Below, piece after piece: positions 1-26,250 of a stretch of 26,250 bases of DNA. How positions within the stretch are numbered: position 1 is the first letter of the stretch; each line of letters opens with the position of its first letter. A program made the position numbers and the translations under genes. Below the pieces are notes generated by a model. It did not search any database, was not told the DNA's origin, and was given only the letters and a program-made list of their open reading frames with translations. The stretch covers positions 1 to 26,250 of the forward strand of contig JANLHC010000135.1 in the NCBI GenBank assembly GCA_024654465.1, read 5' to 3'. This DNA comes from Candidatus Scalindua sp. Its GTDB lineage: Bacteria; Planctomycetota; Brocadiia; Brocadiales; Scalinduaceae.

Positions 1-130
1 CAGATTCCCATGACTTGTTAATATCGTATGTATTCTTTTATATCGTGTGGTACACTTTTGCTTTGCCGCCTGGTACAATTTCCAATTGACATAACGAACT
101 ACTCAATTTTTTCAAGACATAGTTGCCAGC

Positions 131-970
131 TTGCAATTTGAATTTACTACTAAAATAGTTAATAAATTAAAGGAGATTCAGAACAAGAATAAATTTGACT
201 ACCTTTATTATTCGGGTGGCTGTGCCTTAAACATCCGAACAAATACTGCATTATCTGAATCAAATATTTTTAAAAATATTTTCATCCCACCATGTTGTGA
301 TGATACTGGTTTATCTATTGGAGCAGCAGCATTTTTTGAGTGGCATAAAAATAGAAATCCTATTAAAGTTCATTCCCCCTTTTTAAATAATTATAAAATT
401 GAACACAATGAATTCTCCTACTCAAAAAAGACAATTATAGAATTATCAAAATTACTCTTACAAAATAAAATCATAGGTATTTGCAACGGATTTGGTGAAG
501 TAGGTCCAAGAGGATTAGGAAATAGAAGCATAATTGCGCTACCATTTAGCAAAGAGTTAAAGAATAAAATAAGTATGCGAATGAAGGGCAGAGAATGGTA
601 TAGACCATTAGCACCTATAATGTTAGAAAAAAATGCTAAAGCAATTACAGGACTAAAGAAAATTTCCGTTGCTGCAAAATATATGTTGTATGAATTTAAA
701 ATTTTAAATTCTTATCAGCAGAAATTAGAAGGAATCATTCATATCAACGGAACGGCAAGAATTCAGATTCTTTTTGACGCAAAGGAATCCCCTTTTATGT
801 ATGACCTTCTATCCTACCTTGACAAGAAACATTCTGTGCCCTGTCTAATCAATACATCTTTTAATAAATGCAACGAACCAATAGTTCAAACTTCGGAAGA
901 TGCAATTAAATCAGCGAATGATTTAGGAATAGAATACTTGATTATTAATGGAAAAATTAAAAGGCTATAA
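131..970 (+). pseudogene. Carbamoyltransferase (NodU/CmcH family), C-terminal ~280 aa only; 5'-truncated remnant or broken gene
   Basis: The translation carries family motifs: YYSGGCALN, CCDDTGLSIGAA, GPRGLGNRSIIA, REWYRPLAP, INGTARIQ and INTSFN..EPIV. Family members are about twice this length. The frame is closed by an in-frame TAA about 35 nt upstream of 131, and none of the three frames in 1-130 looks like the missing N-domain. Confidence 0.6.
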
Positions 971-1047
971 CATGGAACTCAAATCAAATCTTCCAAAATA
1001 TATTGAGCTAGTAAAAAGCACAGGGTCAAACCTTGATTTGTACATAA

Positions 1048-1367
1048 ATGATAGTAATAGAAACGTTGGCTTTCACCCGAAGAGTGATGGCACTGTTACA
1101 GGACGACGAATACACAGCAATGCAATGGTTTTTAAGATTTAAGCCTGATGCTGGGGATATTATTCAACGCACGGGTGGAGCACGAAAAGTGCGGTGGCGA
1201 AAGAAAGGGCAAGGGAAAAGAGGAGGTCTGCGGGTTATATACTTTCACCATGTAGAGAAAGACACGATTTGTGGATGCTGGCTCTTTATGAGAAAAAAAC
1301 AAAAGAAGATTTATCAGAATCCGACAAGGCGGTTATCAAACAATTAATACAGGAGATTACAAAATGA
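1048..1367 (+). pseudogene. RelE/HigB-like type II toxin, frameshifted
   Basis: Frame 1 gives IETLAFTRRV..DDEYTAMQWFL..PDAGDIIQRTGGARKVRWRKKGQGKRGGLRVIYFHHVEKDTI. The conserved C-terminus LWMLALYEKKTKEDLSESDKAVIKQLIQEITK* continues in frame 3 and ends in an ATGA overlap with the next gene. Deleting one TG from 'tttgtgg' (1270-1273) restores one ORF. Confidence 0.75.
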
Positions 1368-1649
1368 CAAAGAAAAGCGATTTGCTTGATATTGATCTGC
1401 ATGAAGAACTGGCTACTATCCGTGCACAAAAGGCCGAAAAGAATGTACTACGCAAAAAAACTCAAAGACCCATCAAATGTGGCAACAATAAGGCACCGTC
1501 TGGGCCTGACACAGGAAGCATTTTCGGGTTTGTTGGGAATATCCGTCCAAACACTTCGTAATTGGGAGCAAGGGACTAGAGAACCGCGCGGACCAGCAAT
1601 GGCATTATTGCGCATTGTAGAGAAAAACCCAAATGTACTTTTCTCCTGA
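1364..1649 (+). pseudogene. XRE/HigA-like HTH antitoxin, frameshifted in an A7 tract
   Basis: The N-terminal part MTKKSDLLDIDLHEELATIRAQKAEKNVLRKK is in frame 2. The HTH part LKDPSNVATIRHRLGLTQEAFSGLLGISVQTLRNWEQGTREPRGPAMALLRIVEKNP is in frame 3. The switch occurs at the A7 run 1454-1460, and 6 As would give one continuous ORF. Confidence 0.75.
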
Positions 1650-1835
1650 TATTGGTATCGTTTCCGGGGCCAGGCTTTCATAACTTAATTATCGACAAAT
1701 AGGAAGGATTTATTATTTTGGCAAATAATGATTTTAAAACTTGTTTCTGAAAAAACAGCTTGAAATGCCATAGCGTCAAAAACTATAATTTTTCAATTTT
1801 AATTCCATCATTAATCTTTTTTTTGTCAGTGCCAG

Positions 1836-1925
1836 AATAGCTCCTGAACTTAATTCAGGACCTTAGGTTTTTTAAATCCTTTACGAGTCTTGATAATATA
1901 ATGACCGTCAATAATACCAACGATT
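1836..1925. repeat. Repeat copy A (3' end of the small membrane-protein gene plus 14 nt beyond its stop)
   Basis: About 90 nt, near-identical to 2955-3044 (aatagctcctgaacttaattcaggacctt.ggtttttt..aaa.cc...gagtct....aatataatgacc.tcaataataccaa.gatt). It contains the hairpin tcctgaa-N5-ttcagga spanning the stop codon. Confidence 0.85.
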
Positions 1926-2164
1926 GTATACATGCTCTTATTCTCCTTCTCTAATTCTACCGGCTCCAGTTGTGGTTCACTTTTTTCTTCAACGATTTCA
2001 GGTTTACGATATACATGATTTTTATTCATATTGTGAAATATTTTCATAAATCCAAATCGAAAGATCAATCCGGCACATACAACCAAACCTACAAAAATTA
2101 ATATATACTTAAACGGAATGCTTTTGATTTTTCCACATTCACCAATTATCATTGAACGATACAT
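1850..2164 (-). CDS. Small single-pass membrane protein, unknown function (paralogue A)
   Basis: 104-aa ORF with one hydrophobic helix (YILIFVGLVVCAGLIFRFGF), an acidic linker and the C-terminal motif IVGIIDGHYIIKTRKGFKKPKVLN. A paralogue lies at 2969-3284. Confidence 0.6.
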   Translation of the reverse strand: MYRSMIIGECGKIKSIPFKYILIFVGLVVCAGLIFRFGFMKIFHNMNKNHVYRKPEIVEEKSEPQLEPVELEKENKSMYTIVGIIDGHYIIKTRKGFKKPKVLN

Positions 2165-2335
2165 TCCAAAGACCTTTTTGATCTTGTTTTATTCTTTTTG
2201 TCTTAAAGCATTCATCACCTGACTATAATGGTGCCAGGATTTTAATTTTATCTTTGGAAGTATGCTTGACGGCGGAAAGGATAAATGGTAAAAGACTTAT
2301 GTTTAATTGATATTATTTGCAAGGAGCATACGACT

Positions 2336-2545
2336 ATGAGTATTGCAGAAAGAATTAATATAACTGTAAAAAGATTGCCGGAATTAAAGCAAATAGAAGT
2401 TCTCGATTTTGTTGAATATCTGCAATCACGAACTGAGAAAGAAGAGTATAAAGAATGGAATGATCTTTCACTTTCGTCTGCAATGCGTGGGATGGAAGAC
2501 GAACATTCCCCTTATTCTACAAATGATCTAAAAGAATGTTTTTAA
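2336..2545 (+). CDS. DUF2281-like antitoxin partner of MazF/PemK
   Basis: MSIAERINITVKRLPELKQIEVLDFVEYLQ... is typical of the short antitoxin found upstream of PemK toxins. An AGGAG lies 8 nt upstream of the ATG at 2336, so the ORF-track start at 2285 is probably an N-terminal over-extension. The stop overlaps the toxin start (TAATG). Confidence 0.7.
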   Translation: MSIAERINITVKRLPELKQIEVLDFVEYLQSRTEKEEYKEWNDLSLSSAMRGMEDEHSPYSTNDLKECF

Positions 2546-2892
2546 TGATTTCTGAAGGCCAAATTGTTCTATTCAAATTTCCTCAAACTGATCAAAAAGA
2601 AGGAAAACGACGACCAGCTCTTATATTACGTGAACTGCCAGGGAAATTTAACGACTGGCTTGTTTGCATGATATCCTCAAAAGTTGACCAACAAATCCTT
2701 GAGCTAGATGAACTTATTACTTCTGATGCTGCTGATTTTCTACAAACTGGATTAAAAGCACCAAGCGTCATTAGAACCAGCAGGCTTGCCGTTGTAGACG
2801 GGAATATACTTCTCGGGAAATTAGGTCAAATTAATACGGAACGGTTAAACAACATCAGACAAAAATTATCGAAATGGATTATTAAAGAATAA
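2545..2892 (+). CDS. mazF: PemK/MazF-family type II toxin (endoribonuclease)
   Basis: Family pattern GQIVLFKFPQTD...GKRRPALIL....DWLVCMISS......DELI.......GLKAPSVIRTSRLAVVD..ILLGKLGQI. The gene is coupled to the upstream antitoxin. Confidence 0.85.
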   Translation: MISEGQIVLFKFPQTDQKEGKRRPALILRELPGKFNDWLVCMISSKVDQQILELDELITSDAADFLQTGLKAPSVIRTSRLAVVDGNILLGKLGQINTERLNNIRQKLSKWIIKE

Positions 2893-2954
2893 CAAATACA
2901 AAACTATAGTTTATCAATTCTTATTTCATCACGTACATTTTTCTTATTTGATTC

Positions 2955-3044
2955 AATAGCTCCTGAACTTAATTCAGGACCTTCGGTTTTTTTAAACCCT
3001 TAGGAGTCTGAACAATATAATGACCATCAATAATACCAATGATT
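2955..3044. repeat. Repeat copy B
   Basis: Matches 1836-1925. Weaker similarity continues across the whole gene and into its 5' leader (about 3285-3340 versus about 2165-2215). Confidence 0.85.
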
Positions 3045-3284
3045 CTAAATTTATTATCAGATAGAACAATTACCATTTCTTCAAGAACTGGTAATAAAGC
3101 AGCTTCAACTTTAACTTCTGTTTTGGATTTACCCATACCAAGAATAACATTTAAACATCACTCCTCCCCGGACAAAAAGCGCCGAGGACTTTGCAAGACT
3201 GATAATTACAACAAACATAATAATATATTTCAGCACTGCACTATTAATCTTTTCAGCTTCTTTCTCTATCATTGACCTGTACAA
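2969..3284 (-). pseudogene. Paralogue B of the small membrane protein, split by a -1 frameshift
   Basis: The N-part runs 3284(TTG)/3272(ATG)..3129: LYRSMIEKEAEKINSAVLKYIIMFVVIISLAKSS...WYG*. The C-part runs 3136..2969: MGKSKTEVKVEAALLPVLEEMVIVLSDNKFRIIGIIDGHYIVQTPKGLKKPKVLN*. Together they are collinear with the 104-aa paralogue A. The ORF-track extension up to 3434 has no counterpart in copy A, where the equivalent leader contains a stop. Confidence 0.65.
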
Positions 3285-3638
3285 GCTGAAAACTTTATTG
3301 TCTTTCTTTATTCGCTTCGTCTTGTAACAATCCTTACCAGCATAAAATTTATAAGTAAAAAGATTTCCAATAGACTTAGTTCTTTGTACTGCAACAATAT
3401 GGTACTCAGCTAAGCACCATAACCCTCTCTCCAAATTGACGCCAACTCCAGCAGAAGTGACAGTAACCAGACGAAATTAACATAAAACAGTTGAAAGCCT
3501 TAAGCCATTTTGGTATAAGGTGTGATATTCGTTACAGAATCTATATCAGGCTGTTATAAGAATTGCAGAACAAAGCACACGTGATCAGCCATATAAGCAC
3601 CAGATTTTAACTTTCTAACAAAATATCCTAAAATAAAT

Positions 3639-4664
3639 ATGCGTGTAGCAATGTATTACAGTAACAGTGACATTAGAGTAGAAGAGATGCCAACACCGCA
3701 GATTGGCCGGGGTGAGATATTATTGAAATCACTGGCCTGTGGTATCTGTGGCAGTGACGTAATGGAATGGTATCGTATCCACAAAGCGCCACTTGTGCTA
3801 GGCCACGAGGCAACCGGTGAGATTGTTGAAATCGGAGAGGATGTTAAACAATTTAATATAGGAGACAGAGTCTTTGTATCACACCATGTTCCCTGTAATA
3901 CATGTCATTATTGCTTAAATGGCAACCACACTGTATGCGATACCTTGCGTAGTACGAATTTTGATCCCGGAGGCTTTGCTGAATATGTACGAGTACCGGA
4001 AATCAATGTAGACAGAGGAGTCTTTGTACTTCCTGATAATATGCCACTGGAAGATGGAACGTTCATTGAGCCATTGGCTTGTGTAGTTCGTGGCCAGAGA
4101 GCAGCTCGCATTGAACCCGGCCAAACTGTTGTTGTTATCGGTAGCGGAATGTCAGGGCTTCTGCACATTTTACTTGCTCGATCACTGGGAGCCGGGAAAA
4201 TAATTGCTACTGATGTAAGTGAATATCGTATGGAGATGGCAAGGAAATTTGGAGCAGATTCTGTCATCTCTGCTCATGACGACCTACCTTCACATCTTCT
4301 CAAACTGAACAGTAACAGGCTTGCAGATCGTGTGATTGTAACAGCCGGAGCAGACTCTGCTTTAGATACAGCGCTAAAATCTGTAGACCGTGGTGGCACT
4401 ATCCTGTACTTTGCGCCTGGTGGCCCGGAAACTTGTCTTTCCGTACCGCTTAATGATTTCTGGAAAAACTGTATAACCTTATTGCCAACGTACGGTGCCA
4501 GCCCTCTTGACATAGAGGTGGCAATTGAGTTGATTAGTTCCCAGCGTGTTCCTGTGCAAGAGATGATCACTCATCGTTTAGGCCTGGCAGAAGCAGTACA
4601 GGGCTTTAAGCTGGTTACTGAAGCTAAAGAGTCTATAAAAGTGGTTATTGAACCTCATAAATGA
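3639..4664 (+). CDS. Zn-dependent alcohol/polyol dehydrogenase (MDR superfamily, threonine/sorbitol-DH-like)
   Basis: Catalytic Zn motif GICGSD...GHE.TG. Structural Zn cluster PCNTCHYCLNGNHTVC. Rossmann motif VIGSGMSGL. Confidence 0.9.
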   Translation: MRVAMYYSNSDIRVEEMPTPQIGRGEILLKSLACGICGSDVMEWYRIHKAPLVLGHEATGEIVEIGEDVKQFNIGDRVFVSHHVPCNTCHYCLNGNHTVCDTLRSTNFDPGGFAEYVRVPEINVDRGVFVLPDNMPLEDGTFIEPLACVVRGQRAARIEPGQTVVVIGSGMSGLLHILLARSLGAGKIIATDVSEYRMEMARKFGADSVISAHDDLPSHLLKLNSNRLADRVIVTAGADSALDTALKSVDRGGTILYFAPGGPETCLSVPLNDFWKNCITLLPTYGASPLDIEVAIELISSQRVPVQEMITHRLGLAEAVQGFKLVTEAKESIKVVIEPHK

Positions 4665-4721
4665 GTATCTTCCAACAATTACTACCTTCAAAATTTCAAT
4701 AAAATTCTTCCCATAAAATAG

Positions 4722-4862
4722 ATGAAACCTGTTCGTTTATTCGCTGACAAAATTAAAGATAACCTGCGTACAGATATAATAGGCAGGGAAGTAATTACAC
4801 TTGAGCGCACAGCATCTACAATGGACGCAATAAGAAGTTTAAAATTGAACATACTATTATGA
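4722..4862 (+). pseudogene. Possible remnant of a biotin-protein ligase (BirA-like) N-terminal segment, 46 codons
   Basis: An unlisted short ORF translates as MKPVRLFADKIKDNLRTDIIGREVITLERTASTMDAIRSLKLNILL*. The segment 'IG..vi.le...ST.d' resembles the start of the BirA catalytic domain. It then stops where the convergent gene ends. Confidence 0.25.
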
Positions 4863-4863
4863 A

Positions 4864-5433
4864 TCACCACACATCATCTACTTTTGTATCCTCGTAGTTT
4901 ATTAAACCCGCATCAAGCTGTTTTTCTACACTTTCCAGCTTTGTCTCTAATTTATTAATTTGTTTTGTCAGATCCTTATAGACAATGAAACCTAGAATTA
5001 ACAATAACACGGTATATACAATTACAAATGCCGTTGCGGGACTATCTTTTTGTGTTGTTTCACGAGGTTTGGCATGATGAGCATAGACATCCTTACCCAA
5101 AACAGCCTTTCGATTTGCCTCTGATATGTCGCTGGATACAAAAGGTTTTTCTTCCTGCCGTCTGTAGGGCTCTGCTACTTTAACAGGCTCGTAAATCTTG
5201 TTTTCCTGTGGTTTAGACGTATCTGATATATCAATAGGTTTGTATGCTTTTTCTTCCTGCTTTTCTTCCTGCTTTACAACTGTTTCTTTATTATCTATTA
5301 CCGGATCAGACGGATTTTCTATCTGTTTCTTTTGACCAGCAATATCGCTCTTCTGATCCACAGTGTTTTCTTTTTTATCATTTCCCTTTAACCACTCAAA
5401 TGGATCCGATCCAAGTACACTTTTCTTTTGCAC
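4864..5433 (-). CDS. Hypothetical membrane-anchored coiled-coil protein downstream of ParA
   Basis: 189-aa ORF. It has a Lys/Glu-rich low-complexity N-terminal region starting MQKKSVLGSDPFEWLKG, one TM helix (AFVIVYTVLLLILGFIVY) and a C-terminal heptad-like segment (KQINKLETKLESVEKQLD). Confidence 0.6.
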   Translation of the reverse strand: MQKKSVLGSDPFEWLKGNDKKENTVDQKSDIAGQKKQIENPSDPVIDNKETVVKQEEKQEEKAYKPIDISDTSKPQENKIYEPVKVAEPYRRQEEKPFVSSDISEANRKAVLGKDVYAHHAKPRETTQKDSPATAFVIVYTVLLLILGFIVYKDLTKQINKLETKLESVEKQLDAGLINYEDTKVDDVW

Positions 5434-5572
5434 AAATCTTTCCTTTTAGTAATAAATATCACCAAAATTCTATAATCTACAAATTAACAAATACGGTTAG
5501 TTTAATCTACGGCTTGAAATTGCATTATCCGGAAGCACGTTTTCTAAATATTTACATCGCCCCTTTGAGATA

Positions 5573-6334
5573 CTATTTCTCCTGAGCAATTATTTCTTTA
5601 GTTAACGCCTCGTAATCCTGTGCGCCATTAGAGTCCGGAGCATATGCTGTAATTGGCATACCATGACTTGTTGATTCTGAGAGTTTAATATTTTTTCTAA
5701 TTGTCGTGACAAATACCTTATCTGCAAAATATTCTTTGATCTTGTCAAGCACTGCCTGCCCCAACTTGGTCCTGCTATCGTACATACAAGGTATTATACC
5801 TGTAATCTCTAACTTGCTGTTCAGCCGTTTCTTAATAACATCAAAAGTTTGTATCAGCTTACTTACACCCTGTAAAGCAAAAAACTCAGTCTGCAAAGGA
5901 ATAAAAATTTCGTTAGCAACGGTAAGTGCGTTCAGGGTTAGAAGTCCTAAAGACGGTGGACAGTCAATTAAAACATAATCATACGAGCCTAACATCTCTC
6001 CGATATAGAACTTAACTATCGTTTCACGCCCTACTGTGCTGACAAGCTCTACCTCTGCACTTGCAAGATCAATGTCGGAAGGGATAATATCCAGACCACT
6101 AATGGCTGTTTTTGTTAATACTTCAGAAACAGTCTTTTTACCGCACATAAGCTCATAAATAGATGAATCTTTTCCCTGAACATTAATTCCGAAATGAATG
6201 CTCAAATTGGCTTGAGGATCGAGGTCGATCAGAAGTACCTTTTTACCAAGCGCAGCCAGGCATGCTCCAACATTTGCAGTCGAAGTCGTTTTTCCCACCC
6301 CACCTTTTTGATTTATGAACGCAATACTACGCAT
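5573..6334 (-). CDS. parA: ParA/Soj-family P-loop ATPase
   Basis: Deviant Walker A with the signature lysine (NQKGGVGKTTS). Also LLIDLDPQANLS and VLIDCPPSLG. The 253-aa length is typical of Soj. Confidence 0.9.
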   Translation of the reverse strand: MRSIAFINQKGGVGKTTSTANVGACLAALGKKVLLIDLDPQANLSIHFGINVQGKDSSIYELMCGKKTVSEVLTKTAISGLDIIPSDIDLASAEVELVSTVGRETIVKFYIGEMLGSYDYVLIDCPPSLGLLTLNALTVANEIFIPLQTEFFALQGVSKLIQTFDVIKKRLNSKLEITGIIPCMYDSRTKLGQAVLDKIKEYFADKVFVTTIRKNIKLSESTSHGMPITAYAPDSNGAQDYEALTKEIIAQEK

Positions 6335-6665
6335 TTTGACCTTCTTTGATTTGTATTTTTGTAGTATGTATTAGGCTGATAGTGAAAAGTCTATCCATAC
6401 AAAATATAGTTGTCAAGTATATTTATATAAAAAACTAGTACTAATTATTATAGAAAGTCCTGTGATTTTAGAGACTTATACATTATTGCCAGTCATGTGC
6501 AACCTCATTCCACAGTTCTTTTTGCCTGTACATACATCGAAAAGACACGCATTAGCAACGCTTTGCACTCTGGTTTCAAATACCTTCCGTTTGGAATGCA
6601 TATATATTATTGCTAACGATAATCATCTATACCAGTTTACAACGTAAATTGTCATAAGATTGTTA

Positions 6666-6694
6666 TTGACATATCGATATAAGTTTGTTATTTT
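6666..6694 (+). promoter_or_regulatory. Candidate sigma70-type promoter for the ACP operon, with a palindrome in the spacer
   Basis: TTGACA (6666-6671), a 17-nt spacer, then TATTTT (6689-6694). The perfect 10-bp palindrome ATATCGATAT lies at 6671-6680. Confidence 0.3.
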
Positions 6695-6855
6695 GCCCTT
6701 TTCGATAGTTTTCATTTTATCGTAATCAAGTACCATCAATACTTTTAGACCAATAATTTTTACAGAAAGCAACTTCATAATACCCGATTGATAATTTTTT
6801 GATTGGTGTTTTGTGTATAGTTATATTTCTGGTTGTTTATTAGGGAGGTAAGATA

Positions 6856-7110
6856 TTGCCTGTAGAGAACTTAGAGAAAGATATTACTGCTATTGTAGCG
6901 GAAGTAACCGAGCTGGATGAGAATGAAATATGGGAGAAAAGAGATGCCGATTTTTTTAAGGATTTGGAGATTGATTCCTTATTAGCACTGGAAATTCTTG
7001 CCCTGATAGAAAAGAAATTCAAGGTTCAAATTCCGGAAGAAAAACTCGTAGACATCACATCATTGAATGCAACAATTGAAATGACCAGGTCTACACTTGA
7101 AGGAAAATAG
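6856..7110 (+). CDS. Acyl carrier protein (dedicated, cluster-associated)
   Basis: Phosphopantetheine-attachment motif DLEIDSLLALEIL and the 84-aa size fit an ACP. The TTG start is preceded by GGGAGG 8 nt upstream, with an in-frame TAG at 6841. Confidence 0.85.
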   Translation: MPVENLEKDITAIVAEVTELDENEIWEKRDADFFKDLEIDSLLALEILALIEKKFKVQIPEEKLVDITSLNATIEMTRSTLEGK

Positions 7111-7208
7111 TAAAAAGCTTGTAACGCTTCTTAAACATCTATATGCCTATACACGAACGATAAAAGTGGATATGCAGTGACTATTACATAGAACGAAAGG
7201 TTTTTTTA

Positions 7209-7658
7209 ATGTTGAACTTTGAGGAAGTAAGAGAGCTGGTTCCTCAAAAATACCCTTTCTTATTTATTGATAAAGTTATTGAGCTTCAAAAAGAGAGCAG
7301 GATTGTTTGTCTAAAAAACATCTCTGGTAATGAGCCTTTCTTCGCGGGACACTTCCCTGATTTTGCCATAATGCCTGGAGTTCTCATTGTAGAAGCTCTG
7401 GCGCAAGCCTCGATTATCCTCTTCAAAAAGAGCTTTGACACTGAGCAGTATAAAGATAAAGTCTTTTTGTTGGCTTCCGCAAACGTGCGTTTTTCAAAAC
7501 CTGTTTTTCCTGGCGACCAGCTAACTCTGGAAATTGATATAGAAAAGGTCATTTCCAGTGCGGCAATAGTTAAGGGAGTGGCCAAAGTGGGAGGCAAAGT
7601 TGTAACAAAAGCAACTTTGAGCTTTGGCGTTGCAAACAAAGATTCATTAACCGGATGA
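7209..7658 (+). CDS. fabZ: 3-hydroxyacyl-ACP dehydratase, FabZ type
   Basis: PFLFIDKV..., the hot-dog fold catalytic His in FFAGHFP, PGVLIVEALAQ with the catalytic Glu, and a length of 149 aa. Confidence 0.9.
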   Translation: MLNFEEVRELVPQKYPFLFIDKVIELQKESRIVCLKNISGNEPFFAGHFPDFAIMPGVLIVEALAQASIILFKKSFDTEQYKDKVFLLASANVRFSKPVFPGDQLTLEIDIEKVISSAAIVKGVAKVGGKVVTKATLSFGVANKDSLTG

Positions 7659-7687
7659 AAGTATTAGTATTTGTAAAGTAAACAACC

Positions 7688-8908
7688 ATGGATAAAAGAA
7701 TTGTAATTACCGGCCTGGGTGTAATTTCCCCTATAGGAAACCAAAAAGATCTGTTTTGGGATGCATTAATTTCCGGCACATCCGGTGTGTCTGAGGTCAC
7801 ATCATTTGACACCTCTCCTTTTAAAGTACATAAAGGCTGTTTCGTTAAAGATTTCAATTATGACGATTATACAAAAAATGGTTCTAGTCGAGAGATTGGC
7901 AAAGGTTCTCAATTTGCCATAGCAGCGGCAAAACTTGCTATCGAAGACTCTAATATTGGTTTAAATAATATTGATCCCGAAAGAGCTGGTGTTTCAATTG
8001 GAACAACTGCAGGTGAAATACAGATTCTGGAAAAGGTAAACTATATAAGACATGAAAAGGGAGAAGATAGTGTAGATCCTGGCCTGTTTCTTATGCATCC
8101 TTGCGTTAATATGCCGTCTAACATATCTATTGAATTTGGTTTTAAAGGTCCAAGCACAATAATACCTACTGCCTGTGCCGCCGGTAACTATGCTATCGGT
8201 TATGCATGTGATCTGATAAAATTGGGAAGAGCAGACATAATGCTTGCCGGTGGATCAGATCCGTTTTCTAAAGTTGCTTTTGTTGGTTTTAGTCGATTAA
8301 ATGCCATCGCGCCGGACATTTGCCAACCTTTTGATAAAAACAGAAAAGGCCTGTTAGTTGGAGAAGGTGCAGGGATGCTGGTATTAGAATCCCTGGAAGG
8401 TGCACTAGCCAGAAACGCAAATATCTATGCAGAAATCCTGGGTTACGGCCTGAGCTGTGACGGTTATCACATAACAATTCCGCATCCGGAAGGAAATGGC
8501 GTTACTTCGGCAATGGAAAAGGCCTTGATAAATGCCAAAATCAGACCCGAAGATGTTCAGTATATGAGTGCGCATGGTACAGGAACAGTCGCCAATGACA
8601 AAGCTGAAACTATATCAATAAAGAAGGTCTTTGGTAAACATGCAAAGAATCTGGCCATAAGCTCTATAAAATCAATGCTTGGCCACACAATGGGAGCTGC
8701 CAGCGCTATTGAGGCGATAGCGTGTGCTTTGGCTATTAAAGAGGGCGTTGTACCGCCAACGATAAACTACGAAACAAAAGACCCTGAGTGTGATTTGGAT
8801 TTTGTTCCAAATGTTAAACGTGAAATGCGGGTTGATATTGCCATGAATAATGCATATGCTTTTGGCGGTAACAATAGTAGTCTCATACTGAAAAAGTTTA
8901 CAGATTAA
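7688..8908 (+). CDS. fabF: Beta-ketoacyl-ACP synthase II (KAS II / FabF type), catalytically complete
   Basis: Cys163 lies in [12 protein letters not shown]. The two His residues lie in SAHGTGT and [14 protein letters not shown]. The C-terminal [15 protein letters not shown] is also typical. Confidence 0.92.
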
Positions 8909-9001
8909 AAGTTAAAATAGTGATGCCTTGGTATTCCGACTGAAAATACCGCTAGCATTTCTCAGCTTAAAAAATAATTTCTATAGAGGTAGATAGTATA
9001 T

Positions 9002-10237
9002 ATGAATAATCGCCTGGTTATAACTGGAATAAGTGTCTTATCGTCAATCGGTGTGAACAAGGATGAGTTCTGGATCAATTTGACAAATGGCGCTTCCGGA
9101 ATAAAAGATATCACGCTATTTGATGTCTCTAAATATAACAGCAAAAAAGCGGGTGAGATAACAGATTTTGATGCAAAAGAATACTTAGGGAAAAAAGGTA
9201 TTCGCCACATAGATAGAACATCGTTATTGGTATCCTCTGCGGCAAAACTTGCCATGGAAGATGCTAATATCACTCATGAAACTTATGGTGCCGACGAACT
9301 GGGGATAGTAATCGGGTCAACGTATGGCAGTATTGACAGTATCAGCTCATTCGACTTGGAAGGATTAAAGGAAGGACCAACTTTCGTAAATCCCATGGAA
9401 TTTCCAAATACTGTCCTAAATGCACCGGCAAGCAGGGTATCTATTTTCTGTAATGCGACAGGCTTAAATTCTACAATATCTACAGGTACTGCCAGTGGAT
9501 TGGACGCTATCATTTACGCTTCTGATTTCCTAAGGCTAGGCAGAGGAAAAGCGGTGGTAGCCGGCGGAGTTCATGGTTTAACTCCCGATGTTTTCTGGGG
9601 AGCTTACCGCTCAGGAATATTGTCAGGAAGCCGTAACGGTGATATTGAAATTTCCGCACCATTTGATAAAAGACGTAATGGCTTTATTATTGGCGAAGCT
9701 GCCGCATTACTTGTTATTGAAAGGCTCGAAGACGCATTGGAAAGAAACGCGAAAATCTATGCCGAGATAAAAGGATACGGATGTACGTTTAACCCTGACA
9801 AGGTTTCTCGTGACCACATTGACACCACCCAAGGCGTAAGATGTATCTCTATCGCAATGAAAGATGCCGGGATTAATTCCGAAGATATTTCTTATATCTC
9901 CGCATGCGCAAATTCCAGTATGACCGGCGACATAATGGAAGCTAGAATCATTAAAGACTATTTTGGTGATAACGCTGACAAGGTACCTGTGAGTGCAATA
10001 AAGTCAATGACAGGAGAATGCCTTGATGCATCAGGGTCATTACAGTGTGTTGCCGGTGTATTGGCAATCAATAATGGTATTATCCCTCCGACAATAAACT
10101 ATCAGGAAAAAGATGAAGAGTGTAATCTGGATTGCGTACCTAACAATAGCAGAGAATCAGAGGTAAACAATGTCCTTATCAACTCCTTTTCCGATACAGG
10201 CAACATTTCAGCGGTAATCATATCAAAATATTCATAA
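9002..10237 (+). CDS. KAS-fold paralogue lacking the Cys-His-His triad (KS-beta / chain-length-factor-like)
   Basis: It aligns along its full length to the upstream FabF. The equivalent positions read STGT163ASGLDA (Cys->Thr, codon 9488-9490), SAC302ANSSMTGD (His->Cys) and KSMTGE339CLDASG (His->Glu). Confidence 0.85.
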   Translation: MNNRLVITGISVLSSIGVNKDEFWINLTNGASGIKDITLFDVSKYNSKKAGEITDFDAKEYLGKKGIRHIDRTSLLVSSAAKLAMEDANITHETYGADELGIVIGSTYGSIDSISSFDLEGLKEGPTFVNPMEFPNTVLNAPASRVSIFCNATGLNSTISTGTASGLDAIIYASDFLRLGRGKAVVAGGVHGLTPDVFWGAYRSGILSGSRNGDIEISAPFDKRRNGFIIGEAAALLVIERLEDALERNAKIYAEIKGYGCTFNPDKVSRDHIDTTQGVRCISIAMKDAGINSEDISYISACANSSMTGDIMEARIIKDYFGDNADKVPVSAIKSMTGECLDASGSLQCVAGVLAINNGIIPPTINYQEKDEECNLDCVPNNSRESEVNNVLINSFSDTGNISAVIISKYS

Positions 10238-10256
10238 CTTCAAAGCGACAGTCTTC

Positions 10257-11690
10257 ATGAGTAATTTCTCTCTGAACAAATCTGAACTAAAATCCAAGTA
10301 TGATGTAATTGTACTGGGAGCCGGAATTGCCGGTCTAATCTGCGGGACTTTTCTGGCAAAACATGGAAAGAAAGTACTGATTATTGAACAACATAGTATT
10401 CCCGGAGGTTATTGTACCTCTTTCAAGAGAAAAGGCTTTATTTTTGATGCCGCAGTTCATCATATTGGTGGGTGTGGAAAATGGAGTGTTGTTGGCAGGT
10501 GCCTTAAAGAACTTGACATAAATATTAATTTCCTGCAACTTGACCCCATGGATAGCATACATTTCCCTTCATTTTCCATTGATGTACCTGCCGAGATCGA
10601 CGATTATGTGGATCTGTTAATGAAACGTTTTCCCTCAGAAAGGGAACAACTATCACTTTTTTTTAAGGAGTTTATCAGACTATATCGGGCTACATTCAGC
10701 ACTGAAAGACATGAGATGCTCATCAAATACCAGAACCTTACCTACAAGGAAATGTTGGATAAATTTTTTACAGATGAGCAGCTTAAAATGACACTTTCTG
10801 CACAGTGGGGATACATAGGTTCACCTCCTCACGAAGTTTCGGCTATTGGCATGTGTCAAATGCTGATAAATTATCTGAAAGATGGGGCTTATTTCCCAGT
10901 CGGCGGTACCCAGAATTTCTCAGATACAATCACTCAAAAATTTATTGACTATGGCGGACACATTATGCTATCTTCTAGCGCAGAGAAGGTACTAACAGAG
11001 GATAGTATTATAAAAGGAGTTACAACACAAAAAGGAGAGAAGATCACTGCTGATACTTTTGTTTCAAACATTGATCCCAAACAAACTTTTTTCTGTTTAA
11101 TAGATAAAAATACCGTTGATGACTCATTTCTTAGCAAGATTGAGAATATGAAGGAGAGTGTTTCATTCTTTTTACTATACCTTGGTCTTGATGACAAAAT
11201 AGACTTAAAAGGCCTGAAAAGAGGTTTTTACCATACATCAAAGAACTTAAATTTTTCCGGCAGTGACTGGTTTTATATTTCCGTTCCTACGGAAGTTGAT
11301 TCAAGCCTGGCACCTGATAACAAACAAATAATTTCTGTTGTTGCCTCGTCAAGAGACGATTACGACAACATAGACGATTGGGCCGCGTATAAAAATAAAA
11401 TGAAAGAACATACAATAAATTATCTGAAAAATTATGTACCAGACATTCAGAACCATATTGAAGTAATTGACGCCGCCACACCGAAGACGCTACATCGCTA
11501 CACACTTAACTCAAAAGGCGCGGCTTATGGTTGGGCTGTTACTGTAGACCAGACAGGATCAAATAGACTTCCGCACACAACACCTTTCAAAAATCTTTTT
11601 CTGGCCGGGCACTGGACTAATCCTGGGCCGGGGATATGTGCGGTTGTATCCTCTGGTTGGAGAGTCGCTAATATGATTTTAAATAATTAG
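10257..11690 (+). CDS. FAD-dependent oxidoreductase of the phytoene desaturase (CrtI/CrtD) family
   Basis: N-terminal dinucleotide fold YDVIVLGAGIAGLICGTFLAKHGKKVLIIEQHSIPGGYC. C-terminal LFLAGHWTNPGPGI. The 477-aa length fits the family. Confidence 0.85.
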   Translation: MSNFSLNKSELKSKYDVIVLGAGIAGLICGTFLAKHGKKVLIIEQHSIPGGYCTSFKRKGFIFDAAVHHIGGCGKWSVVGRCLKELDININFLQLDPMDSIHFPSFSIDVPAEIDDYVDLLMKRFPSEREQLSLFFKEFIRLYRATFSTERHEMLIKYQNLTYKEMLDKFFTDEQLKMTLSAQWGYIGSPPHEVSAIGMCQMLINYLKDGAYFPVGGTQNFSDTITQKFIDYGGHIMLSSSAEKVLTEDSIIKGVTTQKGEKITADTFVSNIDPKQTFFCLIDKNTVDDSFLSKIENMKESVSFFLLYLGLDDKIDLKGLKRGFYHTSKNLNFSGSDWFYISVPTEVDSSLAPDNKQIISVVASSRDDYDNIDDWAAYKNKMKEHTINYLKNYVPDIQNHIEVIDAATPKTLHRYTLNSKGAAYGWAVTVDQTGSNRLPHTTPFKNLFLAGHWTNPGPGICAVVSSGWRVANMILNN

Positions 11691-11702
11691 GAGGATTAAG
11701 AA

Positions 11703-13166
11703 ATGAAGAAAATGATGCTTATCAATCCACATCCCCCTGGGCGACATGGCGAGGAGAGCATATCTGTCATAGTTCAAATGCCGTTAAATCTGGCATACAT
11801 CGCGGCCCTTACACCGGGTGACTGGGAGTTCGACGTAATCGATGAAAATTTGGAACTAGCCCTTGATGATAACGGAGAAATTACATTTGAGCCTGTGGAT
11901 TTAGTTTGTATCACTTCTGTTACCTATCAAGTGCCAAGAGCTTACCAAATAGCCGAGATCTGCAGAAAAAAAGGTATGACCGTGATCATGGGTGGTATAC
12001 ACGCTTCGGTAGTGCCAGAGGAAGCCTCAAAATATGTGGATGCTATTTTTATCGGAGAGGCAGAGACTCTCTGGCCACAAGTCATTAAAGATTTTGAAAA
12101 TGGCGAACTCAAAAAAGAGTACAATGGCGGCCTGCCGGGCCTGTCAGAGATGAAGCATGTATTTCCAGATAGGGAACTTCTGAAGAAGAAGTATGATTAC
12201 AAGTTTTCATCTATTGTTACAACAAAAGGTTGTCCGAATTACTGCGATTTCTGCAGCGTACCAACCTTTCAGGGAAAAAAATACCGGGAAAGACCGTATG
12301 AAGACGTCCTGGACGAAATGGAAGCTACGGACTACAAGGGGCTCATGTTTGCCGAAGATAATTTTTATGGCCATAGCAAGAACTCTGCTAACAGGGCAAA
12401 GGCTCTCTTTCGTGGCATGATAGATAGGGGCATTAAAAAGGACTGGCTTGGGTTTACTGCACTCAACATATCAAAGGACGCAGAGGTACTTGATCTTATG
12501 GCAAAGAGTGGAAATTTTGGATTTCTCTGCGGCATAGAATCAACAAATGAAGCAGTTCTGGAGAAGATGAACAAAACGACTAATTTAAGAATTGGTGCCG
12601 ATAATTATTATGACAGCGTTCAAAAAATCCACGATCACGGCCTTGTTGTCTGGGGCTCTATAGTGTTGGGAGCAGATGGTGATGACAAAGATTCATTCAA
12701 AAGAATGACAGAATTTGTGCTGGAAAACAATATTGACGTTCTTACATTTGGCATTAATTGTCCGTTTCCTAAGACAGCGCTTTATGATAGGCTTGATTCT
12801 GAAAAGAGGATTTTTAGAAAGAATTACCCTGAAGACTGGAAATATTATGATACTGCACATGTGGTTCACAGACTTGTGGATATGAACCTTGAGGAGTTCA
12901 TAGACGGCATGCAATATATGTATGATCATCTGTATGCTGGAGACAACCTGAGAATGCGATTCAGGAAATCACTTCAAACTATTGGCAGTACGACTCATGG
13001 TAAACGTAACGCCATGTTTGGATTCAGGGTTGGCTCTGACTGGATACAGGTATTTGAGCAGGTACTGGAAAATCTTCGTCTACTATACGATTCAGGGGAT
13101 TATTACAAAGACTGGTACAAGAGCAGTGCCGTTACTGTTCCTTCCGATAAGGGAGTAACTGTTTAA
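11703..13166 (+). CDS. Cobalamin-binding-domain (class B) radical SAM enzyme
   Basis: Radical SAM motif C177PNYC181DFC184 (12231-12254). It is preceded by an N-terminal Rossmann-like B12-binding-type domain (DLVCITSVT...VIMGGIHAS). AGGAGG lies upstream, 12 nt after the desaturase stop. Confidence 0.85.
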   Translation: MKKMMLINPHPPGRHGEESISVIVQMPLNLAYIAALTPGDWEFDVIDENLELALDDNGEITFEPVDLVCITSVTYQVPRAYQIAEICRKKGMTVIMGGIHASVVPEEASKYVDAIFIGEAETLWPQVIKDFENGELKKEYNGGLPGLSEMKHVFPDRELLKKKYDYKFSSIVTTKGCPNYCDFCSVPTFQGKKYRERPYEDVLDEMEATDYKGLMFAEDNFYGHSKNSANRAKALFRGMIDRGIKKDWLGFTALNISKDAEVLDLMAKSGNFGFLCGIESTNEAVLEKMNKTTNLRIGADNYYDSVQKIHDHGLVVWGSIVLGADGDDKDSFKRMTEFVLENNIDVLTFGINCPFPKTALYDRLDSEKRIFRKNYPEDWKYYDTAHVVHRLVDMNLEEFIDGMQYMYDHLYAGDNLRMRFRKSLQTIGSTTHGKRNAMFGFRVGSDWIQVFEQVLENLRLLYDSGDYYKDWYKSSAVTVPSDKGVTV

Positions 13167-13184
13167 TTCATTTAATTAAAGTTC

Positions 13185-13240
13185 AAAGGCGCAGAAAAAT
13201 ATATCAGGCAAGAACATAATATTTTTCTGTGCCTTTTTGT
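13185..13240 (+). terminator. Rho-independent terminator closing the ACP-to-radical-SAM operon
   Basis: An 18-nt stem with one mismatch (aaaggcGcagaaaaatat / atatttttctgTgccttt) is followed by a T-run (ccttttt). Confidence 0.75.
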
Positions 13241-13466
13241 AGGCTTCAAGAATAAACTCCTTGCTTACATATGGCATGTGTAGCTCAGTATCTAACTCCT
13301 TTGACTCCATCTCCTTTCTTTTATTTTTATTAACCATTGTTCGCTAGAAATCTCCACACATCCCATAATTTTACTTATTTTTTAAAAATTCTACCATTTG
13401 TATACATCGCCACTTTGCCGTTATCGCGATCTTTATTGACAGTGTATTGACAAATAATATTTTTAA

Positions 13467-13494
13467 GGTAAAATTTACTTAGTACTTAAAGTTA
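13467..13494 (+). promoter_or_regulatory. Candidate promoter for the 13557 gene
   Basis: Tandem TATTGACA boxes. The second TTGACA (13467-13472) is followed by a 16-nt spacer and TAAAAT (13489-13494). Confidence 0.25.
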
Positions 13495-13556
13495 TTAGAA
13501 TAGTATTATATATAGGTTGGTACTATAGAAGTATTTAGAAAAAGGAAGGTGGATCA

Positions 13557-14048
13557 ATGTTAAATATTTATAGAAAACTTATCATTTCTATGGTTGCTTT
13601 GTTTGTGTTTGTTGTATTAAGCTTTGCAAATAGCACAATTAATAAGGTACAAGCAGTAGATTATATTAAAAAACCATCAGAAACCCATCATCAGTCATTT
13701 GAACCATATGAAAATCCAATCGTTATTCCTGATCCAAAACCCAGAGGCACTGTAGTAAGAGTTAAAGAGATAACGACATATGATGTCGTTGTTGATGAAG
13801 CAAAGATAGCAGCAAATAACGTTACCATGGCTGATCTCGAACTTATAGAGGTGAAGGACAAGAAGGATATCAATTTCCACCAGGTAGACTGTTATTTCTA
13901 TGCAAAGGTAAAACAGACTCAGACAAAATCAACAAACTATGGAGCAAGCACACGATGGAGAGAAGGAGAGCAATTCTGGCTATCAGACGGTGGGAAATAT
14001 GTTGAGTGGGAGCCATGGTCAGAATGGTATTCAGGTAATAAGTGGTAA
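13557..14048 (+). CDS. Secreted hypothetical protein with a Trp-rich C-terminus
   Basis: RBS GGAAGGTGG. Signal-peptide-like N-terminus (LIISMVALFVFVVLSFANS). C-terminus WREGEQFWLSDGGKYVEWEPWSEWYSGNKW. No family recognised. Confidence 0.6.
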   Translation: MLNIYRKLIISMVALFVFVVLSFANSTINKVQAVDYIKKPSETHHQSFEPYENPIVIPDPKPRGTVVRVKEITTYDVVVDEAKIAANNVTMADLELIEVKDKKDINFHQVDCYFYAKVKQTQTKSTNYGASTRWREGEQFWLSDGGKYVEWEPWSEWYSGNKW

Positions 14049-14317
14049 TGTGTATCGTTGGGAGATTTATGTTCTGATAATACCAAATAGGAGAATCCAA
14101 TTTGCGGTTTCAGAAGGAGTATGTTGGGCTACCACCTGTCCTAAGCAAAATATCAGGGCAGATACAATCATTAAAGTAGAAGCACACATTCAAAAAACCG
14201 TTAAGTGGCACATATAGACCGATCTCTGAATGCTACACTCTTTCATTTTCTGAATAGATGTTAAAGCGATTAGACGTCCTGATGATTTTCAACTTCTTTT
14301 CGTTTTGTTTTAAACAA

Positions 14318-14950
14318 TTAGAAAGATTCGTCTTTTTTTGCAAGCAGACTGATCTTTATGTCTGTATACATTAGAGACATCACCCTATTCATCCCCCTAT
14401 GTGACATCAAGTTAAACTCTTCGAGTTTAACTTCCAAATCTCCATTTAGCCACACCATCTTCTTATGTATTTCGTCTTCTTCTGTTAAATCCGGTTCGCC
14501 ATTTCCCTCTATAAAAATTGTCTCGGTCTTCTTTATATCATCTTCAGCAAATTGTAAAGTATAGTCCTTCCAACTATTGAGAACGACAATTTTATAAAGT
14601 TTATCTTCATAAAAAAAGAATGTGAAGCGGCCGCCGGAAACGTTTCTGGAAAGCGTGGTAACCTTATTGTTTACCATCGGATCATATTCAAATTTGTCTG
14701 GAGCAGGAAATTGTTTCTGTACCTCACTTACGCTTACTCCAAACTCAAGCGGTTGTACCATTGTTTTTGTATCGGGGGTGTATTCGTCCTCAGGTGCGTT
14801 ACCTAGCATTGCTCTAAGAGCCTGAGCCTCTTTATAGAGTTCTTCATCTGCGATTACCTTTTTATCCGTAGCAACCTTCTCAGTTGTAGTACAGTTTTGT
14901 ATAATTACCAATGTAGAAATTAACAACAATACCAGCCGGATATTTTTCAT
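14318..14950 (-). CDS. Hypothetical exported protein, possible lipoprotein
   Basis: N-terminus MKNIRLVLLLISTLVIIQNC, with a hydrophobic signal followed by Cys; the lipobox is non-canonical. No family recognised. Confidence 0.55.
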   Translation of the reverse strand: MKNIRLVLLLISTLVIIQNCTTTEKVATDKKVIADEELYKEAQALRAMLGNAPEDEYTPDTKTMVQPLEFGVSVSEVQKQFPAPDKFEYDPMVNNKVTTLSRNVSGGRFTFFFYEDKLYKIVVLNSWKDYTLQFAEDDIKKTETIFIEGNGEPDLTEEDEIHKKMVWLNGDLEVKLEEFNLMSHRGMNRVMSLMYTDIKISLLAKKDESF

Positions 14951-15009
14951 ACTGATTTTTCCATGTCATGGATGGGGAATTGTAAAATGGATTCTGAAGT
15001 TCTATGATA

Positions 15010-16002
15010 TCAAGGCACTTCTATATTATCAAAGATGTTTTGTATGACTTTTTCTGCGGTCATTTCTTCTGCTTCTGCTTCATAGGTTATGATAACTCTA
15101 TGTCGCAGCACATCCATTCCTATAGACTTTACATCTTGTGGAGTGACATAACCCCTGCCTTTGAGAAAAGCATATGCCTTTGACGCAATCGCCAGGTAAA
15201 TTGTTGCCCTGGGCGAAGCACCATATTCAATGAATTCACCTAAATTAAGGCCGTATTTCTGAGGATCTCTGGTGGCAATTACCAAGTCCACTATGTAGTC
15301 CTTTATCTTATCATCAATGTAAATCTGGTCGACTACCGCACGTAGGCGCTTAATGTCATCTGGTTTTAATACAGAATCCACTTTTATGTTGGTATCTGTC
15401 AATGCCATTCTGTCTAAAATCTCACGTTCTTCGCTTTTACTGGGATAATCAACATTAAGCTTTAACATGAATCTGTCAACCTGTGCTTCAGGCAAAGGAT
15501 AAGTACCTTCCTGCTCAATTGGGTTTTGTGTAGCAAGTACCAGGAAAGGATCTTCGAGTTTAAATGTCTCACTGCCTATCGTTACCTGCTTCTCCTGCAT
15601 AGCCTCTAAAAGCGCGCTCTGAACCTTTGCAGGTGCCCTGTTAATTTCATCAGCAAGTATAATATTTGAGAATATCGGTCCTTTTTTTGTAGTAAACTCA
15701 CCAGAACGAGGATTGTAGATAAGGGTACCTATCAGGTCTGCCGGCAGGAGATCAGGTGTAAATTGAAGCCTTTGGTACTTCACCTGAATTGCTTTTGCCA
15801 GTGTCATAACAGATAGGGTCTTTGCTAATCCGGGAACACCTTCCAGGAGGATATGGCCATTCGCCAGAATACCAATCAGCAATCTTTCTATAAGATGTTT
15901 TTGTCCTACAATTACTTTCCCCATCTCATTGCTTAGGTTAGAAAGAACACCGCTCTCTTCTTTAATAATATCCGTTATATTTTTAATGTCTTTTGATTCC
16001 AT
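15010..16002 (-). CDS. MoxR-family AAA+ ATPase (AAA_3)
   Basis: GHILLEGVPGLAKT (Walker A), ILADEINRAPAKVQSALLEAMQEKQVT (Walker B/sensor) and ATQNPIEQEGTYPLPEAQVDRF. Confidence 0.92.
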   Translation of the reverse strand: MESKDIKNITDIIKEESGVLSNLSNEMGKVIVGQKHLIERLLIGILANGHILLEGVPGLAKTLSVMTLAKAIQVKYQRLQFTPDLLPADLIGTLIYNPRSGEFTTKKGPIFSNIILADEINRAPAKVQSALLEAMQEKQVTIGSETFKLEDPFLVLATQNPIEQEGTYPLPEAQVDRFMLKLNVDYPSKSEEREILDRMALTDTNIKVDSVLKPDDIKRLRAVVDQIYIDDKIKDYIVDLVIATRDPQKYGLNLGEFIEYGASPRATIYLAIASKAYAFLKGRGYVTPQDVKSIGMDVLRHRVIITYEAEAEEMTAEKVIQNIFDNIEVP

Positions 16003-16070
16003 ATTAGTCTACACTTGTTTGATGGTTATCGGAAGTAAAAGTCAAAGTTAGATAGTCTTATGAACTTTTG

Positions 16071-18374
16071 TTATTGAATTTCTCTTACTACGCATGCTTC
16101 TATCAGATCTTCAATCTTATCTTTATTCATCAGGTAGACAAAGTTTGTCTCTGAACCGGTAACATAATAATCATTACCGGCTTCTTTGCCAACCAGCAAT
16201 GAGACCTCACCATCGTCAAAACTAATGGTAATATTGAACTGTGGGTTATCTAATCCATATTTTGATAAATCCTTGTTTGAATACTGTACAATAGACTCAC
16301 CCATCAGTAACTTCATTGAAGAAATGATTCGATCTGCTAAATTCCCACTCAATAGCATGATTTCCGGTTTGATCATTTGCCACACATGTTCTTCATTTTT
16401 CTGAAAAAGCAGCTCATTTTCAGGATGTATTATTTTAATAGACTTCGCATTTGTGGAATCGAAGCTAAACAGTGTCCTTGTGACAAGCTCAATACTGTAA
16501 TCCCTGACGTCAGTCCACCCTACCTGAAAAACCATATCCTGACCATCCACCTTAGCATAGTAGTTAGATTTATCCTTTTCCGGTTCAACTTTATTTCCTA
16601 TCAGGAGCGTTTTTGTTTTCAATTCCTTTGGCTTTACCAAGTCACTCTTCTCACTAATTACTTCATCGCTGTGCGCAGCCATTCCAGATGCTTCGTATGT
16701 TACAGATGCTTTTAACAGAGGCTTGTCAAGCCCATAATCAGCAAGATTTTCTGCTGAAAGAGTCACTATCTTATCAGCCAACAAAAATGATAGATTCCAT
16801 ACCACTTGATTGATGGAGTCCAATTCTGCTTCCATTGTTACAGGACTTACCATATTCCACTTCGGCCTGCGCATAGTAGAATCTTCCGTCGTCTCACATA
16901 TGAGTGTTTTACCATCACGCTCTATGACTATTTTTTGAGCTGTTTCCTTGGGAAATTCCATGACTAATTTATCTCTGAATGCGAGATAACCAGCCTTAGC
17001 AATTTCATAAAAATTTTCCGTTGGAACGGTATATACAGCATCTTCTCCGTCTCGCCTTACATAGCACAGTCCACCATTTTCGTCTGCATTACCTATCAAA
17101 AATTTCACCGTTTCACCTTCGCCGATTCTTCTGAATACTGAAACTTCGATAGGTGAGTCTGCTAATCCGTACTTCTCAAAGTTATCACCACTATCGTCAA
17201 CATACTGCTGTATCTGCAAATCCTTAATTTTTTCCACGAATTCTCTTACCGTATCTCTATCAGCCAGAATTTCTTTTGGCGATTTAATCATCCAGTCATA
17301 TTGCGCTGTCTTTTCCATAACAAGGTGTGCATCAGAAGATTTCAAATCAATTTTTTCTATCCCGTAAGTACCTATTGCATCAAACCTCAATAGCTGTTTG
17401 TCCCGCAAATCGTTCAGTTCCAAATCTAGATCGCGAAGAATAATATCGTGTACTAGAAAAATAGAACTTTCGCCGTCAAGCTTTGCGTAGATCTTTTCAT
17501 CCAGACGGTGACCCAAACGGAGAGTTTGCACATTGTCTGTAGTACCTATACTGATAGTAAATACGGGCTTATCCAGACCGTAGTTGATAATATCTTCTTT
17601 GCTATCAGACACAAAATCCTCTTTTGCAATCTTCAGGTTTTTTAATTCATTGAGAATATCCTGGATTCTTTCAGTATCAGCACGGTCTGAAAGTGGTTGT
17701 GTTATCCACCAGAGTTGCTCCGCCTTAGAACACACCACAGGCTCATTCTCGCCGCTCTCAAGTCTCAATCTTTCTACAGAATGTTTATCATACTCAAATG
17801 CCCATTTATTTCTTAAATCATTGATTTCTTTGTTTACTTTCTCCAGAAATTTAGCGTCAACGACAGAAACATTCTTGTCGTCCCCCACAGTTATATATAC
17901 AGTGTCTTGTCCGGCTGCCAGCCTATCCCCGATACTAACGGTATACTTGGTAACATCTCCGGCAGTTCCACCAACCATTGAACCCTTTTTAAGCCAGAGG
18001 CTAACAACAAGATCTGGGGTTTCAAGGCCATATTCTTTCAAGCTGAAGTTTGCTGTTTCACTTTCTTTAACAACACCGATTTTTCTCAGAAACTCAAATT
18101 GTGCGAGAATTTCTGCCACCTCAGCTTTGTCAGCTCTCAGTTGCAGAGGCTCCACCATCCTCCAGTTCTCATTATCGGTACTTTCAAGGACGATATTAGT
18201 ATCCCCCTTTTTCATTTCAATTTTATTAATCTGGCCTGGTTTGTAATCCGGCAATACCATTTGCTGCCTCTGTACCCATACATCTGTCCTGTATTGTCTT
18301 TTGTCATACAGAAATATGTATGCCGCACCAATGCCTGCAATTATTAAAAGTATTATAGTCGTTCTAAATTTCAT
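16071..18374 (-). CDS. DUF4340-type protein with five tandem domain repeats and an N-terminal membrane anchor
   Basis: The likely start is MKFRTTIILLIIAGIGAAYIF (ATG at 18374, which avoids overlap with the upstream gene). The motif pair W.(M/I)..P...AD......(I/V) followed by YGL(D/E).P occurs five times, with YGL at residues 135/285/422/567/726 of the 787-aa track ORF. Position after a GldG-like gene is typical for DUF4340. Confidence 0.75.
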   Translation of the reverse strand: MKFRTTIILLIIAGIGAAYIFLYDKRQYRTDVWVQRQQMVLPDYKPGQINKIEMKKGDTNIVLESTDNENWRMVEPLQLRADKAEVAEILAQFEFLRKIGVVKESETANFSLKEYGLETPDLVVSLWLKKGSMVGGTAGDVTKYTVSIGDRLAAGQDTVYITVGDDKNVSVVDAKFLEKVNKEINDLRNKWAFEYDKHSVERLRLESGENEPVVCSKAEQLWWITQPLSDRADTERIQDILNELKNLKIAKEDFVSDSKEDIINYGLDKPVFTISIGTTDNVQTLRLGHRLDEKIYAKLDGESSIFLVHDIILRDLDLELNDLRDKQLLRFDAIGTYGIEKIDLKSSDAHLVMEKTAQYDWMIKSPKEILADRDTVREFVEKIKDLQIQQYVDDSGDNFEKYGLADSPIEVSVFRRIGEGETVKFLIGNADENGGLCYVRRDGEDAVYTVPTENFYEIAKAGYLAFRDKLVMEFPKETAQKIVIERDGKTLICETTEDSTMRRPKWNMVSPVTMEAELDSINQVVWNLSFLLADKIVTLSAENLADYGLDKPLLKASVTYEASGMAAHSDEVISEKSDLVKPKELKTKTLLIGNKVEPEKDKSNYYAKVDGQDMVFQVGWTDVRDYSIELVTRTLFSFDSTNAKSIKIIHPENELLFQKNEEHVWQMIKPEIMLLSGNLADRIISSMKLLMGESIVQYSNKDLSKYGLDNPQFNITISFDDGEVSLLVGKEAGNDYYVTGSETNFVYLMNKDKIEDLIEACVVREIQ

Positions 18375-18399
18375 AGTTATATAAAGTCTCCGTTTATTA

Positions 18400-19986
18400 T
18401 TATCTTCTTCTTCTCCACCAGACGTAGCCGCCAATTATTATTCCGATAGAAGGTAGCCCTGCAATAGACAGCCAGAATATTGCAGCTAGTTGTCCAGGCC
18501 TGACAATCGCCCTCCTGACGTCAGGAGCTTTAGCAGATATCCCTAACTCCTTTTCCCTCCGAGCCAGCCAGCTTATAGCATTTAAGACAAGGTCCTGATT
18601 TCCCGGGTTATCAGAAAATGCGTTTGCGGCAAAATCTGTATCACCGAAGACAACAACACGCGGCCCCTTTTTACCAATATCGGCAAAAGCCTGTGTAGCA
18701 TGTGGAGGTGCAGTAGGGTTTGGTTTCGCTTCTCTCAGCTCTGATACCGCTGCTAAGATAATTGGAGAACTAATATCTGAGTCTTCATCATATTTCGGTC
18801 TTTTTTTACCAACTATCTCAGTTTCACCCCAACTTTGGTCGGGAGCTTGTACAATCCCTGTAGCAACGAATGCCATTGTGTCGCTCAAAGGGGCAATGCT
18901 AAGTACGCTTGAACCATAAAAAACTGATGTCAGTTTTTTGATGTCTGCTGTTATCTCATGGTCTAAGTATTTCTTATCACTTATATAAACCTCAACAACC
19001 GTCTGCATACCAAAAAGCGGCATATTCACTTTGTTGTATACAACGGCATCATCCCTGACAACTATACCGTATTCTCCAAGCAATGCACTTAAACCAGGTG
19101 ATTTATTGACGCCTACGGCAGGTTCAAGCATTACGAGTAACTTGCCGTTTTTAAGTTCACCTTTATCGTTTATCAGTCTTGCCGAAGTTCCAACATAGTC
19201 TCGAATATAGTTTGTTTCTTGTGTTGAGAAACTTTTTGTTGGACCGGCAATGAAGAGTATGTCGCAATTTTCAGGAACTCGCTTCTGTTGTAATAAATCA
19301 AGTGGCAGAACGTTGTAATTAGCACGTTTGATAGCGCTTGCCAATTTTCCTAAGCCCGCACGTTCAAAATCCTCGTAATCTCTCTCTCCATGTCCTTTGG
19401 TAAAGTAAACGTTTGTCTGTTTTTCCCGTGTTACATTTAAAACTGCTGACGTAAAGATCTCTTCGCCCTTGAATTTGAAAGGAAATTCTCTTTCGATTAC
19501 CTCTGATTGTTGTACATGTTTACTTTTATCTCCACAAGTGAAGATTATAGAATTGATTTGCAATTGCTCCAGATCCATCTTGAGCTTCTCTGCCAGCTCA
19601 GTTATTTTAGTACGATCGGTCAACGGGTTCAGGAGAGTAACCGTTATCTTGTCTGATAGATACTTATATTCTTCAAGTATATCTATGACCTGCCCGTAAA
19701 AACGGTAATCCTGTTTTTTTACCAGAAGTGAGGTAATAAAAACAGGTTGATCAAGATTTTTCAGAATTTTCTTTGTTTTAGCACTTAGTGAGTATTTTCC
19801 AGACGCAGTAAAGTCACAACGGTAGTAATGTCTATCGTTAATATAGCTGACAAAGACAAAGATCGCGATAGCGATAAGTATCATAAAAATCACATTAGCC
19901 CCGATCAGGGTTTTTTGTTTTTTTATATTTTGTGGATTCTCTGGTGTTATTACTTCTTTATTATTCAATGACTTTCCTACCTCCAT
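18400..19986 (-). CDS. GldG-like auxiliary component of an ABC-2 transport system
   Basis: N- and C-terminal TM anchors flank a large periplasmic domain, ending ...GGYVWWRRRR. The gene overlaps the upstream permease gene by 10 nt. The order ATPase-permease-GldG is conserved. Confidence 0.75.
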   Translation of the reverse strand: MEVGKSLNNKEVITPENPQNIKKQKTLIGANVIFMILIAIAIFVFVSYINDRHYYRCDFTASGKYSLSAKTKKILKNLDQPVFITSLLVKKQDYRFYGQVIDILEEYKYLSDKITVTLLNPLTDRTKITELAEKLKMDLEQLQINSIIFTCGDKSKHVQQSEVIEREFPFKFKGEEIFTSAVLNVTREKQTNVYFTKGHGERDYEDFERAGLGKLASAIKRANYNVLPLDLLQQKRVPENCDILFIAGPTKSFSTQETNYIRDYVGTSARLINDKGELKNGKLLVMLEPAVGVNKSPGLSALLGEYGIVVRDDAVVYNKVNMPLFGMQTVVEVYISDKKYLDHEITADIKKLTSVFYGSSVLSIAPLSDTMAFVATGIVQAPDQSWGETEIVGKKRPKYDEDSDISSPIILAAVSELREAKPNPTAPPHATQAFADIGKKGPRVVVFGDTDFAANAFSDNPGNQDLVLNAISWLARREKELGISAKAPDVRRAIVRPGQLAAIFWLSIAGLPSIGIIIGGYVWWRRRR

Positions 19987-20687
19987 TTTCTACTCTCAAC
20001 ATTTCGTACTGTTATAAACAAAAGTAATGCCGTAAAACTCAGATAGTAAATTACATCCCTGGTATCCACAATGCCTTTTGTAAAAGATGACCAATGGTCA
20101 TAAGTCCCAATATACCGTAGTGATTCGTAAAACCAACCATCACCGTACGTACTTAGAAAACCAACTACCCATAGAATTATTAATGCAACTATTCCGATCA
20201 CGGCAGCAACAACTTGATTCTTAGTTAACGATGACACAAGCAAACCGATAGATACAAATAGTCCACCCATAAGTATTAGTCCAATATAACTGGAAAAAAT
20301 TGGCCCGAAGTCCGGATTCCCGAAAATACTCAGAAATAATACATATATCCATGTCGGAAGGATCATTACAGTATACAGGCTTAAGGCGGCAAGAAATTTA
20401 CCAAATACTACATCAAAATCTGTTACCGGAGAAGTCATGAGTGTTTCCATCGTCCCGGACTTTGACTCATCTGCAAAAAGCTTCATGGTGATCACGGGCG
20501 TAAGCAACAGAAGGAAAAATTGAATTGAGTCCAGGCTTCCCTTAAGGGAAGCTTCCTGCCAGAACTGCAGATTGCCTGCAAAAAAGAAACCGGATGCAAT
20601 AAGGAATACAGAAATCACAACGTATGCAATTGGTGAATAAAAGTAGGACAAGATTTCTCGTTGAAATATAGTAGTTACGTTACGCAC
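19977..20687 (-). CDS. ABC-2 family permease (GldF-like)
   Basis: 236 aa with about 6 hydrophobic helices. It overlaps the ATPase gene by 8 nt. Confidence 0.8.
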   Translation of the reverse strand: MRNVTTIFQREILSYFYSPIAYVVISVFLIASGFFFAGNLQFWQEASLKGSLDSIQFFLLLLTPVITMKLFADESKSGTMETLMTSPVTDFDVVFGKFLAALSLYTVMILPTWIYVLFLSIFGNPDFGPIFSSYIGLILMGGLFVSIGLLVSSLTKNQVVAAVIGIVALIILWVVGFLSTYGDGWFYESLRYIGTYDHWSSFTKGIVDTRDVIYYLSFTALLLFITVRNVESRKWR

Positions 20688-21633
20688 TGGCTGTTTCTTC
20701 CTCCGTTTCCTTGGTAGTGACCTGATGAAAAATTTCCTCTAAGGTAATCGTCTGTCGTTTCATTTCTCGCAGTATATAATTATCTTTTACAATGCAATTA
20801 AAAACATCTTCCCTTATATCTTTTTCACCATTTCCATTTATATAAAACTCATTTGCGTCGTCCTTTTTTCTATATGTCACAGATTGGACGGTGTCAACGC
20901 GGGACAAGCTGTTTTTTATTTTTTCTCCATCTCCCTTTATCTCTAAAACCAGGTTTGAACCCGTTTTCAACTGTCTCATGAGATTTGCAGGTGTATCCAT
21001 TGCCACTATCTTACCCTTATTAATTATCATAACTCTATCACAGACCATTTCAACTTCAGGAAGAATATGTGTTGACAGCAATACTGTATGCTTCTGTCCC
21101 AGGCCCTTAATAACACCCCTGATCTGCCGGATCTGATTAGGATCAAGCCCAATTGTAGGCTCGTCGAGAATTAAAACTTTCGGATCATGGACTAACGTAT
21201 CCGCAAGGCCCACTCTCTGCTTATACCCTTTTGACAAAGTGCCTATGATCTGATTTTGCACATCTGTTATTCCTGTCATTTCGAGACAATATTCTATCTT
21301 TTTCCTTCTTTCTCTTCTGGGTATATTTTTTAGTTTTGCGCGAAACATCAGATACTCTTTCGCTCTCATGTCCAGATAAAGAGGGACATTCTCAGGTAAA
21401 TATCCAATCTCCTGGCGTACGTTTAGCGAATCGGTAAATACGTCATAACCGGCTACAGTTGCAGAACCGGCAGTCGCAGGCATAAAGCAGGTTAATATTC
21501 GCATAGTAGTCGTTTTACCGGCCCCATTTGGGCCAAGCAGACCGACTATTTCGTTTTCTTCCACATCGAAAGAAATATTGTCCACTGCGTTGACATTTAC
21601 ATATCGCTTCACTAAATTCTTGACTTTAATCAT
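20680..21633 (-). CDS. ABC transporter ATP-binding protein (GldA/CcmA-like)
   Basis: Walker A GPNGAGKTTT, signature LSKGYKQRVGLA, Walker B LILDEPTIGLD and the H-loop STHIL. Confidence 0.93.
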   Translation of the reverse strand: MIKVKNLVKRYVNVNAVDNISFDVEENEIVGLLGPNGAGKTTTMRILTCFMPATAGSATVAGYDVFTDSLNVRQEIGYLPENVPLYLDMRAKEYLMFRAKLKNIPRRERRKKIEYCLEMTGITDVQNQIIGTLSKGYKQRVGLADTLVHDPKVLILDEPTIGLDPNQIRQIRGVIKGLGQKHTVLLSTHILPEVEMVCDRVMIINKGKIVAMDTPANLMRQLKTGSNLVLEIKGDGEKIKNSLSRVDTVQSVTYRKKDDANEFYINGNGEKDIREDVFNCIVKDNYILREMKRQTITLEEIFHQVTTKETEEETASA

Positions 21634-21711
21634 AATGGGGAGTCTCCAGACTATACTATTAAATTTGACAAGCTTTTTGTTCTTAACAATACTATGAGAA
21701 AATAAGTTCCC

Positions 21712-21915
21712 TTATTTTCCTTCTGTTACAACATCCCCAGTAATGTTAAGCTTACCGCTCGCAAATTCTTCAAATGCAGCTTGAACGGGGTCACTCGTAT
21801 CCGCCCCAATAAGAGACGGTGCACCATCCATCAATTCTCTAGCTCTCTTGATTAAGATGGTAGTCATGCGGAAGGTTCCATAGTCTTCTGTAGGTTTATC
21901 TAAGTTATTGGTCAT
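21712..21915 (-). CDS. rpoZ: DNA-directed RNA polymerase omega subunit (start probably Met26 of the track ORF)
   Basis: FRMTTILIKRARELMDGAPSLI......DPVQAAFEEFASGKLNI matches the RpoZ core pattern (nRF.L..l..kRAreL..Ga..lv....p...Al.Ei..Gki). The upstream 25 codons (to 21990) are Asn/Lys-rich and probably untranslated. Confidence 0.6.
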   Translation of the reverse strand: MTNNLDKPTEDYGTFRMTTILIKRARELMDGAPSLIGADTSDPVQAAFEEFASGKLNITGDVVTEGK

Positions 21916-22045
21916 GTTGTAGAAATGTAGAAAATTATTAAAACCATTATTTTTACCATGTTTTTTGTTTTCGTCAAGAAAAAACTTCATACATTTTAAT
22001 TTAAATGTCCCAGTACAGGTTTTATTGATTTATATACTTAATAAC

Positions 22046-22074
22046 TTGACTTTGCAAATTTCCGGAAGTATTTT
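22046..22074 (+). promoter_or_regulatory. Candidate promoter for the cNMP/PqqD/kinase/NTase operon
   Basis: TTGACT (22046-22051), a 17-nt spacer, then TATTTT (22069-22074). Confidence 0.3.
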
Positions 22075-22202
22075 ATGTGGACTATAACTAAGTCAATCAG
22101 GTGGCGTTGCGTATTTTTTCAGTTGGCGATATATGATAGAAACGTAATAGCTAATATAGATAGTAAGGCCAGAATAATTGAATCTAAAATGGAGGGGTTG
22201 AT

Positions 22203-22610
22203 ATGGGTTTAGCTGGTTCCGCGTTCAAAGATGTTGGAAAAGAATTTCCGAAAGGTACTATATTATTTAAAGAAGGTGAAGAAGGTAAAGAAATGTTCCT
22301 GATTAATTCAGGTGAAGTTAAGCTGAGCAGGAAAACTCCGCATGGAGATGTGATTTTAGCAAAATTAGGCTTTGGAGAATTCTTCGGAGAAATGTCCGTC
22401 ATTACAAACAAACCAAGGACTGTTTCGGCTGAAACAGTAACTGATTGTCGACTGAATATCATAACAAAGGATATCTTGGAAACATTAGTGGCTGGTAAGC
22501 CTTTAGTGGCATTGAGCATTCTAAAAAAGCTGATGTTTAGACTGGAACATGCGTACGACCTTATTGAAGATCTTTACGTCAAACACATTAAACAAGATAA
22601 GGAAAAGTAG
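22203..22610 (+). CDS. Stand-alone cyclic-nucleotide-binding (CAP/Crp effector) domain protein, no output domain
   Basis: FKEGEEGKEMFLINSGEVKL......G..ILAKLGFGEFFGEMSVITNKPRTVSAETVTDC is the beta-roll cNMP-binding motif. At 135 aa there is no room for an HTH domain. RBS GGAGGGG. Confidence 0.85.
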   Translation: MGLAGSAFKDVGKEFPKGTILFKEGEEGKEMFLINSGEVKLSRKTPHGDVILAKLGFGEFFGEMSVITNKPRTVSAETVTDCRLNIITKDILETLVAGKPLVALSILKKLMFRLEHAYDLIEDLYVKHIKQDKEK

Positions 22611-22622
22611 CATATCTCAAAA

Positions 22623-22898
22623 ATGGAGATCAATGAAAACTTTGTACCAGTGACGAAGGGATGCGTTGAACTTGAGGAACTTGATGATGGCTGCATACTT
22701 TATGATACAGAGAAAGACGATGTGCACAGCTTAAATAGCACCGCAGCTACTGTCTGGATATGCTGTGATGGAAAGCATTCAATAGAGGAAATAGTGAACG
22801 TTGTAGAAAAAAGTTTCAAATCTGAAAGTAAGCCAGTTCTGAGAGACATAATAAAAATCATCAAAGATTTCTCAAAAAAAAAGCTTTTAACTCAATAA
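22623..22898 (+). CDS. PqqD-family protein (RiPP recognition element / peptide chaperone)
   Basis: ELDDGCILYDTEKDDVHSLNSTAATVWICCDGKHSIEEIVNVVEKSF....PVLRDIIKIIKDFSKKKLL follows the PqqD pattern (L.g....d.....h.LN.ta..iW...dG..t..ei...l). Confidence 0.8.
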   Translation: MEINENFVPVTKGCVELEELDDGCILYDTEKDDVHSLNSTAATVWICCDGKHSIEEIVNVVEKSFKSESKPVLRDIIKIIKDFSKKKLLTQ

Positions 22899-22946
22899 GC
22901 CTTGTGCCATCCCGGTATAAGGCCTTTTTATTGCATCCAGATTGTT

Positions 22947-23780
22947 ATGTATCTATTACATTACAAGCTCCAATCGCATCGGTTTACTATTCAGACAGGA
23001 AACAAAAAACTGGCAGACCTATGTTCTCATCTCTATCCAAACTCCAGGTCTAAGCGCCACGGATCCGCTCATGTTTTTTATTCACTGAAGATAGGAAACG
23101 ATAACGCTACCGGTACGGTTTATGAGATCCTTGTAAACGGCAAAAAAAAATATCAAACGAATATTAAATCAGAAATATTTTCCTCGCTCGAATGGATGAT
23201 TACATGCAACGCATTATCACATCTACACGAGTTCTTCCAATTGCACGCAGGAGCTGTCATAAAGGAAGGAAAGATTATACTTCTGCCTGCCAACCATGGC
23301 CAGGGAAAGACAACCCTGACGTTAAATCTTACCAGAAATCATTATCGTTGCCTTTCCGATGATATTGTCTTAATAGAGCCGGAAACAACCGGGATTATCC
23401 CTTTCCCACGAAGTTTTTTAATAAAAGACAAATCAATCAAAAATATGGCTGAATCTCATTTAATAGATAAAAAAAACGGGTACTATTGTAAATCAGAAGA
23501 CATTTTATACTATAATCCTTATTCCACGAACAAATCACCTATTAGAAATACAAAACCGCATACTATAATCGAATTAAAACACAGCCGTCGTTTTAAAAAT
23601 GAACTGAGACCGGTCAGCAAATCACAGATGTGTATTAAGCTATTGAAGCAGTCGTTTAACATTCACAACTACAAGCGGAATGGAGTCACGATACTGACAA
23701 GGCTGGTCAGAAATAGTAAGTGCTATTCTTTAAAGACAAACAACGTTACAGATGCCGTTCGCCTGGTGTCTCAAATATGA
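22947..23780 (+). CDS. HPr-kinase-related P-loop protein (HprK C-terminal-domain-like putative peptide kinase)
   Basis: LHAGAVIKEGKIILLPANHGQGKTTLTLNL...CLSDDIVLIE....IIPFPRS, with P-loop codons at 23298-23315. This resembles the HprK-related proteins that co-occur with PqqD-like genes. The start is taken at MYLLHYKLQSHRF (22947); the track start at 22902 is non-ATG. Confidence 0.7.
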   Translation: MYLLHYKLQSHRFTIQTGNKKLADLCSHLYPNSRSKRHGSAHVFYSLKIGNDNATGTVYEILVNGKKKYQTNIKSEIFSSLEWMITCNALSHLHEFFQLHAGAVIKEGKIILLPANHGQGKTTLTLNLTRNHYRCLSDDIVLIEPETTGIIPFPRSFLIKDKSIKNMAESHLIDKKNGYYCKSEDILYYNPYSTNKSPIRNTKPHTIIELKHSRRFKNELRPVSKSQMCIKLLKQSFNIHNYKRNGVTILTRLVRNSKCYSLKTNNVTDAVRLVSQI

Positions 23781-24973
23781 ACGAACCAACTATTAAAAGA
23801 TATATTGCCAGGCTCCTGAACCTTAAAAAAGGAGAAGAAGGTGTTGATAGAATATGGAATAAATTAGAATCAACAGGATGGGATGATGTTATAAATATCG
23901 CTCAAGAATATCGTGTAATGACATTTTTGTTTTATAAAATAAAACATCTCGGACTGGAAGAAAAACTAAAACCCGAAACCCTCCGAATTATGTCAATCAT
24001 ATATCAAAAGGGAGTGGCGCGGAATGTTGTTACCAGGCATGTGCTAAAGGATATAATCCGTTCATTGAATCAATGCGGCATAAAAGCCATCATACTAAAG
24101 GGTGCAATAAATTTTTGTGAGAATATTTATGAAAACTGGAATTTAAGATCAATGGAAGATCTGGATATTCTAATTAAGGAAGAAGATTTCCCTGTCGCAA
24201 GACAATGTATGCAGACTGCGGGGCTAAGTTATATAGGAGGCCAAATCCCTCGCGATCTCAGCGAAGATTTTGAAGGCAGGGATATAGCCATCGACATGCA
24301 CTATCTGCCGGTTCCTGAAAAGCACATCGACCTGTTTGATATGGATTCTTTCTGGTCAAACACAATATGCGTAGAGATGGATGGCCTTAAAACACATATT
24401 CCCAGCCCGACAGATCAAATATACCATAAGTTTGTTCACGACGTAATACGGCACCAGGAATTAGTAAATTTCCGGATTCAGGATTTGTGTGATTTTGTAA
24501 TGACCTCCCGATATTATAAAGAAAGGATAGACTGGGAAGAGATATTGCGCAGAGTCAGGAAAAATGATATTGAATCTTTATTTAAGTTTCACTGTTGGCA
24601 GATCAAGAGAAATCTCGGAGCAGAGCTACCACCACTAATAAACAGCCTGAGTGATAATAGTAATAAGTACTACAACAAATGCTACAACCAACTAAGTGAA
24701 TGCCCTGAATGGCTTGAATCTGCAAGCGAACGTCTCATGGCAATCCGGGTCAAGAGTGGAAATTTTTCTGCTCACCTTAAGAACTCATTTAATGTGCTGG
24801 TGAAAGAGTCAGCCCTGAAAGAATCAAGAGAGCTCCTGCTCTCTCTCTATCACATAAAGGACGGAAAACTCCTGTTACCATTCATCCGCACAATACACCT
24901 GTCCAGAATCCTCTTCCTGCACATTATGATTACCGCCTATCTCGCCAAACGACGATTGAGTACACCAAAATAA
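23777..24973 (+). CDS. Uncharacterised nucleotidyltransferase family protein (PF14907-like)
   Basis: IILKGAIN...WNLRSMEDLDILIKEEDF carries the polymerase-beta-type (h)GD.D motif, at about 400 aa. The ATGA start/stop overlap with the kinase-like gene (23777-23780) points to MNEPTIKRYI as the start. Confidence 0.7.
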   Translation: MNEPTIKRYIARLLNLKKGEEGVDRIWNKLESTGWDDVINIAQEYRVMTFLFYKIKHLGLEEKLKPETLRIMSIIYQKGVARNVVTRHVLKDIIRSLNQCGIKAIILKGAINFCENIYENWNLRSMEDLDILIKEEDFPVARQCMQTAGLSYIGGQIPRDLSEDFEGRDIAIDMHYLPVPEKHIDLFDMDSFWSNTICVEMDGLKTHIPSPTDQIYHKFVHDVIRHQELVNFRIQDLCDFVMTSRYYKERIDWEEILRRVRKNDIESLFKFHCWQIKRNLGAELPPLINSLSDNSNKYYNKCYNQLSECPEWLESASERLMAIRVKSGNFSAHLKNSFNVLVKESALKESRELLLSLYHIKDGKLLLPFIRTIHLSRILFLHIMITAYLAKRRLSTPK

Positions 24974-25065
24974 ACCGTATATCTTATTGAAGAAATTATG
25001 TATAGTCTTTCCTTAATTTATTGCTTATATTAGTAGCTCCATAATCTACACTTAAACTAAAAAAA

Positions 25066-26250
25066 ATGCGAGACACTATTCACAATGAAGTGCGTAAAAT
25101 AATTGATAAAGCAATCGATCTAAGGCATCGGTTCCATGAGATACCGGAAAGTTCGTTTGAAGAAAACAAAACTTCACATTTGATTGTTCAGGAATTACAA
25201 CAAATGGGACTGGACGTTGAAGAAGGAATCGCCGGGACAGGCGTTGCCGCAAACATAAAAGGCGAACTCCCCGGTAATACTATCGCCTTACGTGCAGATA
25301 TGGATGCTCTTAATATTGAAGAAGAAACCTCAAAGCCGTATGCATCCAGGCACAAAGGGCTTTCACACAGTTGCGGACATGACGGGCATATTGTCTGTTT
25401 ACTAGAAGCCGCCCGCATACTTGTGAAACTTCGAGAACAGTTAGCTGGTACTGTAAGGGTTATTTTTCAGCCGGGGGAAGAAAACGGAACAGGCGCACAG
25501 GCCATGATAGCCGCCGGTGCACTGGGGAGTCCCCTGCCTGTCGCAATTTTCGCCTTACATGCATGGCCTTATCTGGAATCCGGTGTAGTTGCTTCGAAAC
25601 CTGGTAATATAACGGCTGCAATAGATTACTTCAGTATAACCGTAAAAGGCAAAGGCGGTCATGGAGCACGGCCCCATGAAAGTATCAACCCTATCATAAG
25701 TGCGTCGCACATAGTACAAGAAATAAGTGCACTTACGAATAAAGGTGATAACGGCAAATATCCATGCGTCGTGAGCGTGGGAATGATACAAGGCGGAGCA
25801 CAGCCAAATACCATCCCGGACCATGCATATATCGAAGGAACAATCAGGTCCACTAATGAAACAAACCGCCGGAAAACATTGGAAAAATTTAATAAAACGG
25901 TGAAGGAAATCGGGACTCAGCAGAATGTGCAGACAGCAATAGATTTCATTAAATACGGTCCACCCGTTAATAACAATCCATACCTGTACCACTTATTTGA
26001 AAAGGTAGGTGAAGAGCTGTTGGTCCCTGAAAAACGAGCGTATATTAAACAACAGAGTATGGGGTCAGAAGATTTTGGCAATTATACACAACTCCTCCCG
26101 GGCCTTCTGATTCGATTGGGAATGGGAAAATCATCTCCACCGCTTCACACGAGCAGGTTTGATTTTTGTGACAAATCTCTCGATGCGGGAATCACAATAC
26201 TGGTTGGCCTGGCAATGAAGGCTACAGAAAATGATTTTAAAGAGAAATGA
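25066..26250 (+). CDS. M20D-family amidohydrolase (N-acyl-amino-acid / hippurate hydrolase type)
   Basis: RHRFHEIPESSFEE.KTS, ALRADMDAL, HSCGHDGH and GSEDF are metal-ligand motifs of the ama/hipO/hyuC group. The stop falls on the last three bases of the window. Confidence 0.88.
   Translation: MRDTIHNEVRKIIDKAIDLRHRFHEIPESSFEENKTSHLIVQELQQMGLDVEEGIAGTGVAANIKGELPGNTIALRADMDALNIEEETSKPYASRHKGLSHSCGHDGHIVCLLEAARILVKLREQLAGTVRVIFQPGEENGTGAQAMIAAGALGSPLPVAIFALHAWPYLESGVVASKPGNITAAIDYFSITVKGKGGHGARPHESINPIISASHIVQEISALTNKGDNGKYPCVVSVGMIQGGAQPNTIPDHAYIEGTIRSTNETNRRKTLEKFNKTVKEIGTQQNVQTAIDFIKYGPPVNNNPYLYHLFEKVGEELLVPEKRAYIKQQSMGSEDFGNYTQLLPGLLIRLGMGKSSPPLHTSRFDFCDKSLDAGITILVGLAMKATENDFKEK

What the first reader, a model, noticed from the sequence alone, without database searches (positions are those of the whole stretch)
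6666..13240. ACP-FabZ-KS-KSbeta-CrtI-like desaturase-B12/radical-SAM operon: ladderane-candidate architecture
Seen: six same-strand genes span 6856-13166 with gaps of 98, 29, 93, 19 and 12 nt. They follow a ~520-nt AT-rich intergenic region with a TTGACA-17-TATTTT candidate promoter and end at a strong hairpin plus T-run (13185-13240), so this looks like one transcription unit. The content is a dedicated ACP, a FabZ dehydratase, a complete KAS II, a triad-less KAS paralogue, a phytoene-desaturase-family flavoenzyme and a cobalamin-domain radical SAM enzyme. No FabD, FabH, FabG, FabI or acyltransferase lies in the window, so this is not the housekeeping fab operon. It appears to be an add-on that would extend and dehydrate an ACP-bound chain, then desaturate it and modify it by radical chemistry. 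Established knowledge, recalled from memory and needing verification: comparative genomics of anammox Planctomycetes ('Candidatus Kuenenia' and relatives) singled out clusters of this composition as candidates for ladderane (fused cyclobutane) lipid synthesis. As far as I know, no enzyme has been shown biochemically to form a ladderane ring. Inference: KS/KS-beta pairs elsewhere (type II PKS, aryl-polyene-type systems) build polyene or poly-beta-keto chains. That fits a route of polyene formation followed by radical cyclisation.
Basis: partly seen in the sequence, partly recalled or inferred. Interest (0 to 1): 0.88.

Follow-up and report, generated by a model that had tools for sequence, protein, structure and literature searches.

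The report
Known anammox ladderane-candidate gene cluster
This is a near-identical copy, from a marine Scalindua anammox bacterium, of the six-gene "Cluster I" already proposed and partly characterised as the candidate pathway for ladderane lipids, so it is a correct rediscovery; the same gene set also turns up in bacteria labelled as non-anammox.

Summary
Observation confirmed. Six same-strand genes (6856-13166) encode ACP, FabZ, an intact FabF, a triad-less FabF paralogue, a CrtI-family flavoenzyme and a B12-domain radical SAM enzyme. All gaps are as stated, and a strong hairpin plus T-run follows. The promoter is only a consensus match.

The window comes from a Candidatus Scalindua MAG. The six proteins are 96-99% identical to S. 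brodae, whose amxACP and amxFabZ have crystal structures. This is the orthologue of kuste3603-3608, "Cluster I" of Rattray 2009. It carries the published signatures: FabZ Ile69, and FabFmut Thr/Cys/Glu in place of Cys/His/His.

The ladderane link remains unproven. E. coli expressing kuste3603-3608 made no new fatty acids.

One added result: papers call the cluster unique to anammox bacteria. I found a co-orthologous cluster with the same order and the same signature residues in contigs labelled Acidobacteria/Vicinamibacteria and Planctomycetota (12 of 44 metagenome loci). This weakens the phyletic argument.

Novelty: already known.

The parts
6666..6694 (+). Candidate sigma-70-type promoter (TTGACA-17-TATTTT with TG). 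Status: consensus match only.
   Evidence: 10 of 12 matches, but 29 such sites in the region against 22 +/- 4.5 in shuffles. It is identical in S. brodae, but the whole intergenic region is 98% identical, so conservation says nothing.
6842..6848 (+). Shine-Dalgarno sequence AGGGAGG, 7 nt upstream of the TTG start of the ACP gene
   Evidence: Read directly. The N-terminus MPVENLEK matches the crystallised S. brodae amxACP, which begins PVENLEK.
6856..7110 (+). amxACP: dedicated acyl carrier protein (84 aa, DSL motif with Ser41)
   Evidence: PF00550, 52.8 bits. Below the cut-offs of all housekeeping ACP equivalogs. 82 of 83 residues identical to PDB 7QV0 chain D, the S. brodae amxACP.
7209..7658 (+). 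amxFabZ: 3-hydroxyacyl-ACP dehydratase variant (149 aa; His48, Glu62, Ile69)
   Evidence: FabA-like domain and TIGR01750. 97% identical to S. brodae amxFabZ over the whole protein; the PDB 7QV0/8AYI chains differ at 4-5 positions. Ile69 replaces the canonical Gly (PMC10139942).
7688..8908 (+). amxFabF2: active beta-ketoacyl-ACP synthase II (406 aa; Cys163, His296, His333)
   Evidence: Best solved relative is PDB 9S5H chain B, E = 3e-204.
9002..10237 (+). amxFabFmut: catalytically dead FabF paralogue, chain-length-factor-like (411 aa; Thr/Cys/Glu in place of Cys/His/His)
   Evidence: Best solved relative is PDB 9S5H chain C, E = 5.5e-175. The Thr at the Cys position is the Scalindua variant described in bioRxiv 10.64898/2026.05.19.726425.
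10257..11690 (+). PDH: CrtI/phytoene-desaturase-family FAD enzyme (477 aa), substrate unknown
   Evidence: PF01593 and PF13450. TIGR02734 scores 160.6 bits, below its 238.1 cut-off. Closest solved structure is CrtI 4DGK, E = 1.8e-23. 96% identical to S. brodae.
11703..13166 (+). B12-binding-domain radical SAM enzyme (487 aa; Cys177-x3-Cys181-x2-Cys184), reaction unknown
   Evidence: PF04055, PF02310 and PF13282. 79-80% identical to the Kuenenia and Brocadia orthologues. The AlphaFold model (pLDDT 83.5) matches AprD4, MgmA, TsrM, OxsB, TokK and CysS.
13185..13240 (+). Intrinsic-terminator-like hairpin (18-bp stem, 16-nt loop) plus T-run that ends the operon
   Evidence: -22.1 kcal/mol, z = -4.86. 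Pairing is preserved in S. brodae through wobble-compatible changes, and the T-run is longer there.

Best explanation
This is the Scalindua orthologue of the anammox 'Cluster I' (kuste3603-3608). It is a single operon for a self-contained, ACP-specific side branch of type II fatty-acid synthesis.

Shown for close orthologues:
- amxFabF2 and the dead paralogue amxFabFmut form a KS/chain-length-factor-like heterodimer. It decarboxylates malonyl-amxACP, which primes synthesis, and it prefers C6-C8 chains.
- amxFabZ dehydrates 3-hydroxyacyl chains of up to about C8, and only when they are carried on amxACP.

Inferred:
- Ketoreduction and enoyl reduction are supplied from elsewhere in the genome.
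- The CrtI-family flavoenzyme and the B12-domain radical SAM enzyme act on the amxACP-tethered short chain. The first would desaturate, isomerise or saturate it. The second would carry out radical C-H functionalisation, meaning C-C bond formation or methylation.
- In anammox bacteria the product most likely feeds ladderane lipid synthesis. The cluster is probably not sufficient for this on its own, and it is not proven to form the cyclobutane rings.
For: Gene content, order and spacing.

Source organism and near-identity to S. brodae: Candidatus Scalindua sp.; the six proteins are 96-99% identical to contig JRYO01000154.1; ACP 82/83 identical and FabZ 97% identical to the crystallised S. brodae proteins.

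Signature residues: FabZ His48/Glu62/Ile69, FabF2 Cys/His/His, FabFmut Thr/Cys/Glu, and the CxxxCxxC motif of the radical SAM enzyme.

The six-gene order is kept in every contig long enough to show it, across anammox lineages with 51-96% protein identity.

Biochemistry of the orthologues comes from PMC10139942 (amxFabZ: short-chain preference and amxACP specificity) and bioRxiv 10.64898/2026.05.19.726425 (heterodimer, malonyl-ACP decarboxylation, C6/C8 preference). High expression of the cluster in Kuenenia is reported in PMC4790861.

The radical SAM model has the fold of cobalamin-type radical SAM enzymes. These include CysS and TokK, which work on pantetheine-linked substrates.
Against: No experiment links any protein of the cluster to ladderanes (PMC10139942; the 2026 preprint; PMC13459092). 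Anaerobic E. coli expressing kuste3603-3608 made all six proteins but no new fatty acids (PMC4790861). kuste3607 showed no CrtI activity in that study.

The cluster is not confined to anammox bacteria. A co-orthologous six-gene cluster with the same signature residues occurs in contigs labelled Acidobacteria, Vicinamibacteria and Planctomycetota.

Cobalamin binding by the radical SAM enzyme is inferred from the domain only. Its best structural match, AprD4, is to my knowledge not cobalamin-dependent.
Confidence: 0.65

Rival explanations
1. The KS pair and FabZ build a long chain or polyene, the CrtI-like enzyme adds conjugated double bonds, and the B12 radical SAM enzyme triggers a radical cascade that folds the polyene into fused cyclobutanes.
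For: The gene content allows it. KS1 is almost as close to the polyene-forming ishigamide ketosynthase 6KXD (E = 1.2e-100) as to FabF. It is one of three proposals listed in PMC13459092.
Against: No polyunsaturated or cyclopropyl fatty acids are detected in anammox bacteria. None appear in E. coli expressing the cluster. The labelling pattern does not fit. amxFabZ hardly converts chains longer than C8, and the heterodimer favours C6/C8 (PMC10139942, PMC4790861, the 2026 preprint). A single polycyclisation is considered energetically unfavourable (PMC13459092).
Confidence: 0.1
2. The cluster is not the ring-forming machinery at all. It makes a short or medium modified acyl chain, for example the C6-C8 linear part or a methylated or otherwise radical-modified fatty acid. 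This kind of product is shared with non-anammox bacteria. The ladder itself is made or attached by other genes, such as the kuste2802-2805-type module or other radical SAM enzymes.
For: The same six genes, in the same order and with the same signature residues, occur in contigs labelled Acidobacteria, Vicinamibacteria and Planctomycetota. There they are usually followed by an SDR. The characterised enzymes prefer short chains, and the 'type b' proposal is favoured in PMC10139942. The E. coli expression result was negative (PMC4790861). Anammox genomes carry a second B12-rSAM plus KS pair module.
Against: The cluster is strictly conserved across all sampled anammox lineages and is highly expressed. 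The lipids of the non-anammox carriers are unknown, so they might themselves make related ring lipids. In one non-anammox locus (L086) the six-gene set lies beside a divergent second B12-rSAM and further KS pairs; in L091 the adjacent second rSAM is a close duplicate of the six-gene one, not kuste2803-type. kuste2803-type modules themselves were seen only in anammox-type loci.
Confidence: 0.22
3. It is an aryl-polyene or other type II PKS pigment cluster.
For: There is a KS plus inactive-KS pair and a FabZ-like dehydratase. Precomputed Pfam hits include ApeI-like and ApeP-like families for the dehydratase.
Against: The window has no ammonia lyase, thioesterase, second ACP, ketoreductase, cyclase/aromatase, glycosyl- or acyltransferase, or LolA/MMPL export genes. 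The dehydratase scores best as FabZ and is the crystallised amxFabZ. The dead KS lacks the Gln typical of chain-length factors.
Confidence: 0.02
4. It is a second housekeeping fatty-acid synthesis operon.
For: Four of the six proteins belong to FAS II families.
Against: ACP, FabF and FabZ all score below the NCBIfam equivalog cut-offs: 45.9 against 70.45, 467.3 against 493.75, and 154.8 against 155.15. There is no FabD, FabH, FabG or FabI. amxFabZ ignores substrates on the canonical ACP (PMC10139942). Canonical fab genes lie elsewhere in anammox genomes (kustd1386-1391, PMC4790861).
Confidence: 0.01

Closest known systems
Anammox 'Cluster I': kuste3603-3608 of Kuenenia stuttgartiensis and its orthologues in Scalindua brodae and Brocadia fulgida (Rattray 2009; Dietl 2023; Granatino 2026)
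   Same: Same six genes in the same order and with the same signature residues. The proteins are 96-99% identical to S. brodae, and the radical SAM enzyme is 79-80% identical to the Kuenenia and Brocadia ones. The flanking genes match S. brodae.
   Different: Only strain-level differences from S. brodae, plus a 104-nt insertion downstream of the terminator. The Cys position of FabFmut is Thr, as in Scalindua, whereas other anammox genera have Val.
Type II polyketide ketosynthase/chain-length-factor pairs (actinorhodin ActI-ORF1/2; ishigamide Iga11/Iga12, PDB 6KXD)
   Same: Adjacent genes for an active KS and an inactive paralogue. The anammox orthologues form a heterodimer that decarboxylates malonyl-ACP (2026 preprint). 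KS1 hits 6KXD at E = 1.2e-100 and 1TQY at 3e-81.
   Different: The dead subunit has Thr rather than the Gln typical of chain-length factors (the Gln is from my own knowledge). Both subunits are closer to FabF than to PKS ketosynthases. A FabZ dehydratase is present, and there are no cyclases or aromatases.
Second anammox module kuste2802-2805 (ACP synthase, B12 radical SAM, FabF, non-canonical FabB)
   Same: It contains a paralogous B12-domain radical SAM enzyme (52-54% identical) followed by an active KS and a degenerate KS (PMC4790861).
   Different: It has no ACP, FabZ or flavoenzyme. It is not in this window. Its radical SAM enzymes form a separate clade with 100% bootstrap support.
Sister six-gene cluster in contigs labelled Acidobacteria bacterium 13_1_40CM_2_60_7, Vicinamibacteria and Planctomycetota (L002, L090, L091, L095-L098, L102)
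   Same: Same order: ACP, FabZ, KS, dead KS, CrtI-like enzyme, B12 radical SAM. FabZ has Ile69, the first KS keeps Cys/His/His, the second has lost the triad, and the CxxxCxxC motif is kept. The radical SAM enzymes group with the Cluster I type rather than the kuste2803 type, with 76% bootstrap support.
   Different: Protein identity to the window is 36-57% over the six proteins in L002, L090 and L091. GC content is 53-70%. An SDR gene usually follows, and a KAS III gene sometimes lies nearby. The hosts are not known to carry out anammox, and their lipids are unknown.
Cobalamin-type (class B) radical SAM enzymes: MgmA, TsrM, OxsB, TokK, CysS, and the related AprD4
   Same: An N-terminal Rossmann-like B12 domain plus a radical SAM barrel. 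Foldseek gives E = 1e-18 to 1e-12 and probability 1.0. CysS and TokK act on pantetheine-linked substrates.
   Different: Only 13-18% sequence identity. No curated family covers this protein. TIGR04072 ('rSAM_ladder_B12') scores 82.4 bits against a 360-bit cut-off. The reaction is unknown.

Membership tests
Anammox Cluster I (kuste3603-3608 type) | Six genes in the order ACP, FabZ, FabF2, FabFmut, CrtI-like PDH, B12 radical SAM on one strand | tested here: met
   The same order is seen in S. brodae and other anammox loci.
Anammox Cluster I (kuste3603-3608 type) | The host is an anammox bacterium (Brocadiales) | tested here: met
   The exact proteins are deposited as Candidatus Scalindua sp.. 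The locus is 96-99% identical in protein, and syntenic, with S. brodae JRYO01000154.1. Hydrazine synthase genes are not in the window, so this rests on identity and labels.
Anammox Cluster I (kuste3603-3608 type) | amxFabZ signature: a bulky Ile at position 69 where canonical FabZ has Gly, with catalytic His48 and Glu62 | tested here: met
   The feature is defined in PMC10139942.
Anammox Cluster I (kuste3603-3608 type) | amxFabF2 has an intact Cys-His-His triad, and amxFabFmut has the triad replaced (Val/Thr; Asn/Glu/Cys) | tested here: met
   KS1 has C163/H296/H333 and KS2 has T/C/E. The feature is described in the 2026 preprint.
Anammox Cluster I (kuste3603-3608 type) | Exclusive to ladderane producers, as claimed in the literature | tested here: not met
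   Co-orthologous six-gene clusters occur in contigs labelled Acidobacteria, Vicinamibacteria and Planctomycetota. This contradicts the claim about the family. It does not affect the membership of this window.
Anammox Cluster I (kuste3603-3608 type) | The product is a ladderane lipid or its precursor | not testable with these tools
   No experiment shows this for any orthologue (PMC10139942, PMC13459092). Heterologous expression was negative (PMC4790861).
Type II PKS KS/CLF pair | An active KS plus an inactive partner that form a heterodimer | tested here: inconclusive
   The sequence features are present. The heterodimer is shown only for Brocadia and Kuenenia orthologues (2026 preprint). PDB 9S5H chains B and C are the best hits.
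Type II PKS KS/CLF pair | Gln at the Cys position of the chain-length factor, with cyclase, aromatase or ketoreductase genes alongside | tested here: not met
   Thr is at that position. No such genes are in the window.
Aryl-polyene cluster | Ammonia lyase, thioesterase, two ACPs, ketoreductase, acyl- or glycosyltransferase, and LolA/MMPL export genes | tested here: not met
   None were found among the ORFs of the window that were scanned.
Housekeeping FAS II operon | FabH, FabD and FabG present, and ACP, FabF and FabZ above the equivalog cut-offs | tested here: not met
   All three score below their cut-offs. FabD, FabH, FabG and FabI are absent.
NCBIfam TIGR04072 (rSAM_ladder_B12, lipid biosynthesis B12-binding/radical SAM protein) | Score of at least 360 bits | tested here: not met
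   82.4 bits.
Cobalamin-dependent (class B) radical SAM enzymes | CxxxCxxC cluster motif, an N-terminal B12-binding domain, and the class B fold | tested here: met
   C177/C181/C184. PF02310 scores 37.8 bits against a 32.1 cut-off. Actual cobalamin binding cannot be tested here.
CrtI phytoene desaturase family | TIGR02734 score of at least 238.1 bits, and phytoene desaturase activity | tested here: not met
   160.6 bits. The orthologue kuste3607 gave no lycopene in a CrtI replacement assay (PMC4790861). It is a member of the wider amine-oxidase/FAD superfamily only.

The most novel reading that the evidence does not exclude
Bacteria outside the anammox lineage carry a complete co-orthologue of the 'ladderane' operon. 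They are soil Acidobacteriota (Vicinamibacteria-like) and high-GC Planctomycetota. Their clusters have the same 'anammox-specific' signature residues, and in L086 a divergent second B12-rSAM and further KS pairs lie alongside. The most novel reading is that these bacteria use the cluster to make ladderane-like or other radical-cyclised or radical-modified fatty acids. Such lipids, and the biomarker, would then not be unique to anammox bacteria.
Probability: 0.1. Interest if true: 0.85.

Novelty: already known. Interest (0 to 1): 0.3.

Why it matters
Ladderane biosynthesis is a long-standing unsolved problem, and this operon is the field's main candidate. The window adds nothing to that, because it is a strain-level copy of the S. 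brodae cluster whose ACP and FabZ are already crystallised.

The useful by-product concerns the claim that the cluster is unique to ladderane producers. That claim is used as an argument for its role, and it does not hold at the sequence level. A sister clade with identical architecture exists in bacteria labelled as non-anammox.

This has two consequences. It weakens the phyletic argument. It also offers alternative, possibly aerobic and easier to express, versions of the two uncharacterised enzymes (the CrtI-like flavoenzyme and the B12 radical SAM enzyme) for biochemical work.

Tried and rejected
- A genome-collection scan with a radical SAM profile was swamped by generic B12 radical SAM enzymes.
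- The homologue search with the window's flavoenzyme listed only Scalindua and Brocadiales proteins in its top 120. It gave no view of distant carriers. Repeating it with the Acidobacteria-labelled protein did.
- Phylogenetic footprinting of the promoter failed, because the S. brodae intergenic region is 98% identical throughout.
- Rfam found no leader or riboswitch in the window.
- The terminator scan missed the hairpin because its loop exceeds 8 nt. Folding confirmed the hairpin.
- A possible link between the cluster and the neighbouring ABC-transporter/DUF4340/MoxR genes was considered, because a similar set sits next to the sister cluster in L090. The adjacency is confined to Scalindua among anammox loci and is absent from the other sister loci, so it is probably lineage synteny.
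- A literature search for 'Tripitaka californicus' found nothing.
- The aryl-polyene and housekeeping-FAS readings were rejected on gene content and family cut-offs.

Full report
OBSERVATION

The gaps are 98, 29, 93, 19 and 12 nt. Pfam and NCBIfam assign them to the following families:
- a PP-binding acyl carrier protein;
- FabZ;
- a full FabF;
- a second FabF-like protein;
- an amine-oxidase/CrtI-family flavoprotein;
- a B12-binding plus radical SAM protein with a DUF4070 tail.

The first ketosynthase keeps Cys163/His296/Lys328/His333. The second has Thr/Cys/Lys/Glu at the same columns. The radical SAM enzyme has Cys177-x3-Cys181-x2-Cys184.

Upstream lies a 521-nt intergenic region after a divergent ParA-like gene. 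The TTGACA-17-TATTTT site is there (6666-6694). However, the same scan finds 29 promoter-like sites against 22 +/- 4.5 in shuffles, so the site is only a consensus match. A strong AGGGAGG Shine-Dalgarno sequence precedes the TTG start.

The hairpin at 13185-13236 is real. It has an 18-bp stem, an energy of -22.1 kcal/mol and z = -4.9, and it is followed by a T-run. None of the 20 other larger ORFs of the window that were scanned carries a FabD, FabH, FabG, FabI or acyltransferase domain.

WHERE IT COMES FROM

The radical SAM protein occurs, residue for residue, on NCBI contig JANLIF010000070.1 of assembly GCA_024654085.1. An exact look-up of five of the six proteins (the ACP was not submitted) finds each deposited as 'Candidatus Scalindua sp.'.

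A look-up of the nearest flavoenzyme relative returned the S. brodae contig JRYO01000154.1 (L093). It has the same six genes and the same neighbours on both sides. Identity to S. brodae is 99% for ACP, 97% for FabZ, 96% for KS1, 98% for KS2, 96% for the flavoenzyme and 99% for the radical SAM enzyme. The upstream intergenic region is 98% identical.

The ACP is 82/83 identical, and the FabZ 97% identical over its whole length (4-5 differing positions in the crystallised chains), to the crystallised S. brodae amxACP and amxFabZ (PDB 7QV0, 8AYI). The two ketosynthases find PDB 9S5H chains B and C as best hits, with E = 3e-204 and 5.5e-175. That entry holds two KAS chains, and its sister entry 9S5I adds an 80-residue ACP. 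This fits the Brocadia fulgida heterodimer described in the 2026 preprint, but that link is my inference because the preprint text does not give the codes.

WHAT IS KNOWN ABOUT IT

This is the orthologue of kuste3603-3608, called 'Cluster I'. Rattray et al. 2009 singled it out as a ladderane candidate (PMC2649909). The findings since then are:
- Javidpour et al. 2016 expressed kuste3603-3608 anaerobically in E. coli. All six transcripts and proteins were detected, but no new fatty acids appeared. kuste3607 could not replace CrtI (PMC4790861).
- Dietl et al. 2023 solved amxFabZ. They defined Ile69 as its signature, showed a steep loss of activity beyond C8, and showed that it acts only on amxACP-bound substrates (PMC10139942).
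- Granatino et al. 2026 showed that amxFabF2 and amxFabFmut form a KS/chain-length-factor-like heterodimer. It decarboxylates malonyl-ACP and favours C6/C8.
- A 2026 review still lists three unproven routes and no demonstrated ring-forming enzyme (PMC13459092).

The window's proteins carry every published signature. FabZ has His48/Glu62/Ile69. FabFmut has Thr at the Cys position, which is the variant reported for Scalindua.

THE TWO UNCHARACTERISED ENZYMES

Neither the flavoenzyme nor the radical SAM enzyme has a solved close relative. The nearest are CrtI 4DGK at E = 1.8e-23 and MgmA 9CCB at E = 4.6e-14.

The flavoenzyme scores below the CrtI-family cut-off, 160.6 against 238.1 bits.

The radical SAM enzyme is not a member of TIGR04072 'rSAM_ladder_B12' (82 against 360 bits). 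Its best curated hits are HpnJ, PhpK, BchE and HpnR, all far below their cut-offs. An AlphaFold model built on 17 homologues (pLDDT 83.5, pTM 0.84) matches AprD4, MgmA, TsrM, OxsB, TokK and CysS by Foldseek, with E = 1e-18 to 1e-12. It therefore has the class B fold. That class includes methyltransferases and ring-contracting or ring-forming enzymes, and some of them act on pantetheine-linked substrates. The fold does not reveal the reaction.

CONSERVATION AND DISTRIBUTION

Within anammox lineages the order is invariant. It is the same in L005, L006 and L089. It is also the same in all 19 anammox-type metagenome loci long enough to show all six genes, at 51-96% protein identity.

Anammox genomes also carry a paralogous module of the kuste2802-2805 type: ACP synthase, B12 radical SAM, KS and a degenerate KS. 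In one 5.1-Mb contig this module sits divergently next to Cluster I and continues with an OYE-type reductase, an enoyl-CoA hydratase, an SDR and a muconolactone-isomerase-like gene.

Contrary to the statements that Cluster I is 'encountered exclusively' in, or 'unique to', ladderane producers, I found the same six genes in the same order outside anammox-labelled genomes:
- contigs deposited as Acidobacteria bacterium 13_1_40CM_2_60_7 (L002, L003, L095; GC 60%);
- an ENA contig with GC 68% (L090);
- a JGI contig of 120 kb;
- a 479-kb contig of a 'Planctomycetota bacterium' MAG (L091; GC 57.5%);
- further soil-type metagenome contigs (L096-L098, L102).

Identities of the L002, L090 and L091 clusters to the window are 46-56% for ACP, 45-50% for FabZ, 53-57% for KS1, 36-41% for KS2, 40-42% for the flavoenzyme and 56% for the radical SAM enzyme. 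These clusters share Ile69 in FabZ, an intact first KS, a second KS that has lost the triad, and the CxxxCxxC motif. An SDR gene usually follows them.

Apart from its own group (57-76% identity, one member labelled Vicinamibacteria), the closest relatives of the Acidobacteria-type flavoenzyme are the anammox Cluster I flavoenzymes at 43-47%. In an outgroup-rooted NJ tree the non-anammox radical SAM enzymes fall with the Cluster I type rather than the kuste2803 type, with 76% bootstrap support. The anammox Cluster I, kuste2803-type and Acidobacteria/Planctomycetota groups each have 100% support.

In a metagenome scan, 12 of 44 loci of this cluster type were of the non-anammox kind.

Three caveats apply. 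'Non-anammox' rests on the depositors' MAG labels, GC content and flanking genes; I could not test those genomes for hydrazine synthase. The GC ranges of the two groups overlap at 0.53-0.55. Genome-mining papers have already noted antiSMASH 'ladderane' clusters in other phyla without resolving what they are (PMC9902471, PMC11968836). What is added here is that the complete Cluster I architecture, with its 'amx' signatures, is shared.

HOW IT MOST LIKELY WORKS

Shown for orthologues at strain to family distance:
- The FabF2/FabFmut heterodimer primes synthesis by decarboxylating malonyl-amxACP and handles short chains.
- amxFabZ dehydrates (3R)-hydroxyacyl-amxACP up to about C8 and ignores the housekeeping ACP.

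Inferred:
- The operon runs a private, amxACP-bound short-chain FAS branch.
- Ketoreductase and enoyl reductase are supplied in trans. The sister clusters carry an SDR next door.
- The CrtI-like enzyme desaturates, isomerises or possibly saturates the tethered chain. CrtI-family members do all three, to my own knowledge.
- The B12-domain radical SAM enzyme performs a radical C-H functionalisation.

I put 0.65 on this description, including a role in ladderane lipid synthesis in anammox bacteria that is not sufficient alone.

The alternative gains weight from the sister clade and the negative E. coli experiment (0.22). In that alternative the cluster makes a modified short acyl unit of a kind also made by other bacteria, and the ladder is built elsewhere.

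VERDICT

The identification as the anammox ladderane-candidate cluster is correct.

The feature is already known, and this copy is nearly identical to a structurally studied one, so interest as a discovery is low. The one point worth passing on is that the 'unique to anammox' premise fails at the sequence level.

Noticed in passing
L002:5476-11476; L090:5845-11861; L091:5807-11903; L095-L098, L102: A complete six-gene co-orthologue of the operon occurs in contigs labelled Acidobacteria, Vicinamibacteria and Planctomycetota (GC 53-70%). It has the same order, FabZ Ile69 and a dead second KS, and it is usually followed by an SDR. This contradicts published statements that the cluster is unique to anammox bacteria.
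   Followed up: partly
L089:3035-18040: In a 5.1-Mb low-GC contig, Cluster I lies divergently next to the kuste2802-2805-type module. That module contains a B12 radical SAM enzyme, a KS and a degenerate KS, and it is extended by an OYE-type reductase, an enoyl-CoA hydratase, an SDR and a muconolactone-isomerase-like gene. In the window's Scalindua the two modules are not adjacent.
   Followed up: partly
L086:4101-21437: A GC 66% metagenome contig holds a much larger hybrid cluster. The six gene types are interrupted by an FGE-sulfatase-like gene and a polyketide cyclase-like gene. They are followed by a second B12 radical SAM enzyme, two more KS pairs, a ferredoxin, an enoyl-CoA hydratase, an SDR and a KAS III.
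   Followed up: no
window 15010-21633 (- strand): A MoxR AAA ATPase, a 787-aa DUF4340 protein, a GldG-like ABC auxiliary protein, an ABC-2 permease and an ABC ATPase lie about 2 kb downstream of the operon. A similar ABC set sits directly upstream of the sister cluster in L090. However, the adjacency is seen only in Scalindua among anammox loci and not in the other sister loci, so it is probably lineage synteny.
   Followed up: partly
window 13314-13417: There is a 104-nt insertion relative to S. brodae and L092, between the terminator hairpin and the next gene (13557-14048). NCBI also calls a 53-aa minus-strand ORF across the hairpin (about 13176-13337), which is probably spurious.
   Followed up: no
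window 2285-2892: A MazF/PemK-type toxin gene (2536-2892) is overlapped at its start by a small upstream ORF that carries a weak DUF2281 hit. This is a likely type II toxin-antitoxin pair.
   Followed up: no
window 22203-24973: A cNMP-binding protein, a PqqD-like small protein (22623-22898), an unassigned 292-aa ORF and a PF14907 nucleotidyltransferase lie in a row. PqqD-like proteins with such partners can mark peptide-modification clusters.
   Followed up: no
window 6856-13166 compared with L006, L089, L105-L139: Conservation is uneven across anammox families. The ACP (71-85%) and the radical SAM enzyme (70-80%) are the best kept. The CrtI-like enzyme (51-62%) and the dead KS (55-67%) are the least kept.
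   Followed up: partly

Follow-up and report, generated by a model that had tools for sequence, protein, structure and literature searches.

A ketosynthase paralogue without a catalytic triad in the putative ladderane gene cluster of Candidatus Scalindua is very probably the non-catalytic partner of amxFabF2

What could a FabF-like protein contribute to a pathway when all three of its catalytic residues are gone and an intact ketosynthase is encoded directly next to it? This question is raised by the gene at 9002-10237 of a 26,250-nucleotide stretch of DNA from the marine anammox bacterium Candidatus Scalindua sp., which was analyzed as a whole and is referred to here as the window. The biosynthesis of ladderanes is a long-standing puzzle, and the genes of the window are the leading candidates for it. 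The deviant triad was already reported in 2009, and heterodimer structures and assays of orthologous proteins followed in 2026 (bioRxiv 10.64898/2026.05.19.726425), so that the present locus is a further example from Scalindua. What is added here is modest: the residue-wise conservation that speaks against a relocated cysteine, the purifying selection on the gene, and the occurrence of the gene module on contigs of high GC content. Our results suggest that the product of 9002-10237 is, with high probability, the Scalindua orthologue of amxFabFmut, i.e., the non-catalytic subunit of the anammox Cluster I ketosynthase and a chain-length-factor-like partner of amxFabF2.

The features of the locus are listed in Table 1. 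The product of 9002-10237 (KS2) is identical in sequence to the NCBI entries MCR4289183.1 and MCR4344031.1, both from metagenome-assembled genomes of Candidatus Scalindua sp. A preliminary description of this DNA, made from its letters, had stated that the 411-residue protein aligns over its whole length with the product of the adjacent upstream gene (KS1) and that Thr163, Cys302 and Glu339 replace the Cys/His/His triad. Both statements hold. BLASTP aligned KS2 with KS1 over 412 columns at 37% identity (E = 3e-86), and direct indexing located all three substitutions, with Glu339 of the MTGECLD segment encoded by GAA at 10016-10018. A HMMER alignment of KS2 to the solved B. subtilis FabF (4LS6) pairs Thr163 with the cysteine in TACATG, Cys302 with the histidine in AHGTST and Glu339 with the histidine in TGHLLG. 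The residue assignment is therefore independent of any single pairwise alignment, and no mis-assignment was found. The KSM(T)G box, likewise described as kept, is present with its lysine (Lys334). The gating phenylalanine is absent from KS2, which reads SDTG in place of GFGG. KS1 and KS2 share a reading frame, with several stop codons in between.

Table 1. Coordinates of the features of the locus within the window.
Feature	Position	Strand	Details
amxACP-type acyl carrier protein	6856..7110	+	84 aa; TTG start; Ser41 in DSL motif; Pfam PP-binding 5e-14
amxFabZ-type 3-hydroxyacyl-ACP dehydratase	7209..7658	+	149 aa; Ile69; Pfam FabA 2e-27
amxFabF2, active ketosynthase (KS1)	7688..8908	+	406 aa; Cys163/His296/His333 (codons 8174-8176, 8573-8575, 8684-8686)
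Probable amxFabFmut-type dead partner with FabF fold (KS2)	9002..10237	+	411 aa; ATG start; Thr163/Cys302/Glu339
Phe134-Pro-Asn-Thr137-Val138 of KS2, helix-loop-helix motif	9401..9415	+	Probable tunnel-lining residues for the acyl pocket of the partner
Thr163 of KS2, in STGTASG	9488..9490	+	Former nucleophile Cys position; codon ACT (direct indexing)
Cys302 of KS2, in SACANSS	9905..9907	+	Former first His position; codon TGC (direct indexing)
KSMTGEC of KS2	10001..10021	+	Retained Lys334 and Gly338; Glu339 (former second His); neighboring Cys340
CrtI/phytoene-desaturase-family FAD oxidoreductase ("PDH-like")	10257..11690	+	kuste3607 position; Pfam Amino_oxidase 3e-22
B12-binding radical SAM enzyme	11703..13166	+	kuste3608 position; Pfam B12-binding and Radical_SAM

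KS2 contains the Pfam domains ketoacyl-synt (9e-38) and Ketoacyl-synt_C (2e-24), and its AlphaFold2 model has a mean pLDDT of 94.9. In Foldseek, this model matched the FabF structures 4LS5, 1E5M and 2GQD with TM scores of 0.94-0.96, i.e., the thiolase fold of FabF, at about 40% identity to 4LS5. The PDB library of this search ran to April 2026 and was without 9S5H, and the structural search thus speaks to the FabF fold alone. Among PDB sequences, the top match of KS2 is 9S5H_C (chain C of 9S5H/9S5I; E = 5.5e-175, 585 bits), followed by B. subtilis FabF with 286 bits. KS2 falls below the cut-offs of the family models TIGR03150 (350.7 bits, cut-off 493.75) and PRK07314 (339.5 bits, cut-off 387); KS1 exceeds the latter with 449 bits, and its PDB match is 9S5H_B (E = 3.4e-204).

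The gene lies in a run ordered ACP-FabZ-FabF2-dead FabF-CrtI-like-B12 radical SAM (6856-13166). This order recurs in 17 Scalindua-type loci, where it is complete as far as the contig reaches, and the nearest genome loci carry the name Scalindua. The best PDB match of the acyl carrier protein is 7QV0_D (E = 2.5e-46), and 9S5I_E was also found (8e-36); its identity is 95-100% across 15 loci of the Scalindua type (L001-L013 and L015, with an end fragment in L008 at 100%) and 87% in locus L014. The dehydratase matches 8AYI (E = 1e-87) and 7QV0_A (E = 4e-86), and the isoleucine at position 69 is the signature of amxFabZ (PMC10139942). The FAD oxidoreductase scores 160.6 bits on the NCBIfam model crtI_fam, under the cut-off of 238, and is syntenic in the Scalindua loci. 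The B12-binding radical SAM protein shares 94-99% identity with its counterparts from close Scalindua loci, 92% with that of L010 and 87% with that of L014; its dN/dS is 0.03-0.05. The run corresponds to kuste3603-3608, i.e., to the putative ladderane cluster that is called Cluster I in anammox bacteria. Since the expression of kuste3603-3608 in E. coli yielded no new lipids, the link to ladderanes is circumstantial. A consensus scan of 6300-13600 returned 29 promoter-like elements (21.7 ± 3.9 in shuffled sequences) and five terminator-like elements (5.0 in shuffled sequences) and did not delimit the operon, and Rfam and tRNA scans of the whole window found no RNA genes.

It had been proposed in the preliminary description that the protein is an inactivated ketosynthase paralogue that forms a heterodimer with the active one and acts in chain-length control or priming. 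This is what has been demonstrated for the orthologues of B. fulgida and K. stuttgartiensis (bioRxiv 10.64898/2026.05.19.726425). There, amxFabF2 and amxFabFmut co-purify and co-elute, and crystal structures of the heterodimer were obtained alone and with C8-amxACP. Malonyl-ACP decarboxylation and acetoacetyl-ACP formation were observed only with both subunits, and the separately expressed subunits showed no activity of any kind. Similarly, α-bromoacyl-amxACP crosslinked neither of the lone subunits, and in the heterodimer the adduct sits on amxFabF2. Phe135, Thr138 and Val139 of B. fulgida amxFabFmut line the tunnel and affect chain preference, which is shifted by the mutations V139G and F135G/V139G in the dead subunit; this chain-length evidence comes from the non-physiological crosslinking reaction, and in vitro elongation past acetoacetyl-ACP was not seen. 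The authors of the preprint call the dead subunit the first chain-length factor in a fatty-acid-type pathway. The MEFPNTVLN segment of KS2 aligns with MDFPNTVLN of 9S5H_C, and Phe134, Thr137 and Val138 are thus probably the counterparts of Phe135, Thr138 and Val139, with a presumed offset of one residue in the numbering. Surface-potential calculations in the same preprint gave a negative/positive asymmetry of the heterodimer surfaces. Our linear count of net charges in the helix-loop-helix (110-140) and partner-helix (196-206) regions, -3/+2 for KS1 and -4/0 for KS2, is crude beside a surface potential and did not reproduce this asymmetry.

The fate of the substituted positions was followed in the relatives of KS2. 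All 115 full-length relatives of at least 65% identity show a state other than Cys/His/His, which is therefore due neither to chance nor to sequencing error. Glu339 is unchanged in all of these orthologues. Position 163 drifts between Thr, Val, Ile and Glu, even inside Scalindua, where one locus (L009, 87% identical) carries Val (GTG). At position 302, 97 orthologues of the Scalindua type, which range down to about 66% identity, have Cys, and 18 of the Brocadia/Kuenenia type have Asn; of 52 relatives at a greater distance, 45 have Ser, Ala, Asn or Gly there. The substituted positions are thus no new catalytic set, with 163 free to vary, 302 small or polar, and Glu339 fixed. In an alignment of 66 sequences, Lys334 and Gly338 are unchanged throughout, and Cys340 as well as Phe134, Thr137 and Val138 are unchanged in its 14 anammox-type members. 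Asp310 is also unchanged in the conservation analysis, and the conserved polar residues of the KS2 pocket are confined to Lys334, Asp310, Glu313 and Glu339, the first three of which we take to be the equivalents of Lys335, Asp311 and Glu314 of E. coli FabF. Glu339, beside the retained Lys334, probably has a structural role in stabilizing the filled-in pocket. The published alternatives at the triad of amxFabFmut are Val or Thr (Thr in S. brodae), then Asn or Cys, then Glu, and the tested Brocadia/Kuenenia orthologues carry Val/Asn/Glu (bioRxiv 10.64898/2026.05.19.726425). Orthologues of the Brocadia type are 65-67% identical to KS2.

These data bear on the suggestion in the preliminary description that the cysteine at the first His position is either a relocated nucleophile or drift. 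If Cys302 (or Cys340) served as an acyl acceptor or as a thiol reactive in some other way, KS2 would have a catalytic or covalent role in its own tunnel, and such a role would fit the retention of Cys302 throughout the 97 Scalindua-type orthologues and of Cys340 in all anammox-type sequences. In amxFabFmut, a second tunnel does reach the mutated triad, and in the crystal it was occupied by a PEG molecule (bioRxiv 10.64898/2026.05.19.726425), and the heterodimers assayed so far carry Asn and not Cys at 302. However, Asn at this position is compatible with a functional heterodimer in the Brocadia/Kuenenia-type proteins, and the conservation pattern at 163 and 302 makes a relocated cysteine nucleophile unlikely. 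Moreover, the lone B. fulgida amxFabFmut that failed to form an α-bromoacyl-amxACP adduct does have Cys340, and KS2 lacks both decarboxylation histidines in addition to the gating phenylalanine. We consider a relocated nucleophile very unlikely, so that of the two proposals drift, or lineage-specific variation, is the one that stands.

An older reading goes back to the first tabulation of the mutated triad in 2009, when Rattray et al. 2009 took the deviant site as a sign of a different substrate and function. As an independent enzyme, KS2 would form a homodimer and catalyze a reaction of its own, e.g., the joining of a preformed ladderane to a short acyl chain. The strong purifying selection on KS2 is consistent with this, as is the homodimeric crystal of lone S. 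brodae amxFabFmut, the only data on Scalindua in the preprint (bioRxiv 10.64898/2026.05.19.726425). In that crystal, however, the helix-loop-helix motif for dimerization and the tunnel is disordered, and order as well as activity are found in the heterodimer only, the lone orthologues being inactive. The authors of the preprint state that their results refute the early proposal. The small set of conserved polar pocket residues and the variability of position 163 also argue against a separate active site, and we regard an independent KS2 enzyme as highly improbable.

The loss of the whole triad in a gene adjoining its paralogue might also be expected of a decaying duplicate, i.e., of a copy of the neighboring ketosynthase that arose by tandem duplication and has lost its function. 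Yet the frame is intact, the fold is predicted with high confidence, and at least 115 orthologues keep the gene. The dN/dS of KS2 is 0.04-0.11 over dS values of up to more than 1, similar to the neighboring genes, which indicates purifying selection. In addition, KS2 scores 286 bits against B. subtilis FabF but 246 bits against 9S5H_B, the amxFabF2 chain, and is thus no recent copy of its neighbor. A decaying duplicate has next to no probability in our assessment; a pseudogene is ruled out by the dN/dS values together with the requirement of the orthologous subunit for the activity of the pair.

For the preferred reading, in which KS2 is the amxFabFmut subunit of Scalindua, we infer from the orthologues that heterodimer formation, activity of the pair only, tunnel geometry and ACP contacts carry over to the Scalindua proteins. 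KS2 would then fold like FabF and pair with the product of the upstream amxFabF2 gene, the holder of the sole Cys/His/His site, and would itself neither condense nor decarboxylate. Its helix-loop-helix, with Phe134, Thr137 and Val138, would close the tunnel that takes up the acyl chain in the active subunit and would line it, and KS2 would form a portion of the surface on which the acyl carrier protein of the cluster docks. The pair would be expected to decarboxylate malonyl-amxACP and to form acetoacetyl-amxACP as a priming step, and a preference for short acyl chains (about C6-C8) would let the dead subunit act like a chain-length factor. The condensing enzyme of the cluster would thereby be a heterodimer of the ketosynthase/chain-length factor type. 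Its product may feed the synthesis of ladderane lipids, a step that is putative in all organisms.

Copies of the six-gene module also occur on one contig (60% GC; L047) from a soil metagenome-assembled genome named Acidobacteria and on two metagenomic contigs of 57-69% GC (L044 and L045), and the proteins of these three copies are 38-60% identical to those of the window. Homologues of the radical SAM protein bear the names Acidobacteria, Myxococcota and Planctomycetota, which gives a hint at the affiliation of L044 and L045. It is unlikely that the high-GC contigs bearing the module belong to anammox bacteria, and their occurrence bears on the specificity of the cluster for ladderanes. KS2 may belong to a wider FabF-derived "x-x-Glu" family of non-catalytic ketosynthase partners that is distinct from the chain-length factors of polyketide synthases, with a module not confined to anammox bacteria, but we put this forward only tentatively and think it less probable than not. 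If the module does extend beyond anammox bacteria, Cluster I would not suffice to specify ladderanes, or related strained or cyclized lipids would be made outside this group; if the family exists, the invariant Glu in place of His would be its functional signature. In a minor variant of this tentative reading, Cys302, which is conserved in Scalindua, and the invariant Cys340 might act in redox chemistry or in acyl binding within the second tunnel of the dead subunit.

Among known systems, FabF/KAS II (B. subtilis 4LS5 and the E. coli enzyme) resembles KS2 in fold, in length and in the end-to-end alignment. In contrast to FabF, KS2 has neither the Cys/His/His triad nor the gating phenylalanine, and by analogy with its orthologues it would be a heterodimer partner and not an active homodimer.

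The chain-length factors of type II polyketide synthases, such as that of actinorhodin (1TQY chain B), are likewise dead paralogues with a thiolase fold that are encoded beside an active ketosynthase and a dedicated ACP. The actinorhodin-type proteins form obligate heterodimers, shape the tunnel, and prime as a pair by malonyl-ACP decarboxylation, and KS2 would be alike in this if it behaves as amxFabFmut does. KS1 and KS2 could accordingly be taken for the KS-α and KS-β of a pathway to aromatic or polyene polyketides, a view with which the accompanying ACP and dehydratase are compatible. The closest structure to amxFabF2 is that of the ishigamide ketosynthase Iga11 (6KXE; bioRxiv 10.64898/2026.05.19.726425), and KS1 also has Iga11 among its PDB matches (340.7 bits). 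Neither KS2 nor the KS2 family profile has Iga12 among its best 60 matches to PDB sequences. That profile gives 434 bits for B. subtilis FabF and 397 bits for E. coli FabF, but 276 bits for the actinorhodin chain-length factor 1TQY_B, and these scores rule out membership of KS2 in the classical chain-length factors. The nucleophile position is consistent with this: as the preliminary description had correctly pointed out, KS2 has Thr where classical chain-length factors have Gln, and Gln occurs there in just 3 of 52 distant relatives. A domain search found no cyclase, aromatase or ketoreductase genes in the operon within the window, and the context of FabZ, a CrtI-like flavoenzyme and a B12 radical SAM enzyme is of the fatty acid synthase type. 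A classical type II polyketide synthase is thus extremely improbable, and the inactivation of KS2 probably arose independently of the chain-length factors of these systems.

The highly reducing type II polyketide synthase pairs (Iga11/Iga12, 6KXD-6KXF; ApeO/ApeC) consist, as the Scalindua pair would, of a heterodimer of a ketosynthase and a dead ketosynthase, and like the locus they have an ACP of their own and a dehydratase of the FabA/ApeI type. In the cispentacin pathway, AmcF/AmcG and the FabZ-like enzyme AmcE form a type II fatty acid synthase-like system with a ketosynthase-like heterodimer. On the corresponding NCBIfam models, KS1 and KS2 score 232 and 138 bits for AmcF (cut-off 325) and the dehydratase 93 bits for AmcE (cut-off 140), values that represent leads and not membership. 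These weak hits below the cut-offs are in line with the polyketide reading.

The counterpart of KS2 is amxFabFmut itself (KustE3606/Broful02170/Scabro02228; 9S5H and 9S5I, chain C), an orthologue that occupies the same position in the cluster, has lost the triad with Glu at the second His, and carries the FPNTV motif. Compared with the tested Brocadia/Kuenenia proteins, KS2 differs at the triad in having Thr163 and Cys302 in place of Val and Asn.

Six genes, all pointing in the same direction and tightly spaced, lie on the plus strand of the window between 6856 and 13166, in the same order as kuste3603-3608 of Kuenenia stuttgartiensis ('Cluster I'), the chief candidate for ladderane-lipid biosynthesis. 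All four of their FAS-like products, namely the acyl carrier protein (ACP), the FabZ-type dehydratase, the ketosynthase KS1 and the second ketosynthase-like protein KS2, match solved anammox structures, and the dehydratase sequence contains Ile69, the published amxFabZ signature. KS1 and KS2 share a reading frame and are separated by 93 nucleotides with several stop codons. Sequences identical to KS2 and KS1 are found in NCBI (MCR4289183.1 and MCR4289182.1) in a Candidatus Scalindua sp. metagenome-assembled genome (MAG), and the closest genome loci carry the name of this marine anammox genus or belong to Scalindua-like MAGs. The G+C content is ~31-44% per 1-kb window across the whole stretch.

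Genes of the ketosynthase cluster (window positions) and related clusters at other loci (positions of the respective locus)
Feature	Coordinates	Strand	Matches or content
Acyl carrier protein	6856-7110	+	7QV0_D (E 2.5e-46), 9S5I_E (E 8e-36)
FabZ-type dehydratase	7209-7658	+	8AYI (E 1e-87), 7QV0 (E 4e-86)
KS1, FabF-like ketosynthase	7688-8908	+	9S5H chain B (E 3.4e-204)
KS2, second FabF-like protein, 411 aa	9002-10237	+	9S5H/9S5I chain C (E 5.5e-175)
CrtI/phytoene-desaturase-family flavoenzyme	10257-11690	+	
B12-binding radical-SAM (rSAM) enzyme	11703-13166	+	
L047 cluster (same in L048)	5476-11476		ACP, FabA-like dehydratase, KS (Cys/His/His), dead KS, CrtI-like flavoenzyme, B12 rSAM, then SDR and FabH
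L045 cluster	8024-17181		381-kb contig, 69% G+C; core as L047, two extra rSAM paralogues, more KS/dead-KS pairs
L044 cluster	644-10082		57% G+C; core as L047, two extra rSAM paralogues, more KS/dead-KS pairs
L049 partial cluster	7676-11431		72% G+C; KS pair and rSAM, without CrtI-like gene

Elsewhere in the window, a probable type II toxin-antitoxin module at 2285-2892 (+) consists of two overlapping genes, the first for a DUF2281 protein (86 aa) and the second for a PemK/MazF-like toxin (118 aa). The minus-strand row at 15010-21633 (MoxR-type AAA ATPase, DUF4340 protein of 787 aa, ABC-transporter auxiliary protein, ABC-2 permease and ABC ATPase) shows nothing unusual and no apparent link to the lipid cluster. 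In four Scalindua loci (L002, L005, L010 and L015), MoxR and the two small hypothetical genes at 13557-14950 keep their synteny with the cluster.

KS2 contains both ketoacyl-synthase Pfam domains and aligns with KS1 over its full length (37% identity, E 3e-86). In the indexed translation, the triad positions are occupied by Thr163 (in STGTASG), Cys302 (in SACANSS) and Glu339 (in MTGECLD), opposite Cys163, His296 and His333 of KS1, and a HMMER alignment to Bacillus subtilis FabF (4LS6) sets the same three residues against the active-site Cys and the two His. These are exactly the residues named in the preliminary description. From a 66-sequence alignment, AlphaFold2 gave a model (mean pLDDT 94.9, pTM 0.94) that superposes on FabF crystal structures with TM values of 0.94-0.96, B. 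subtilis FabF 4LS5 ranking first. The indexed residues, the 4LS6 alignment and this confident FabF-fold model exclude an alignment artefact, and the triad loss in KS2 is therefore real.

Rattray et al. (2009; PMC2649909) tabulated the Kuenenia counterpart, Kuste3606, as Val163/Asn298/Lys328/Glu333 and concluded that its function must differ from that of a normal FabF, while Javidpour et al. (2016; PMC4790861) called it a 'non-canonical FabF' and found no new lipids in E. coli expressing kuste3603-3608. The names amxFabF2 and amxFabFmut come from a preprint of May 2026 (Granatino et al., bioRxiv 10.64898/2026.05.19.726425). According to that text, most anammox species have Val, and Scalindua brodae has Thr, at the catalytic Cys position of amxFabFmut, whose two His positions hold Asn, Glu or Cys. 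Each protein is inactive alone; co-expressed, they co-purify, and the pair decarboxylates malonyl-amxACP and forms acetoacetyl-amxACP, with no elongation past acetoacetyl-ACP seen in vitro. The B. fulgida heterodimer structure has one productive tunnel, which runs through the amxFabF2 active site and is lined in part by Phe135, Thr138 and Val139 of amxFabFmut, and amxACP contacts both subunits. Mutation of Val139 of the dead subunit, or of its Phe135 and Val139 together, altered the preference among C6, C8 and C16 probes. Granatino et al. read the pair as a KS/chain-length-factor-like heterodimer and reject a separate catalytic role. These orthologue structures and assays support the earlier proposal that KS2 is a dead ketosynthase serving as a heterodimeric, chain-length-factor-like partner; because the heterodimer is already reported there, the proposal is correct yet not new. 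The KS2 feature is real and its interpretation supported and already known, and the anammox ketosynthase system remains important. By direction of transcription, the active KS comes first and the dead KS downstream, both in the window (7688-10237) and in the kuste3605/3606 numbering, opposite to the wording of the preprint, which places amxFabFmut 'just upstream' of amxFabF2.

Among 115 full-length KS2 orthologues of at least 65% identity, position 163 is occupied by Thr (59 sequences), Val (46), Glu (7) or Ile (3). All Thr163 sequences fall within the closest Scalindua group, and a Scalindua locus only 13% divergent from the window (L009) already has Val163 (GTG, against ACT in the window); position 163 can change freely. 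At position 302, Cys is found in 97/97 Scalindua-type and Asn in 18/18 Brocadia/Kuenenia-type orthologues, and the wider 66-sequence alignment (identity down to 35%) mostly has Ser, Ala, Asn or Gly there. The preliminary description had offered a relocated nucleophile or drift for Cys302; this pattern favours drift, and Cys302 most plausibly represents one among several small residues that the site tolerates, having become fixed in one lineage. Glu339 is present in all 115 orthologues and invariant in the 66-sequence alignment, whose 52 distant members were chosen for Glu there; Lys334, Asp310 and Gly338 are also invariant and Glu313 nearly so. An unbiased count drew on a 1.84-billion-protein library; of its best 150 representatives (P0121-P0270), 86 were single-domain (<1000 aa) with all three triad positions aligned. 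Cys/His/His was absent in 68 of these 86, and 58 of the 68 had Glu at the second His position. The true signature is Glu339 beside the retained Lys334, and we infer a structural role for Glu339, such as a Glu339-Lys334 pair filling the old active site.

In ~38 other proteins of this 150-member set, each roughly 800 aa long, an N-terminal active KS is fused to a C-terminal dead KS, and Glu occupies the second His position in 15 of these dead halves. Cys340 (codon 10019-10021), directly after Glu339, is invariant in anammox-type orthologues and present in 26/52 distant relatives ('GEC' motif); the preliminary description does not mention it, nor do the parts of the preprint consulted discuss it.

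When the window was compared pairwise with eight Scalindua-type loci, dN/dS came to 0.04-0.11 for KS2; KS1 gave 0.04-0.12, the CrtI-like gene 0.08-0.14 and the rSAM gene 0.03-0.05. The tunnel motif F134-P-N-T137-V138 of KS2 is invariant in anammox-type sequences. The low KS2 values and the invariant motif exclude a decaying copy, indicating that KS2 is maintained by selection. A recent tandem duplication of KS1 is likewise excluded, since KS2 matches B. subtilis FabF (286 bits) better than the amxFabF2 chain 9S5H_B (246 bits).

Residues, orthology, synteny, conservation and selection were derived from the window analysis, and the heterodimer facts from orthologues: an obligate heterodimer, activity of the pair only, a tunnel partly lined by the dead subunit, and ACP contact with both subunits (Granatino et al.). 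By analogy, the Scalindua KS1/KS2 pair would act in the same way. KS2 lacks both His, and decarboxylation would therefore take place at the KS1 site, with Glu339-Lys334 as a structural element, and the product would feed ladderane synthesis. A crude net-charge count of KS1 and KS2 did not reproduce the electrostatic asymmetry of the preprint.

The preprint describes the cluster as unique to ladderane producers. The nearest non-orthologous KS2 relatives (38-50% identity) show the same cluster architecture on contigs unlikely to be anammox. L047/L048, an NCBI MAG contig of 60% G+C with flanking glycoside hydrolases, encodes an rSAM named 'Acidobacteria bacterium 13_1_40CM_2_60_7'; the L047 proteins are 60% (ACP), 49% (dehydratase), 56% (KS), 38% (dead KS), 42% (CrtI-like) and 57% (rSAM) identical to those of the window, and its dead KS has Ala/Phe/Asp at the triad positions. 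The occurrence of the six-gene Cluster I order on high-G+C contigs (57-69%), with 38-60% identity to the window proteins, suggests that the module is wider than ladderane producers, the hosts of these contigs being identified only loosely.

A Candidatus Omnitrophota MAG (GCA_046542295.1; L046, 10001-13944) encodes a dead KS 43% identical to KS2 that adjoins an SDR, an ApeP/FabA-like dehydratase and an HI0933-like flavoprotein. Within 10 kb there is no Cys/His/His KS, and this dead KS may be an orphan. At L042 (GCA_964586075.1, 51% G+C, 7911-14563), the parts of Cluster I occur in another order and without an adjoining radical-SAM gene: methyltransferase, SDR, dead KS (Phe/Cys/Glu, 46% identical to KS2), ApeP/FabA-like dehydratase, active KS, ACP and CrtI-like flavoenzyme.

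KS2 scores below the NCBIfam FabF cut-off (350.7 vs 493.75 bits). A profile of the dead-KS family gives canonical FabFs ~400-434 bits and the actinorhodin chain-length factor (1TQY_B) 276 bits, which excludes KS2 from the actinorhodin-type CLF/KS-beta family; Iga12 was absent among the best 60 matches of this profile. By sequence comparison, KS2 is amxFabFmut, inside a wider FabF-derived group of dead partners, and it probably works like a chain-length factor yet stands outside the KS-beta family.

Follow-up and report, generated by a model that had tools for sequence, protein, structure and literature searches.

In ladderanes, cyclobutane rings are fused into chains, and how cells assemble these lipids has long been an open question in lipid biochemistry. 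The consensus candidate for their synthesis is "Cluster I" of Kuenenia stuttgartiensis, kuste3603-3608 (Rattray 2009; Javidpour 2016; Dietl 2023; Granatino 2026). This cluster is universal among anammox bacteria, where its expression is high, and specialists agree in giving it a central role in ladderane synthesis. [quoted passage not shown] This heterodimer and amxFabZ favor short C6-C8 substrates and not long chains; for amxFabZ, a characterized orthologue was found to prefer substrates no longer than C8 (Dietl 2023). Two further enzymes of this leading candidate operon are uncharacterized: a CrtI-family flavoprotein (PDH) and a radical SAM protein with an N-terminal B12-binding-type domain (rSAM).

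KS/CLF heterodimers also occur in the non-aromatic type II polyketide synthases (PKSs) for ishigamide (Iga11/12) and cispentacin (AmcB-H), and for cispentacin such KS/CLF-type machinery makes a five-membered carbocycle. These systems differ from Cluster I in their products, polyenes or a cyclopentane as opposed to cyclobutanes, and neither our matches nor the consulted parts of that literature indicate a PDH or B12-rSAM partner for them.

The Scalindua operon and its candidate expression signals

We analyzed a stretch of 26,250 nt from a Candidatus Scalindua assembly (contig JANLHC010000135.1; here, the window). Its best genome matches are Scalindua MAGs (94 to 99%), which identifies the host as a Brocadiales anammox bacterium. 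Six genes on one strand, separated by gaps of 12 to 98 nt, follow the order amxACP-amxFabZ-amxFabF2-amxFabFmut-PDH-rSAM (Table 1), and the genes that flank them are unrelated to the operon. This close same-strand succession of ACP, FabZ, KS, inactive KS, PDH, and B12 rSAM is the one that defines Cluster I: the six genes and their order are shared by Kuenenia, again with an inactive KS partner after the KS, and all six are collinear in Scalindua, Kuenenia, Candidatus Anammoxibacter, and other Brocadiales loci. The window genes are almost certainly the Scalindua orthologue of kuste3603-3608. Orthology, gene order, cotranscription signals, and catalytic motifs are what the present analysis establishes; the PDH-rSAM operon itself adds nothing beyond the literature since 2009.

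Table 1. Features of the operon and its surroundings, in window coordinates
Feature	Position	Strand	Evidence or detail
Candidate promoter of the operon	6656..6694	+	Conserved block AAGATTGTTATTGACAT...AAGTTTGTTATTTT
amxACP, anammox-specific acyl carrier protein	6856..7110	+	PP-binding, 5e-14
amxFabZ, 3-hydroxyacyl-ACP dehydratase variant	7209..7658	+	FabA-like domain, 2e-27
amxFabF2, active ketosynthase	7688..8908	+	Ketoacyl-synt N- and C-terminal domains; triad Cys163/His296/His333 intact
amxFabFmut, inactive chain-length-factor-like KS partner	9002..10237	+	Triad positions Thr/Cys/Glu
PDH, CrtI-family FAD-dependent oxidoreductase, kuste3607 orthologue	10257..11690	+	Amino_oxidase, 3e-22; NAD_binding_8
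AGGAGG ribosome-binding site of the rSAM gene	11689..11694	+	Read from the sequence
rSAM with N-terminal B12-binding-type domain, kuste3608 orthologue	11703..13166	+	Pfam B12-binding, Radical_SAM, DUF4070
CPNYCDFC (CxxxCxxC, radical SAM [4Fe-4S] cluster motif)	12231..12254	+	Residues 177-184; C177, C181, C184
Probable intrinsic terminator of the operon	13185..13238	+	18-bp stem, 16-nt loop, then T-run

The amxACP gene begins with TTG preceded by GGGAGG, both of which are conserved across Scalindua, and its start region matches the published cloning primer for Scalindua brodae amxACP; the protein scored under every NCBIfam ACP cut-off. For amxFabZ, the score against the FabZ model NF000582 was 151.8 bits (cut-off, 113). 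The original prediction had described the next two genes as a KS pair. Both are indeed of the KS family, and the first is 73 to 74% identical to the Kuenenia KS; the alignment columns of the triad, however, read C/H/H in the first and T/C/E in the second, so that the second is an inactive, CLF-like protein. The Thr at the catalytic Cys position has been reported for Scalindua (Granatino 2026), in contrast to the Val of Kuenenia amxFabFmut. With an active KS adjoining a homologue that lacks the triad, and with a discrete ACP, the module is therefore closer to a type II PKS than to a duplicated FabF. Weak NCBIfam matches to the cispentacin proteins AmcE and AmcF were also found among the window proteins. 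The earlier view that this is not canonical FAS II was right, as were the gene calls.

The last two genes follow closely, with 19 nt between the stop of the second KS gene and the start of PDH and 12 nt between PDH and rSAM, exactly the coordinates first described. The AGGAGG had been placed in the latter gap. It is present and ends 8 nt ahead of the rSAM ATG, but it overlaps the PDH stop codon (TAG, 11688-11690), whose AG serves as its first two bases, and it therefore does not lie wholly within the gap.

Upstream of amxACP, a consensus scan located a block of the form TTGACA-17 nt-TATTTT, with TG ahead of the second hexamer (10 of 12 matches). The block is kept in all eight Scalindua sequences that extend to this position, in contrast to the divergent intergenic DNA around it (alignment A2), a pattern that makes it a candidate promoter. 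Downstream of rSAM, a hairpin with a predicted RNA folding energy of -23.3 kcal/mol (z = -3.6; 0 of 200 shuffles as stable) probably ends the operon as an intrinsic terminator; a simple terminator scan missed it because its loop limit was 8 nt, and RNA folding recovered it. Rfam and tRNA screening revealed no riboswitch, other RNA element, or tRNA in the 520-nt leader or across the entire window. The ABC-2, GldG-like, DUF4340, and MoxR genes farther downstream (15010-21633) were considered as members of the system because a similar set lies upstream of one non-anammox cassette (L069); their synteny is restricted to part of Scalindua, and we therefore rejected their membership.

The PDH and rSAM proteins

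The PDH (477 aa) and rSAM (487 aa) reading frames are not due to chance: public Scalindua assemblies contain homologues that reach E = 0 and 100% identity. A Scalindua MAG protein matches PDH at 100% identity, compared with 59 to 60% for the Kuenenia orthologues; for rSAM, identity is 99% to Scalindua S225 and 78 to 80% to Kuenenia proteins.

PDH resembles CrtI of Pantoea (4DGK, its best PDB sequence match, 1.8e-23) and the CrtISO/CrtD relatives in its FAD-binding GxGxxG motif, its Amino_oxidase fold, and its full-length alignment. Unlike CrtI, it sits in an ACP/KS operon and not in a carotenoid operon. Its score against TIGR02734 (crtI_fam), 160.6 bits, fell below the cut-off of 238.1 and was nearly tied with the score against the carotenoid isomerase model (160.3 bits). 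Kuenenia kuste3607 fails to replace CrtI, with no lycopene formed in a crtI-deleted pathway.

rSAM scored above the cut-off for the B12-binding domain (PF02310; 37.8 bits versus 32.1) and matched Radical_SAM at 3.8e-15. A 32-sequence family alignment (A1) shows that, of its seven cysteines, none is invariant apart from the three in the CxxxCxxC motif, and we therefore conclude that rSAM has no SPASM or twitch auxiliary cluster. Both parts of the earlier description, an N-terminal B12-binding-type domain and a single CPNYCDFC motif with no SPASM-type Cys clusters, are borne out by these data. The cluster motif and the N-terminal Rossmann-type B12-binding domain are the sequence hallmarks of class-B radical SAM proteins. 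No sequence motif in rSAM settles cobalamin binding.

Classification of rSAM by HMM, which had been proposed as a check, was carried out against the class-B NCBIfam models HpnJ, HpnR, BchE, PhpK, MCR Gln methylase, and TIGR04072. Scores of 70.7 to 83.8 bits, compared to cut-offs of 360 to 650, left rSAM below every characterized family, methylases and BchE included, and we rejected filing it under any of them. This holds also for TIGR04072 (rSAM_ladder_B12, the NCBI "lipid biosynthesis B12-binding/radical SAM protein"), likewise a radical SAM family with a B12 domain, whose short name points to ladderane candidate genes; at 82.4 bits versus a cut-off of 360, it is a different, paralogous family.

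In a PDB sequence search, only the radical SAM core aligned, with the methylase QCMT/MgmA (9CCB) as the best match (4.6e-14). The AlphaFold model of rSAM (pLDDT, 90.4) alternates strands and helices over residues 2-143, and its fold neighbors are AprD4, MgmA/QCMT, TokK, TsrM, CysS, and OxsB. The top structural match was the radical SAM 1,2-diol dehydratase AprD4 (PDB 6FD2; Foldseek E = 8e-20, TM 0.65 to 0.72), which shares the B12-like N-terminal domain; identity, however, is only 17 to 18%, the NCBIfam AprD4 model gave 35.5 bits versus a cut-off of 500, and AprD4 binds no cobalamin and acts on an aminoglycoside. Since the neighbors, 12 to 19% identical, range from a dehydratase through methylases and methylthiotransferases to a ring-contraction enzyme, we made no call on function from the fold: the predicted structure shows neither whether rSAM uses cobalamin nor whether it forms C-C bonds.

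An analogy can be drawn with the class-B enzymes that are not methylases. BchE, the anaerobic Mg-protoporphyrin cyclase, is a cobalamin radical SAM enzyme that forms a C-C bond, and OxsB, one of the fold matches, carries out a ring contraction; in both, as in rSAM, an N-terminal Rossmann B12-type domain precedes the radical SAM barrel. C-C bond or ring chemistry is plausible for rSAM too. The differences are that the presumed substrate of rSAM is an ACP-bound lipid and not a tetrapyrrole or nucleoside, that its identity to the solved structures is 12 to 19%, that its match to the BchE model is weak (79.3 bits versus a cut-off of 481), and that its cobalamin binding is putative.

Distribution of the PDH-rSAM pair

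Anammox orthologues of rSAM form a clade of their own, with at least 70% identity. PDH lies directly upstream in 37 of 39 genes of this clade (36 within 300 nt; PDH is partial in L006), a pairing that is nearly invariant across anammox lineages. The pairing is also kept in the sister non-anammox clade. Two lone rSAM copies in Candidatus Anammoxibacter MAGs have no PDH and are not cluster members; the one inspected (L053) lies among unrelated genes. Nor is an anammox-wide rSAM paralogue (55 to 57% identity) a member, with no fab-like gene near it in nine loci; one inspected locus of this paralogue adjoins futalosine and Mla genes.

Collinear cassettes with 40 to 58% identity were found in high-GC MAGs not labeled as anammox (Acidobacteriota, Spirochaetales, and Planctomycetota) and in unlabeled metagenome contigs. 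A Myxococcales MAG (L047) and a second Planctomycetota locus (L044) have related cassettes that lack PDH. Some non-anammox cassettes carry KR, FabH, ECH, a polyketide cyclase, an FGE-sulfatase-like gene, or extra KS/CLF pairs. No cultured carrier was found among the top 120 relatives. These cassettes are the addition of the present work, and they qualify the published view that only ladderane producers have the cluster, and with it the exclusivity argument for its role.

Because bacteria not known to make ladderanes have collinear cassettes, the chemistry of the cassette may not be ladderane specific. The cassette could instead make another lipid or polyketide common to anammox and non-anammox bacteria, for example, a polyene-derived or modified short acyl unit, with the ladderane rings formed through other or additional anammox-specific genes. 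The collinear and the PDH-less cassettes fit such a product, as do reports of expressed "Ladderane-like" gene clusters in non-anammox phyla. We nevertheless regard this explanation as rather unlikely, given that the anammox orthologues form their own clade, that anammox bacteria universally carry the cluster and express it at high levels, and that no equally good alternative ladderane candidate is known.

Candidate chemistry of PDH and rSAM

On balance, we consider it probable that Cluster I, with its PDH and rSAM, plays its putative role in ladderane synthesis. The specific mechanism that we favor, a stepwise action of the two enzymes on short chains bound to amxACP, is offered tentatively, as one possibility. 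In this mechanism, PDH and rSAM would act on short enoyl or acyl intermediates tethered to amxACP and supplied by the KS/CLF-FabZ module. PDH would use its FAD to install or reposition C=C bonds, and the 5'-deoxyadenosyl radical of rSAM would abstract a hydrogen, leading to formation of a C-C (ring) bond and not to methyl transfer. If rSAM binds cobalamin, the cofactor might help to manage electrons or radicals, a role proposed for OxsB and BchE. The reactions would probably take place step by step as the chain grows and not on a finished long polyene. They would yield the cyclobutane (ladderane) end of the lipid, for later extension by canonical FAS II. Stepwise ring closure by rSAM has been proposed before (PMC13459092; Dietl 2023). 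Several observations count against this role and mechanism: expression of Cluster I in Escherichia coli yielded no polyunsaturated or ladderane fatty acids, non-anammox bacteria have the cassettes, the closest fold is that of an enzyme without cobalamin, and characterized class-B enzymes are mostly methyltransferases.

The oldest published proposal for the operon is the "type a" hypothesis (Rattray 2009 [PMC2649909]; Dietl 2023; review PMC13459092), in which PDH polyunsaturates a C16-C20 chain and an rSAM cascade folds the polyene into the ladderane. The original prediction, that a lipid tail is first desaturated and then altered by radical C-C chemistry, matches it. As the operon has been the main published ladderane candidate since 2009, this prediction independently rederived a known hypothesis, which is thus recoverable from the sequence alone. 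The CrtI-family membership of PDH and the tight coupling of PDH and rSAM are in keeping with it, but polyunsaturated fatty acids have been detected neither in anammox bacteria nor upon the E. coli expression, and the isotope labeling pattern is inconsistent with polyene rearrangement (Dietl 2023). The C6-C8 preference of amxFabZ and the KS/CLF heterodimer also argues against a long polyene, and a single polycyclization is energetically unfavorable and without data support according to the review (PMC13459092). We consider the "type a" hypothesis unlikely.

Lower still do we place a cobalamin-dependent C-methyltransferase function for rSAM, which together with PDH would give methyl-branched or cyclopropyl intermediates, either on a cyclopropane-rearrangement route to ladderanes or toward mid-chain methyl fatty acids. 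Most characterized class-B enzymes methylate unactivated carbons, the best PDB sequence match of rSAM is a methylase, and a cyclopropyl route has been proposed (Dietl 2023). [quoted passage not shown]"

Least probable, in our estimate, is the "type b" proposal that rSAM joins a linear C6-C8 part to a separately built ladderane part by radical C-C coupling, as lipid-tail-coupling rSAMs do: it is the proposal most easily reconciled with the short-chain preference and with the labeling of the linear part (Dietl 2023), and the rSAM Mss has been demonstrated to couple fatty acids tail to tail by a radical, but no pathway to a free ladderane unit is known, the early idea of amxFabFmut as the coupler has been refuted (Granatino 2026), and, since the omega end is made first in fatty-acid synthesis, the short-chain preference equally fits a ring end built on ACP.

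A broader and rather doubtful reading is that the ACP-DH-KS/CLF-PDH-rSAM cassette is not anammox specific and belongs, as a single branch, to a larger uncharacterized family of clusters that resemble type II PKSs. Such clusters would occur in Acidobacteriota, Spirochaetota, and non-anammox Planctomycetota, and relatives that lack PDH would occur in Myxococcota and Planctomycetota. The PDH-rSAM pair would then perform the same radical ring-forming or chain-remodeling chemistry on short ACP-bound enoyl units throughout, Cluster I and kuste2802-2805 would be two halves of one pathway, and the non-anammox carriers would make strained or cyclized lipids. If so, these carriers would provide an access to the chemistry, through heterologous expression or an eventual isolate, that is lacking for anammox bacteria.

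The kuste2802-2805-type module consists of rSAM-KS-CLF with KR, ECH, or MIase. In Scalindua, it is not adjacent to the Cluster I operon, whereas some non-anammox cassettes are contiguous with it. The contiguous cassettes suggest KR, ECH, MIase, a second rSAM, and a second KS/CLF pair as extra genes for reconstitution.

Identity and layout of the operon

Six genes of the window, all on the + strand, form a compact operon. A tblastn comparison of the six proteins with the fetched loci of relatives showed that the six genes and their order are shared by Scalindua, Kuenenia, Ca. Anammoxibacter, and other Brocadiales. The radical SAM protein (rSAM) shares 99% identity with a protein of 'Candidatus Brocadiaceae bacterium S225', 87-97% with proteins of other Scalindua and Scalinduaceae MAGs, and 78-80% with Kuenenia proteins; for the CrtI-family flavoprotein (PDH), a Scalindua MAG encodes an identical protein (100%). 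The window operon is Cluster I of the literature (kuste3603-3608), whose genes are described as amxACP, amxFabZ, amxFabF2, amxFabFmut, a phytoene-dehydrogenase homologue (PDH), and a cobalamin-dependent radical SAM enzyme. The first ketosynthase (KS) has an intact triad (Cys163/His296/His333), and the second carries Thr/Cys/Glu at the triad positions; of these changes, Thr in place of Cys has been published for Scalindua. The published cloning primers for amxACP and amxFabZ of Scalindua brodae fit the window genes at their start regions. Operon identity, gene organization, and catalytic motifs are all solid.

Coordinates of the operon genes, the adjacent signals, and the second modules in relatives' loci
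Feature	Sequence	Position	Strand	Remark
ACP	window	6856-7110	+	TTG start after GGGAGG
FabZ-like dehydratase	window	7209-7658	+	
Ketosynthase	window	7688-8908	+	
Second ketosynthase homologue	window	9002-10237	+	
PDH, CrtI-family flavoprotein	window	10257-11690	+	
Radical SAM protein	window	11703-13166	+	
Promoter-like conserved block	window	6656-6694		TTGACA-17-TATTTT at 6666-6694, upstream of operon
18-bp hairpin and T-run	window			3' of rSAM stop codon
Second module	L032	3986-11760	-	
Second module	L067	11481-17519		
Second module	L068	9001-15113		
Second module	L047	11323-16749		
Second module	L070	10465-16037		

The original prediction, made from the sequence alone, had singled out the coupled PDH-rSAM gene pair. 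This observation was confirmed, and its spacings were exact (19 nt from the second KS to PDH and 12 nt from PDH to rSAM). The AGGAGG that it had placed in the latter gap is present but does not lie wholly inside it (11689-11694), as the first two bases are the end of the PDH TAG stop codon. The TTG start of the ACP gene is conserved. The promoter-like block is preserved from one Scalindua lineage to the next, in contrast to the drifting intergenic DNA around it. The block holds two copies of TTGTTATT (GATTGTTATTGACA ... GTTTGTTATTTT), and one relative's locus (L003) shows an additional partial duplication immediately before the block. This repeat-bearing block could be an operator site. The genes flanking the operon are unrelated (ParA-like, ADH, MazF-like, MoxR, and the ABC-2/GldG-like/DUF4340 set).

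Classification of PDH and rSAM

Pfam confirmed the domains of PDH, with matches to Amino_oxidase and NAD_binding_8, and among solved structures CrtI (4DGK) is the best relative of this protein. Among NCBIfam models, PDH falls under the crtI_fam cut-off and scores equally with the carotenoid isomerase model. All 34 candidate genes have been expressed in E. coli, and in the lycopene assay of that study kuste3607, the PDH orthologue, was no substitute for CrtI (Javidpour et al. 2016).

Pfam also bore out the predicted B12-type domain of rSAM (B12-binding, above the gathering score); Radical_SAM and DUF4070 match as well. The CPNYCDFC motif occupies residues 177-184. Because its three cysteines are the only invariant ones across 32 aligned family members (51-79% identity), rSAM has no SPASM-type cluster, as had been predicted. 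The best NCBIfam scores of rSAM, 77-84 bits, were to HpnJ, PhpK, TIGR04072 ('rSAM_ladder_B12'), BchE, and HpnR. These are far below each cut-off (360-650), and membership in any of the five families was rejected; the family behind NCBI's 'ladder' model differs from that of the window rSAM. The closest fold neighbor of the rSAM AlphaFold model (pLDDT 90.4) is AprD4, followed by MgmA, TokK, TsrM, CysS, MiaB, and OxsB; identity to each of them is 12-19%. AprD4 has a Rossmann-like N-terminal domain yet does not bind cobalamin, so the cobalamin dependence of rSAM, though plausible, remains putative. A recent review of B12-rSAM enzymes files the 'Ladderane' group under 'other or unknown transformations'.

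In the 7209-10237 region, the FabZ-like and KS proteins gave sub-threshold NCBIfam matches to AmcE, a 'cyclizing decarboxylase' (93 bits; cut-off, 140), and AmcF (232 bits; cut-off, 325). AmcE and AmcF are enzymes of the cispentacin system, which is type II PKS-like and builds a five-membered carbocycle on an ACP.

Distribution of the gene pair, the cassette, and a second module

Within the anammox Cluster I rSAM clade (at least 70% identity to the window protein in a neighbor-joining tree of rSAM homologues), PDH lies ≤300 nt upstream of rSAM in 36 of 39 genes, and L006, with a partial PDH match, brings the count to 37. The pairing holds in these 37 but not in two isolated rSAM copies without PDH. 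Both are extra copies with 71-72% identity in Ca. Anammoxibacter MAGs (L027:10001-11443 and L053:10001-11422). One carrier, MAG OFTM214, also holds the full cluster (L029), and in the one locus inspected (L053) the isolated copy sits amid unrelated genes (GAF regulator and SCO1/SenC). A stand-alone B12-rSAM paralogue with 55-57% identity was found in Brocadiales and related Planctomycetota MAGs (L063:8001-9425, L036-L041, L045, and L050), the majority of them with a Cluster I-type rSAM as well. No fab-like genes were found near this paralogue in nine loci; at the single inspected locus, its neighbors are futalosine-pathway (menaquinone) genes on one side and an MlaDEF lipid-transport set on the other. 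In line with the original prediction, the rSAM orthologue itself does not occur independently of the fab-like genes.

MAGs and contigs with 57-72% GC, versus ∼39% for the window, make up the sister clade of the anammox rSAM; the MAGs are labeled Spirochaetales, Acidobacteriota, Planctomycetota (two), and Myxococcales. In this clade, four of the six loci (L042, L043, L046, and L048) hold all six genes collinear, with 40-58% identity to the window proteins and with an intact KS next to a triad-less partner. MAGs with this full set are labeled Spirochaetales, Acidobacteriota, and Planctomycetota (57-70% GC), and other cassettes are in unlabeled metagenome contigs. The remaining two sister loci, L047 (Myxococcales MAG) and L044 (second Planctomycetota locus), have cassettes without PDH. 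Among metagenome contigs retrieved through the protein index, L064-L066 carry a soil Acidobacteria cassette followed by SDR/KR and FabH, and in L069 the cassette is followed by KR. L067 and L070 are larger clusters in which a second rSAM, MIase, more KS/CLF pairs, ferredoxin, ECH, and KR follow the cassette, into which FGE-sulfatase-like or cyclase genes are inserted. No cultured organism appeared among the top 120 relatives. Cluster I has been described as 'encountered exclusively' in ladderane producers (Dietl 2023), such clusters have been called 'rare but not unique' (Rattray 2009; PMC2649909), and metagenomic surveys report 'ladderane' clusters from additional phyla. New here is the six-gene collinearity at the orthologue level outside anammox bacteria, and these cassettes qualify the published claim of exclusivity.

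Several loci also hold a second module with PPTase, a paralogous B12-rSAM, KS, and CLF-like genes, together with KR, ECH, MIase, or a dienoyl-reductase-like gene. In L032, from a Brocadiales-like lineage, a PPTase-rSAM-KS-CLF-dienoyl-reductase-like-KR-MIase set is convergent to Cluster I and matches the published kuste2802-2805 gene list. A module of this type stands alone in L068, and in the non-anammox clusters it is fused co-directionally to the cassette. Because the module joins or neighbors the cassette in several loci, Cluster I and the kuste2802-2805-type cluster appear to be pieces of a single ancestral gene cluster, and in anammox bacteria each of the two may supply half of one pathway. 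Both the link between these modules and the cassettes outside anammox bacteria are leads worth following.

Candidate mechanisms and other genes of the window

The operon is already known as the leading putative ladderane operon. Rattray et al. (2009; PMC2649909) noted phytoene-desaturase-like and radical SAM genes in FAS-like clusters and proposed that ladderanes arise by anaerobic desaturation and subsequent radical processing. The original prediction, in which a lipid tail is first polyunsaturated and rSAM then performs radical C-C chemistry, is the same scheme and thus re-derived the oldest published hypothesis. It was reasonable and is partly supported, but it is not new and is currently the least favored of the three mechanism classes under debate (polyene first, separate synthesis with ligation, and stepwise ring closure during elongation).

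amxACP, amxFabZ, and the KS/CLF heterodimer have been characterized, and the latter two prefer C6-C8 chains (Dietl et al. 2023; Granatino et al. 2026). As a working model, we consider a stepwise route most probable. The KS/CLF heterodimer, amxFabZ, and a reductase in trans would supply short enoyl-amxACP intermediates, whose unsaturation PDH would tune; rSAM would take hydrogen and close C-C bonds step by step, and canonical FAS II would then lengthen the linear part. The stepwise model fits the short-chain preferences, the normal labeling of the linear part, and the order of fatty-acid synthesis, which begins at the omega end.

As all authors stress, there is no experimental link between Cluster I and ladderanes. 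A product unrelated to ladderanes is a less likely reading. A polyene-first cascade, as originally predicted, is unlikely, since polyunsaturated fatty acids have not been seen in anammox bacteria and isotope labeling misfits rearrangement of a polyene (Dietl 2023). Cyclopropyl fatty acids have likewise not been seen, and labeling misfits a cyclopropane rearrangement too (Dietl 2023). According to Dietl 2023, the heterologous expression in E. coli produced no polyunsaturated fatty acids, and the radical SAM enzyme was not obtained. We regard it as quite unlikely that rSAM is a methylase: its best solved relative by sequence is QCMT/MgmA (9CCB; 4.6e-14), the methyl-coenzyme M reductase glutamine methylase, but this match is limited to the radical SAM core, and rSAM stands apart from known methylases. 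Radical ligation of two separately made parts, one of the debated classes, is also quite unlikely.

Apart from the operon, a MoxR ATPase and ABC-2 transporter/GldG-like/DUF4340 set lies ∼2 kb downstream (15010-21633, - strand), and a similar set is directly upstream of the non-anammox cassette in L069 (1-4134). The transporter set was rejected as part of the system; its synteny with the operon extends only within part of Scalindua, and the co-location is probably coincidental. Right after the hairpin, a probable terminator, at 13557-14950, are a 163-aa ORF (+ strand, hydrophobic N terminus) and a 210-aa ORF (- strand), both without a Pfam match and conserved only within part of Scalindua. The region 2285-2892 probably encodes a type II toxin-antitoxin pair, in which an 86-aa ORF runs into the start of a PemK/MazF-family toxin gene (2536-2892). 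Finally, the row at 22203-24973 encodes a cNMP-binding protein, a PqqD-like protein (22623-22898), a 292-aa protein without a Pfam match, and an 'uncharacterised nucleotidyltransferase' (PF14907), and in its arrangement resembles the accessory genes of peptide-maturation clusters.

Follow-up and report, generated by a model that had tools for sequence, protein, structure and literature searches.

The question raised by this locus is what a PqqD-type peptide-binding domain, an HprK-related kinase and a nucleotidyltransferase-fold protein act upon when they are encoded together and no precursor gene adjoins them. The locus lies in a 26,250-nucleotide stretch of a Candidatus Scalindua sp. contig (JANLHC010000135.1), the whole of which is referred to here as the window. 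A first, sequence-only reading had proposed a peptide- or protein-directed phospho- or nucleotidyl-transfer system whose substrate is either encoded elsewhere or is one of two neighbouring gene products, a cNMP-binding domain protein upstream or an M20 amidohydrolase downstream.

Operon layout, expression signals and selection

Four genes on one strand were mapped between positions 22203 and 24973 (Table 1), encoding a cNMP-binding protein, a PqqD-type RRE, an HprK-related kinase and a PF14907 protein. The computed gene coordinates agreed with the spacing originally described, with 12 nt between the cNMP and PqqD genes, 48 nt between the PqqD and kinase genes and a 4-nt ATGA overlap of the kinase and PF14907 genes, and the HMM searches that the sequence-only reading had called for recovered the PqqD, HprK-related and NTP_transf_5 domains. 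The same four-gene synteny was found in two further lineages, L016 and L015 (83% and 72% kinase identity, respectively), and comparison with these gave dN/dS values of 0.04–0.21 over all four genes, indicating purifying selection. The conserved unit can be taken as a functional operon of a Scalindua-type anammox bacterium, with the same middling confidence that we place in the whole of the explanation favoured below.

Table 1. Features of the operon and its immediate surroundings (window positions).
Feature	Position	Strand	Basis
Promoter-like site TTGACT-N17-TATTTT	22046..22074	+	consensus scan, 9/12 positions; kept in L016 and L015
Stand-alone cNMP-binding domain protein, 135 aa	22203..22610	+	PF00027, E 1e-22
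PqqD-type RiPP recognition element (RRE), 91 aa	22623..22898	+	PF05402, E 6.3e-12
Hairpin plus U-tract, terminator- or attenuator-like	22899..22933	+	terminator scan, folding energy
HprK-related P-loop kinase, 277 aa	22947..23780	+	TIGR04352, E 1.6e-30, below cut-off
PF14907 (NTP_transf_5) nucleotidyltransferase-fold protein, 398 aa	23777..24973	+	PF14907, E 3.5e-37
M20 amidohydrolase, downstream of operon	25066-26250		domain search

The candidate promoter that had been placed ahead of the operon received support from conservation but not from its match score alone, which is at chance level: 14 promoter-like sites of this quality were found against 13.4 expected, a single site thus being no better than chance, but the element was retained in both diverged sister genomes (L016 and L015), where the flanking intergenic DNA has diverged. 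Between pqqD and the kinase gene, the terminator scan identified a hairpin with a 10-bp stem followed by CTTTTTATT (MFE -17.4 kcal/mol, z -3.9), which L016 and L015 also retain, the pairs there being changed in a compensatory manner from T-A to C-G and from C-G to T-A. A hairpin located after pqqD implies a higher output of the cNMP and PqqD proteins than of the enzymes. An excess of an upstream product over the enzymes is the pattern usual for precursors, as RiPP operons separate an abundant precursor in this way, and it therefore leaves room for the cNMP protein as a substrate.

Precursor search and related cassettes

Every window ORF of at least 90 aa was compared with Pfam, and none of these ORFs encoded an Asn-synthetase-like cyclase, a transglutaminase-like protease, a SPASM enzyme, a signal-peptidase-like (SpI-type) protease or an MsbA-type exporter; the SpI-type peptidase domain was also absent from the called genes of the sister contigs. 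The sole radical SAM gene of the window (11703-13166) is of the B12-binding type and lies 9 kb away inside a fatty-acid-type cluster, and the only ABC genes form an ABC-2/GldG-type set beside the operon on the opposite strand. A MazF toxin gene was observed elsewhere in the window. Six-frame searches by regular expression and HMM identified no leader-type ORF in the window, L001, L015 or L016, and none in the 538 nt by which the contig runs past the window (a segment with no ORF) or in approximately 10 kb of the two sister genomes. The substrate is therefore hypothetical. No lasso or other RiPP core, including cyclase, B2 protease or lasso precursor, was found in the window or, on the sister contigs, within 10 kb on either side. 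The original statement that the window holds no lasso core, SPASM enzyme or precursor ORF thus held after Pfam and leader searches, and a lasso core just outside it, which would have made the trio an ordinary tailoring set, was found neither in the 538 nt beyond nor on the sister contigs (10 kb).

Individual ORFs were also considered as precursors and rejected. The 163-aa secreted protein at 13557-14048 contains YENPIV, the one YxxPxV of the window, but the motif is YPNKIV in L015 and the signal of the protein is of the Sec type, not the RR type. The 45-aa ORF at 22075-22212, a gene in the public annotation, lies in a region that is not conserved and is partly missing in L015 and L016, and the antisense ORF 25279-25076 (SRRFLLQ), located within the M20 gene, contains neither a hydrophobic nor a Pro motif. 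The M20 amidohydrolase itself, which had been proposed as partner or substrate, is missing at the sister loci, where the downstream position is held by EI24 (L015) or by TerB plus M28 (L016); the downstream gene thus varies among sister genomes, which refutes a partnership with the M20 amidohydrolase.

Co-occurrence of orthologues showed the trio to be a real conserved unit, each of the 21 comparison cassettes having both a PqqD and an HprK-related gene and 19 of them PF14907 as well. Lineages represented among the 21 include Scalindua AMX11, Phycisphaerae, Sphingomonas, Vibrio, Rhizobiaceae and Roseobacteraceae. In every one of these cassettes outside the window's clade, a gene with a Tat-signal-like leader (RRxFLK, aromatic-x(2-4)-P-x-V, then usually AxA and a Ser/Gly-rich start) adjoins the PqqD, kinase or nucleotidyltransferase gene, and the expectation that no small ORF recurs with the trio therefore fails for the wider family. 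Over the last 11 loci (2410 ORFs), a leader HMM trained on the other loci gave a single match per locus, which was always adjacent. The leader-bearing proteins are 63–270 aa in length, conserved at the N-terminus and variable at the C-terminus, are often encoded in polysaccharide loci and are annotated as hypothetical proteins, with NCBIfam returning nothing beyond the generic TAT-signal domain model. Judged from sequence, the adjacent leader-bearing gene is probably the substrate of its cassette.

The window's clade has no adjacent leader-bearing gene and the cNMP gene fills that slot. In AMX11, the nearest relative outside the clade (53% kinase identity), the leader gene lies directly 3' of the kinase gene, which suggests that the ancestor of the window's clade probably had one as well. 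The 95-aa AMX11 leader protein used as query gave one weak match, which was another cassette, and no homologue in the window's lineage. Genome contigs were also scanned with a P-loop alignment (at least three loci), and a custom 132-nt degenerate pattern matched all cassette loci then in the set except L019 and L011; the five loci that it matched in metagenome contigs were all false positives (kinase HMM ≤15 bits). One locus (L027) combined PqqD, a Cys-rich peptide, a radical SAM/SPASM enzyme, kinase and nucleotidyltransferase, and such a kinase occurred in a true lasso locus only in the distant match L011. A survey of the literature on HprK-related kinases, PF14907 and PqqD with twin-arginine found nothing on the cassette or the leader family.

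Proteins of the operon and characterised systems

The peptide-binding (RRE) assignment of the PqqD-type protein was borne out by its Pfam match (Table 1). A profile of cassette PqqDs best matched the lasso B1 proteins TfuB1 (E 6e-11) and TbiB1 (2.5e-10), followed by 9x8z_B, a chain consistent with LppB, the RRE of the LPP clusters described below. N38 and D75 are nearly invariant among cassette PqqDs and, in the window protein, match the leader-binding N33 and D70 of LppB, which hold the Pro kink and Tyr of the leader; LppB mutagenesis has shown that the equivalent residues are required for YxxP leader binding (PMC13381572). In NCBIfam the best match of the window PqqD was ScmD (E 2.4e-9, 37.2 bits against a cut-off of 100), and the ScmD, PqqD and lasso PqqD models all outscored TIGR04353 (PqqD_rel_X), whose cut-off was missed (19.8 against 35 bits).

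For the kinase, the best-scoring model was TIGR04352 HprK_rel_A, with a full-length match over residues 8–276 at 106.2 bits against a cut-off of 200; close homologues bear the precomputed Pfam family PF27840 'ScmC', and the ScmC model scored 19.7 bits against a cut-off of 125. The HprK-like P-loop HGQGKTT that had been noticed was confirmed, with SDD after it; Walker A (GQGKTT) and SDD are conserved, and distant homologues invariably have G120, K121 and D138. A structure model (pLDDT 72) matches the PEPCK and HprK/P P-loop fold, with Foldseek matches to HprK/P chains reaching an E of only 1e-3 to 1e-2. The family comprises 658 representatives at E <1e-30 and 7618 cluster representatives at E <1e-10. 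The DLD motif of the PF14907 protein was likewise recovered, as MEDLDIL. K108, G109, R124, D128, D130 and D239 are invariant in 11 cassette nucleotidyltransferases, a catalytic-type pattern KG...R...DxD, and DxH (H175) is nearly invariant among them. A PDB sequence search with this protein found no solved relative, and in vitro activity of PF14907 enzymes has never been demonstrated (PMC8498205).

The cNMP protein consists of a cNMP-binding domain only, with neither a DNA-binding nor a catalytic domain, and its phosphate-binding cassette FGE...PRT.(S/T)AE is invariant in the three lineages. Its gene, with GGAGG 8 nt upstream of the ATG, is under the strongest constraint in the operon (dN/dS 0.04–0.09) and is strictly co-conserved with the trio, but solely in the window's Scalindua sub-clade; AMX11 and the other cassette loci showed no remnant of it.

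Among characterised systems, the LPP family comes closest, and not a lasso tailoring set. LPP clusters, which are described as restricted to Bacillota and also sit in polysaccharide loci, encode a precursor of 35–200 aa (LppA), an RRE (LppB), an HprK-like kinase (LppK), an NTP transferase (LppN), an SpI-like peptidase (LppS) and an exporter (LppD) but no cyclase, and the core S3 is polyphosphorylated (Popov et al., Nat Commun 2026, PMC13381572). The window operon likewise combines an RRE, an HprK-like kinase and an NTP transferase with no macrolactam cyclase, LppN being likened to the PF14907 enzyme as an NTP transferase and not by Pfam family. The window differs from LPP clusters in lacking the SpI-type peptidase, the MsbA-like exporter and an adjacent precursor with a YxxPxV leader, in having a planctomycete and not a Bacillota host and in its extra cNMP-binding gene. 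Related cassettes of other phyla share with LPP precursors the conserved N-terminus, the variable C-terminus and the location in polysaccharide loci, whereas the LPP leader (YxxPxVLxHQxIxFETxxS) differs from the Tat-signal-like leader of relatives outside Bacillota.

Phosphorylated lasso peptides involve the paeninodin kinase PadeK, ThcoK, and PsmK and PsmN of pseudomycoidin; the lasso kinase phosphorylates a precursor Ser before processing and a nucleotidyltransferase then decorates the phosphate (PMC8498205). These sets place an HPr-kinase homologue and a nucleotidyltransferase beside a PqqD-type B1, as in the window, but their cyclase, B2 protease and lasso precursor (YxxPxL...T) are lacking in the window and the sister contigs. 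The trio had also been equated with a catalogued system of PqqD, HprK-related and nucleotidyltransferase genes, which holds for adjacency and order but not for model scores. The NCBIfam HPr-rel-A system, with annotated members in Sphingomonas and Vibrio, shares the order PqqD, kinase, nucleotidyltransferase, whereas its members have an adjacent leader-bearing gene and the window has none and carries the cNMP gene; the kinase (106 against 200 bits) and PqqD (19.8 against 35 bits) both fall below the HPr-rel-A cut-offs, which makes the locus a divergent relative and not a certified member. ScmC (HprK-like) and ScmD (PqqD-like) of SynChlorMet also resemble window proteins, with scores under every cut-off, but the radical SAM/SPASM enzymes ScmE and ScmF have no window counterpart. 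HprK/P shares the P-loop, the PEPCK-like fold and the pattern G-x-G-K-[ST] ... DD with the window kinase but has GKSE in place of GKTT and a different N-terminal domain, and the window shows no HPr or PTS context.

Proposed substrate and control of the module

We favour, with middling confidence, an RRE-guided module for phosphorylation and phosphate decoration of the LPP and phosphorylated-lasso type that has no adjacent precursor, acts on a substrate encoded elsewhere and is possibly controlled by a cyclic nucleotide. The PqqD protein would bind an aromatic-xx-P-x-(V/L/I) leader as an added beta-strand, the leader being that of a peptide or small secreted protein whose gene lies elsewhere in the genome. 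The HprK-related kinase would then phosphorylate a Ser near the core start, perhaps repeatedly, in the manner of LppK on S3, and the PF14907 enzyme would put a nucleotide-derived or sugar group onto the phosphate, as does the lasso enzyme PsmN. The cNMP protein, which would share the promoter and be separated from the enzyme genes by the attenuator hairpin, most likely links the module to cyclic-nucleotide signalling. We infer this chemistry, that a substrate is encoded elsewhere and that the cNMP protein has a regulatory role. Of the transfer system first proposed, a substrate encoded elsewhere is still the best reading, but the M20 candidate was refuted.

Alternatively, the cNMP protein may itself be the substrate, phosphorylated by the kinase and nucleotidylylated by the PF14907 enzyme with PqqD as adaptor, which would constitute a cyclic-nucleotide-responsive protein switch. 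Its gene, directly upstream of pqqD, occupies the slot of the leader-bearing gene in many cassettes, its strict co-conservation with the trio and strong constraint are in keeping with this role, and the conserved hairpin after cNMP-pqqD marks the usual RiPP precursor/enzyme boundary; true HprK/P, whose fold the kinase matches, also modifies a folded protein, the 88-aa HPr. However, the cNMP protein has no RR, no aromatic-xx-P-x-V leader and no N-terminal extension, its sole x-x-P-x-V stretch (AGKPLV) being an ordinary helix after the beta-barrel with no aromatic residue; the PqqD protein retains residues specialised for a Tyr/Pro leader, and the cNMP protein occurs in no other cassette of the family. 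We consider this switch unlikely. The cNMP protein thus keeps co-conservation in its favour as a substrate candidate but has no leader-type motif and, as far as can be judged from its sequence, resembles a regulator more than a substrate.

It is quite improbable that a peptide is no longer targeted and that an envelope polysaccharide, lipid or small molecule is modified with PqqD as a structural subunit only. Many family loci do lie inside polysaccharide loci (Poly_export, GNVR, Wzy, Bac_transf, NeuB), as do LPP clusters, the operon adjoins the GldG-type ABC transporter set and leader searches near the operon found no precursor, but the same polysaccharide loci hold leader-type genes beside the RRE, the neighbouring ABC genes lie on the opposite strand and conservation does not extend to the genes downstream. 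Furthermore, the leader-binding N38 and D75 are kept under purifying selection and the characterised relatives modify peptides. Anti-phage or toxin-type signalling, in which the cNMP protein would sense a nucleotide signal produced or transferred by the nucleotidyltransferase-fold enzyme, is highly improbable in spite of the MazF gene and of a PADLOC match of the cNMP domain to Pycsar-effector sensor domains (E 2.4e-7), as this match is to the generic domain only, PADLOC gave no match for PqqD, kinase or nucleotidyltransferase, the operon has no recognised cyclase or CD-NTase and no killing-domain effector of Pycsar/CBASS type, the cNMP protein has no effector domain and the operon lies among syntenic housekeeping genes in three lineages and not in a variable island.

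For the RRE-guided module, a wider and more tentative interpretation is an LPP-like family beyond Bacillota, spanning Planctomycetota, Alpha- and Gammaproteobacteria and others, with a Tat-built leader and general export, from which the window's clade lost the adjacent precursor and recruited the cNMP protein; this we regard as possible but doubtful. The RRE leader would lie inside a Tat-type signal peptide, general export and signal peptidase would replace the dedicated peptidase and exporter, and the RRE would act as a Tat-proofreading-like chaperone until phosphorylation is complete. If this were true, the window operon would either place the phosphorylation of secreted peptides under second-messenger control or act on a protein as a new substrate.

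The trio of RRE, HprK-like kinase and NTP transferase was linked to a product class, LPP, only in 2026 (PMC13381572). Our analysis suggests that LPP-type enzymology is widespread in Gram-negative lineages and anammox planctomycetes, and the leader-bearing genes provide concrete substrate candidates for a large family (the 7618 cluster representatives at E <1e-10). The window version is unusual in having no precursor, peptidase or exporter and yet a strictly co-conserved cNMP sensor, and this operon could reveal the regulation of such modules, or their redirection to a protein substrate or to one encoded at a distance.

Conservation and expression signals of the operon

Our analysis reproduced the four-gene layout given in the sequence-only reading exactly, with gaps of 12 nt and 48 nt and, at the last junction, an ATGA overlap, and the domain calls were confirmed with Pfam and NCBIfam models. 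The closest homologues of the window's proteins belonged to Candidatus Brocadiales and Scalindua MAGs. TIGR04352 (HprK_rel_A) was the top NCBIfam model for the kinase (E 1.6e-30) at 106 bits, below its cut-off of 200, and PF27840 'ScmC', a newer Pfam family, is assigned to close kinase homologues. The kinase structure predicted by AlphaFold (pLDDT 72) had the P-loop fold expected of it, matching ATP-dependent PEPCK and HprK/P. The PqqD-like protein scored highest against the NCBIfam ScmD, PqqD and lasso PqqD models and reached 19.8 bits against TIGR04353, where 35 are required. The cassette enzymes all look catalytically intact, because the Walker A Gly and Lys, the following Asp (SDD) and an upstream His were invariant among distant kinase homologues, as were K108, G109, R124, D128, D130 and D239 among 11 cassette nucleotidyltransferases. 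The cNMP-domain protein has an intact and invariant phosphate-binding cassette and no output domain.

The sister lineages L016/L017 and L015, whose kinases are 83% and 72% identical to the window's, have all four genes with order and spacing unchanged, and the upstream neighbours, an omega subunit gene and an ABC set, were shared across all three lineages. The gene downstream was M20 in the window, EI24 in L015 and TerB plus M28 in L016, and since these neighbours differ between lineages the M20 amidohydrolase, earlier put forward as a candidate substrate, was ruled out as part of the unit. All four genes were under purifying selection (dN/dS 0.04–0.21); the most constrained was the cNMP gene, which was found only in this clade. 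The proposed promoter (TTGACT-17-TATTTT) is unremarkable by count, although it was kept in all three genomes amid diverged flanks. A hairpin with a U-tract (22899-22933; 10-bp stem, MFE -17.4 kcal/mol, z-score -3.9) fills the 48-nt gap after pqqD. It is conserved in two sister genomes, where its base changes are compensatory, which suggests that attenuation separates the cNMP-pqqD pair from the two enzyme genes. Such an attenuator could possibly keep cNMP and PqqD protein levels high relative to those of the enzymes.

A Pfam scan of every window ORF of at least 90 aa identified no lasso cyclase, B2 (transglutaminase-like) protease or SPASM enzyme, as previously stated. The window also encodes a carbamoyltransferase fragment, a MazF/PemK-type toxin (2536-2892), an alcohol dehydrogenase, a ParA-like ATPase, the RNA polymerase omega subunit, the M20 amidohydrolase and two conserved proteins without a Pfam match (13557-14048 and 14318-14950), the first of which (163 aa, 75% identical in L015) has an N-terminal Sec-type signal peptide and a Trp-rich C-terminus. 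No family match was obtained for a 99-aa ORF (1048-1347) or for small ORFs near MazF. Upstream of the operon, each of the three lineages has an opposite-strand block encoding a MoxR ATPase, DUF4340, a GldG-type auxiliary protein, an ABC-2 permease and an ABC ATPase (14318-21633, minus strand in the window). A fatty-acid-type cluster (7209-13166, plus strand) encodes a FabA/Z-like dehydratase, two ketosynthases, an amine-oxidase/phytoene-desaturase-like flavoprotein and a B12-binding radical SAM enzyme, and is similar to gene sets that have been proposed to make the ladderane lipids of anammox bacteria.

A leader-bearing partner gene outside the clade

A profile search showed the kinase family to be large, with 658 cluster representatives below E 1e-30 and 7618 below 1e-10. 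For comparison 21 cassettes outside the window's clade were used, with near-identical copies (L003/L004/L005, L006/L007/L008 and L033/L035) counted once. The set consisted of Scalindua sp. AMX11 (L003), two metagenomic lineages, one Phycisphaerae MAG, Sphingomonas, Vibrio and Sinorhizobium replicons, one locus reached via a small-protein search, four loci picked from diverse homologues and eleven alphaproteobacterial plasmids or chromids. Co-occurrence of the trio, which the sequence-only reading had set as a test, was borne out: a PqqD gene or domain accompanied the kinase in 21/21 cassettes, fused to it in most of the alphaproteobacterial plasmid/chromid loci and in L028, and a PF14907 gene was present in 19 (absent from L025 and L028).

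A gene of 63–270 codons adjoined all 21 cassettes, directly before PqqD or directly after the kinase or nucleotidyltransferase (see table). All but one of its products share the N-terminal pattern (S/D/E)RRxF(L/I/M)(K/R), followed by a short hydrophobic segment that contains an aromatic residue and a Pro (aromatic-x(2-4)-P-x-V, as in AYVAPVVMLL, TYVTPVVETF and RFAVVTPPAVTMLL) and, in most, an AxA-type site, often then Ser/Gly (AIA|KSGGG, AVA|GSGG). The tails are highly variable: Gly-rich, Lys/Arg-rich, SKP repeats or larger domains. An HMM trained on the first eight genes was tested on loci fetched later; among 2410 ORFs from the eleven plasmid loci it made exactly one match per locus, each time to the cassette-adjacent gene (E 2e-3 to 4e-15), and it picked out the neighbour in three of the four metagenomic loci. 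Because one training sequence has orthologues among the alphaproteobacterial loci, the 21 are not all independent, yet they span several phyla. Three leader proteins passed the NCBIfam TAT-signal model and two more fell just below cut-off; no other NCBIfam model scored above cut-off, public records list them as hypothetical proteins, and we found no literature on the family.

Positions of the operon genes in the window and of leader genes in related loci
Locus	Feature	Position
Window	cNMP-domain protein gene	22203-22610
Window	PqqD-like protein gene	22623-22898
Window	HprK-related protein gene	22947-23780
Window	PF14907 protein gene	23777-24973
L003	Leader gene	10852-11139
L006	Leader gene	9093-9326
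L008	Leader gene	5053-5301
L010	Leader gene	338-529
L012	Leader gene	7963-8448
L013	Leader gene	7704-8516
L014	Leader gene	10892-11203
L019	Leader gene	2026-2244
L025	Leader gene	271-891
L026	Leader gene	about 760-924
L028	Leader gene	6024-6758
L029-L039 (the eleven plasmid/chromid loci)	Leader genes	

The HMM missed one neighbour, which lacks RR and belongs to L027 (846-5198), a locus that merges a SynChlorMet/CXXX-repeat system with the kinase cassette. This locus encodes PqqD, an 80-aa Cys-rich CxxxC-repeat peptide whose leader is KYVKPLIESF, an adjacent radical SAM/SPASM-PqqD fusion, the HprK-related kinase and PF14907, with polysaccharide export genes downstream. Some cassettes have extra genes between kinase and nucleotidyltransferase that may represent further tailoring steps: phosphatidylserine-decarboxylase-like, TPR and spermine-synthase-like genes in AMX11 (L003, 10852-16102), and a PRMT-type protein arginine methyltransferase gene in L006 (10664-11785) and L008 (6746-7867). 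Two distant matches were also recorded. The Methylosinus locus L018 has the kinase alone, and a Gemmatimonadaceae MAG (L011, 7402-9603) has a lasso-type locus with PqqD, a B2-like transglutaminase protease, a precursor (YASPKLERFGTLRELT; MYASPKLERFGTLRELT...) and an HprK-related kinase, which appears to be a phosphorylated-lasso locus from beyond the Firmicutes and Proteobacteria.

Within the window's clade, no leader-type ORF was identified when regexes and the HMM were run over all six frames of the window, of the contig end and, for L015 and L016, of about 10 kb to either side, in agreement with the sequence-only reading. The window lies within contig JANLIF010000070.1 (assembly GCA_024654085.1), which ends 538 nt past it, and those 538 nt contain no ORF. 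Three candidates were rejected, namely a 45-aa ORF (22075-22212) that is not conserved, an antisense RRFLLQ ORF inside the M20 gene, and a YENPIV motif, replaced by YPNKIV in L015, in the Sec-signal protein at 13557-14048. In AMX11, the nearest relative outside the clade, the leader gene lies directly 3' of the kinase gene, a position occupied by the ATGA overlap in the window, so the window's locus has probably lost its precursor gene, or the gene has moved.

Relation to LPP systems and candidate substrates

Linear polyphosphorylated peptide (LPP) clusters, stated to be restricted to Bacillota and frequently found within capsule loci, combine the discrete RRE LppB, the HprK-like kinase LppK and the uncharacterised NTP transferase LppN with an SpI-like peptidase and an MsbA-like pump (Popov et al., Nat Commun 2026, PMC13381572). 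Their precursors (35–200 aa) have a conserved YxxPxV leader and variable C-termini, and core Ser3 receives several phosphates from LppK; leader binding needs both LppB D70, which hydrogen-bonds the Tyr, and N33, which fixes the Pro kink (PMC13381572). Lasso kinases are also known, and the nucleotidyltransferase PsmN adds hexoses to phospho-Ser (PMC8498205). The cassette-PqqD profile best matched the lasso B1 proteins TfuB1 and TbiB1, followed by a 'PqqD family protein' chain, 9x8z_B, which we infer to be LppB, as its Asn51 and Asp88, on the assumption of an 18-residue tag, fit N33 and D70. The window PqqD resembles LppB in that N38 and D75, two nearly invariant polar residues of cassette PqqDs, align with N33 and D70. 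Unlike LPP clusters, which have both kinds, the window encodes no signal-peptidase-like protease and no MsbA-type exporter among the ORFs of at least 90 aa scanned.

The enzymology of the locus would fall within the known LPP and phosphorylated-lasso kind, and the best-supported reading of these sequences is an LPP-like module for RRE-guided Ser phosphorylation and phosphate decoration. This module would act on a substrate encoded elsewhere in the genome, with the cNMP protein serving as its putative regulatory subunit. The main rival reading casts the cNMP protein itself as the substrate, since its gene occupies the slot upstream of pqqD, is strictly co-conserved with the trio in the clade and is followed, after pqqD, by the attenuator; however, the protein lacks a leader motif and the RRE keeps its Tyr/Pro-binding residues. 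A non-peptide role of the cassette in the cell envelope and a defence role of the operon are less likely. The original observation was confirmed, and its interpretation as a peptide- or protein-directed transfer system is partly supported.

In summary, anammox bacteria have a cNMP-linked cassette without an adjacent precursor, and the leader-bearing proteins are probable cassette substrates in other phyla. Both are of note, the latter as a Tat-signal-like leader family that is the apparent source of those substrates and is annotated only as hypothetical.
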